NCBI GenBank assembly: GCA_002633005.1
Contig: NMRA01000019.1
Span: forward strand, 1,741,018-1,804,591
Direction of reading: 5' to 3'
DNA length: 63,574 bases
From: Phoronis australis
Lineage: Eukaryota > Animalia > Phoronida
Numbering within the stretch: the first letter of the stretch is position 1; each line of letters opens with the position of its first letter. Positions 1-63,574 of this stretch are shown here, in pieces. Under the pieces are notes generated by a model. The model had not been told where the DNA came from, made no database searches, and saw only the letters and a program-made list of their open reading frames with translations. Position numbers and translations under genes: made by a program.

Positions 1-655
1 ATTATTGTTGATAACAATCTCTTTTTAAATGCTTGTTGTCGTTATCTATTTGCTAAGATTCAAAAGTTGCTGAATCCAATCGAATTTATATCAAGGCAAC
101 TTAGTTCAATGCACCTAGATGTTTGTTTAATTCATTTGTCTTACCCCACTTTGACTACGGAGACAATATCTATCAACCCGCTGGTGCTGTTGTTCTACTT
201 CAGCTAGATCGTTCGCTGTATCAAGCTGCACTATTAATCACAGGATCATGTAAAGGTTCAGAACAAAAATAAAGTTCTCAATAGCTCGAGTTGGTCTACA
301 CTTTCCGAACGAAGGAAACTACACACCTCCATGAACACATTTATTAAGGTTCTCAATAACATAAACAATTCGTCAAATAAGCTTTTATTTAACACATATT
401 AAAGAGAATACCGAAGGCCTGGCCTTATGAATACCATTATTTTCACAATTCCCACGTCATATTCCAGGACAACTCGCAGATCAACAATTCCAGTTTGTAT
501 AGAAAATTGGAATACAATTCCTTCAATTTTAAAAGACAGCCGTTCACCCTGAATGATCAAAACAAGCTTAAAAAATCACTTCTGTCATGCCAATCTACCA
601 TTACCTCTTACCAACTTTAAAACTATATTCCTAAATCTGACGAGATATCTCTCTA
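1..655 (+). mobile_element. Decayed L2/CR1-type LINE, C-terminal part of ORF2 (RT)
   Basis: Translates with frameshifts as FNSFVLPHFDYGDNIYQ...YQAALLITG, matching FKSFVLPHIDYCDIIYQ...YQAALLITG of the LINE ORF at 14053-14805. It resumes at ~2852. Confidence 0.8.
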
Positions 656-659
656 TCAT

Positions 660-2851
660 CGCCTCTTATACGGTCAACCTCACCTTGCCGAGAGGTGTCG
701 CGTTACCCTGTGAGGAAGGTGAGAAACGACGCAGCGACGTCAGTGGTTCGTCTCGAGAGTGAATGCCGCTATATTGGGTTGCATCGTTCCCGTTTGTCCG
801 AACTATGAAGCTTCGAAGAAAGCGAGTATATCGTTTTTTCGACATCCTCAAGAGCTCAAAATGCTTAGGAAGTGGCTCGGGGTAGTGAAGATTGAAAGGT
901 AAGCTGTTAATAGCAAGTATTAGGCCGTGAAACATCCTTGTATGTGACCGGCATTTCGTCGACAATTAATTCTTCTGACGAATTCTGGCTCAACAAAGAA
1001 CTATCCATATGCTCCGTTGCTTGTGCATGTTCAGGGCGCCTCTCTAGTATTTCTTGATCAGTGTATTCCGGTTCGAACGGATAGCCTGTGAAACCTAAAG
1101 ATCCTACCCGCAAAGTCTTCGTCGCCCGAGCTCTTTACTAAATCGGGATTGGCGCGGGGCGAGTTGCCGTTTATTAGTAGACGTTTATTATTCTGCAATC
1201 TTTTTCAAAATGAATTATTCTCATCCTAACCAATGCTTATATGAAACAGAAACAAATTAAGTCTCATCAGATACAATTTGTAATGCTTGAAGTGCTCGTG
1301 AGTGGAAATATTTTTAGAAGCAAGAAATGAATAAACCACTGCGTTACCGGCTTTTGATGCCGGCAACAAAGGCAATTGACGGGGCACCGAGGCCGTGTAA
1401 GCGCATGCTAATTCAGTGTTTGCTGACAGAAAGCTGTTGTGAAACAATTACTCGATTTTATACGCTATGGTCACATGTTAGGGGAATCTTAATTTAGAAA
1501 TACAATCACATTATTCAAATCATTGTTACTGTACAACCTTTGCCCTTACAGTGTGTGCAAGGGGAACCCGACATCGCGGCCCCCAACAAGTAAGTAGATT
1601 TTCTGTTTCAAGGCTAATTCACATAAATAATTACGTGCACATTATTTCTTTCGCTCACTACTATAGTCTTTTCGTGACTCTGGAGGTTTACTTCCCAACC
1701 CAAGCTGCTTTATGTTTGTGCCAGTCCCGGCGTCCACTACGCGTCTGATCGGGTTCTGAGCCACTGGCCTGGATAACGAGTCAGTCCGGCTGCGACGGGC
1801 CTGATCGGCTTCTGATCAACTGGTCGGGATAACGAGCGATTTGTGTGTTTAGATTAAAAAAATCACAAGTATAACAACACAGATCTAGGTTCTCTTGCCT
1901 GTATTTCACGGAAGAATACTTCGAATTTATCTCCGAACAGACATAAGAGCGTTTTCCCGTTCAGTGACTTTAGCAGACGTAGGGGGTTCTGAGCGCATGA
2001 GAACATCTAGCTTCTTTGTTAACTGCAAAGTACACTCTTTTGTCTGTTATGACAACAAGCAGGCCAATTATCTGCTAATTACAGACCACGTGTGAACACA
2101 GTCAAATTCAGAGTGAATTGGTTTATTCGGAAAGAATAGATGGTCGTAATTTCGGTTGCAGTTGGGCGATATTTGGGATTCAAAAATTAAACAGGATCAC
2201 CATTTGACGAAGATTCCAGAAATGGTACTGTTTTATGTTCAAATATGTAATAACTTAACTTTTCTTTTTATCCGCACAGCCCAGTCAGGATAGATACGAT
2301 CTTATTGGAGATTAGAGCAATTATCGAACAAAAGAGAGCTGGCCCTCCAACCATAAATGCCAGAATGGAGTTACTCAGTCGTATAAAATATTGGCTGCAG
2401 GGATAAACTTCCCAACTTGTTGGTGGGTTATAGAATGGAACAAGTTGTGAGCAACAGGAAAGTGTCGTAATGCCCCAAACTCCTCAGTGCTACGGTCCTT
2501 GGTAAATTGACCTGCCGAACTTTGTAGGCTACCGTGTGTCCAAATACCAGTAAATCCGTAACAGCGAATAAAACAACACCTTTTTATAAAAACTCAGTGT
2601 ATTTTTAAGGGTTTTAGATCGAGGTTTGATGATTTATCGGTGTTAAACGATGAATTCAAGCGATAAGCCGACACCAGTTACCCTTGTTGAGAACTGCTGA
2701 ACAGACAGCGTGTGAAACCAATTACGTCATTTGATAATTTCAACACCTCCGTTTGGCGTCAGGTGTCTGGTAACGCAACCGAACGTGCCGTCGTCGAGTA
2801 GAAGTACTAAATTGATACAAAATAGGTTGTTTTTGGGTGGCATTCTCCTTT
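660..2851 (-). mobile_element. Decayed Kolobok-like DNA transposon interrupting the LINE
   Basis: The right end reads TTAA-AGGAGAATGCCACCC on the minus strand (TTAA target, purine start). A THAP-like remnant (NWPA..KSVLCS) lies at ~2020-2150. The GYPFEPEYTDQEILER remnant at 907-1113 resembles the N-terminus of P2X7-ballast/KolX-like proteins. Confidence 0.55.
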
Positions 2852-3975
2852 AACTCTTATAAATTTCGACACAACTTCAGAGACCTCTCTCCGTTATGCA
2901 ATTGTGGGCAAGTTCAGACTAAAATTCACATTCTGTTGGACTATCCAATTAATTTTCAACAATGGCATGGACTTTATCGAGGTCATGGAAAGTAACTTTG
3001 ACATGTTGTCTCTACCTTATGAATCCCGCAGTTTGCTAGACAAAGCCAATATCCTCATTAATGGTTCAAGTAAATTCAGTGATGAACCTAATCTTAGTCT
3101 GCTTAAATCTGTCGTATCATATTATTATATTAGTCTGTGGTTGTATTGATCTGTTGTAAGTCAATGTCACTTGTAACTTTTCTCTTATTATTGTTTGGAG
3201 TCGCCGACTTTACCACTACACCATTCAACGGCTGACGTCATCAAAAGTGAAAACAGAATACTTAAATGAGCACGCGCAACAATCACATATTCAGAAAAGG
3301 GCATTGCACCGACATTTATACGCTGTGAAAAATAAGACGCATAATTTCCATAAAAACGATATTTTAATTCTGTGAAATTTTTCTCTCGTGTTCTCTCACT
3401 TCTAAATCACCGATCAGCAATTTGAATGCGGGTATCATGTCGTCGAGATCCTTTGACTTGAGCATTATATTCAGTTACTAGTGGCAACCTATTTTATCAG
3501 ACGATATTTTCGCGGTCGAAGCTTAGCGTGATAAAATGTGTAGTAAGCTATACTAGTTGCTAAACCGTAATTTACAGATTCTCTTTATTTCTATTCTGTT
3601 GAAATTTTCAATTGGTTTTGAGTGTAAGCATTATTTGACAAAAATAGCTAGGCTTTTCTTAAAAGGTCACGACCTCTGACCCCGGGCCTCTGCCGTGGAA
3701 AGTAGTTACAAAGCCGGGGCGAGTCGAGAAAGGTAGATCGATTCATTGCAATGTTTCTCGTTCAGTATGTGGTAACGCCCCTCGGGCGATAATTCTCCAA
3801 AATCCACGGGGGCTCTAGATAACGGGGGATAACGACTTCGCCATGTAATAATCTATATTTATTATTGTGTGTTCATTGTCTGAAGCCCGGATATAATGCT
3901 AACTGCGGTTTCCTGGTTGAATTTTATAACATTATATATTTGTGATGTCTTAATAAATTGATAACTATAAAAAAA
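2852..3975 (+). mobile_element. Continuation and 3' end of the L2/CR1 LINE begun at 1-655, with a further insert at ~3200-3845
   Basis: NSYKFRHNFRDLSPLCNCGQ matches NSDKFRHNFSYVSPNCKCGD at 13642-13974. A 3' stem-loop (3886-3917), AATAAA and an A-run end it at ~3975. Confidence 0.75.
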
Positions 3976-5861
3976 ACCCGTTTGTATATCTCGATACGCG
4001 TTGTGCCACACCTTCGTTTACTTGCATATCAGCAATCTCTAAATACTAACCCAGAGTTATCATCATGTACATTGTGTGCACCGTCCACACCGAGATTTGT
4101 CCTAGAACTTACTCCAAGAAAAAGTTGTCGCTAGGTTTGAAGGTTGTGTGTACGTTTTTTAAGCTGGTGCAACTTGCAACACGTTTGACATTTTACTCCA
4201 CTTGTCAAGATAGGGTAGTTAGTTCTTGGGTAACTTGCACCACTTCTAATACATGTAGCTGTGCGGCCGCAGAACTATGGTAAGGCGAAAGAAATTATCA
4301 GCCGTCTATTCGTATCTGCACGGAGCGACAACTTCGTCTTACCCCAGTTATCGCATATTCATGTGTGTGGACTCTTCACTTAAAAATGGGCTGAGATGTA
4401 CTAGTGCAAGTTGTTCTAGGGTAGGATGTGTGTGGACGGGATTTAACATATGATTGCATAATACAGATTCTAACTTCACTTTTGTTTTTATTAATATAAA
4501 AGTAATAAAGCACTCGATGGTTGCAAACCTTCACGAGGGTATTGCTATGTGTGCTTTGCGTATTCAAAGGCGAAAGTAGTCTCTGACTTTCAATACACGT
4601 CATCAGCGCGAACTTGGAGGTGCTGACACACAACTTGCGATAGCATAGATTAAAAGTGACTGTGGGATGGCTTCAAAACATGACACCTTTCCCGAGACAT
4701 AAGCAATTGTTCCTCTGGTCCGTTCTGAGCATCTCCTGGAAGTTTTTTTAAAATATCTGCACATCATTGTGAATAAAAAATGGAAGCTGACTGACAAACC
4801 GTGTGATCGACGTGTGATCGAATACCCAAACACGGTGTCCATGAGTTACTAAGCAGCATACAATATAAAACGATTATTGAAATTTAAACTCTACCAATGT
4901 ACTAGCTCTCTTAAAATCAATACGTAATTGTATTATAACCAATATATAAGTGGTCTCTCGTTGCAGTTGACACACACAACCCGAGCACACCATGACGTAA
5001 TATGCCTTTTATTTAAGGAACGTGTGGATATTTCAGTTGAAAAAACGCAAAGTATTAAAATTCCAAATCTTGTTATATTGAAGGTTGCGCGAGGAGAAGC
5101 AACCTACGGTGACTATAGAGGCGGTCAAAGGCAATATATAATGCTAATCCAAAACGTAACGGAAGCATTGAACTTTGTGGTAAGCAGATGGTTGCCCTGG
5201 AAATTAAAATGAACATGTTTTGGTTCTGGCGTGCCTGTGTCATCGCTTGGTAGCAATTGAAAAGTTAATGGATACATTTATGGTGAATACGCTAGCAGTT
5301 TCACTAGTGAATAAGGTAAAGAAAACGCTAAAGTGTCAGCCATACAGACGACCCGTACGCAGTTACATGTAGTTTGTTTCCAAACCACTGCAATCCCGAA
5401 AGTCGATCTCAAAACACGCTCACTCTCTGCCATCGCGAGGATAAAACAAAGTATCTTCTATACCTGCGGATAATTTTCCCTTGGAAAACGCAGTCTTGCT
5501 ATAAAAGTCCTTACGAAAACCCCAGTAGTTTGGTACATCTCAAACCTCCAACAACGCACCAGAAAAATGCAATTCATGCAACCGTTCAGATCACTGAAGT
5601 TTTTGCAGCTAGCGACAGTGTTATTGACAAAGCTAGCGTTTTGGCCAACATGTGAACATACTTCTCAGATCTGTAAAGTATTCTGTCCCACTTACGGCTG
5701 GAAGGTGTTTTCATTAAACGTCAGTAACGAACACAAGTGCAACTGCCATAAATATTAAAAATGCTTTGTGAATTTGCAGGCACATCAGTGTTTCATGTAA
5801 GATGTCTTCTTTCAGATGTCTATGGAGGCAGTCAGGCTTATTAACTAAAGACTTACCAACT

Positions 5862-5945
5862 TCAAACATGATTCTCCGTACCTGTTTTGGCCTCAGACAG
5901 TTTTTCTTTCTCTTGACCTTCCTGCATTTGCTCGTCCCGTTTCGT
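5862..5945 (-). CDS. Probable last coding exon of the ankyrin-repeat gene (TKRDEQMQEGQEKEKLSEAKTGTENHV*)
   Basis: Strong acceptor (cttgctttttctctgcag). The phase-0 frame continues the upstream exon and gives a charged tail ending in TGA. Alternative GT donors lie nearby (~5880, ~5856), so the 3' end is uncertain. Confidence 0.55.
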   Translation of the reverse strand, partial: TKRDEQMQEGQEKEKLSEAKTGTENHV

Positions 5946-8762
5946 CTGCAGAGAAAAAGCAAGTTGCAGCTCTGAGGCAGTTTATTGTGGCTTGCTAGCA
6001 GTCAGAATACAGTTTCCATTCGTGCTAGTTGCCGTTGTTTGTGAAATTGAAGTTCCTCATCAAACTTTCAGTGTTCTATTTTCATTGTTTTAATAAAGCA
6101 TAACTGGCTTATATCCATACTATGTTCCATTCAATACACGTGCTAGTCACAAACATTCGCACTTAACAATAAAAATAATGAAAATACAGAACAGATACAC
6201 GTATGCAATGCTTAATTATCCATCAAGCTAGTATTTATTCTTACAACAGGCATCTATTTTAGCAATGTCATGTTTCTTGTTTCTGGTGTATAATTAACAT
6301 ATATCACTGTCATAAATATGTAATACTTATAATTCCTTATCACTGTCATTACTACCTATAGAATGGCTTTTGATAGGTCTATTTGTTACATTAAGAAGCA
6401 TTTATTACATTAGTAAATATTTGTTGTAATTCGTTATTTAGTATTTTCATTATTCCTGGCATTTGATTAAATAGTTTTTAATGTCAAATATTTAGCAAAT
6501 GCTGTCTTCAATTATTTGTTACCGTCAATTCATTTTTCTTATGGTATGATTTTCGAAAGATATTTATGTCAGAACTGGGGAATTATTACTGTGATAAATC
6601 GAACTAACATTACACTTGACCAAACACACGTGTATAAGATATGACCAATTTCATTCATCTGATGGTAGATTATAAAAGAGGCACTGTAAAGTACATCTTT
6701 ACATGTTGTAAAGAAAAGGGAGTGTGCAACGAAATGTTGGATGCTGGTTTGAGAGACTGAATGCTGTCGTTGTACTGTGGATCACAGACAATATGATAAA
6801 AAGACAATATACTGTATGTGGTCACGGCCGGGATCGCGGGCTAACTGCTACAGAAATCGTTACACAAGGTCACTCTACTTTTATGGAATGACAATTTGCG
6901 ACTCAATGTATGTACTTGATCATGTACATGTACCTTAGGATCTACACTTGTACCTATGAATGCCTAAGCTTGTCAAATTTTGCAATTTAACATCCTATAC
7001 AGAACAGCCTAATAAACAGCGCCTAGTGGTGTCAAAAAGCGGACAACTACCTACGTTGTATCCGAATCATTATCAGCATTCACAGTCTTTTACAATTCAT
7101 AGTTAATATTGAGTGTGTGCAAGAAATAGAAAATCACTCACATGAAATTCTTCCGCGGACGCATGAACCATGATGTGTCTTGCTCACATCAGTTAAAACA
7201 AATGTAAAAATGAACTAGAACAGGAAACACGTTTGGTCACTTACAGTTGTTTTTTTTTTCACCGATTCTGTAATTTCAAGCTTGATTTATTTTGCTGGTG
7301 GCGAATAAAAGAAGGTGAGAATAGTCACAGGCAGACTGTGCATAAAACCTTGCCTAAACATGTGTCATGACGCTGGAGAGAAAATCAGGTATATTCCAAG
7401 CAGAAGAAGTATCTAGAACTATATAAGTCGTCTCAGATTTATAGAGTTCCCGGACTTTTGATAGTTTCGAGGCCCTGCAAACAATTGGCCATGTACTGCG
7501 TTTCTGCAAACTCCATGATAACCCTCAGGTGGTAGGTCCACTTGACAGCCCCGGCCAGCATGACCCACTTACAACGAGTTCCTGCATTTAAAGGTATGTC
7601 CGAACAGTTACTCTGCGGCCATGGCCAATTTGAAGTCCCAAGATATTTTAAATTTGGGGGCAGTTTTCAGGTAGGTGTTACATTTCCAAATAGACTCGGT
7701 GAATGTGTTTTTCTTGTATTCGTGAAAAAACTTGGAATGAGAAAACACAAATTGCTGTAGCTGCGCTCTTCATCAAGATGGTGGCCCCCTGTTGCATACA
7801 TGTACGTGGATTGCTTAGTCGTAACTGAGAAAATGGCTACGATTTCAGGTACCCTTCAAACAAACCATAATTGCACAAGATGCTCCCAACATAGGGATCA
7901 CCATGCCGCGAAACGGTGACTTAAGTGCTTTGACGGATTGTTCCGATGTGCCTGCCAAGCTATTGCTGTCATCCTACATTTTAGGTCTACAAATAGTCCC
8001 TAAATAAAAAACAGTAAGCTGGTTTTGCGGTGAGCTTGGGAGACTAACGCCCTACACAGACGCAGATCTAAGCACCGGATATGCAAATGAGCACAAAAAC
8101 AGCTCACTTTTGCAGCAAAGTGAAAGAGTATTTTGCTTCGCGAGGTGTTGAGGTAAATGACTCACACTTTGTAAGCTGTAGAGCTTAAATCCTCACAGCA
8201 TGTCGGGCAAGAGAATTAATTGTGCAGAATCAAGTACCGTTGGTACAGTGGGTAAGGAAAATTAAGTACATGGAATTATTGCTTTACATGAAAACAACAC
8301 TCTAGGTGCTTCATTTTAACCATGGACACTACAATAGGGATCATTTTAGAACAACGTGGGCATAGATGGTTTGATCCACACGGCAGCAAGTTTACGAGTC
8401 AATTTGAATTTATAACGGCCGAGATGAACTGAACATCTTCGCCGTTCATCGATCCGTTTGCACATCGAATTTGTGCAACACACATTACGCGTTATGCAAA
8501 TTTATTTTAATTTCTAAGGAGTGTTCATTATTAACAGGTCCTTAACTGAACCAGTGACCTCGCTTAAAAGAGGTCGACGAATGATGACAAATTATTTATA
8601 TAGTAATGGAAATTGTAAACAGGAAATTCTATGATAATGCAGAGTATGTTTACATGTTTTGTTGTTGGACTGAATTGTATGCAAGGCTCTAACCAGCTAG
8701 TAATTCACAGCAACTTTGGTTCATAACCATGTAAATTAGAGTGAAAAGATAACCATGCTTAC

Positions 8763-8843
8763 TTGAAGCACGTGGATCGAAAGATCGACGATTGGGTCCT
8801 TCTGAGTTCCCATCTTGAAGTAAGCGGCTGGAGTAAAGCCGCT
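8763..8843 (-). CDS. Ankyrin gene exon, degenerate C-capping repeat (SGFTPAAYFKMGTQKDPIVDLSIHVLQ)
   Basis: 81 nt, acceptor gttatttctttcag, donor gtaagc, phase 0/0, open frame, with GxTP and IVDL ankyrin residues. Confidence 0.75.
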
Positions 8844-9375
8844 CTGAAAGAAATAACGAACAATGTGGATTCATATTACTTCCCTAAGTCAATATTATTT
8901 ATCTATGAAATGAAGTTGCGCTCCCTTTTTAAAGAGGCATTTTACTACAATTGACGGTGACAGATGTTCCCTTACTTCTGGGTATCCATATTTAAAAAAA
9001 TAATCACGCACCATCAAGACACCTAAAGACCTGCGCAGAGATATAAATGCGAGCCGACTGAGGTGCTACCTCAAGTGTACCCAGGCTGAACAGACAGCTA
9101 ACGCTGTGTTATGAAAAATCGGGTTAACTAATGAATGCAATATAGTTGATTTGAGGAAGACACGTAGGTAAACATGCTAACTGAAAAGCATCGTCATCAT
9201 TAGTACCGTCAGCACTTACACTGTAAAGCGGCTATCTACCAGCGTTTTGTCCAAGAAGCTAACTTTTTACAGTGACACTTCTAAATTTGTTCTAAACATG
9301 TCCCTGTCTCAATTGAGATTGCTTCCTGGGTATCCAAATAATTAGGCGATTTTTCCCACAAACGACCAGCAGTGA

Positions 9376-9560
9376 ATTTATTTATTTACTATTTATTAAT
9401 GTAATATTTACAATGAGGGTAGCCTCGTCAGTTCACACTGCTTTCAATGGGGGCCTTCAGTAAAAACAGATAGTAAGACAAAAACAGAATTACAAAATGA
9501 AAGAAAAATTTAATAAGCAAAGAAAAGAAATTGACACGGAATAACTGATAAAAAACAACT
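9376..9560 (-). repeat. L2-like LINE 3' tail fragment
   Basis: (TTTA)n tract next to a GAGGGTAGCC...GGGGGCCTTC stem-loop-like segment, as at L2 3' ends. Confidence 0.4.
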
Positions 9561-9781
9561 TTTAGACCCCTGGCTTGAGCAATTGGGTATAATTAGCTCA
9601 AGAATACAAAAGTTTATATCAATATATACCGAAAGAGTATTGTTTTGATATAATCAACAGTGTAAAATGTGAGGTCATGTCATTCAAGCTAAACCATGCA
9701 GATATTGCATGCACACATGTCACTGGGTATCCTCATGTTGCCTTTATTAACGGTTTCTACCACACATGTCTGCGTACTTAC

Positions 9782-9883
9782 AGCATCTGAGAGTGTAAAT
9801 GCAGTTAAAGTTCTAGCTGCGAAGAAGTCGAACACAGCCTGACTACCCCTTACTGCGGCGTAGTGAAGAGGGGCTCTTCCATC
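9782..9883 (-). CDS. Ankyrin repeat exon (DGRAPLHYAAVRGSQAVFDFFAARTLTAFTLSDA)
   Basis: 102 nt, acceptor tttccttgtag, donor gtaagt, phase 0/0, G-x-x-PLHYAA-x-x-G ankyrin motif. Confidence 0.9.
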
Positions 9884-11319
9884 CTACAAGGAAATACGTA
9901 ATTAGTGTCAGTACAACGTTCTTTCCCGCAAGTTTTAGGTCCTTATGCATTCTTTTCTGAAACAAACTCCTATTTTGAATAGATTACATGTATATTATAT
10001 AAATAAAAGTATTTTTGATTTTTGTTGGGAGTTACCAATAATTCAGACATTGTAGAGAGGTAACAAAGAGCGTAAAAATCAGAGCTTTCGTTGCAAAGTG
10101 ACCTAGTTCGTAACCACATGTCCCAGTACAACGAAAATATTCCCAGGAAAAATGTGCAGGCATTTACAGTTTTGTAACGTAGAGTACATAGGCATCAACT
10201 TGATAAGGCACCTTTCACTTTCAAACTGTCGCCCAAACGGTGAGGAATTAATTACATTCCTAAAGTGAAACTATCAAAGTCTTCTCAAAAACTACACTCA
10301 GACAAATGAAAACAGCGGTGAACGTCAGTATTGTTGTTCCCGCTACTGTGTCATTTGGGACAACCAAGACAGTAGCATATTAGTTGCCCGTGATTTGTAA
10401 GCCAGGCCAGCATTCCGCCGTAAGCATAAGAAGAGCGCAGCAATGCAATACCATTCAAGACTTCACGAGATATCGCCATGTATAACAGACGAATCACGTT
10501 GACAAACTACTTTTCTCATGAGTGTGTTAAGTCTAAGGAACGTAACCCAAAATTGCAGTGTGGTCTAATTACTTGTTCCAACTCTCACCCTACGTTCGAA
10601 AATGATATCTTTAACACGTGTAACGTCCGTGCCAAAAATGAAGAAAACATGCGCATACTTTTCTACAGTAGCTCAGAAATTAAGTCTGTAAAATCTGACG
10701 TGTGCGTCATAAAAGAAGACCTAGTTGGTTTAATGGAGATAGCAGAACATTTTTACACTGAAATCAGATTCGAATTTCGATTTTTTTTAATTTGACGGAG
10801 AAAAACTAGGAAAAACCATGTACATTTTTACTACTAAACCTCCCAATTCTTAGGAATCGCTTTGAAATCGTGTCCTAATGACGTTTTAAAAAGTTAATTT
10901 GTCTGTCATATCAGTAGAAATAGATGATGAATGCTGTCATAGCTAGCTGTTGCTCCGATAAATATGCATAGTGTACCAAAAATTCACCCACACTTGTATA
11001 CAACGGTGGGTGCTTAAATTCAGTACCTGTGAATCAGAAAATGCACATGTGTCTACTCTACGTGTATATATTGTTGAGGCAGCTTGACCTAAAACGTCCC
11101 CTGTGGCCACGGAAACAGTAAACCAACGAATCGGTTTCAGAGAAGAAAAAATGAACACGGAAACGTCAAGAAAGCGCAAAGACATCTATTTTTCCAAAGA
11201 CGCATATTTGGAGAGTTTAGTTTTGTTGGTCTAAGTCAATAAACAACGCAGCACATGTCATTTGAAGTCTAGGTGCATTTTTGGATCATCCTATGTAGCC
11301 AATTCCGTTACTCTTGGAT

Positions 11320-12298
11320 AGGATTGATTACAGATTCTAAAAAACCCTCGACCCCCATACCCCACAACCTCCTCGATCCTCGACCACCTAGACCCAATCT
11401 ACACAAGCTCGACGAGATCTGAACATAGAACAACGAGTGTGGCGCTGACGTCGACTGGCTTTTCCCCATTTTTTGCAGTTAAGATAGTCGATTCGGCAAG
11501 TTTGAAAGCCAAAAACAGATAAAAGACAAAGCGACAAAAAATCAAATCAGTAACCTACCAACATCACAAGTAGTCTCGTTCCCTGCAAAGTATAATCATC
11601 TAGTCTGCTCTTTAATGGATAGCAGATTAAAGCTATTTTGGGAGAGTGCGAGAAGGCTACGATTATGTAATTTCTTTGAAGAAAAAACAATTTAAAAAAA
11701 ACTTGTTGGCTAAAAATTGTCTCAAAGCTACACGTTGTTTGTTGCAAAAGAGTATACGACAGAAAGCAAATAATAAATGTGTGAAGTTATGTGTATACAC
11801 GTTAACGTACTTTCTCCCAAGTTTTTTTGAGCAGGGTCATTGGCAGCGGCTCGTGAAAGTTTTTCCGTGACAACGACAGCACACTCGCAGTCAGCTGTTT
11901 CAGATAATATTCTTACGCGACTTCCTGTATTTAACCACCAGTCTTTAGCCAGCGCAGATACAGATTCTTATGGGTAAGTCTTATGGGAATGTCACTCAGC
12001 GACGTAATATGATTATGAAATATGTAAAAGGTGCTTCTAATGCCGCAGGTCGTGAGTCCAGGGGATTGTGAGTCGTGGGGTTTTGGGGTCCTGGGTCGCG
12101 TGGGTCGTAGGTCAACGGGGTAGAGAGATGTGGGAGTCCAGGGAGGTTATGAAATTTGTAAAAAGCACAAACATACCTCTAATGCCCCAGGTCGTGGGAT
12201 TCTGGGTCGTGGGTCATGGGTTTGTGCGTTGGTTCGAGGACGTCGTGGATCGAAGTGGTCGTGGGATGTGTGGGTGGAGGGAGTTTAAGAAAAACCCA
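11320..12298. mobile_element. MITE-like element with inverted GACCC/GGGTC-rich subterminal arrays
   Basis: The C-rich ACCC/CGACC array at 11340-11410 mirrors the G-rich GGGTCGTG array at 12048-12298. Related ends occur at ~29435-29540 and ~49043-49150. Confidence 0.5.
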
Positions 12299-12939
12299 CT
12301 ATTTACTGCTTGTACTAATTCACATAACAACTTTTGGCTAATATCTACCAGTTTCACACTGGGGAAGGAAGCAGTCAACATCAGTTTCCGAAAACGTTTG
12401 CCGTCTAAGCTAAATATCCCGGATTATTAGTAGAGATTAGAACAGTAATCTCATCACGAAATCCTGATGAAACTATTCAATCTGTAGAATGTTTCGTACT
12501 TCAATATAAGTATAAATGCTGTTTCCGTATCACACAAACAGTAAATATACTTGAATGACTCGTCTTCTTATCATACACTCAACTATCATTGTAGAAGGTG
12601 ACTAAGAAACTGGTTAGTAAGAAGAATTGTTTTATCGTATATTTCAGAACCTTTTGCAAACTAAACCAGTCTCTTTATTCTGAAAATGCATTTGATTGTA
12701 AAATTATGAACTAACATTTAAGTATATGTGTTTATTTAGCACTACGCATCCACGTTGACACCTATCAAGTTAATACAATTCCTTACCCGCAGGATGGCAT
12801 CGTAACTACGCTGACAATGAACTGGCAAAAACAGTACTGCAAAAATTGCTTGTAAGCGAGACACCAAGCCATGACATGAGAAATTTCAATGGAGGAAAAC
12901 GATTTTCAAAGTGCTTGGCGAATTTTGAAGTATTTTGAG

Positions 12940-13180
12940 TTCATAGCCCAGGAATCAGGACGGCCATATTACCGCCATGCCTGGGTAGACCCGTTAACTT
13001 GATGAGAAAGTGTACAGTGAGTGTAAGTGCCAAGTGTGGATTCTCCTCACCACAATTACACCCAGCACCTACAAAACATGTGACACGTAGCACTACACTG
13101 GCTCTGTGAATTGCAATGCCTGCCCAGGCTTGAACCAAAGAGACATTCAATATACTAACTTAATTCACCCCGAGTCAGCT
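12940..13180 (-). repeat. Possible SINE body/3' fragment
   Basis: GC-richer island with SINE-core-like sequence; family not recognised. Confidence 0.3.
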
Positions 13181-13641
13181 AACTCTATCAATCTGTGATT
13201 TAGCTATCGTAACTCCTATCATTGTTGGAAACGTTTACACTGCGGCACCACTCACTTACTTGGGCACCGGTCTATTATCTCCCGACATCACTGAGTTTGC
13301 TACCATTTCCAAGGTGAGTTTTGACAGTAGTCTAATGTTTCTGTAATCGATTATATGATCTTGTGTATTCAGACATTATATCTGAAGAACTGTAGCTATT
13401 AACTCAGTAAATTTTTTTAAGTGATATACATTTATTGAAGGATACACAGAACATACAAAGAAATAATAACAAACCCAGAAACCGCGAAGCATTATATCTG
13501 GGTTGTAAACAATTCATAAATGAAACTTTTATACATAGAGGTATATATAATTAATTGTATCTAAAATAAGTATTCCAATACTTTGATATGCAATTACAGA
13601 TTTATAAAAAACAAAAATATGTACAGATTCATGTAGGGAAA

Positions 13642-16600
13642 TCAGATGCAACAATATTGATAAACGGTACATAAAAATTTGCTAACGTTTCCTAGGAGGA
13701 ATTCGTTGAGAACGAAGTCAAGGTTAGGACTACCATTCAGTAATAATGTAACTCTAGTAGGGATATTATTGCAAGAATTGAGAGCGTTAACAATTGATAG
13801 GTTATCATTGAGTGCACGAAAGAGTGAGTCTCTAAGGTATTCGATGAGGGGACATTTGAAGAAAATATGAGGATAAGATTGATGGTCACCACATTTACAG
13901 TTTGGAGAGACATAACTAAAGTTGTGCCTGAACTTGTCAGAGTTGAGGAAAAGGCCACATCTTGATCTGTACAATGTATTTCGTTATCGCGGGTAAGGGA
14001 GAATTGAGTCAAGGGTGTTGAGTTATCAAAATTATGAAAAACAGTTCTAAAATTATTTTATACTCGTAAAAGAGTTGCTTTCCTTAACAGAGACTGGAAG
14101 AGAATTCCAGTTGTTGATGCACATCATGACTGTAGATCTTCTGAATGCTTGACTGAACGACGGAGGAATTGCATATGGGGTGGAGGATCTCAAATCACTA
14201 CGATGGTCTTGTCTAGTATATAGATCAAGTATTTTTTTGACAGACACGTTGTTGACATTGTTTATTACCTTGAAAGTAAATGTGGTCATGTGAAAATTGC
14301 GTGGACTAGACAGTTTGGGCCACTTGAGACTATTCAAAACCTTAACACTATTGGATCCCCTGTAAGCTCCAGTTATGAGTAAGGCGGCTTGATATTGTAA
14401 CTTCTCCAAATGTTGGAGTGCACCCGCATTGGCAGACTGATATATAATATCACAATAATCAATGTGTGGAAGTACAAAGGATTTGAACAACACTTCTAAA
14501 TGTGTAGAATTCAGATGACGAGAGACAAGCTTAAGTGGGTTAATTAGTTCCTGGGTTTTTTGTACGAGCTCCCGAACGTGAGGGGTGAATGAGAGCTTTT
14601 CATCTAACAGTGTACCCAGATGTCTGTGCGACTGTTTTCTAGGAATGATGTCATCATTAAGTTTAAGGTCATAAGACGGGTCAACAAGGAAGAGAGCATT
14701 AATGGATTTGGAGAAGGTGAGGTCAACGCTTTTTTCTGGTTTAAAATTCATTCTCCATTCTTGTGACCAATAGCTTAGTTTATTTAAGTCATGTTGAAGA
14801 TGCAAAGAACATTCAGGGCTGCTCCCTGCGAAGGGGTAAATAAGCGCCGTGTTATCTGCATAAAGGTACTGTATGTGCTACATGACAGGTTATCAGGAAG
14901 GTCATTAATATAAACCAAGAAGAGAAGAGGGCCCAATACGCTACCCTGCGGTACACTTGCGATTAAATCCTGGAGGGGATAAAGTTGAAAGTACGCAGTC
15001 GACACTAACACTGTATGCTCTTTCGGAGAGATATGAGGTAAGTATGTTTAAAAGATTACCAGTAATGCCATAGGATCGAACTTTGTGAAGTAGAAGGTCG
15101 TGAGGGACACAGTCGAAAGCAGAACCTATACATGTATCTAGAGAAATGGATCTGACACTCTCGCCCTTCTCAAAATGTAAATGAATCTAATGTACTATTT
15201 CAACAAGTTGTGCCACGGTGCTGTTCCCATGCAAAAAAACAAATTGACGATGATAGATCAAGTTGTTTTGTTTGAGAAATGTAAGAATACTTTGAGCAAT
15301 GATCTTCTCTAAGATTTTGGACAGGGTGTTAAGTAAAGTTATTGGGCGATAATTTGAAATTTCAGTTTTGGAGCCTTTTTGTGAATAGGGACCATAATTC
15401 CATGTTTCCAAGAAGACGGATAAATGCATAGCTGAAGAAGTTAAACAGATTGGTCAGGGGCATCGTAATTTCGTTGGCAATCATTTTGATCATCTTGCTG
15501 GTTATTAAAGCTGTGCCATCATTCTTATTGGGGTCAATTTCATTGAGATACTTCCGGACATCAGTTTGATTAGCCGGGATATCAGACAGTTGATTGAGAC
15601 AACGTTCACGAAGAAAGGGAAAGTTACTTACTTCAGTTGGTGTAATGTTGCTTTTGTTCTTGAAAAATTTGAGAAACAAATCATACTTGTAACTACTACT
15701 TGAGGCTAGGTTACCATTGTAGTTGATGCTGGATAGGAGGATTGTTGTTGACTGCCGCGTATTTTATTGATGATGTTCCAGTATTCTTTGAATTCTTGCT
15801 TGCGCTGTTAATTTGTTGAAAAAGCTTGTGTCCGTGATCAGCTTTGGCTTGATTTACTAAAGTTTCAATCAGACGTGACTGCTCATTGTATCTGTTGTAG
15901 ATTATAGTGTTGTTAGATCTTCTGAAAGAGATGTAAAGTCTGTTTTTTGTGCGGATTGCCCGTTTAACATTATTGTTGAACCACGGTTGGCTGTTGTGTT
16001 TAATTACCTTTTCAGTTGATGGGATGTTGTTTTTTAAGATTTCATAGAGAGTACTAGTGAAGAGTGAAACAGTGTCATCAATGTCGCCAATGTTCAATAT
16101 GGAATCCCAGTCAGTGTTGGTGATATCCTGACGCAATTTATCGATGTCAACCTGATCATATTTCCAATTAGTTCGAGTGGGGGGTTGTTATTTAACCGGT
16201 TTTCTAAGTGTAAGAGTGGTTTCGATTGTGTGGTGATCAGAATTGCCAACAAGAGGTAGTACAGAACATGAGTCAATGATACTCAAATTGTTTGTTATAC
16301 AGAGGTCAATACATGAATGAGAAACGTCGGTGATACGGGTTGGTTCATTAATTAGTTGTATGCAGTCATTAGACAATAAAATATCAAACAATTGTACTCC
16401 GGCCGTATTGTCATGATCATCATTGTACCATGTAAAGTTTCGGGCATTGAAATCACCATTTATGATTATACTAACGCTATTGCGGTTAAGTTCCGCTAAC
16501 TGGTCGGCTAGGGCTTTGAAGTAGAGTTTTCTTTCAGTTGGAGATTGAGAAGGTGAGCGATAAAACAACCCATAGTAAATTTTTCTGTGACCGAAATCAA

Positions 16601-17123
16601 TTTCGATCCAGCAGTTGCATATCTGAGGACAAGTTAAGCTAGGACATAATTTAAATGAGAGTGTGTTTTTAGTGAATAAGATGATGCCACGGCCACTGTT
16701 ACAGTGATAGGCTACACTGTAACCAGGAATGATAAGTTCATTATTAAGGGCGTCTTTGGTAACATTACAAGTTTCACAAAGAGCGACAATCATATAATCG
16801 TAAGACAGAACAAAATTTTGTAGAAGTTGGAATCTGGAGAAATTGTTGGATTTAATGCTGTTAATATTTGAAAATAAGATTTTAAAGGTAGTATTGTCTT
16901 CAGGCCCAGGATTTTCTTCTACATCGCCAGCTAAAAGGAGGCCCATGCCAATGACGATTCCGTTATCCATACAGGTGTTATGTAAACAATGGTAAGATAC
17001 ATCAGTAAGCTGAACCCGCATAGCGTAATATCTCATTCGATGCCGGTGAGAAGAATTGAACTGTGACCATGAAGGGGAAAACATTGTAAGACCAGAGAAA
17101 CTCACACTACTCGTGGCACTCAA
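13642..17123 (-). pseudogene. LINE ORF2 (APE endonuclease + reverse transcriptase), frameshifted, with N-terminal 2A-like peptide
   Basis: APE motifs NINS, ALCET, GDFNA, IDL, SDH. RT motifs NYRPITLL, VPQGSVLGPLLFLVYINDL, HLG. LLLAGDVEENPGP precedes APE. Confidence 0.92.
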
Positions 17124-18554
17124 AGGATATTTAACAATTAATACACCAATGCTTGTTGAAAATTCAAGGGTTGTTAAATGAATAAGGTAGTCTCGACAAT
17201 TACGGGAGTCATTTAAAAAAAAACAAAATTATAACTTAGGCTCGCTTACAGGTACATAAATAGCAACTTAGTTGAAAAGTACAACATATAAAGTCAATCT
17301 TGGGAAACCAGTTAGTTCTGTTGCAAGTGAATACAGAACATAATGATTGACCTAAAGATATGTACAGAAGGAATATGACAAAAAAGCAACGGGAAAAAGA
17401 AGGTGAAAGATAAGAGTTTGAACACTCAAATTCGCTGAAGAAAACAAAAAAGATGTATTGAAGACCTCTCACTATGGATAACTTAGCTGTAACACGTTTT
17501 ATAATTGATAAAAGGCTACGAGTTCTTACCACTATAGGCCACCCGGTAATGACTGATCAGCTCATGTGTTCGGTGGTGTCTTCTGAATTGAAGTAAACTT
17601 TCTCACCAGTTTTCACAGGGATTATTTCAACTTGAAACTCATTATAAACAAAATTATGGTGACATACAGTGCTCAGCGTGATTTTTTCACGGGCAATCTA
17701 AAACAGTAATAACTAATTAATGATATGGGGAATCATTCTGAAATCCACAACAAAAATCATATGTAGTTGTAGATTCTGCACCTGACTGACAGAGAACAGA
17801 ACAAGTGCCTAGAAATTAAAATCAATATTATGGTAAGTGAGAGGTGTCAATAACATGACCGAACAGAAATGCCAGACAAAATCAGTGACGTGTAAATTTA
17901 TCCTGGCAGACAATTTGGTATGGAGTTGTCCACAAAATCAACGTTTTGAGAAACACAACAGTCAGAAAAAAATAATAATTATATAAGGGACAGCCACAAA
18001 GGCCTGAGCTCACATATAAGAATCATTGTCTTATGTGAATATCATGCAATGTACAATTCCGTCACACATTCAATTAAAATGTGGGAAACATGTTTGAACG
18101 ACAACCAAAAATACCACATTAATGCATACTGTAGGCGGTTGCAAAGATACTATATCACATTTTTGGTAAGGGTGCAACTGGGAAACAGTAAGAGGCAATA
18201 AGCAGCAAAACCCTTGCTCCAACCATGAATGATTTAGATGCAGATTAAGAATTCGATGCATTACCATTTCTTGTGGTCAGTATAAGGTCTTGTGATCGCT
18301 ACGGACCTGTATAGAGTGCACCACCACTGATAGAGAAGTAACTTGAGCGTGATCTGGTATTACATAAGGGAGAAAACTGAATAAATATCAGTGGACAGGA
18401 CAATTACCTGATCCTGTCAAGACATGGGGGTGGGGTGACTGAACGCAAACAAAGTGAGGGATGTCACCAGTGAGTAATTGGATATGAACTACTATAGGAC
18501 GAGAGAGCAGAATACAATTTAAACTTCACAGTTTTGTAACACTAGAAGGTCATT

Positions 18555-19131
18555 TTATGAGGAAACCTGCTTTATCCTGTTATCATGCAGCTGTATTGTT
18601 ACGTTACCGTCATGTGTCCACGTTTTAGCGATGGGACAGGACCGCTGTTTCGTGAGATTTTCATTGATTTGGATCTGGGATGGTAAGTTCAGTTTGCGGA
18701 GTAGACTTCTATTGTGAAGGAAAGCAGCTCTGGTATTATAGGACACAAACTTACAGATGATAGGGCGATCTTTTCGCGAGTCTCTAGCTCCATGTTTACG
18801 TAGTTTGGGCCCGAGTCTGTGGAATCTGCTGATTTGTTGGGGGTTTGCGTCCCACGTCGATCACAATGTTGTCAGTGGCTCCAGTTTTTTCATTTACAGG
18901 CTCATCGACTACATATATAACTATATTATTGCGGCGCGAGTATTGCTCTAGGTTGTCTAGATTTGCTGACAAATTGTTGACTTGCTCATTCAATCGCTGT
19001 ATTTCTTTGTCTTTCTGTTTAAGGATGGACTCGTAGTAGGCCTTTATATCATCCAGCGCAGGCTGGAATAGTTGCTCATGGAGTGTTTTAATAACTTGGG
19101 GCGAAGTCAGCGCTTCTTCGAACTTTTGCAA
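18555..19131 (-). pseudogene. LINE ORF1 (coiled coil + RRM-like), disrupted
   Basis: Coiled coil followed by LEQYSRRNNIVI, then INENLT and TWTHDGNV motifs typical of CR1/L2 ORF1. Confidence 0.85.
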
Positions 19132-19469
19132 TGTGGCTCATTTGAGTCCGAATCACACAGGGGCGGGTCAAGCTGACGGAAGTCAAGGGTTGTTTGAGTA
19201 AGTTTTTTTGCTCTGTCATTTAAGGATGCGCTATCTTTGCTTGCATACCTCTTTCTTGGTTCGTCATCATTCATCGTGGGTGAAGTAAAAGATAACGTAA
19301 GACTTAAATACAGAAAATTATTTGAGAAATCTTCAGCACAATTTCAAACGCACATCTGGCGGGAAACAGGTCACTCAGTAAAATTCTATTGCATCTTCTT
19401 AAAAAGAACCCCTGGAAGTAGACTTGAACCAATCTCCTGCTAATTGGCTCATACGACTATGCACTTTCA

Positions 19470-20520
19470 GAACTAACATCTGTCTGAGTCCCGAGGTAAC
19501 ACACACGGTGTTCCCCAGGGATCCATCCTGGGACCTCTGTTGTTTTTGCTTTTTATAAATGATCTCTCTTTAGTCTGCGAAAACACGGTTGACATGTATG
19601 CAGATGATATTGCTCTTGTCTGTTGTGGCAAACTCGCTGATCGATGTAAAGGACAGACTCCAGTCTGGTCTGGATAAGCTTGCTACTTGGTGCACTGATA
19701 ATAAAATGGTAATTAATGCTGCAAAAACAAAATGTACGAGTATTGCCTCAAAGCAACGGCATAGTAGAAATATTCTTGAGCTTATACCTTGCTACTTCCA
19801 ATGTACGCTTCAAATATATTGACAGTGAAAAGTTCTTAGGTGTTACTGTAGACAAGACCCTCAGCTGATCTAGCAATATAAATAGGACTGTGTCCAAAAT
19901 TAGGCAGCGCCTTGGTCCTCTCCGGCGTATATCACCATTTCTTCCCACAGAAGGGCTTCTGCAATATTTCAGCGCTTGTGTATTCCCTCTGTTCGCTTAT
20001 TGTAGTACAGTGTGGTCAGGATGCAATGCAAAATTAGTTTCCTCTTTATTGAAGGCTCAGAAGCAGGCGGCCAGACTTGTTCTAGGTGTGCTTTTTGACA
20101 CTCCGTCAACTCATATGTTTAATAAACTGGGATGGCTCCCTGTTGACAAATATTTTATATATAGGCGTCTGTGCATGATGCATAGGTGCTTTCACGGTAA
20201 TGTACCGACTTATCTATCTTTTAATCTCGTACTTTTTCGAAATAGCCACAAGATCAGGACAGGATTTTCTGCCTCAAACAATTTGGTTTTGCCCAGACAC
20301 GGAATATCGTTTTATTCTAAGTCCTTCTTTATTCAGACCATCAAACAGTGGAACAATTTGCCTAATAGTCTTAAGAATGCTGACTGTTATGATAATTTCA
20401 GACACCACCTCATCAGTTACCTGTGGTCGTCATAGATGTCCCTCCTTTTTGTCTTTCCAATATATTTACCAAAAAAAATTATTTATTTATTGATCTTTAA
20501 TTCAATTTGTTTATCCAATT
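19470..20520 (+). mobile_element. 5'-truncated L2-type LINE (RT C-terminal half)
   Basis: GVPQGSILGPLLFLLFINDL at ~19505, YADD at ~19597, KFLGV, and ORF 19890-20435 (YCSTVWS...QKQAARLVLG...LGWL). Confidence 0.88.
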
Positions 20521-22879
20521 TGTAAATACTTTGTATTCAATGTATCTTATTGTATCTTAATTTAGTCTGTTTATCTAACTAATACACAACGTACTTGTTG
20601 AATTTCAAGTGAATGTCTCAAGCTCATAGATTTAGCAAGGTCTAACTCAATATTTTGAAATTCTAAAAACCCGTGTTTTCACTCTACATAATAATTATAT
20701 TTCTTCCTTTGCCACTGGACAAAGACAATAGGAACCACAAGAACAATTGACTCTTAGAATGTTAAATAGCACCTTAATGTAACAGAGCGAATCTAAATTT
20801 GAAAAAATGCAACATTTTGTAAAATATATGGCACCAACAGTTTTCTGCTTTCACACTGAGCATCATCACAAAAAACCAAAACTTACAACAACGTGTAAAA
20901 CAACTCAAAATTAGAACTGAGATTTCGCAAAATATTTACTGTATTGTGAAATATGTTTTGCTGAGCGTGCAAAGTACTTGATAAATACAACGAAGAATTC
21001 CTATTCACATGCACAAAACTATAAGTGTGCCTTGACTATACTGTACTTGAAGGGTATTCATTTTTAATTTGCTCTATTTAAAAGCTATTCATTTTTTATC
21101 TTTTAAGATAATAAGTTGAAAAGTTTAAAAACTTTTGTACTGCTTGAACCTCAGTAGTTATGTTTTTAGGTCCCATTAAAAATCGTATTTCATCTCAAAG
21201 TCCATACAATGCGTCCACACACTTGACTTTTGATGAGATGTGTTAAGTGTCATCGGGGTATAAAGAGCTGCAGCAACAAAATATTGGCTGCTAGCAAAGC
21301 AAAACCCAGGTGTGACTCTAAATCCTTAAATGCAGGCCATTCAAGTTCTAATCAGCACTTGAGGTCCACCCACTTTTTCGAATACAGACTTGTTACTCTC
21401 GATAATCTTTTGGCCACCACTGGAATTGAGGACTGCCACAGTAGTGTTGGTGGTTGGCTCTCAAGAACTTTCACTCGCCATCTGAGTTTCACTTCATCAT
21501 GCATATTTTCGAAGTCTTCGGTTGACTAAAGTAAATTTGAAACTATTCTAGTTAGATGAGATCAAGTAAATTTGTAGGATTTTTCATCCATTTTTGTTCA
21601 GTAAATACAGACAAGCTTTGATTACTTAGTTAATAAACCATAAAGAAATTTAGAATTGCATTTTGGAGAAAATAAAGACGTGATCTCACGGCTTGGAAAG
21701 TATTGAGAATTTGTAATGTCGTTGTTTCAGACTTGGCTCGCAAAATAGATTTCTAGACATATCATTTTAATTACAGAGCAACTTGTCGCGAGTTAGCACC
21801 TTTTTGCAAGACCAAAATTCACTTCTATTCTCATCCAAGTTGATTAAACAAGTTGAGCTCAATTTTAGGGTGGAACTTTTTGAAAATACAATATTCTTTC
21901 TTCACAGGGACACAAGTTGTTTAATGCCTTAAAGAAAAAAATGACCCCCACATTAATTTTTGCAAAGACTAAACATCTATTTTCAAACCCATTAGAGAAT
22001 CATAGCAATTTAGTTGATAAAAAGACTTTGAAATCAAGGTAAGTTAGGCCTCTGTTTAAATTACAGAATTACACATACTCTAGCGCTGAAATTTAACTTA
22101 CATTTGATCAGAGATGTATCATGTTTATTTCCATTAACTACCACAGAATCACTTTAAAAAAACAACTCTCAAAACTACTTACTTAAGAATAAAATATGTT
22201 AATTAACAGTTTATCAATATAATTACAGTGTTGAAGTCAAAACCTACCAGCTCCATCTTTGCTGAACCCCAACCGTTTAAAATTCGAAATGCCTGTCAAG
22301 GGCTTGCATGGATATTTCACTTTACAGGAATGTAACCATGACAACCAATTATTAACACATGTTTGAAATAAACATTTCAAGAGGTGCAGTTTGCTGATAG
22401 CACTCCTAGACAGTTCAACATGTAGCTGAGCTAGCATAAAATAAACATTTGGAAAACCCTTAAGGCATAACAACTAGGAGTAAAATATTAGTGACTCTTC
22501 AGTTGACTATCAAATGATTTTAGACAATGTATCTGGTGGGGATGTTTTAATAGTTGGTAAGTGTAATATAGCTTTCTGTAGGTCAGTCTAACTTCTGTGT
22601 AGGAATGATCATAAAACATGCACATTTGCTTAGATTTAGTCAAATATTTTCATGTTTTTTATAGAACGATTCCTTTTAATGATGTGTTTCTTATTCAGTT
22701 TAAATGCTCCTGACCAGCTCTCATAATGAATCAATGACAACTTTCGTTGTTTGTATTTGCCAGTATTTTGCATTTCATTTTGTTGAACCAGGCAATTAGA
22801 CACAAGTTACTCCCTGTTCAAGAGTGTCATGTAGAACCTGATCTGGTAAACTAGACCAGCTAGTTGGGATCAGGAATAC

Positions 22880-23275
22880 TTCTGACCATCGTTGACTATG
22901 GTCGAAAGCGTAGTTAACCACGGTTGCCTCTTTATAGACCAATTAAAGGCAACAATGGTTCATTTTGGTTTGACCAAGTTTGACCATGGTCAGATGCCAA
23001 ATCAACCATGGTTGTCCATTTTAAAAATGGGCAACCATGGTTGACCGTGGTTTGACAGTGGTTTGGCCATGGCTGACCATGGAGCGAAGCATAGACAACC
23101 ATGGTTGACAATTTCTGGAAAAGGCAACCATGGTTGAGAACGGTTTGACTGTGGTTCACAATGGTCAGAGGCATGGTCAAGCACAGTCAACCTTGATTTA
23201 ACCATGGTTGAACAATGGTTGACTGCGCTTTACCGTGCTTAACCATGATAAACCATGGTAACATTTCGCAGGCGT
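22880..23275. repeat. Array of palindromic (A)ACCATGGT(T)/GGTTGACC motifs, probably a non-autonomous TIR element end
   Basis: Many CCATGG-centred units, with ~65-bp higher-order repeats (23000-23065 vs 23095-23160), ending in CATTTCGCAGG. Confidence 0.7.
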
Positions 23276-23322
23276 ACCCTGGTTGTTAAACCCGTGCGAC
23301 GATGTTGCCAGCAAGTACTTAC

Positions 23323-23421
23323 CTTGTTTCTTATGTCTACGCTGGCTCCTTTATCCAAAAGCAGGGCGACGATCTTCAAGTTTCCTCCCAAAGCTGCGTA
23401 ATGTAGAGGTGTTGACCCGTT
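23323..23421 (-). CDS. Canonical ankyrin repeat exon (NGSTPLHYAALGGNLKIVALLLDKGASVDIRNK)
   Basis: Exactly 99 nt / 33 aa, tag acceptor, gtaagt donor, phase 0/0, near-perfect ankyrin consensus. Confidence 0.95.
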
Positions 23422-25789
23422 CTACGAATTACATAAACGTTTAATGATAACATTTGCAGACCGTTTGTTATTGAAAAAAAACATAATTCTCAACAAATAA
23501 CCTGAGCATCGTGCAATGAAGTTTTGTATTAAAAAATGTTTACAAATAGAGAAATTTTACAAAAACAGAATATATGTTTGACTGGGAGCATATCTATCCC
23601 CCGAATGTGCACTATGTACTTCTCTGAGATTTTGGCTAGGGGAGCTTTTAAAAATTATAATTCACGAAGTCCACAATTTGTTGTTTCTCTTCACAGAACT
23701 AGCAGGTCTAGGATACCGTATGGGGGACTATACAGACGCGATTTCCCAAAGGCAAATGTTCAAATAACTCCTAAAAACGGTATGTTGACGGCTTTCTTTG
23801 GTCGTGTCCTAAAAGAAACCTCTGCATCCCCGCCGCTCCCTTCCCCAAACAAAAGAAGAATGAGTGTAGTGTTGCACGCACAGGAATCAGTGGTCTAGTT
23901 TTGAGAATTTAAGTTGCAAGGTAAACTCTATAGCTCCAAAGGTGTTAATAGCAGTTCTATGAAGAATGCACAAGTTTTCAGCAGATCCAGGCCCCGATTT
24001 ATAGAAAAAAGAACTGGTGGTATTGATGTAAGTAGAAGAACTTTGACAGAACATTGTTTCCATCCAAAGACGACGTTTGTACAAGCTTAATTCAAACTGA
24101 GGCAGCTACATGTAATTCAGTGAATACAATCCTAATCTGCGGACATGTTGGAGACGTTTGCACTGCAGCACCTGTCACTTTGACTAGCCTATCTCCCGAC
24201 GTCCCTGACTAGGTTACCATTGCCAAGATGCGTTTTAATAATAGCCTACTTCGATGATTTTATAACCAATCTTTAGTTAAGTAGAATATTATCCATGGTG
24301 TGTGCATTCCGACAAACATCTGTAAAACTGATGTTAATGGCATCTGAAGAAGATTTGAACTAACTGAAATAATACATTTTCGGAAAGTAGAAATCCTGTT
24401 AGTAAAATTTGGTGTTTTACTTTCAACCTATCTCACATTGATAGGACCACGTGATCGTGTCATTTCTGTGCATTCACAAGAAAAAGAATGACAATGGCGT
24501 TAGCGAACTTCGCTTGAAAAGTGTTCAAGAGGAAATCTCAAAAAAATTTGTTACGGTTCTCTAAATTATCATTTTGTTTTCATTTCACGGAACTCATGAT
24601 TTATTTTCAGAAAAATTGCAAAAGTTCCCACTCAAAAGTGACACGTTTAAGAACAAACCCTGATAGCGTCTTGGAAAATAGTGCATAAAAAAGGGTATCA
24701 GAAAGATTCGTATCAAAACCCATCATGCAGTGTTGAGATATGTTCCGATGTTAACCACACCTGAACATTTTTCAGGGGTACATGTACAACATAACCTTAA
24801 CAACGCGTGTGAATTCCCAACTACATGTAGCGTATGCATGCATAATTATTTGCCATGCCTTGGACACATATTAATACATTGTAAGCGAAACGTCTTGATC
24901 GATGACAGACAAAGACAACGATGACGATGACGGTGGAATTTGGTAATGAAATTCATGAAACTTAATGACAGTAAAGTTGATGATATTGTATGGTGACTTT
25001 GGCAGTGCTGCTGCCAATAACTGGGTATGACGGAGACGGCGTTAACGACGCCAACAAACATGATGATTAAAAGTTCACGAACGTAGAATTATTCGGCTTA
25101 CAGGTTTCTACCGGGATTTGCTGTAGATAAGCTCACGGGCGTGTATTCGGAAAGTGAAACATTTCAGGCGTTTTAGTAGCTCCAAATAAGCGCCCGGGTG
25201 TTCTTTCGGAAAAGGGGACGGCTGTCAACGGAAATCACAGCCTCAGCTGACTGAAAATATCAGCGCTTTTTATAAAATTGTGCTATTTAATTTCGATTTT
25301 AGGTTAATAAATACAGTTTCCAGCACTTTGTTCGTTTTTTATTAAGGATAAATGCACAACAAAATTGAATTTTAGGCTAAAAATTGTCGCTGAGTAGGGT
25401 TTTAGGAGCACCTTTTCCGAATGAACATCCTGCTATCTGGGCACTTGATACCAGAAGTTTTAATACAAAAGAAACGCCCATGGGCATATGTGTTTGATAT
25501 AATGTTCTGAAAATGGGCGCTTCATCGGGTGGGCTTATCCACGGAAAATCCATTTCTGGCACGCTGTATCCTTTGAACCAACGTTAAGTCCGTGTTGGCC
25601 TGTTGACGGTCGAAAAAACTATAACGAGGTAAAGCAGTTGATCACAATCGCTCCACAATTGCACAAGTTAGTTAATTTATACAGGCCCTACAAGAACGAG
25701 TCTGCAGATTTACCTTGTCGTTGGCACCGAAGTTTCAAGTTATCTCGTTCAGTGAGTGCACTGGTTCCAAGTCCAAAATATCCATCTGA

Positions 25790-27530
25790 TCTTCCAGATC
25801 ATCGTTTGTTATAGTGGTAGAAAAAATTAATAAATAAACTACTGGACTTACGATTACATAGAGATGGCTACGTTACGAGGACTTCATCACGTGTCACGTG
25901 TCTCGTCATGTGATCCACAGCACAGTTTGCGCGGGATCCTCTTCAGTGCCCTATCCCACGTCCTTGGCAATAGAAACCTCAGCCCCCCCCCCTCCCCGTC
26001 TGTTTAGGCTAGGATTCTCAATTCCCTCATAAATAGCTTCCTTGACACCTCTCGTAAACCAATTTTCTTCTCTATCCAGGATCTTGACATCTTCTATGTA
26101 GAAAGAGTGGTCTGTGACCGCCATATGACTAAAGGATTCAGAATCATAGCAGTCCCCATAACTGGGCCTACGATGTTGGTTGAAACGACTTTTCAGGGTT
26201 TGTTTGGTTTCCCCAATATATGCTTCCCCACACCCTGGTTCTGAGCATGAAATGCCATACACCACATTTGATTTTTTTCTCTTTCGTGGTCTTATCTTTC
26301 ACATTCAACAGATGACTCCTTATGGTGTTAATTGGTCTATCGAAACAGAAATATCGTGGCCCCACATGTAAGATTTAACCTGGTCTGAGATCCCTGGCAC
26401 AAAAAAGGTATTGCTATCCTGATGTTTCCCTCTGTTGTCAGGCTGCGTATTCTGAAGTCCGACTCCGCAAAGGTTTGCCTGGTGGAATGACCATTCAGGA
26501 TAGCCACATCTCTTTAATACTGTTCTGTTGTACTCCAATTCCACATCGATGCCTTCCTCCGTGTTGGGGATGGATTTCGCACGATAGTCCAACGTCCAGT
26601 TTGTGTATCAAAGGGTGATTGGAGTCAAACGGAAGGTAGTACTACGTGTGAGTGGGCTTCCTATAAACCTTAGTTTTAATACGTCTGTCTATAACAGTCA
26701 CTAAACAATCCAGGAATGGCAAAGAGTTGTCTCTAGATTCCACTTGAGTAAACTTGATTTTGATATCACATTGATTAATGTTTTCGAGGAACCCTATATT
26801 TTCAGAATCTTTTAGCACCACCAAAGTGTCATCTACATACCTCAGCCAGAGTCTAGGTGGAACTCCATGATAGGACGCTAACGCCTTCCTCTCAAAGTTC
26901 TCCATGTATATGTTAACCACAATGGAGGAAACAGGAGAGCCCATGACACATCCATTGGATTTGATGTAGATGTTCCCGTCAAAAGACCAGTAAGTGGACT
27001 TACGTGTTAGCTCCAGTAGCTGGCAAATGTTATCTACCGATAGGGTTGTTGTGTCACTCAGGGAATTATCCTGCTGTAGGTGTTCCCTCACAACAGTTAA
27101 AGCGCCATTGGGGTACACACGTAAACAGTGCACTCACATCATAGGAAGTAATGCTATCGTCTTCTTCTACCACTAGATTTTCTATGTACTTAACGAATGA
27201 CTGAGTGTTCTTTACATGGTGTCGAGACAGGTCAAGCAGAGGCCATATGATTCTCGAAATAAATTTAGCGATGTTGTAAGTGACAGAACCAGTGCAGCTT
27301 AGAATCGGCCTAAACAGACAGGGGAGCCTGAGGTTTCCATTGCCGAGGACGTGGGATAGGGCACTGAAGAGCATCCCGCGAAAAATTGTGCTGTGGATCA
27401 CATGACGAGTCACGTGACACCTCAGTGGCCTGATGAAGTACCCATCTCTATATAATCACAACTCCAGTAATTGATTGATTAATTTATTCTACCTTAATTA
27501 CTGAACTGGATGACTGAAAACATTCACCGC
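25790..27530 (-). mobile_element. Penelope-like retroelement (RT + GIY-YIG), decayed, with inverted 3' pLTR copy
   Basis: RT motifs MGSPVS, LRYVDD, LPFLDC, VYRKPTHT. GIY-YIG VYGISC...YIGET...RGVKEAIY...LNR. The 3' end is repeated inverted at ~27315-27530. Confidence 0.92.
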
Positions 27531-29400
27531 GTTTGTTATAGTGCATTCGTTGATACGAGGGTGTGTTATGATACATGTAGTACCCTCCAAATTTTCCATT
27601 GAACACAATTGCAGCGTACTAGCTGTACCAGGTCAGATATTAGAATTGTTTTGCAAACTAAGTAAATACCATATGGAGAAACAATGAATGCTACATTGAC
27701 AACATTTGCCGTTCCGGAATAGCCATATTCCAAAATATAATAGAGACTGCGCGATAAGATTCACCGAGCATCATTAACTACATATACAATACAGTGTGAT
27801 ATTTGCAGTTTTTTTCAAATATTCTTTGCGAGTATAATGATGCCACATTACTACAACTGTAGAGTGGGACATTCAAACAATCCTCCATAATGTCCAACGT
27901 CTCAAAATGTCTGTGTATGAAGCAAATTGGATTTCGTTCCTGTCAACTGGGACCATCATGCACACTGAGATTACAAAATGGACCAAGCAACAACGCCAGA
28001 AAAATGCCCTAGATTAACTGGCAAGACATTCCAATCTGAACTAACGTACTTTGTTCTTTGTGAATGACTTTGTTGAGTTAAATGAGACAGTGCTGAACAT
28101 CCCCCACTTTGTGTTTTACGGCAAATTTAGACAAAATTATGGCACGGCTATGGAACGCTATGTATTTCCTACCGTACTGAATTTGTACATGAAGTATTGA
28201 AAACATTTAGTCCTTAGTTCGACTACTGTTTCCCATAGATTTTGGAAGCGGTATGTGGACGGCACGTTCACCATCCTGGAGAGGAACTGTATTTGTACCG
28301 GCGTTAGTTAACCACATGAAAGCTCTAGACACTTGTATTAAATTAATTAATGAGATTGAATCATCTCACAGCTGTATTTTGTTTTTAGACTCTCTCATTG
28401 TAAGGTTTTGAAAGTATATCGTGAGTCTACACCAATCAATACCTTAACTTCAACACGCACCACCCATTTTTTATGAAATTCGGACGTAGTTCGGACACTG
28501 AGACAAAGTTGTGAAAGTATTGTCACCAAGGAAGAGGGTAGATCTGTGGAACACGTCTTTTTTAACTTTGCGCTTTCCTCATGTGTATACCCGGGTTGGA
28601 CTCTGAAGACATCTTTTTGTGGACAGACAGAGATGGAGAAGGGAAAATGTGTGGTGGCGCTACCATACTATCAATGTACTTCGGAGACGTTATGCATAAT
28701 TTTTAAGACGCACAGGGTTGAAGTAGCTTCCTGACCTAGACATGAACTGCACTAATTCACTGGTGTATTTCCCAAAGATATATCAAAAGTGTGGTGCCAA
28801 GCATCAAGTGTGTTGTGCTTCTAGTGAGTCTGAGTACGGAGATTGGGGACCGGGTCTAGTTCTCTGTCATCAGCTTTATCTGAACACGCCCAGGAAAAAG
28901 GACATCCCATCAATAGGCAACGTTATTGACAGTGAGAGCCTTTATATTATTAGAAAAATGAGTGAAGCCATACAGTTTAGACAGGCATCATTTCAAATTA
29001 TGACAAGATTTTAAGCCAACGCAAAATCGGTAACTGCAGATTTCTTTGCATTGCTTTAGGTTCACTAAACATCAATGAGAACACACGTGCAGTGTCGTTT
29101 ACGTATATACTTATCACCAAAATTGGATCCTGGAACCCGATTTTTCTGAGGTCATACAACTCATATAAGTCAGTGGTGGACTCTTTTTTGTGATGGCGAC
29201 AACGTGAAGACGAGAGTCCGTCTCCATAAACCACGTTGGTGAAGAGTTCGCCTAGCCCGGCAAATTTTATTTGGTTTATCTGATGCAACGCGGTCCTGTC
29301 GTTTTCGTGTGACTCCATAATTTATGAACACATACACACTGTCTCTATTCTGAGAGAACTTTGACGTACGCACTGACGCCCTGCCCTTCAAGTCTTCAGA
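27530..29400 (-). pseudogene. Decayed DUF6589-like transposon-associated ORF, split by a Penelope insertion
   Basis: GV...ENDRTALHQI...VVYGDGLSSSRCR followed, across the insert, by HTVLY...SGT...HYNK. This resembles the motif order of DUF6589 as I recall it. Second copy at ~47045-49030. Confidence 0.4.
28050..29000 (+). mobile_element. Older Penelope-like element fragment
   Basis: YGTAM, FWKRYVDGTFTIL (YVDD in copy B at ~47850), KVYR, ALPY motifs. Confidence 0.75.
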
Positions 29401-32400
29401 CTGACGTTTCTTAGGAGGTTAGTGACCTCAAACCGGATTGTTCTGAACACCCTCAACCCCCACATCCCACGACCCATGAACCCTTGATCCACTACCCCAC
29501 GACAAAAAAGTACACACTCCCCTCGACCCACGACCTGTGCCAATAGATGTTAATTCAAACACGGTGATTTTTATTTTTGTTGATTGCATATATATGCCAT
29601 GGGCCTTAACGTAGCTAAATTGGAATGTGGTGCTCTGTTCAAAACTTCACAAAGGTATTACAACTTCGTTATCATGTCTATACACTGCATAAAAATTTCA
29701 TCTGTTAAGATCTCGGTGAAAATGAGGACAAGCGTTTAGTACAATGTACTATGATGGGCCGTTAGGGGGAAAGTGTCGCCGAAAAAAAACGAGCGTAATT
29801 GTGTACATTACGCCGTTAATTACGCCGTTAAATTACGATCGTAATTTAATTCTTTACTGCGTAAAATTACGCTCGTAACGAATTAAATTACGAGTGTAAT
29901 TTAATTCTTTACTTCGTAAAATTACGCTCATAATTTAGTTTAACTCTTAGCCAATGACGTAGTTTTTATAATCCACGATCGCGCGCTCATGGAAATATTT
30001 ATTTACTGACGGATTTCATACGAGCGCTGAATCATGGCGGATCAAATTGCTGCTGCCATGTCAGTGATTGTGCAAGAACGAGCTGACCAGCAGCAGTCGC
30101 GTATGTTTGGTCATCACTGATTGGTTTAAATTTGGAACGTTCTTAATGTATATTACGAACGTAGTATACGGCGACATTTCCCCCATTTAATTTACGGGCG
30201 TGACTTTACTGCAACACTTTTGCAATTTAAGTACTAGTCCACGAGAGCACCAGCCATCCAGCGGCAAGGTGGGGGTCAGCCGATTTTCACCAAATTTGGC
30301 ACATAGGCAGTCCTATGGGATCTATAAACAGAGGAAAAATATTTCCTCAAAATATTGCGTTTTTCCAAAGTTGTAGGCTCAAACACATTTTACGGCTTCG
30401 CAGCCATGTTTTCACGGTATTAAAACTGTCAAGTTTTAACTGTTTACATTTTTCCTTGAATGGAAGCTATTGATTTATTATTGACTTGGCATTGTTTAGT
30501 GGTGCCTATAGATTGTTACACAGATGTCTTGAAACAAGATTCCGATTTACCACCCTCATTTAGTAGCTTTACTACACTGCCCCCCGTTATGCCATTTTGA
30601 AGTTGTGTTCAGTACACTGCTGTACCAAATCTGCCCCCACTGCTGTGGGAATGAAACTTAGCCAAAATGTTGACAAATCATGTTACTTTCATTGCATAAA
30701 ATAAAAATTTTGTCAGCCAGTTTATTAGTTATACATTATTGGCACCTCAAATGTACTAAAATGAGAAATTTTCATTTATCTGAGATCCTTGCGTGAGCAC
30801 CGTAAAGTCCGATTTTTCTTCATGTTTTTCGATATTTTGCAAACAAGTTAGTTCCTCCTGAATGTTTTGAACGTTTTACTACTTACTTCTTAGGGCTATA
30901 GTACCCATAAATACCATACATTGCTCCATTTTGTAAAAAGCCGATTATGTCACCCACAGTGAACAGGGTTAGACATGAAAGCGACAAATGTAGGTTATTT
31001 TGATTTACAGTTGTTATATCTTGCAATTTCCTCATGGGTATTTCTTCGCACATCTTCAAGTCAGATTTTCTGTTGATCAAATGTTCATGCAATGCATTTT
31101 AATATCAAATGAATGATAAGTTTTGTGGCATGACCGCAATTTTCCCACGACTTAAAACAAAAGACCGCAGAAATTTTCCTGACGAAATGCCGGGTTTGCA
31201 GTTCTCTAAAAACATTCGAATGACAAGACAAACTCCACCACTGTCCGTGGCAAATCATCGCCTGTTTTTCGCCCATCGGCCCTATCATTGTTTTCCTTCG
31301 TTGTGTCATTGTTGGATATAGCAACACAGGTCGCATGGATACAGAACCTTGCGTACGTCAGACCGTTGCCGATAAGCGCTCGTCATTATATCTTTATTAT
31401 AACAACGAGAACAATGAAGATGCTAATCTATTGTTCTCTATACAACCAGTTTTCCCGTGGATGACCACAGAAGAGGAATCCCAAAGTATCCACTAACAAT
31501 GAGCACGCACCTTAGTAACTATTACCGCGCACACAAATCCTTTCCGTGGAACATATTTTTATATCCGTGTATTGTGTTGTATTACTCATGGTACGGGTTC
31601 AGACCCTGTTGAATTAAGATTCCAATCCCCAACCCTGTAATATACATGTATAGTTTGAGTAAAATTTCTAGACAATGCAGGTCTTTGGATTTATTTTCCT
31701 TTAAATGAAGAGTAAAAATCAAATTCTGCACAGTTTTTTTTAAAGTAATCACTTATTGAAAGATCACACATCTAAAAAATAAAACAATGTTTGACAAGTT
31801 TATTCATTATCTTATTTGAAAATTGCCTACCTCACAGACAACTCATCTAAGTTGAAAATATTTCTTGTGAAAAATATAAAATTCCAACCAGAGACTTGTG
31901 TACTACAAAATATGTTTTCGTAATACAATGCAAAGATAAATGTACAGTCAAAAGTGCAAATGTTATGACTATAATAAAAAATTGCCTTCTAGATCTTTTC
32001 AACACTCCAATTGCTACAGGAAAGAGTCAACCACACAAAGCCCATACAGTCAGGGAATTACATTTAAGGTGATGTAGTCTCACTGCGAGAAAAGTGATTT
32101 TGCAATATTGCTGACAACATTGGAAATCTCTTCTTCACAAACTTGAGGTAGCTGTATTTACCACATCAATGTTCTTATCAAAACTAACAACCACAAAATG
32201 AAAAATTGGTTGTCTGTTCCAACTAGGCAGCATTTTACAATGAAATGATCATGAAAAAATACTTTTGCAACATGGTTTGCATTGCAATTGCCCTACGATT
32301 ACAGTTGTACATACATACTAGACCAATAACAAAATTACCCATGGGAACCATAAAATGGTCAATTCGCCAAAAAACATGGAGCCACCAGACCTAATGTGCC

Positions 32401-33310
32401 AATACTTTTCAGTACTGCAACAACAAATCATTTGAATTGGACATAAACCTAGAGACCAGTCTAATAGTGAGTGATTTTATACACACAGCATGGTCTCAAG
32501 GAATAGCAAACTGTCAATTCCAGAAATCACTTTCTATTTGGATAATGAACAAACTGAGCAAAGTTTATAGAGGTAAATGGTCTAAATCAAAACTTATTAC
32601 CTCATGGACAGAAGGTTCACAACCCAGGCAGAAAGATAAGTTAACAAAACCAGCCTAACTGCAACAGGGGCTCAAATTTCAGCAATATATACCCATTTAC
32701 AAACAAAAATCTATAATGGGAAATAAAATGCGGAAATATAAATTTTCAGATCATTTACGCATCTTCAAGGAAAAGGAACAGTGCAGTGGTCAGAATTCAT
32801 CTAAATGTGATGGCCACACTGAGAATTCCTGACAGACCAAGAGTCCAGAGGCTAAACAAAATAAAACAATGTACCATTACCATGTGGCCCAGGGTCATGG
32901 TCCGTGCCTGGACAAAAATTCAGTCTAGGTAAATTTTAGATTTGTGCTGTTCACACAAGCAGTTCTGGTGCAAAGAAAGTTTGCGACAACACACAAGCCT
33001 ACTTCCCTACACAGCTGTGCTGATACAATAATGCCCCCACTGGATTTAGCAGATCAGTCAGAGTATTTATAGGTCCAGCCACTGTACTGTTTCCTCCTTT
33101 TGAATTTTTACAATGCTACATCCTTGACAATCGCAGATTGCCTCTTTCAATGCATACTCAACTTCCTCTGTCCCAGTTTCCCCACATTTGCTGAGAGTGG
33201 CCTATCTTAACAAATTGCTTTGGACCTGCTATGCTATAAGCCAGTAATACTTTTTCCATGACTCGTTTCTCAAGCTACAAATTCTCTTTGACATATCTTC
33301 TGGGAGTAGA

Positions 33311-35838
33311 TCAGCAGCCGATCCAACTTGACAGCTACAGATTTCTGGCACTTCCATCGTAACATGGACAAGAGACGAGCTCCTCCCAGATCCATCCTAT
33401 TGAATGCAAGCAACACCATTCTCAGGAATGACAGGAAACAGGGTGAGGCTTTTCTCCTGCGTTTCGTCCAGCACAGTGACCACAGTGATGAATCTGAGAG
33501 AAACCTCCTCATCCAACAACTAGATGAACTTTGCAAGACAGCTGAACAGGACAGTCAATTCTCTACAGCAGACGTTGCGGATGCTATCAAAACTTGCAAA
33601 GAGGGTGCCCCTGGCCACGATGGCGTGAGAGTCCTGACACTCAAGTCTTTGCCTGACTTTCTGCTGGCCACGCTCGTGAAGTCCTACAACGTCAGTTTGG
33701 CCACTGGAATCATCCTTCACATCTGGACCGATGCCTTCTTAATTCCTGTACCAAAACCTGGAAAAGACCATCGTGCACTCAAGGGATATCGCATTATAGT
33801 GATGCAAAACGTCATTGAAAAAATCCCTGAAAGGATCATGGCGCAAAGAATCACCAAGTTAATTGAACCCTGGCTCCTCCCAGGAATGGGTGCTTATCGA
33901 CCTGGTAGAGATTCATGGGCCAATGCAGCTTCTTTTGTAGATCAGATATGGCAAGGTTTTGAAAACAAAGAACACACTATCCTCGTTGGCCTTGATCTAG
34001 AAGATGCAAACAATTCTGAACAACTTCCAAAACATGCAGATGACATGCTTCATCTCGGTATTCCAGTACGATGCATTAGATGGGTGATGAGTGCCCTCAA
34101 CAGCCGGCGATGCATGCTAAAACATCGTACATGGTGTTCAGAATGGGTATCTGTCAACACAGGCTTACCCCAAGGTTCACCTCTGTCCCCAGTGCTGTTC
34201 AATATCTACACCCTCCCACTCGCCAGACTGAACCGCGCTGACTGCCGACTTCGCACCTTTGCAGACGACATGCTGCTGTCATCACAAGGACAAACACATC
34301 ATGAGGTTCTCCGCAAAGCACAGTCTACATTGATGGAAATCTGCGAGTTTTGTGCTAGCAGCGGAATGAGCTGCAATGGAGACAAATGTGAAGCTCTCTT
34401 CTGTACTCTGGACAATCGTCTCAGTGTTTTTAATATTTTCCCTTGCTCTGCCTACGATGGGAAGTTGATTGCAGCATTTAACCACACGCGTCACTTGGGT
34501 GTAGAACTCGACCGCAGGCTCAACTTCACAACTCAAGTTAACAGTATGATCAGCCGTGCTAACAGAGGAATCAACGCCCCTAGGGCTGCGGTTGGTCGGA
34601 AGGCGGAGGAAAGGCACCTCGTCATGCTTTATAAAGCCCTGGTCACTTCGGTCTTCGACTACGCTCTCCCCATGATCAACATCAGTAAAAATCAAATCAA
34701 CAGACTTGAGAGGCTCCGAAACATTGGTCTTCGCGTCATCACTGGATGTACGAGATCTACGTCAGTCACAGCATTACGTAACCTTGTCGGTGTTCCCAGC
34801 ATTGCAGACAGACAATCTCTTCTACAAGGTATTACGGTAGCCAAGGCTGTTCAAAGCCCCTTCCATCCATTACAGAGTCAAGTGAAGACTGCACTTGAGA
34901 GGTGCGTGAATCCCGTCCCTGCAACAGAAACTTATGGACTTCGTCCTTGACCTTTTCGCAATGCCTCCCACCAAAGACTTAGCAAGTGCTCTCGGACTGT
35001 CGCGGCTGTTAACGCAACCATGGTTCTCATCGGCGAACACATGATCGCGCAAGATGCTGTTTGGCTGCCAGTGCAAGAATTTGTGAGGAACCGAATGTCA
35101 TCATTGCTTTCAACAGGGAAGCTCGAGAATGGCCACCTGGAGTAGCCCAAGCATTGTGCCGTCAGCAATGGCGTGATCTTGGCGGTATTAATGACATCAT
35201 TGTAGCAACTGATGGATCCTTCGATGGTGAAACTAATCGTGCGGGATGGGGTTATCAAATACGCTGTGCTAACAACGTCATTGCGGAAGGTAGTGGCTGC
35301 CACCATGTATACACAAGCAGTAGGCGGATGGAGTTTGAGGCTATACAACGTGCCCTAACCAAGCTGTCACTCCTAGACCTGGAGAATCACATCATTATCT
35401 TTGCCACCCATTCCATGGCAGTCTTGATGAAAGTTCAATCTGGAAGCCTGCCAGCCAACTGAGGTGTCTTCCGATCACCCCACCCTCATCATGTAGTGAT
35501 CTGGTCTTTCGTACCTGGCCACGCCGGTGTCTTGATTACTGAGCGTGCAGATTACCTTGCTGGCTCATGCACCACCAACCAACCCCTCTACTTATATTCG
35601 GCTGACGTTAAGCTGCTTGCCCGCAAACGTAACCTCGAGCAGACTGCATCCCAACTGGCTGAGTTCAATGATGGCAGCCGACTGCTCGAAGCCGGCCCGA
35701 GGGCTGTCAAATCAAATACTTACAAGCAACGTCAACCCTGGAGTTCTGCGCCTTCTGTTGTCACGGGTATGGTCTGGGGAGGGGAATAATGCACCAGCAT
35801 ATCCCCAATGATCCTGTCCGTGACAGGTATTACAGGTA
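33311..35838 (+). mobile_element. 5'-truncated I-group (Ingi-like) LINE with RT and RNase H
   Basis: 13-bp TSD TTCTGGGAGTAGA (33298-33310 and 35839-35851). RNase H motifs ATDGS, MEFEAI, FVPGHAGV..ERAD. ACAGGTATT repeat tail. Confidence 0.9.
33328..34950 (+). pseudogene. Non-LTR reverse transcriptase, 540-aa open segment
   Basis: APGHDGV, IPVPKPGKD..YRII, LDLEDA, GLPQGSPLSPVLFNIY, FADD, HLGV. Confidence 0.92.
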
Positions 35839-36933
35839 TTCTGGGAGTAGACTTTNCTTTAGGTCAGCCATCATTCAACTAACGGATTGTAAGCTTTAGT
35901 TTGGTAATCAGACGAGTTGGATGAACAAATTTAGTATTATTTCATATTTTAGTGTAAAATGCTAGTGTCCTTAAAATTAATTAAAAACATTTGAGCAAAC
36001 CATTTTTCTTTTAATTGTTGTGTTATACCACGGCATATTAATGCGTAGAAACGGCGCGCAACTAGTGACTGGTTTAACATGACAAATACACATACGCGGT
36101 CTGAAAATAGTGAAATTTCGTCACCTATTACCAGTCTGCCTGAAGGGCTACCAAAGTTTTTACTGTATTAATTTCAAAGGCATGGAGTCTTCTACAGGTC
36201 CATGTTATTATTTTTAGTTTTCTCGCGGGGGCAGCTTCGCTATAAGGCTACAACTTACTGCTAGTTTTTCACAAGAAAGAAATGTAGCTCCACGGAAACA
36301 GTTCCAGTGTTACCATGGTTACCGATATTTCAGTGTCGGTGCCGTTTTTACTGACGTTGGTCATAAACCTATCTTGTGATATCAAAATTGTTCAGAAACG
36401 ATTCTTTTGGAAGCAGAAACTGGAGTAGAAAATTTGGTTAAAAATTACTCATTCCACATCAAGAAATTGGCTCATTTTCCCCCCCAGAACACTTCCCTTG
36501 TATCTCCTAAACCACCAAAATTTGTGGTGTCATACTTCACCCAATTTCTCTCATCCCTAATGTGATTTATCAGACTAAACATGGATCTGAATGGCTGACC
36601 CCCCACCTTGCCGCTTGTTGGCTGTACAGTGGTCGGTGGATTCGTGGACTGATACTTAACTTGCGCTCGTAATTACGAGCGTAATTGTACGGCGACACTG
36701 CTGAAATTTAATTAATTTTACGCTCGTAATTACGAGCGTAATTTTACCGCGACACTTTCCCCTCAAAGGCCCACCATAATGTACTCCCGATTCATTTAGT
36801 CTGATTGTGCGTGCTCACATTTGCATCAACCCCAAGTTACATGCAGGAGGGTGGAAAACGATGTTTACAATGCATCATGTATTCAATTAAACTTCCATTC
36901 ATTCGTTCAATGATAGTATTTGAACATGCTTAC

Positions 36934-37032
36934 CTTGTCACGTGACTTGACATCTGCGACATGCCGCAAACTTAACTCGAAAACTTTGGCGTTGCCTCCC
37001 ACAGCGGCGTAGTGCAACAGGGTTTGATCAGT
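36934..37032 (-). CDS. Ankyrin repeat exon, unit A (TDQTLLHYAAVGGNAKVFELSLRHVADVKSRDK)
   Basis: 99 nt, acceptor ccctttatgttttacag, donor gtaagc, phase 0/0, TxLHYAAxGG...ADV..RDK. Confidence 0.92.
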
Positions 37033-39089
37033 CTGTAAAACATAAAGGGAATTTTTCTTTCTCCCACGCGCTCGTGCAAAAGCATCAAACTTTACGAAGT
37101 GACGTCATGAATTTCACACACTGTAAATGTGAAAACAATGTTTGTTATTTGTCGTACTGATTGTTTTGAGACCCTTTAGAATCCCTACGTGTAGGTAAAT
37201 ATTGAAGTAGAGTGAATATAAGAGTTTTTTTGGGAATGAAAAGGTAACCAATTTTCAAAGGTGCCACAGTACTTCTTAATATCCTGATGGACGAAATGGA
37301 TGTGTGCTTAAGAGGGCCATAAAAATGGCACCTAAATATTGAGCTAGATCAACATCTCTGACAACCGCCTGAAAAGTCTATCATGTAATTCACTGTTTTA
37401 AATTGACAACGGCAGAACAGTTTTACAGGTAAAGAACATTAGCTCGATGACTTCAATAGGAGCCAAAGCTGAGGTTGATCAACCCAAGATGTGACCGCAT
37501 GAACCCAGTTGTAAAATATTCAGCATTACCCCATGTATCATATATGAACACTGCCAGATAAGTCCTGTGATGGGTTACCCCCGAAAGACACGTACGAACT
37601 TCCGACTTGAGCTAAATCAAACCACCAGGTAACCAGTTGAAAGCAATTGCAATATAATTTAGATCATTCAACGTGCCACAAATGATACACCAGAAGTCAG
37701 ACAAAATAAAAGACACGAAATATATTTGAAAATTCTCATTTACTCAGCTCGATACCTTCAACGTTGATTCAAGTAAGGAAATAGAATCAACCAATTACAT
37801 TTCAAATTTGAGCCACGTTGGCTACGTGGGGATGAAATGGACAGTTCGTGGGTGGCATCGTTGGTTGTTGATAAATTAGCTAAGCTGATCCTACTTCCTT
37901 TGCATGAAACCCCCATGCACTGTAAAATATAAATGTACAATCTCAGTCAATTAAAAAATCTCAGTTATACTATTGATATGTCCCATATAATTTAACATGA
38001 CGACGTGTCCTCAATGTAAAAAGCCACAGTCGTGTTTTACCATTTTGGGTCACATCTTACGTACAGCAAATCCTTCACGGGCCATCCAGAGACTAGGACC
38101 AACTAACAGTTTACGTAGCGTATGCACCAGTGTCTTTCCTGGTCACTCCCCAGTCATGGCGGTACCCATTTTAAACAACCTAATGGACTGGATCATTGCA
38201 GTTTCAACGCTTTGCTAGTCAGACACATAATGATCAGTTGGTAGCAAATTCTTACAAACGAAACTTTAAGGCAAATTAAAAATCGGTATTTTGAACAAGT
38301 TCTAACATATGAGATTAAATAATTATTTCCTAATGGCTGATCATTACATGTCAAAAAGTTTTACAAACAGAGACTCGTTGATATCCTCGAATTTAATATG
38401 TGCACGAATTCAGAGACTAAACTCAAAGGTGGATTTAGGGGAGCAGCCCCTCTCACCCCCTGGCTGCCGCAAAAAATAAAACAACAAGACCGTGGGGAAT
38501 TGTTGAATTTCTCAATTAACCATGGCAATTAATATTATACGGCTGAAACAAAATTAGCAATGTGTGCAATTTAAGTCTGTGTGTGCGTGTGGGGGGAAGG
38601 GCTCACGTGTACGTTTCAGACCGCTGGCGCAATCGTAACGGAACTATGGCTAAGTAATGGCGCTGCCGGTCAATATGTGCGTGACATCCCAGCGGAGCGG
38701 CAGTGGCGCTAGGCACCACCACTTTGTGTCTGTTGTCTGCTCCACTGTGCAATTGAAGAAATTACTTCATTTTTTTCAAAGAAAACGGTACCTGATTGAC
38801 GATGAAGAAACATAAGCTACTAATAAGACGTAAATTTCAATCAAAGCCTCAGTGAATCACTTTAGACTTGCGATGTGTTTCAGTTCTAAACACACAAAAC
38901 GTTTGTTATTCCAGGCAGTTCCTCAGGTCCGTTGCGGCCGCCGAGATTGGACATCACGAACATAAACCTCTAGTCACGTAAAGACTATACTAGTGAGCCA
39001 AAGAAATAATGTGTACGTAATTACTTTAGTGAATTAGCAACGCAAATGCAAATGTACTTATTTGTCGAGGGCCGCGAAATCAATTTGCC

Positions 39090-41310
39090 CTTTTACAGAA
39101 CCGCCAGGGAAAGTAACAATGATGTCATACAGAATTTGTTAAATGCAAAAAACTTTTCATTGCTCACAGGCTTTCTTCCGTTACGTTCGTACTTTCGGAA
39201 CAAAACTCTACTCTCAACTGAACATAGATACAGTAACTGACCTAGCGACATAATTAAAAGACACAAGATATTTCGAAACATACTTGGTTTATTCTCAAGT
39301 GAAGATAAAATGACGCAGTGATGCCACCACAGAGTATAAGCTGACGACACACACAGTGAGACACGGCGGGTGTGAAATACTGCAAAGAATGGCAAATGAA
39401 GGGGAGTAACAGGAAAGTCACGCAAACAACTGTAACGTGTGGCGCGACCCTTTTTGCTGCTCATTCAAAACAGGCTTCTCAAAAGCAATTAAAAATTACT
39501 CTAATAGATTCAAAAACGCAGCAAATGACGGGTAATTTTAAGTGCGTGGCATTGCAGAAAAGGATCTTGAATGGCGTCATTTTGAAGATGCATGGATAAC
39601 CGACGGGAAAGACTGCAAACCGTTTGACCAATGTAACATTTGTTTGAAGTTTGAACGAAGACATTTGTTCATAGGGCATATTTACAAACTCATAAACAAC
39701 ACTACAATGTCCAACGGGGCGGACTTTCGCTTTAGAAATGTTATTTTTCATGATCATGTTTGAGGACTTCCTATTCCGATAATAAATAATAACATTGAGG
39801 TAATCATCAGGCTTACAAACTTTAACAGTATCCCTTATAATTGTCTTAATGGCGTGTGGGTCTTGGAGGTAATTATTAGACATGACATTTTTGTAAAATA
39901 TATTTTTGGTGACACCAGTCCGACTTGCAGGGACTTCATAGCTAATTGTGGACACAAATCCCTTAATATGGAAATCCACAAAAGCATTGGTATACCCATT
40001 ATTCACCAGTGTTTGTCTTATGCGATCTACCTCTTTGAACAATAGCCAGTTGGACGACACCGAAGACGCCCTCTCTAGGAAGTTGACCACAACGGCGACC
40101 TCATACCGCTCAGGGCACTCACTTTTGGCGTGGAGACAGAAACCTTTATCAGTAGGTTTGTGATAAACCGATGTAGAAAATTCAGATGGAGAATGGTTCA
40201 CAAGAACGTCCAAAAATGGACTATTCTCATTTACAGGGAGCTCGTGGGTAAACTTCAATACAGAGTGACGCTCAAGTTCATCACGTACTGATAACAAGTC
40301 ATCAAAGGCACAATAAACAAAAATATCATCTACATAACGTACATACATGTAGATAGGAATACCACCAATCACATTGCTAGCCCTTTTTTCCACTTCAGAC
40401 ATATAAAATTCCGAGAAAGTGGGACCCAGAGGAGAGCCAATGCTCACACCATCTTTTTGCAAAAACAATTTTCATTTATATGGCGAAATGATACTTTGGT
40501 TGTGCAGATGGTCAACAACTCTGTCATATGAGTTGGTGAAATGTCGGGTTGTTTTAAATTTGGATTACGGTATACACTATCCAAAATGATAGTAATGGTC
40601 TCATCCACCGGTACGTTGGTGAACAAAGACTAAGCGTCAAGCGAAATATGTTGGTAATGGTGTGCGCAAAATGTCAATGAAATCCTCACGAGATTTAATG
40701 GAGTAACGGCTCTGAATGCGGCTTAATGATGTTATCAAGAAGCTTCGCTGTCTTGTACATGTACGTAGGCGTCAGGATTTGGGATATTATCGGCCGTAGA
40801 GGTACATCTTTTGTGTGTTTTGGGGTTACCATAGAGATAACCTTCGGAGTAATCGCCTTCGATTTCGGAGAAAATGCGACGACCAGCCTCAGCATTTATA
40901 GCCTTAATGTGACGATTCAATTCACCTTTAAGCTCAATGAGGGGTGACCGACTAATGCTGGTAAACTTGGAAGGGTCACATATTAATAGACTAAGTTTAT
41001 CGGAATATTCATCTTGTTTAAAATAACATACTGGGCAGACTTTTCGGCGCGGCGAATAACAATACTATCACTTGAGAATGAAACAAGTATGTTTCGAAAT
41101 ATCGTGTGTCTTTTAATTATCTCGCAAGGTCAGTTGTTGTATCTACGTTTAGTTGAGAGTATAGTTTTGTTCCGAAAGTACGAACGTAACGGAATAAAGA
41201 CTGTGAACAATGAAAAGTGTCGTGCATTTAACAATTTCTGTATAACCGAAAACTTGCTCCCGAAGTTAAGCCAGTTCAAGTAACAATGATGTGAAAAATG
41301 TGTTTGTATA
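39090..41310 (-). mobile_element. Penelope-like element, second family, with inverted pLTR copy
   Basis: RT motifs GVSIGSPLGP, VRYVDDIF, PFLDVLV, VYHKPTD. The GIY-YIG is clearer in copy B (CYIGQT..RRLSMHLQNG). 39110-39310 is repeated inverted at 41060-41250. Confidence 0.92.
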
Positions 41311-41319
41311 TCAAAGTAA

Positions 41320-42240
41320 CGATTTCCCTAACATGTGACCATAACATGTAAAATCGAGATATTGTTTTACAACAGCAAGATGTTAGCAAACGCTGACTAA
41401 GCATACGCTCACACGGCCTCTGTGTCCGGTCAATTACCTTTATTGCATCTGAAGCCTGTAACGCAGTGGTTTATTTTATTATTTTTTTTATTGTCTATTA
41501 CGAAATCGTCAGAATACAATGAGTATACATAACCCAGAAAGTGCCAAGAGGCATTAGATCTGGGTAAAAAATACAAAGAAATCTACATGTGTATACAATT
41601 ATTGTACACGTATACATAAATAAAAAACTGATGTTAAGATTACAATGATATATGACTACGAATGTAAATAATTCATTTTCATACAGATGTATAAAATTGT
41701 CCTCACACAAAGAAATTTAATGTTATCAAATAATTCTGATACTATTTAAAATAAAACCTTATTTTCACTCGAGTTAAGTTCTTGACATCCATATAGAAAG
41801 AATTTAATTTTGTTACACAATTGCGGAGTTTCAGAATATTTTTGTAAAGATTGGGGTATTGTTCGAGAGTCTGGAAAAGCTGTACCCTCTCCTCCTTGCA
41901 TACCTCACAAGCAAAGAAAACATGAGGATATGTCTGGGTTTATTCATTGCTGACTTCTTAAAACATTTCCATTCACGAATACTCCAAAGGTATTATAAAT
42001 TGTATCTAATGAGACAGACTTTGTTCCAGATTTATATCAGCATTGGTTAGGGCGAGAATTATTCATTTTGAAACAGAACGCAGAATAATAAACGTCATCA
42101 TGGCAACTTGCAATCAAGACTTCGAATCGGAATACGGTGATCAAGAAATACTAGAGAGGCTCCGTGAAATTGCACAGGCAACGGAACTTATGGATAGTTC
42201 TTTGGTCAGCCGGCATTTTTCGGACTCGCTGTAAAAGACT
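41320..42240 (+). mobile_element. Kolobok-like internal fragment (KolX/P2X7-like start), homologous to ~980-1500
   Basis: FESEYGDQEILER matches FEPEYTDQEILER. The upstream non-coding sequence is shared in reverse orientation. Copy B at ~54400-55400. Confidence 0.6.
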
Positions 42241-43029
42241 ACCTGACACAGAGTCGGAGTTGTGTCACCATAGACTATAGATAGGGACTACCAACTCCCG
42301 TTAGAGAGAGTAGTTGAGCATGTCAAGGACCAAGAGACATAAGCACTAACCATAAGAGGGCGCTGCAAACGCACAATAGAAAACTTCCGGTTTCACGGAG
42401 CAGCCGTTCCCTCGTTTCAAGATTTGGTTAAGTAATGCGTCGACTTTTTTGAAGTTCTCTCTCATGTAATTTAAAACCTTCACAAGATGATTCAGACATG
42501 TTATGAATTATTAAAGCCAGAAACGTCTTCAACTGATTTTCCCATTTCCCATGTTTACACTTAAGTCGCATCAGCTGTTTTTTGCTGCAAGTAGTATTAG
42601 TGTTTGTTTAGATTCAGTATCGTACGAATCAGCTCATAATCATAAGTAAAAGTATTAACCAACAAAAATGAATTCGTTACAATGTTACACAATAAATATT
42701 TGTGTAATTCACACAGCTTTGTTCCAGGGGGAGGAAAGGCTCACCGACATTGACATATCATTTGCACAACCCTAGTGTCAAAAACTTCCGCCACTAGTAT
42801 CACAGTGGCGCATCTAGAATACAATAAGGGAAGCCCAACATGTCGCTCGTGGAATTGGGCAAATCGCAATTGTATGTGCACAGGCGACCCGAAAGTTGGA
42901 GGGGTAAAAAAATAATTGCAGGTGGTCTGATACACGTTGTACCAGACGTGCGCAGGCCTCGCATGTGGACCCATTGCACTGATCATCTGGAAATATTTTT
43001 ATGCTTTATGAATATAGGGTTAAAACCGA

Positions 43030-43135
43030 GCTGAGGAGCTAGAAACCTGGCTCAAGGGTTTAGCAGTGTGACCTGGTGGGACTTGAACCCATGATCATGA
43101 GTAATGAAAGCGGACAGGTTATTTGGACCTTGCGT
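43030..43135 (-). repeat. tRNA-derived SINE 5' fragment
   Basis: B-box GGTTCAAGTCC followed by CCCTTGAGC core-like sequence. Copy B at ~56230-56320. Confidence 0.45.
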
Positions 43136-43419
43136 TCTGCAAATGTATTGGTGGACTAAAGAAAGCGAACGCAATTCCGGCGCTAGCGGTCCCAGTTACT
43201 CACGGTTCATGCTGTTGCTGTTGCTGTTTCCTTTTGCTTGCGGCAGCCCGGGGGGGGCAGGCTCATGCCTAAATCTGACTATGTATCATAGGCCAACAGT
43301 ACATTGTAGGGAAACTTCTAAATATATTTATGATTATTATTGGCACTCGTTGCTGTTAACAATCTTTATTCCATTCCGTTCGCATCCTCGGAACAAAGTG
43401 CAAAAGTCAACAGAACATT

Positions 43420-44000
43420 GGTAAAGTAACTGACCAAGAGACATGATTAAAAGACAACTGATATTTCGATACATACTTGTTTCATTCTCAAGTGGAAACA
43501 AAATGACTCAATAATATCACCACAGAGCAAAAGCTAGTGAAATACCCAAAGGGACGCAGCAGATGTGGAATACTGCTAAAACTGACAAATGGAAGGGGTA
43601 ACAAGAATATCGCGCAGACAAGTGCAGCACGATGACCCCGATTGATGCACATTCAAAACAGGCTTCTTGAATGCAAACAAAAGAGAGTCCTATAATTTCA
43701 ATCGCAGCACACCGTGCTCTCCATGTCGACCCAATTGACGTGTTCTCCACATTTTTTTGACGAGTGATACTTATGATTATGAAAGTAGGCATGCTCATTA
43801 AGACCTAATGTCCATTTCTCACTTTCAGTGTCTGATCATCTTCTAAATAAAAAGGATCCTGGATATGTCGAAAATACGACAAATACGTAGAATATTTGTA
43901 AAGTAATATGGAACTTAAGAGTTTTACCTAGAACGTGATTTTGTAAAAGTGAACTCTTCCCCCAGGACTCTTCTCTAGCTCTTTAAACAGAAAACAGCTA
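43420..44000 (-). mobile_element. 3' fragment of a Penelope-like element (GIY-YIG end + pLTR)
   Basis: ITRQKNVENTSI matches ITRQEIVENTSI at 52457-52981, and the same hammerhead-like pLTR motif is at ~43452-43495. Copy B at ~56620-57200. Confidence 0.75.
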
Positions 44001-45309
44001 ATTTTCATTATCGCACTGAGCGTGAATATTCACTTGCCAAAATCAGTTTCAATATTGGGTAGTGCAGAGACAACCTGCGATTGAATTGAAGTCAAAACTT
44101 GGAAGGACCAGTTAGCACTGTTATTTTCTTTTGGGTTTTGTGATGTCAACAGATATTCAATGTTCGCAAGGAAACTTGTATACTACAATTTTAAAAAATT
44201 AAGTTTTTGTACTTTATACTCAGTGAAGGGAATGCAGTTTTAAGTGTTATATTATCGCATGCAGAAGAGAGACAGATAATGACATGAAGTAAACCAACAA
44301 GTGAAACAAAATACCACAGCATTTGACATCAGAGAACATGAGAGGGAAAGACTCGAGTTATGAAAGGTGTTCGGTCAGCCGTATTTTTAGTGGTTATCAG
44401 ATAGCACAGCACACACAAAATACACATTTTTCGTTTTAATATTTTCCCATTTCCAATGAGTAAGTAATGTAACGGGGGTCTGGGATTACCCTGCTTTACT
44501 TTACACGTGTTAAGTGAAAATTGGCAACACAAATATACAATGGAATTGATTTTTACAACGACAAACAGGAAAAACATTCCAAAAAGTGCTGTATACATTT
44601 CTGAGAAAGTAAAACAAAAACACCATTTGCATGCTATGTTTTACAAAATAGAACTATAGGAGCAAAGCAAAATACAAATTTCATCAGATAGTCTTAAATG
44701 GTAGCTTTAGACGTGCCATCTATACAAGTTTTTGAATTTTCATGTCGGTTAGGCGACTCTCCAGTTCTTTAATTTTTAGAGCCTCAAAAATAGAGTTCAG
44801 CAAACAGCACCTTAAATTTCAGGCCATGAAAATTGCAAGTTTAAACAATTTTATTTGGGAATCAATAACTTATTGTCTTCCTAAAACAAGATTTTAAGGT
44901 TTTAAGAGCATATTTTCCCAATGAATATCCCGGTATCTGGACACTTGATACCAGAAGTTTTAATACCAAAGAAACGCCCATGAGCATATACATGTATATA
45001 TGACATGATGTTCTGAATAAACATCCATTGGCGTTTCATCTGGTGGGCTTATCCACGGCAAATTCCATGTCTGGAACCCTGTACCCTTTAAACCAACGTT
45101 AAGTCCGTGTTAGCCTGCAGACGGTCGAAAAAAGCTATAAAGATGTAAAGCAGTTGATAACAATCGCTCCACAATTGCACAAGTTAGTTAATTTATACAG
45201 GCCCTACAAGAACGAGTCTGCAGATTTACCTTGTCGTTGGCACCGAAGCTTCAAGTTATCTCGTTCAGTGAGTGCACTGGTTTCAAGTCCAAAATATCCA
45301 TTTGACCTT

Positions 45310-47045
45310 TCAGATCATCGTTTGTTATAGTGGTAGAAAAAATTAATAAATAAATTACTGGACTTACGATTATATAGAGATGGCTACGTTACGAGGACTT
45401 CATCAGGTCACTGAGGTGTCACGTGATTCGTCATGTGATCCGCAGCACAGTTTGCGCGGGACCCTCTTCAGTGCCCTATCCCACGTCCTTGGCAATAGAC
45501 TCCTCACCCCCCGTCTGTTTAGGCTAGGATTCTCAATTCCCTCATATATAGCTTCCTTGACACCTCTCCTAAACCAATTTTCCTCTCTATCCAGAATCTT
45601 GATATCTTCTAAGAGTGGTCTGTGGCCGCCATATCACTAAAAACTTAAGAATCATATCAGTCCCCATAACTACGCCTACGATTTTGGTTGAAACGACTTT
45701 TCAGGGCTTGTTTGGTTTCCCCAATGTATGCTTCCAAACACCCTGGTTCTGAAATGTCATACACCACATTTGATTTTTTTCTTTCGTGGTCTTATCTTTC
45801 ACATTCAACAGATGTCTCCTTATAGTGTTAACTGGTTTGAACGAAACAGAAATATCGTGGCCCCTCATGTGAGATTTAACCTGGTCTGAGATCCGTGGCA
45901 CAAAAGGTAATGTTATCCTGATGTTTCCCGCTGTTGTGAGGCTGCGTGTGCTGAGGCCTGACTCCGAAGAGGTTTGCTTTGTGGAATGACCATTCAGGAT
46001 AGCCACATCTCTTTAATACTGTTCTGTTGTAGTCCAACTCAACATCGATGCCTTCCTCCGTGTTGGGGATGGTTTTCGCACGATAGTCCAACGTTCTTAT
46101 CACGTCCAGTTTGTGTATCAAAGGGGAACTGGAGTCAAACGGAAGGTATGTGAGTGGGCTTCCTATAAGCCTTGGTTTTAATACGTCTGTCTATAACAGT
46201 CACTAAACAATCCAGGAATGGCAAAGAGTTGTCCCTAGATTCCACTTGAGTAAACTTGATTTTGATATCACATTGATTAATGTTTTCGAAGAACCCTATC
46301 TTTTCACAATTTTTTAGCACAACAAAAGTGTCATCTACATACCTCAGCCAGAGTCTAGATGGAACTCCATCATAGGACGCTAACGCATTCCTTTCAAAGT
46401 TCTCCATGTATAAGTTCAACACAATGGGGAAACAGGAGAGCCCATGACACATCCATTGGATTGGATGTAGATGTTCCCGTCAAAAGAGCAGTAAGTGTAC
46501 TTACGTGTTAACTCCAGTAGCTGGCAAATGTTGTCTACCAATAGGGTTGTTCCGTCACTTAGGGAATTATCCTGCTGTAGGTGTTCCCTCACAACCGTCA
46601 AAGCGTCATGGGGGTACACACGTAAACAGTTCACTCACATCATAGGAAGTAATGCTATCATCTTCTTCCACCACTAGATTTTCTATGTACTTAACTGAGA
46701 GTTCTTTAAATGGTGTCGAGAGAGGCCAAGCAGGAGCGAGATGATTCTCGAAATAAATTTAGCGATGTTGTAGGTGAGAGAAACAGCGCAGCTGACGATC
46801 GGCCTAAATAGACAGGGGAGCCTGAGGTTTCTATTGCCGATGAAGTGGGATAGGGCACTGAAGAGGATCCCGCGGAAATTGGGCTGTGGATCACATGACG
46901 AAACACATGACACCTCAGTGGCCTGATGAAGTCCTGGATAGGAGGAAGTAGCGTAGCCATCTCCATATAATCACAAGTCCAGTAATTTATTGCTCATTTT
47001 TTTCTAACTTGATTACTCAACTGGATGACTGAAAACATTCACCGC
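45310..47045 (-). mobile_element. Penelope-like element, unit B copy of 25790-27530
   Basis: LRYVDDTFV, LPFLDC, AYRKPTH; inverted pLTR at ~46810-47045. Confidence 0.9.
46918..46960 (+). ncRNA. Degenerate minimal hammerhead ribozyme in a Penelope pLTR
   Basis: GTGGC-CTGATGAAG-TCCT-GGAT-AGGA-(damaged GAAAC)-GTA-GCCAT. Sister copies at 45380-45411 (-), ~27425 (+) and ~25865-25890 (-). Confidence 0.6.
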
Positions 47046-49508
47046 GTTTGTTATAGTGCTTTCGTTGATACGAGGGTGGGTTATGATACATGTACTACCC
47101 TCAAAATTTTCCATTGAACACAATTGCAGCGTACTTGCTGTACCAGGTAAGATATGAGAATTGTTTTGCAAACTTAGTAAGCACCATATCGGTAGAATTG
47201 CTGCATTCAATTAACCCAATTTCCTGTGATCTTTTCATTCATCCTAAAAGATTCAGATATGTGGACACTGATATTATTGGCGTCACCGTGCTACATTGAC
47301 AAGATTTGCCGCTCCGGAATAGCCATGTTCCAAAATATAATAGAGACGGCGCGATAAGATACACCGAGTATCATTAACTGCAGATACAATACAGTGTGAT
47401 ATTTGCAGTTTTTTTCAAATATTCTTTGCGAGCATAATGATGCCGCATTACCCCAACTGTAGAGTTGGACATTCAAACAATTCTCCATAATGTCCAACGT
47501 CTCAAAATGTTTCTGTATGAAGCAAATTGGATTTCGTTCCTGTCAAATGGGCTCATCTTGCACACCGAGATTACAAAATGGGCCAAGCAACAACGCCAGA
47601 AAAATGCCCTAGAATAACTAGTAAGACATTCCAATCTGAACCAACGCATTTTGTTCTTTGTGAATGACTTTGTTGAGTTAATCGAGATAGTGCTGAACAC
47701 CCCCCACTTTGTGTTTTACGGCAAATATAGACAGAAGTATGGCACGGCTATGGGAGCTATGTATCCCCTACTGTACTGAATTTGTACACGAAATATTGAA
47801 AACATTTAGTCCTTAGTTCGACCACTGTTTCCCATAGATTTTGGAAGCGGTATGTGGACGACACGTTCACCATCCTCGAGGGGAACTGTATTTGTACCTG
47901 CATCATTTAACCACATGAAAGCTCTAGACACTTGTATTAAATTCGTTTATGAGATTGAATCATCTCACAGTTGTATTTCGTTTTTAGACTCTCTCATTGT
48001 AAGGTTTTGAAAGTATATCGTAAGTCTACACCAATCAGTACCTTCCCTTCAACACGCACCATCCACTTTTCCAGAAGTTCGGACGTAGTTCGGACACTGA
48101 GACAAAGTTGTGAAAGTATTGTCACCAAGGAAGAGGGTAGATCTGTGGAACACGCCTTGTTTAACTTTGCACTTTCCTCATATGTACACCCGGGTTGCGC
48201 TCTCAAGACATCTTTTTGTGGACAGACAGAGATGGAGAAGGAAAAATGTGTGGTGGCGCTACCATAGTATCAATGTACCTCGGAGACGTTATGCATGATT
48301 TTTAAGACCCACAGGGTTGAAGTAGCTTCCTGACCTAGCCATGAACTGCAGAATTCACTGGTGTATTTCCCAAAGATATAACTTCTTTTAATCAAAAGTG
48401 TGGTGCCAAGCATCAAGTGGGTTGTGCTTCTAGTGAGTCTGAGTACGGAGATTGGGGACCGGGTCTAGTTCTCTGTCATCAGCTTTATCTGAACACGCCC
48501 AGGAAAAGGACATCCCATCAATAGGCAACGTTATTGACAGTGAGAGCCTTTATATTATTAGAAAAATGAGTGAAGCCACACAGATTAGACAGGCATTATT
48601 TCAAATTATGACAAGATTTTAAGCCAGCGCAAAATCAGTAACTGCAGATTTCTTTGCATTGCTCTAGGTTCAATAAACATCAATGGGAACACACGTGCAG
48701 TGTCCCTTACGTATACACTTATCACCAAAATTGGATCCTGGGACCCGATTTATCTGAGGTCATACAAGTCATATAAGTCAGTGGTGGACTCCTTTTTCCG
48801 ATGGCGACAACGTGAAGACAAGTGTCCGTCTCCATAAACCACGTTGGTGAAGAGTTCGCCTTGCCCGCCAAATTTCATTTGGTTTATCTGATGCAACGCT
48901 GTCCTGTCGTTTTCGTGTGCCTCCATGATTGATGAGCACACACCCATTGTGTCTATTGTGAGAGAACTTTGACGTATGCACTGACGCCCTGCCCTTAAAG
49001 TCTTCAGACTGATGTTTGTTAGTAGGTTAGTAATCTCAAAATGGATTGTTCTGAACCCCCTTCGATCCCCACATCCCACGACCCATGAACCCCTTGATCC
49101 ACTACCCCAAGAACAACAATCCCCACTCCCTTCGACCCACGACCTGTGCCAATAGATGTTAATTCAAAGACGGTGATTTTTATTTTTGTTGATTGCATAT
49201 AAATGCCATGAGCATTAATGTAGCTAAATTGGAAAGTGTTGCTCAGTTCAAAACTTCACAAAGGTACAACAACTTCGTTTTCATGTCTATACACTTCATG
49301 AAAATTTTATCATGTTAAGATCTCGGTGAAAATGAGGACAAGCGTTTTGTATAAAGAACTCCCAATTCATTTAGGCTGATTGTTTGTGCTCACATTTTCA
49401 TCAACTCCAAAGTACTTGCATGAGGGTAGAAAACGATGTTTACCATGCATCATGTAATCAAATAAACTTCCAGTCATTCGTTCAATGATAGTATTTGAAC
49501 ATGCTTAC

Positions 49509-49592
49509 CTCGGAACATAAATTGCCATCTGCGTCTGGGTACTTCTTCGCGTATTTTTGAAGACCGATGCAGTACCACTCACCAGGACCAGA
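49509..49592 (-). CDS. Highly diverged ankyrin-derived exon, unit B (SGPGEWYCIGLQKYAKKYPDADGNLCSE)
   Basis: Same acceptor and donor context as 36934-37032. 84 nt, phase 0/0, no stop, codon-alignable to the unit A exon with a 15-nt gap. Confidence 0.72.
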
Positions 49593-51439
49593 CTGTAAAA
49601 CATAAAGGGAATATTTTTTCTCCTACGCAATCGTGCAGAAGCATCAAATTTTACGAAGTGACGTCACAAATTTCACACTCTGTAAATGTGAAAACAATGT
49701 TTGTTATTTGTCGTACAGATTGTTTTGAGACCCTTTAGAATCCCTACGTGTAGGTAAATGTTGAAGTAGAGTGAATATAAACTTAAATTCAACAGGTTTT
49801 TTGGGAATAAAAAGGTAACCAATTTTCAAAGGTACCACAGTACTCCTTAGTATCCTGATGGACGATATGGATGTGGGATTAAGAGGGCCATAAAATGACA
49901 CCTAAATATTGAGCTAGATCAACATCTCTGACAACCACCTGAAAAGTCTATCATTTCACTCATTGTTTTAAACTGACAACAGCAGAACAGTTTTAGGGGT
50001 AGAGAACATAAGCTCGACGACTTCAACAGCAGACAAAGCTGAGGTTGAACAACCCAAGATGTGACCGCGTGAACCCAGTTGCAAAATATTCAGCATAACC
50101 CCATGTATCATATATGAACACTACTAGATAAGTCCTGTTATGAGTTACCCCCTGAAAGACACGTACTATCTTCCGACTTGAGCTAAATCAAACCACCAGG
50201 TAACCAGTTGAAAGCAATTGCAATATATTTACGTGCCACAACTGATATGTCACAAGTCAGACTAATTAAAAGACACGAAATATATTTGAAAAATCTCATT
50301 TACCCAGATCGATACCTTCAACGTTGATTCAAGTAAGGAATTGGAATCAACCAATTACATTTCAAATTTGAGCCACGTTGGCTACGTGGGCATGAAATGG
50401 ACAGTTCATGGGAGGTATACCTTTCTCAGGTATCTTTGGTTGTTGATAAATTAGCTAAGCTGATCCTACTTCCTTTGCATGTTACCCCCATGCACTGTAA
50501 AATATAAGTGCACAATCTCAGTCAATTAAAAAAATCTCAGTTATACTATTGATATGTCCCATGTAATTTAACATGACTACGTGTCCTCAATGTAAAATGC
50601 CACAGTCGTGTTTTACCATTTCGGGTCACATCTTACGTAAAGCAAATCCTTCACGGGCCATCCAGAGACTGGGACCAATTAACAGTTTACGTAGCGTATG
50701 CACCAGTGTCTTTCAACTCACCTTGGTCACTCCCCAGTCATGGCGGTACCCATTTTAAACAACCTAATCGACTGGATCATTGCAGTTTCAACGCTTTGCT
50801 AGTCAGACACATAATGATCAGTTGGTAGCAAATTCTTACAAACGAAACTTTAAGGCAAATTAAAAATCGGTATTTTGAACGAGTTCTAACATAAAAGATT
50901 AAATGATTATTTCCTAATGGCTTATCATGGCATGTCTATAAGTTTGACAAACAGAGACTCGTTGATATCCTCGAATTTAATCTGTGCACGAATTCAGAGA
51001 CTAAACTCAAAGGTGGATTTAGGGCGGCAGCCCCCTCACCCCCCTGGCTGCCGCAAAAAATAAAATAGCAAGAGCGTGAGGGAGTGTTGAGTTTCTCAAT
51101 TAACCATGACAATTAATATTATACGGCTGAAACAAAATTAGCAATGTGTGTGCGTGTGGGGGAGGGGCTCACGTGTCCGTTTCAGACCGCTGGCGCAATC
51201 GTAACGGAACTATGGTTAAGTAATGGCGCTCCTGGTCGATATGTGCGTGACATCCCAGCGGAGCGGCAGTGGCGCTAGGCACCATCAATTTGCGTCTGTT
51301 GTCTGCTCCACTGTGCAATTAAGGAAATTACTTCGGTATCTGTTTGACGATGAAGCAACAAAAGCAACTGGTAAGATGTAAATTTTAATCAAAGCCTCAG
51401 TGAATTACTCAAAACTCATAATTTTCTCTTTGTCAAATA

Positions 51440-51825
51440 TTAAAGGAAAATGCCACCCACGAAACAGCCTATTTTGTATCAATTTAGATCGATTAGTTCC
51501 CCTCGATAACAGCAAGTTCAGTTGTTTTACCTGACACCTGACGGCAGACGGAGGTATTGAAATTAACCAATGACATAATAGGTTCGAACGCAGTCTGTTC
51601 AGACATTCACAACATGCTTACTGGTGTCAACTTATCGTTTGAATGCATCGTTTTGCACCAGTAAATCATCAAATTTCGATGTAAAGCCTTTACAAATACA
51701 CCGGGTTCTTGAACAAACGTGTTGTTTTATTTTATTTTATTCCATTGTTACGGATTTATAGGTATACGAACGTGCGGTTGCCAACAAGGAGTCAAGCAAT
51801 GTAGACTCCTATAAGCCAATTTAAA
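51440..51825 (+). mobile_element. Solo Kolobok-like terminal segment
   Basis: Starts TTAA-AGGAAAATGCCACCC; reverse-complement homologue of 2510-2851; absent from unit A. Confidence 0.7.
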
Positions 51826-52139
51826 ATGGTCAATCGCGGGAGTTTGGGTCAATTTGGTGATCAATTCGAAACTTTCTTTCGTGAAATAAAGACATCAAAG
51901 ATAGTGCGTGGTACTTTAAGACTTGCGATTTGTTTCAGTTATAAACACACAAAACGCTTGTTATCCCAGGCAGTGCCTCAGGCCCGTTGGGGCCGCCGGG
52001 ACTGGATATCACGAACATAAACCTCCAGTCACGTAAAGACTATACTAGTGAGCCAAAGAAATAATGAGCACGTAATAATTTTAGTGAATAAGCAACGCAA
52101 ATGCAAATGTACTTTCTTGTCGGGTGCGGGGAAATCAAG

Positions 52140-54390
52140 TTGCCCTTTTACAGAACCGTCAGTGAAAAGTTGAACAGTAACAATGATGTTATACAGAATT
52201 TGTTAAATGCACGAAGCTTTTCATTGTTCACAGTCTTTATTCCGTAACGTTCGTACTTTCGGAACAAAACTCTTCTCTGAACTGAACATAGATACAGTAA
52301 CTGACCTAGCGACATAATTAAAAGACACACAATATTTCGAAACATACATGTACTTGTTTCGTTCTTAAGTGAAGATGAAATGACGCAATAATGCTACCAC
52401 AGAGTATAAACTGATGAAACACATAGTGAGACACGGCGGGTGTGTGCAAAGAATGACTAATGAATTGGGGTAACAGGAAACTCACGCAAACAAGTGTAAC
52501 GTGCGGCGCGACCCTGTTTGCTGCTCATGAAAACAGGCTTCTCAAAAGCAATTAAAAGGGACTCTAATACTTTCAAACGCAGCACATCTTGCTCCAGGTA
52601 GCGAATTGACGTGTTTTCCACAATTTCTTGACGGGTAATTTTACGTCCGTGGCATTTCAGAAAATGATCTTGAATGGCGCCATTTTGAAGATGCATGGAT
52701 AACCGACGGGAAATAATGCAAACTGTTTGACCAATGTAACATTGTTTGACGTTTGAACGAAGACAGTCATTCATAGGGCATACTAACTCATTAACAACAC
52801 TACACTGTGCAACGTGGCGGATTTTCGCTTTAGAAATATTATTTTTCATGACCAAGTTGAAGGAGCTTTTATTTCGATAATAAATAATAACATCGAGGTA
52901 ATCATCAGGCTTACAAACTTTAACATTATCCCTTATAATTTTCTTAATGGCGTGTTCGTCTTGGAGGTAATTATTAGACATGACATTTTTGTAAAATATC
53001 TTTTTGGTGACACCAGTCCAGTTGCTTCATAAATTCTTGAGGACACAAATCGCTTAATATGGAAATCCACAAAAGCATTGGTATACCCATTATTCACCAG
53101 TGTTTGTCTTATGCAGTCTACGTCTTGATTGAACAATAGCCAGTTGGATGAGACCGAATGCGCCCTCTTTAAGTTGGCCACAACGGCGACCTTATACCGC
53201 TCAAGGCATTCACTTTTGGCGTGGAGACAGAAACATTTATCAGTAGGCTTGTGGTAAACTGAGATGTAGAAAATTCAGATGGAGAATGGTTCACAAGAAC
53301 GTCCAAAAATGGAATCTTGTCACTTACAGGAAGCTCGTGGGTAAACTTCAATACAGAGTGACGCTCAAGTTCATCACGTGCTGATAACAAGTCATCAAAG
53401 GCACAATAAACAAAAATATCATCTACATAACGTACATAGATAGGAATACCACCAATCACATTGCTAGCCCTTTTTTCCACTTCAGACATATAAAATTCCG
53501 AGAAAGTGGGACCCAGAGGAGAGCCTATGCTCACACCGTCTTTTTGCAAAAACAATTTCCAATTTATATGGCAAAATGATACTTTGGTTGTCACGTGCAG
53601 ATGGTCAACAACTCTCTCATATGAGTTGGTGAAATATCGGGTGGCTTTTATTGGCCTATCGAACTTTGTAGGCTACGGTGTGTCCAAATACCAATAAATC
53701 CGTAAGAGCGAAATAAAACAACACGTTTTTATAAGAACTCGGTGTACTTTTAACGGTTTCACATCGAAGTTTGATGATTTATTGGTGTTAAACGATGTCT
53801 TCAAGCGATAAGCTGACACCAGTAACCCGTGTTGTGAACTGCTGAACAGACCGCGTTTGAAACCGATGACGTAATTGGATAATTTCAACACCCCCTTCTG
53901 CCGTCAGGTGTCAGGTAACGCAACCGCACGTGTCGTTATGGAGTAGAACTATTCGATCTAAATTGATACAAATTAGGTTGTTTTTTGGGTGGCATGCTCG
54001 TTTAAGCTCAATGAGGGGTGACCGACTAATGCTGGTAAACTTGGAAGGGTCACATATTAATAGACTAGGTTTATCGGAATATTCATCAGTTTGTTTAAAA
54101 TAACATACTGGGCAGACTTGTCGGCGCGGCAAATAACAATACCATCACTTGAGAATGAACAAAGTATGTTTCGAAATATCGTGTGTCTTTTAATTTGATC
54201 TCGCTAGGTCAGTTACTGTATCTATGTTCAGTTGAGAGTATAGTTTTGTTCCGAAAGTACGAACGTAACGGAATAAAGACTGTGAACAATGAAAAGTGTC
54301 GTGCATTTAACAAATTCTGTATAACCGAAAACTTGCTCCCGAAGTTCAGCCAGTTCAAGTAACAATGATGTGAAAAATGTATTTGTATAT
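52140..54390 (-). mobile_element. Penelope-like element, unit B copy of 39090-41310
   Basis: RT ORF 53169-53594 and GIY-YIG ORF 52457-52981; interrupted at ~53650-54005. Confidence 0.9.
53650..54005 (-). mobile_element. Solo Kolobok-like terminal segment inserted at TTAA in the Penelope RT
   Basis: Direct homologue of 2510-2851, ending at TTAA. Replaces ~375 bp present in unit A (~40550-40925). Confidence 0.75.
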
Positions 54391-57300
54391 CTAAATGAAG
54401 AATCTCCTAACATGTGACCATAGCATGTAAAATCGAGCTTTGGTTTTACAACAGCATTCTGTTAGCAAACGCTGACTAAGCATACGCTCACACGGCCTCT
54501 GTGCCCGGTCAATTAGATGTACCTTTATTGCATATGAAGCCGGTAATGCAGTGGTTTATTATTATTTTTTTAATGTTTAGTACGAAATCTTCAGAATACA
54601 ATGAATATACATAACCCAGAAAGCGCCAAGAGGCATTAGATCGGGGTAAAAAATACAAAGAAATCTACATGTGTATACAATTATTGTACACGTATACATG
54701 AATAAAAAACTGATGTTAAGATTACAATGATATATTACTACGAATGTGAATAATTCATTTTCATACAGATGTATAAAATTCTATCCACTCACCAAAGAAA
54801 TTTAATGTTATCAAGAAATTCTGATACTACATGTATTTAAAATAAAACCTTATTTTCATTTAGTTAAGTTCTTGACATCCATATCGAAAGAAATAAATTA
54901 CAATTGCGGAATTTCAGAATATTTTTTGTAAACATTGGCGTATTGTTCGAGTGTCTGGAAAAGCTGAACCCTCTCCTCCTTTCATGCCTTACAAGCAAAG
55001 AAAACACGAGGATATGTCTGGGTTTATTCGTTGCTGGCTTCTTACAACATTTGCATTCACGAATACTTCAAAGCTACAGTATTATAAATTTTATCTAATG
55101 AGACAGACTTTGTTCCAGATTTATATAAGCATTGGTTAGAGTGAGAATAATTCATTTTGAAACAGAACGCAGAATAAACATCATCATGGCAACTTGCAAT
55201 CCCGACTTATACGAGAGTTCATGAGACGAATACTTCGCAGGTGGACGTGAAGTTTCACAGGCTGTCAGTTCGAATCGGAACACGGTGATCAAGAAACACT
55301 AGAGAGGCGCCGTGAAATTGCACAGGCAACGGAATGTATGGATAGTTTTTTGGTCAGCCGGCATTAGTCGGACTCGCTGTCGACGACTGCCTGCCACAGA
55401 ATCAGAGTTGTGTCACCATAGACTATAGATAGGGACTACCAACTCCCGTTAAAGCGCAAGGAGAATGTTAAGGACCAAGAGACATAAGCATTAACGATAA
55501 GAGGGCGCTGCACACGCAGGATAGAAAACTTCCAGGTTTACGGAGCAGCCGTTCCCTCGTTTCAAGATTTGGTTAAGTAATGCGTCGACTTGCTTGATTT
55601 TTTGAAGTTTTAAAAACTTGTAAAATTAAAATGCGTATATTGTTCTCTGTCATGTAATTGAAAACCTTCACAAGATGATTCAGACAAGTTATGAATTATC
55701 AACGCCAGAAACGTCTTCAGCTGATTTTCCCATTCTCCATGTTTACACTTAAGTCGCATCAGCTGTTTTTTGCTGCAAGTAGTATTAGTGTTTGTTTAAA
55801 TTCAGTACCGTACGAATCCGCTCATAATCATAAGTAAAAGTATTAACCAACAAAAATGAATTCGTTACAATGTTACACAATAAATATTTGTGTAATTCAC
55901 ACAGCTTTGTTCCAGGGGGGAGGAAAGGCTCACCGTCATTGACATATCATTTGCAGAACCCCAGTGTCAAAAACTTCTGTCACTAGTATCAGAGTGGCGC
56001 ATCTAGAATACAATAAGGGAAGCCCAACATGTCGCGCATGAAATTGGGCAAATCGCAATTGTATGTGCACAGGCGACCCGAAAGTTGGAAGGGTAAAAAA
56101 ATAATTGCAGGTGGTCTGATACACGTTGTACCAGACGTGCGCAGGCCTCGCATGTGGACCCATTGCACTGATCACCTGGAAATATTTTTATGCTTTATAA
56201 ATATATGGTTAAAACCGAGCTGAGGAGCTAGAAACCTGGCTCAAGGGTTTAGCAGTGTGACCTGGTGGGACTTGAACACATGACCTGGAGTAAAGAAAGC
56301 GGGCAGGTGATGTGGACCTGCAAATGTATTGGTGGACTAAAAAAAGCGAACGCGATTCCGGCGTTAGCGGTCCCAGTTACTCACGGTTCATGCTGTTGCT
56401 GTTGCTCTTTCCTTTTGCTTGCGGCAGCCCGGGGGGGCAGGCTCATGCCTAAATCTGCCTATGTACAGTATCATAGGCCAACAGCACATTGTAGGGAATT
56501 TTCTAAATATATTCATGATTATCATTGGTTCGATACATGGCACTCGTTGCTGTTAACAATCTTTATTCCATTCCGTTCGCATCCTCGGAACAAAGTGCAA
56601 AAGTCAACAGAACATTGGTAAAGTAACTGACCAAGAGACATGATTAAAAGACAAATGATATTTCGATACATACTTGTTTCATTCTCAAGTGGAAACAAAA
56701 TGACGCAATAATATCACCACAGAGCAAAAGCTAGTGAAATACCCAAAGGGACGCAGCAGATGTGGAATACTGCTAAAACTGACAAATGGAAGGGGTAACA
56801 AGAATATCGCACAAACAAGTGCAGCACGATGACCCCGTTTGCTGCACATTGAATGCAAACAAAAGAGAGTCCTATAATTTCAATCGCAGCACACCGTGCT
56901 CTCCATGTCGACCCAATTGACGTGTTCTCCACATTTTTTGACGAGTGATATTTATGATTATGAAAGTAGGAATGCTCATTAAGACATAATGTCCATTTCT
57001 CACTTTCAGTGTCTGGGCATCCTCTAAATAAAAAGGATCCTGGATATCTCGAAAATACGACAAATACGTAGAATATTTGTAAAGTAATATGGAACTTAAG
57101 AGTTTTACCCATAACGTGATTTTGTGGAAGTGAACTCTGCCTCCAGGACTCTTCTCTAGCTCTTTAAACAGAAAACAGCTAATTTTCATTATCGCACTGT
57201 GTGTGAATATTCACTTAACAAAATCAGTTTCAATACTGGGTAGTGCAGAGACAGCCTGCGATTGAATTGAAGTCAAAACTTGGAAAGACCAGTTAGCACT

Positions 57301-59463
57301 GTTAATTTCTTTTGGGTTTGGTGATGTCAACAGATATTCAATGTTCGCAAGGAAACTTGTATACTACATTTTTTTTAAAAATTAAGTTTTTGTACTTTAT
57401 ACTCAGTGAAAGGAATGCAGTTTTAAGTGTTATATTATTGCATTCAGAAGAAAAACAGTTATATAATAACATGGAGTAAACCAACAACTGAAACAAAATA
57501 CCACAGCATTTGACATCAGAGAACATGAGAGGGAAAGACTCGAGTTATGAAAGGTGTTCGGTCAGCCGTATTTCAGATAGCACAGCACACACAAAATACA
57601 CATTTTTCATTTGAATATTTTCCCATTTCCAATGAGTAAGTAACAGGGGTCTGGGATTCCCCTGCCTTACTTTACAATTGTTAAGTGAAAATTGGCAACA
57701 CAACTGTACAATGGAATTGATTTTTACAATGACAAACAGGTAAGAACATTCCATAAAGTGCTGTATACATTTCTGAGAAAGCAATACAAAAGCACCATTT
57801 GCATACTATGTTTTACAAAATAGAACTATCGGAGCAAAGCAAAATACAAATGTCATCAGACATGCCATCTATACAAGTTTTTGAATTTTCAAATCCGTTA
57901 GGCGACTCTCGAGTTCTTTAATTTTTAGAGCCTCAAATATAGAGTTCAGCAAACAGCACCTTAAATTTCAGGCCATGAAAATTGCAAGTTTAAACAACTA
58001 TATTTGGGAATCAATGGCTTACTGTCTTCCTAAAACAAGATGGAGAGTCCTTTACAAGTACGTTAACAACATGGCATCACACCAAAACACTCTGAAAATT
58101 ACAAAACACTTCAAGAATTATTATGGTTGAGAGAAAATATTTCTTTTGTTCCAAAATATTTTAAAACNAAACGGGCCATTATGTTCAGTCTTACGAATTG
58201 TGCATCCGCCCCGAATTCTTGTGGACTTTTGTCTCGTTTACTCGGACGTTATGTTTCACTGAAGCAGGCCTTTTTGCCCAATTCGCCACATCACGAGCCC
58301 CCCCCCCCGTGGGTGCGCCCATGCAATCAAATATATTATAGGAATTGAGATGTGTTGTGTTGGTGACCATCCAAAAAGTTGAATTGAATTTAAAAATATT
58401 CTGTGCTATTTTGATAAAAATATTTAACCAATTTGGGCCACTTTGTGTAATTTAGAGCAGTTTTGATTGGTTCTGTTTAATACATGTGACCAATCAAGTT
58501 TGAGTTCAGTTTGAACCCTGGAAAGGTCAACAGGGTTTTTAAAATGACTGAATTTACCTTTTCGGAAGTGTCCCTCAATGAAAAAGGTGAGATAAAGTGA
58601 AAAAATTAACGGCGAATGGCTTAGGACAGTACTAGTATTTGTGGCGTTGAGAGTACACTTTCAGGATTTTTCCGACAAGACATTCAATTCAAAAACTATA
58701 TCTTTTCATACGGTTGTCAAAAAAATAAATAAAAATTGTACACTGAAGGTTGAATTTTTTAGCAAACAGTTTGATATCAGTGATGATTTGGAGGGGGGCC
58801 CTAACATTCCCCCATACTCCATTTGGCAGTTCGGGGATGAGAATGTCTGAAGGTCAAAATCCTGGCTAGTCCCCGTCCTACCCCCAACACAAAATCCTGG
58901 ATCCGCCCCTGGATATACACATCATTAAATTCGGTTCAGCAACGGTCACTTAGCAGCTGAAAGCTTATCCCCTCCTATACCTTATAGTATAAGTCACAAG
59001 AATTTACCGGTGAGTGAAAATTGTTAAGTGCTCGCAGTACTTCAATTTTTAAAAATAATCGTTCATACCCCCATTTGCTGAAACGGATATCAATAGAAAG
59101 AAGAAAGTTTAAATAATTCGCTAGAATGCTTTTCGTGTTCCACCATTTTATATGCTAATAGATAAGAGCTTCTGAAAATCATGAGAAATGGCAAAATTTC
59201 GCTCTTGCAGAATTTTGGCCGTCTTAGCTTACTATGGTTCGTGTATTGTAGGCGTGCTGACGAATGAGAAAAAACTACATTTAGGTCAAGCCAAAATTCC
59301 TACAAAATATACAAAATTCAAACTATATTTCATCGTAAATGACTGAAAATTCAACTATATGACAAAATTATGCAGTGGGGCTCCTCGAGGTGTCGCCGCC
59401 GTACTAGTGGTGATTGAATTGGGTTCTGCTATGTTGAAAATAGGCCAAAAAGGCTAACAAAAT

Positions 59464-60283
59464 GTAGTTTACGTACCCTCATTTGCAGATCAGTAACACA
59501 AATGGTCATTGCAAAAGAAATTATTGCTTTTTGAATAACAACATGGTGCTTATTATCACCAAAGATAAATGGCCATACAACATTATGTTACCATGTGATG
59601 CAGAAACAGTGATGTAGTGCACGTACCCCCTTTTGTAGTGTACGTACACCCATGTTTACAAATGTCATGAAATTAAATTATCACATGGTAAGGGAGCAAC
59701 GCTGGTCATAGACAGTTTTCTTCCTTAAAATGTTAGGTTAAAAGGGTGTTTATTGCAAATACATTATTTTGTTTGTGTAGTGTACGTACCCCTATATTTT
59801 AATTTGTGCGTATTTTCAAAGTATGGTAGATATCCACATGAATGCTGTGTTTTTTATTTTTTCTCTTTGAATTGATTTAGCAAATCAGCTAACTCTCAGA
59901 AGGTTCTTAGTTTTTAGTTACAAACCAGACATGTCATTGAAATGTTGTGTACGTACCCCGATACCATGAAACATAAGTATTACACGGTAAGTAAGCAACA
60001 CTTGTCACAGACAGTTTCCTCCTTTAAAATTAATAGGGTAAAAGGGTGTTAAGTACAAAATAATACATTTATTTCGTGTGAAATATTAGCATTTGTGTAG
60101 TGTACGTAACCCTACAATATAACATGTGCCTGTTTCCAAATAATGACAGACAGATATGCACATGTATGCAGTACTTATTATTTGTTATCTTTAAATAGAT
60201 TTGGTAAATGAACTATTTCTCAGTAGATTCTAAGTATTTTTCATAAGTCTGACAAGTCGTTGAGATGTAGTGTACGTACCCCT
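59464..60283. repeat. Degenerate tandem repeat anchored on GTAGTGTACGTACCCC
   Basis: Motif variants at 59464, 59614, 59635, 59777, 59944, 60097 and 60267. A ~320-bp higher-order unit occurs twice. Confidence 0.75.
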
Positions 60284-60609
60284 GTTTAGTGTATGCACCT
60301 TCAACCTCTGTGTTATAAAGTATTGCCCACAAGTATTTTACATACTGCCAGAACTGCTGTTCTCATGAACAATACTGACATTTCCAAAATGAATCCAGTC
60401 CGACAAAAAACAACGGACATTATCAAATCTGTGGGCAAAAAATGCCACGCAGGACTTGGCTGGTACTTAACATCCTAGAAGACACGTCATGTGACAACTG
60501 ATGTTGCAGAGTCAGGTTCTCTATCTCTCAAGACAACTTGCAACAAACCAACAAGTAGAGGCAGCACAAAACTCGAGACCATCCCATACATTTGTAAATT
60601 AGTTAAAAT

Positions 60610-63573
60610 GGGGCTATTCGGAGAATTTTCCTCGCAGTGTTGCTGCTGTACTAGTGGTGATTGAATTGCGCATGTGTCGCTGTCTGCATGTAAACAGCTG
60701 GTAAAAACACAGATTGTCATCAAAATACGGCGTCGCGCAAAGCCTTATTATTGCTATTTTCCTTGGTGCAAGTCTTCGATAGGTGGTCACAAATTAACAA
60801 AAGACCTAAGGTTACTACATCCGTGGAGCATTGCGGTCAATAGGGTCTACCAACTGACAAAAAGTGTGTAGATGCTGAAGCCCCTTTGGGAGACTACATA
60901 ACGTAACTTGGTAAGTTTTTAGCAATCAAGTTTCTATCGACATCGTTCGGTGATGTTATCCGCACCAGTTACCCCACTGAATAACGGTTTTATTGAATGG
61001 AACTAAGTGTTTCTTTTCGGAAACTCACCCAGGACGCGGATGCCGGATAGGCTAGCAGCACATATTCACATATTGTCCTCCAGGGGTGGGAATGCGCCCA
61101 ATATAAGAGGTGTATGGTGCGTGACGCTCAGAAGTCAAGGTTGACTTTTTCAGAGCAGTTTCTCTTCAAAGCTATGCTATGTCCAATAAAATTCTCTAGA
61201 CGAGAGAGTTTCCTTATTTTATGGCGCACTCCATCCCCAGGACTACCAGATTAGCTACTGAACTAACATGAATAAGCTATTCAGTAAACGTCATAACATT
61301 GCATTGGAATAAAAATTAACACCTAGAATGAATTTTACTTGTTGAGGTCAGATGAACATTTTAGGTGTCGTGAAAAATACACTTTATTAAATCACTGTTA
61401 GCCTCTTTCACATAGTTTAATTCAGATCTTAAATAAGACTTGTATACAAAGATTATTATTTTCTACATATGAACGTGAAGATGAAACGTCAAGTATGTTC
61501 TGCCTTACTAACTTAGTTTTGTCTTGCATTTTCTTTATAATTTGTTAATACATGTATTTCTCTGACTATTCTGTTACAGGTGAGAGAAAACGACTGAAAC
61601 CAGCCGCCTGGACAAAGAGAAAAGCAATCCTTCAGCAAAAACCTGAGAGAATTGAACATAATTCAGAAATTTAGCCCTTGATATTCCTGATTATGGACTC
61701 CATTGCGTGGGAAAATTACAATTGTTTTTAACAATGTTGTTTCTTTATAAACTTTTCTTGCATGTGGAACTTTTGTTGAGGACAAGTTAACACAAAACTT
61801 AAAATTGTTCAAAGGCCTTCTTAAGAAATAATTACACACACAAACAAATCAAATGAAAAGAAAGGGGTACTTCATTTTGATCGCTGCACATTTCTAGAGG
61901 TCAACAGGAAAACGACAATTCGCAAGCGTAATCGCTAATCATTTCAGCTTTATAAAGAATAAGCACAACTGCACTGTGTGGGGCTTTAAAACTGAGGAAA
62001 TATTGTGGTTTCAATAATTAGTGACAAACTTGTCTGTTGATGAAAAATTTACTCGATCATCAAAGTGCAACATTAACGGGCTTTCTACTGACAATAAGAC
62101 AAGCGATGCAGTCACTGAATGTCATTTCCCCATAATGTGTACCAAATTGAAAAGTTTTTACCATTAATATAAAGTCTTTCTTCTGAAAGGAAAAATTAAT
62201 GTCACTCAGTGAGAATGGACAGGTATTTGAACCAGATGCTTTCGTTTTTCATTTCACAGAGATCTAGTTTCGATAGCCTATAGTAGGGCTTGTAAAAAGG
62301 TCCAGTTTCGGCACGTGGCTTTCCTCCAGGTAACCTCATTCAGCCTCAATTAGATCCTTGAAGGTAAACACAACAGCATATCACTTGACTCGTCTTGTGC
62401 CCAAAACCTGACCCTGAACTAGACCAGAGTGTCACTACGTCTTCTTTAGCTTCAATCCAGCAGGTTTCCTCCAGGAAAGGAAGGAAGCTGCATGTATTGT
62501 CCACACATGACTTATTGCCTACGAAAGGCCATCCTCACCAACGAGGCTGACTTGTATAGCAGTCAGATATAGTTCCTCTTCATACATGCGCTCACCCAGC
62601 CTTCAATATGGGGGGCTCGAATTCCTGACTTTTGTGGACCTTTTGGTAACAAAAAAGCGGGCGGACTAGAAAAAAAGGGAGCACCACTGTGAATTGCGCG
62701 TTTGCGCATGTTTAATGGACTTATGCCAAATTTCTCGGACTTTTTGTCTCTCTGAGGCGGTCCTTTTGGCCCACTTCGTTCGAGCCCCGCCTGGGTGCGC
62801 GCATGTCATACACAAAGAACACGTTGTCTTATGGTAACTTCGCACTGCGATTCACATTTCACCAGGGCCATGGTGTGTGGAAATGCTGTGGGAACAGAAA
62901 AGAGTAACAAAGCTTGTTCGTTGTTTCCGATGAAGAAAGTAGGCTTTAACAACAGATCTACACTGGATGGGAAGATCTTGCTGGTTAGCTGCAGTCAACT
63001 GCTTGAAACAAATTTTTGTCCATTCTGTAATAAATTTCCGGAAGACATAGGATAGGGAGTAAACAAATAGTCTAATGGATATTTACGTACCCTTTGCCAT
63101 GGCATTGGGCTTGGATTGTAATCTCACTAACCAATATCGAGTTAAACATTCAGCATTCATTGATGTAACTGTCACTGATAAACCTGTTAGAAATCATTCC
63201 AAACAATAATACTGCTTTGATGTACGAAAACATCCCGAGTGCTACATCAAGTATCGTAACAAGCATCACAACAAACAAAGATTAACCCGACTGGCCACTG
63301 CCGCGAAGTCGACATCGGCGAGTATCTCAGTTAACAGGCATCAGTAGAATAAACATGGAATAATCGTTAAAATAATAACAAACCATACCTTTGTATAAGG
63401 TCGTGCATACTTTCTCTCATAGAAGCACCCTTTTTACGCAATCTCAGATTCAGTTGGCACGCCTACAAGCCATTTCACCATGTATTTAAAGGGCTCGCGA
63501 AATCGAGGCTGTTAATCTATCACCACTAGTACACGCGCGCCCTCTAGTTAATGTAAATTTTCCGAATAGCCAC
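60610..63573. mobile_element. Decayed ISL2EU-like (PIF/Harbinger group) DNA transposon
   Basis: TIRs G(G/T)GGCTATTCGGA.AATTT plus inverted GTACTAGTGGTGAT, with AT on the left flank. THAP-like remnant on + (CYFPWC...KDLRLLHPWSIAVNR). SAP-like remnant on - (LRLRKKGASM...DLIQ) at the other end. Confidence 0.6.
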
Positions 63574-63574
63574 A

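Follow-up and report, generated by a model that had tools for sequence, protein, structure and literature searches.

A 63,574-nt stretch of the Phoronis australis genome (hereafter "the window") contains a tandem duplication of ~13 kb, one unit of which carries exon A and the other exon B; exon B is spliced directly onto exon A, shows an excess of replacement changes, occurs in at least three versions and has lost the ankyrin signature. We interpret this arrangement, with a probability of about 0.6, as a duplicated ankyrin exon under diversifying selection, whose versions are likely balanced alleles and which belongs to a probable non-self recognition protein.

The duplicated units and their two exons

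Self-blastn and alignment delimited the two units, within which the following features were mapped:

25395..44892, no strand: duplication unit A, including exon A and a 7-kb insertion (self-blastn, alignment)
44895..58041, no strand: duplication unit B, including exon B (self-blastn, alignment)
29750..36778, no strand: insertion in unit A, bounded by a 6-bp target duplication and carrying terminal inverted repeats
36934..37032, minus strand: exon A (99 nt, phase 0-0), follows exon B in the mRNA and encodes a partly degenerate ankyrin repeat
49509..49592, minus strand: exon B (84 nt, phase 0-0), a hypervariable descendant of an ankyrin-repeat exon (RNA depth, homology to A, profile)
49474..49508, minus strand: donor flank, 35 nt, identical in both units (first donor-side difference at 49473)
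49593..49612, minus strand: acceptor flank, 20 nt, identical in both units (first acceptor-side difference at 49613)

Apart from the exon and one replaced block, the units are 93% identical. The insertion, which holds a reverse transcriptase/RNase H element, is intronic and missing from unit B. The introns differ at 829 of 11,773 columns (7.0%; K2P 0.074), a count that excludes the low-identity block 40555-40927 vs 53648-54001. Diverged homology was rejected for this block, which we regard as a replacement because it interrupts the blastn alignment and because its sequence in unit B matches a repeat present elsewhere in the window.

Both exons are bounded by AG and GT and are open, in both copies, in frame 0 only; any other frame, antisense included, that would make the pattern look purifying was ruled out, since exon A has stops there (those on the plus strand were checked by eye). 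With the best single 15-nt gap, corresponding to a 5-codon in-frame deletion in exon B relative to exon A, the two exons agree at 45/84 nucleotides and 4/28 amino acids. This homology is above chance, as none of 20,000 nucleotide shuffles and none of 20,000 codon shuffles reached 45 identities (means 26.5 and 27.6, respectively). The divergence of the exon pair (46%) is 6.6-fold that of the introns, uncorrected, and the dip in identity at the exon is unique along the duplicated introns (Fisher p 1e-22): the worst of 11,690 sliding 84-column intronic windows retains 69/84 identical positions. The introns contain no comparable homologous patch, the presence of which the original prediction had named as a refutation. 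On the donor side (49436-49508) the units show 4 differences in 73 nt, and with 7% divergence the perfect 35- and 20-nt flanks (p 0.08 and 0.23) are unremarkable alone. All numbers of the original prediction (exon coordinates, flank lengths, 4/73, 45/84, 4/28, the 15-nt indel and the AG/GT ends) were reproduced, as was its observation that third codon positions are better kept (19/28) than first and second together (26/56; 15 and 11 of 28 individually).

Loss of the ankyrin signature and likely selection on the exon

Ankyrin repeats are 33 residues long and share the framework TPLH..A..G and LL..GA. Exon C (see below) retains 15 of the 15 framework residues, exon A 9 and exon B only 2, with T4, P5, L6, H7, A9, A10 and G13 destroyed in the latter. 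The Pfam Ank model (cut-off 21.1 bits) scores exon C at 42.7 bits and exon A just below the cut-off (19 bits, E 0.0017), and the 28 residues of exon B find no Pfam match at E<=1, PF00023 (ankyrin) included, and score -2.2 bits on a custom ankyrin profile built from 246 repeats. Judged by its sequence, exon B has ceased to be an ankyrin repeat, as which it had been classed in the original prediction; its descent from an ankyrin-repeat exon is evident from a homology to exon A above all shuffles and from its same place in the duplicated unit. Outside this pair, the gene probably includes the following putative exons:

23323..23421, minus strand: exon C, putative next exon of 99 nt with AG/GT ends, coding for a canonical ankyrin repeat
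9782..9883, minus strand: exon D, putative exon of 102 nt, a degenerate ankyrin repeat (Pfam E 0.059; profile 21.6 bits)
8763..8843, minus strand: candidate exon E (81 nt, phase 0-0), perhaps the last, degenerate repeat of the array (splice signals; profile -0.7 bits)
5882..5945, minus strand: candidate exon F, predicted from splice signals only, phase 0-1, with 64 nt coding for a charged stretch

Exons B, A, C and D are all of phase 0-0 with one repeat per exon; the splices supported by reads are those from the upstream exon to B and from B to A, and the rest of the gene probably runs C-D-E-F. In a six-frame search of the window only C, D and A scored on the ankyrin profile, with no further ankyrin-like exons. 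No NACHT or NB-ARC domain was seen in the window, outside which the 5' exons lie. The introns of the gene are 12-13.5 kb long.

Single-base differences separate A and B at 16 codons; 14 of them are replacements and 2 are silent. Codon maximum likelihood (three gap placements and equal frequencies) gave dN of 0.97-1.02 and dS of 0.24-0.29 for the whole exon; equality of dS with the intron rate was not rejected (p 0.08-0.18; the dS interval of about 0.03-0.69 admits a raised silent rate), and omega=1 was rejected at p 0.026-0.036. The 19 well-aligned codons yielded dS 0.074 and dN 0.82, with omega=1 rejected at p 0.003; the evidence from the whole-exon test is modest, at p about 0.03, and the codon subset behind the stronger test was picked after viewing the alignment. 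The model in which both rates equal the intron rate was rejected at p<1e-12. As a control, exon A against its paralogue C showed saturated dS and omega near 0. Positive selection, the first of three mechanisms put forward in the original prediction, is supported, because dS is compatible with the intron rate, dN is 13-16 times that rate, and the variants described below are almost all replacements; the other two, exon-limited conversion from an ankyrin paralogue and targeted mutation, and the cassette system of its title are not. Conversion from an ankyrin paralogue finds no support: exon B does not resemble an ankyrin repeat, nor is its dS saturated like that of A vs C.

Splicing and versions of exon B

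In RNA sample X7, 8/8 mapped reads lie only partly on the stretch used for mapping, with depth limited to exon B and to one strand; six continue from B into the first 30 nt of exon A and three into the upstream exon (RNA read counts are small, 5 and 8, and come from less than 1/5 of each run). Exon B is therefore spliced directly onto exon A in one mRNA, which settles in the affirmative whether 49509-49592 is included in a transcript, and A and B are neither cassettes nor alleles, because the reads join them in succession. In a wide, repeat-swamped mapping the B-A joint was absent among the 15 of 198 joints listed, and sample X8 gave no mapped reads, an outcome that carries no weight. The end of the upstream exon was not found in the window, where a single match with 3 mismatches compares with 1.28 expected.

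The DNA sample X1 yielded one contig identical to the window across exon B (depth 25.8), the identity extending over 49318-49709, and another, at depth 22.5, in which the same span carries 17 differences. Together they account for the full depth at the centre of B (48.3 = 25.8 + 22.5). In this second version, 13/17 differences could be placed and all fall in 8 codons whose residue changes whichever path is taken (S1T, G2S, W6M, I9T, L11P, Y14I, A15K, K16F), so that 13/13 placed changes are replacements (p about 0.03); the remaining 4/17 are unplaced and may be silent. Three reads of RNA sample X5, an independent sample from another study, carry a 30-letter loose end that equals the second version in a comparison by eye, and this divergent version, with its excess of replacement changes, is shared by X1 and X5. 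A third version, found in RNA X7, has G2S, L11P and Y14F plus one silent change. Framework positions 2, 6 and 9 vary among the versions, which at codons 6 and 14 departed from the codon of exon A via different single changes. Sites shared among the three versions are interleaved, three joining the X7 version with the second and three with that of the window.

We infer that the B versions are alleles of one locus, based on four contigs of similar depth from one sample. In X1 only two A-type contigs bridge the exon and there are two B-type exon contigs, all at depths of 22-30, as two heterozygous diploid loci would give. Moreover, the two B versions have common start and end points and so rejoin in both flanks. 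These observations speak against the idea, which we consider unlikely, that the A and B versions are copies of a small gene family (further loci or tandem units) with selection acting between paralogues only. In its favour, one A-type flank in X1 differs from exon A of the window at about 15/150 sites, about 10% from the window's A and also from B, and a third copy is possible since this equals the divergence of A from B; in addition, the contig sets were filtered and the sample may be pooled.

The system of cassettes originally proposed, in which a library of paralogous repeats would supply, by swapping or conversion, the exons that lie between conserved flanks, is very improbable given that A and B are consecutive exons, B being joined to A rather than replacing it, and that only two B-type and two A-type exons occur between the flanks in the one DNA sample. 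The two contigs that cover all the depth over B leave no exon-only donor at a level of at least 80%, and the number of bridging A-type contigs and the depth of the low-copy bins beside both exons (59-63) agree with this. An old paralogue as donor would have brought saturated silent divergence and the ankyrin consensus, neither of which B has, and neither strand of the window holds another ankyrin-like exon. Points in favour of a cassette library are the presence of one repeat per phase-0 exon, which makes the exons interchangeable in frame, the interleaving of shared sites, suggestive of recombination or short conversion, and an agreement of only 0.76 between the X7 reads leaving B and the exon-A consensus, by which some reads may lead elsewhere.

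Likewise quite improbable is exon-targeted hypermutation, with a roughly tenfold mutation rate within exon B and little selection on the outcome. It accords with the end of divergence at the splice sites, with 9/28 differing third positions, with a whole-exon dS point estimate (0.24-0.29) that exceeds the intron rate and with the framework residues of B not being spared. However, omega=1 is rejected (p 0.003-0.036), the 13/13 placed differences between two B versions are replacements, and 39 changes between A and B plus the in-frame deletion have introduced no stop or frameshift. Targeted mutagenesis, by an adenine-directed retroelement or a cytidine deaminase, produces base-biased changes and somatic variety. 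The A-B changes lack the base bias expected of either system (11 from A, 10 from C, 8 from T and 10 from G), and the same B version recurs in two samples taken years apart, and for this reason appears to be germline and stable.

Finally, we give almost no credence to an artefact, whether an assembly error, a tandem placement of two alleles by the assembly or a pseudo-exon in decay. Two points favour it: the duplication junction (44892-44895) may lack spanning sequences, and X1 may be the window's own sample. Nevertheless, the spliced B-to-A reads, which come from RNA of another study, already refute it, a pseudo-exon would keep pace with the introns (rejected at p<1e-22), and the DNA contig identical over 49318-49709 speaks against the assembly error that the original prediction had named as a possible refutation.

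The germline allelic reading that we favour starts from the tandem duplication of an ankyrin-repeat exon together with its introns, which gave rise to exon B, now spliced directly to its twin A. Diversifying selection likely drove change at nearly every amino acid of B (24/28 relative to A), probably because novelty is continually rewarded in a surface with a likely role in recognising non-self. Several very different versions were likely retained as alleles via balancing selection, since the protein probably acts in non-self recognition, and germline point mutation with recombination or short conversion among alleles would supply the variation.

Relatives, known systems and biological meaning

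Database searches revealed no orthologue and no full-length protein. An exact search of metagenome contigs with a 30-nt donor flank gave 0 matches; protein searches returned 2 candidates for exon B with its flanks and 8 for exon A, none of which scored, and 202 generic ankyrin proteins for exon C (best identity 71% among 120 listed). Five bacterial HYR-4C repeat proteins matching B were rejected, as their scores summed 4-9-bit matches over near-identical repeats; exon B has no significant single-domain match to the HYR-like 4-cysteine domain (PF23237). An ESM Atlas search with B (first match 0.90, recognition 2008) remained at chance level. In the literature covered, mostly outside subscription journals, we found no animal ankyrin exon with such an exon-over-intron pattern.

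Ankyrin arrays are mostly cytoplasmic. This counts, together with the position of B within an ankyrin array, spliced on both sides, and with the lack of a visible signal peptide or cleavage site in the window (the 5' exons lie outside it), against the rather unlikely possibility that the same selection has another driver and that B belongs to a gamete-recognition protein or a secreted, toxin-like peptide region. Such a driver gains from the two cysteines of exon B that are absent from A and from the change of the whole segment, which fits a peptide better than a folded repeat. It also gains from precedent: conotoxin mature exons, snake PLA2 and abalone fertilization genes are described as outpacing their adjacent non-coding DNA, mature-toxin conotoxin exons by a mean of 2.9-fold (bioRxiv 10.1101/107672), to be compared with the uncorrected 6.6-fold of exon B. 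Unlike conotoxins, exon B is internal to an ankyrin-repeat gene, was duplicated within one gene, lacks a conserved cysteine framework and shows no precursor structure.

In the best reading, exon B has accumulated point substitutions in the germline, on which diversifying and likely also balancing selection acts, as in conotoxin mature exons or Hydractinia Alr2. The latter has one domain per exon, many point-mutation alleles, diversifying selection and inter-allele recombination (PMC8282982). Alr2, as described there, is an Ig-like transmembrane protein with many alleles and with variable sites on one face, whereas exon B is ankyrin-derived, is known in three versions from sequence alone and has been changed in the repeat core. 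The ankyrin, TPR and WD repeats of Podospora fungal NLRs are under positive diversifying selection and polymorphic between isolates (PMC4986451); they are highly similar and number-variable, with selected sites on the concave binding face, in contrast to exons A and B, which are 14% identical in protein, with the framework lost in B. Brown-algal LRR-ROCO and NB-ARC-TPR genes, including those of Ectocarpus, share with B, A, C and D the arrangement of one repeat per in-phase exon and show recent exon duplication and positive selection on terminal branches (PMC3341825, PMC11378527). Their exons are numerous and similar, their introns contain spare or inverted copies, and few concave-face sites are selected, as opposed to one duplication, 12-13.5-kb introns, whole-exon change and no spare ankyrin exons on either strand of the window. 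The selected sites of B are not confined to a binding face with the framework kept, as 13/15 framework positions are lost. The label "diversifying ankyrin binder" given originally is consequently a poor fit as worded, because the changes destroy the framework rather than striking the binding face alone, unlike those of fungal NLR ankyrins and brown-algal LRR exons.

By analogy, we would guess that C and other conserved repeats form the scaffold of a cytoplasmic receptor or of a self/non-self determinant, in which B and, more mildly, A may form a variable specificity segment under rare-allele advantage. More tentatively, and with more doubt than belief, the gene could encode an undescribed animal self/non-self determinant, in which a freely evolving, allele-specific 28-residue tag sits in an ankyrin scaffold, its fold erased via rare-allele advantage; exon duplication would renew the tag, and the allele lineages would date back roughly to the duplication itself.

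Such strong exon-limited diversifying selection marks genes in biological conflict, as in venom, fertilization, allorecognition and immunity, and to our knowledge loci of this kind are known in very few invertebrates. Exon B is unusual among them in being ankyrin-derived and in having lost the repeat core instead of varying a face. It offers a clean case of an old repeat turned into a new sequence, with a built-in neutral clock in the form of 11.8 kb of duplicated intron.

The tandem duplication and its surroundings

The window (GC 39.5%, CpG observed/expected 0.78, single Ns at 35856 and at 58168) is eukaryotic DNA packed with decayed retroelements. The octamer TACATGTA occurs in it 18 times, about ten times the estimated chance number; abundance of this octamer is typical of several marine invertebrate groups and suggests an animal source. 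Self-blastn delimits a 13-kb tandem duplication consisting of units A (25395-44892) and B (44895-58041), the former broken by a 7-kb insertion.

Exons, candidate exons and insertion in the window
5882-5945, minus strand, candidate exon F
8763-8843, minus strand, candidate exon E
8976-9030, minus strand, candidate exon of 55 nt with good AG/GTAAG ends, read by eye
9782-9883, minus strand, exon D
23323-23421, minus strand, exon C
29750-36778, insertion of ~7 kb with terminal inverted repeats, flanked by a 6-bp target duplication (29744-29749, 36779-36784)
33310-34950, reverse transcriptase ORF within the insertion
35013-35462, RNase H ORF within the insertion
36934-37032, minus strand, exon A (unit A)
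49509-49592, minus strand, exon B (unit B)

Judging from their splice signals, C, D and the candidates E and F would be spliced. The 55-nt candidate lies 130 nt upstream of E, to which it bears a short stretch of likeness; its phase (2-0) is mismatched to the position after D. The three successive gene introns within 9884-49508 are all 12.5-13.5 kb long (12476, 13512 and 13439 nt), with sequence similarity among them confined to the B-A pair. A reverse-transcriptase remnant is present in both units (39479-40471 and 52457-53672) with different frameshifts in each, and thus predates the duplication. Segments 40555-40927 and 53648-54001 show no homology between units; the unit B side is a high-copy, much-transcribed repeat, further copies of which lie at 2506-2853 and 51440-51787. 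The C-D intron carries a decayed LINE on the minus strand (14053-17228, with endonuclease and reverse-transcriptase fragments), and just downstream of exon C there is a short diverged tandem repeat (22966-23156; period ~93 nt, copies 74% alike) with many near-palindromic motifs.

Divergence of exons A and B

Exons A (99 nt) and B (84 nt), both on the minus strand in phase 0-0 and bounded by AG/GT, agree at 45/84 nt (15, 11 and 19 identities at first, second and third codon positions) and at 4/28 aa once a single 5-codon gap is placed, exactly as counted in the original prediction. The value of 45 was reached in 0/20,000 nucleotide and 0/20,000 codon shuffles, hence the exons are true homologues. 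The introns of the two units differ at 829 of 11,773 columns (7.0%), a count that excludes the exon and block 53640-54005 of unit B, where the alignment breaks at a repeat known elsewhere in the window. The exon dip is unmatched in the introns, the worst of 11,690 intronic 84-column windows being 69/84, and the identical flanks of 35 and 20 nt are unremarkable given the intron divergence.

The A-B changes show an excess of replacements and no base bias: 2 of the 28 codons are identical, 2 differ silently, 14 carry a one-base replacement and 10 have two or three bases changed. With the gap placed in three ways, and under an alternative frequency setting, the pairwise codon model gave dN 0.97-1.02 and dS 0.24-0.29. 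With intron divergence as the neutral rate, as originally proposed, dS is compatible with 0.074 (p 0.08-0.18), omega=1 is rejected (p 0.026-0.036), and so is neutral decay of the exon at the intron rate (p<1e-22). A subset picked after the fact, the 19 codons away from the gap, gave dS 0.074 and dN 0.82 (p 0.003). As a control, the older paralogue pair A-C behaved normally, with saturated dS.

Against an ankyrin profile built from 246 repeats of 120 listed ankyrin proteins, exons C, A and B score 72.9, 22.1 and -2.2 bits and keep 15/15, 9 and 2 framework positions, respectively. G2 and N29 are retained by B and lost by A, which indicates that both copies have moved away from a canonical ancestor, with B the much more altered of the two. 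No Pfam match was obtained for exon B, which is an ankyrin exon by descent but not in its sequence.

Transcription and versions of exon B

RNA reads were aligned to the narrow stretch 49310-49790, with <1/5 of each raw run sampled. Run X7 yielded 8 reads, each only partly on the stretch, with depth over exon B only; their orientation is the one that minus-strand RNA would give in a standard stranded library. Six continue past 49509, with a consensus identical to exon A over its first 30 nt (agreement 0.76, so that some may have another version or exon), and three continue upstream into an exon absent from the window. B and A are therefore consecutive exons of one mRNA, joined across 49509->37032; the exon-over-intron divergence of the original prediction holds up, concerns a transcribed exon and is more pronounced than initially described. 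At this sampling, run X5 yielded 5 reads, 2 of them intronic (each with roughly 4-5 differences from the window), and run X8 yielded 0.

DNA run X1 represents one sample, possibly the window's source; of its 20 contigs on 49310-49790, 8 pieces are listed. Four of these share a common donor flank at depth 22-30, two of B-type (the first matching B exactly, the second differing from it at 17 of the same 141 letters) and two of A-type (one with 3 differences, the other with an exon of 99 nt by arithmetic). Thirteen of the 17 differences could be placed (12 by depth rows, 1 by summed depth); all fall in the exon, in 8 codons whose residue is changed by every path (S1T, G2S, W6M, I9T, L11P, Y14I, A15K, K16F), while the other 4 are hidden and possibly silent. 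On either side of the exon the two B contigs run together again; their flanks need not be identical, as small differences may have been lost in assembly. The loose end of 3 X5 reads equals the second version over 30 letters, hence this version is expressed in material from a different study and year. X7 contains a third version (G2S, L11P, Y14F, a silent change at codon 22 and one hidden change). When A serves as outgroup, 3 sites join it to the second version and 3 to the window's; the two sets alternate along the exon, a pattern that suggests recombination, short conversion or recurrent substitution. One A-type flank in X1 lacks the insertion and shows ~15/150 differences from the window's A; thus either the age of the allele lineages is close to that of the duplication, or there is a third copy. 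As X1 contains A-type sites both with and, apparently, without the 7-kb insertion, the insertion looks polymorphic.

The original proposal of a hypervariable ankyrin cassette system is not borne out: B and A lie in the same mRNA, and no spare ankyrin exon was found in the window on either strand. Depth at the centre of B (48.3) matches the combined depth of both B contigs, with no other sequence at >=80% left, and two contigs bridge as A-type (adjacent low-copy bins of both units: 59-63). A cassette system drawing on a distant donor exon could escape a filtered contig set such as this one, but nothing points to such a donor.

Possible mechanism and function

We infer that germline point mutations in the exon would have accumulated under diversifying selection, with divergent alleles held by balancing selection. 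By analogy, we guess that the product may serve non-self recognition. A role in gamete recognition, or a product resembling a peptide, are plausible alternatives, since the 5' exons lie beyond the window.

One-domain exons with alleles driven by point mutation are described for Alr2 (PMC8282982), and exon-over-intron divergence averages 2.9-fold in conotoxin mature exons (10.1101/107672), compared with 6.6-fold for exons A and B. Sites under selection map to the binding face both in the ankyrin repeats of fungal NLRs (PMC4986451) and in the one-repeat exons of brown-algal ROCO genes (PMC3341825, PMC11378527), whereas in exon B the framework itself is erased. A literature search of incomplete coverage found no animal ankyrin exon with such a pattern. 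The locus would be an instance of the known exon-limited diversifying selection, acting here on an ankyrin-derived exon whose framework has been erased.
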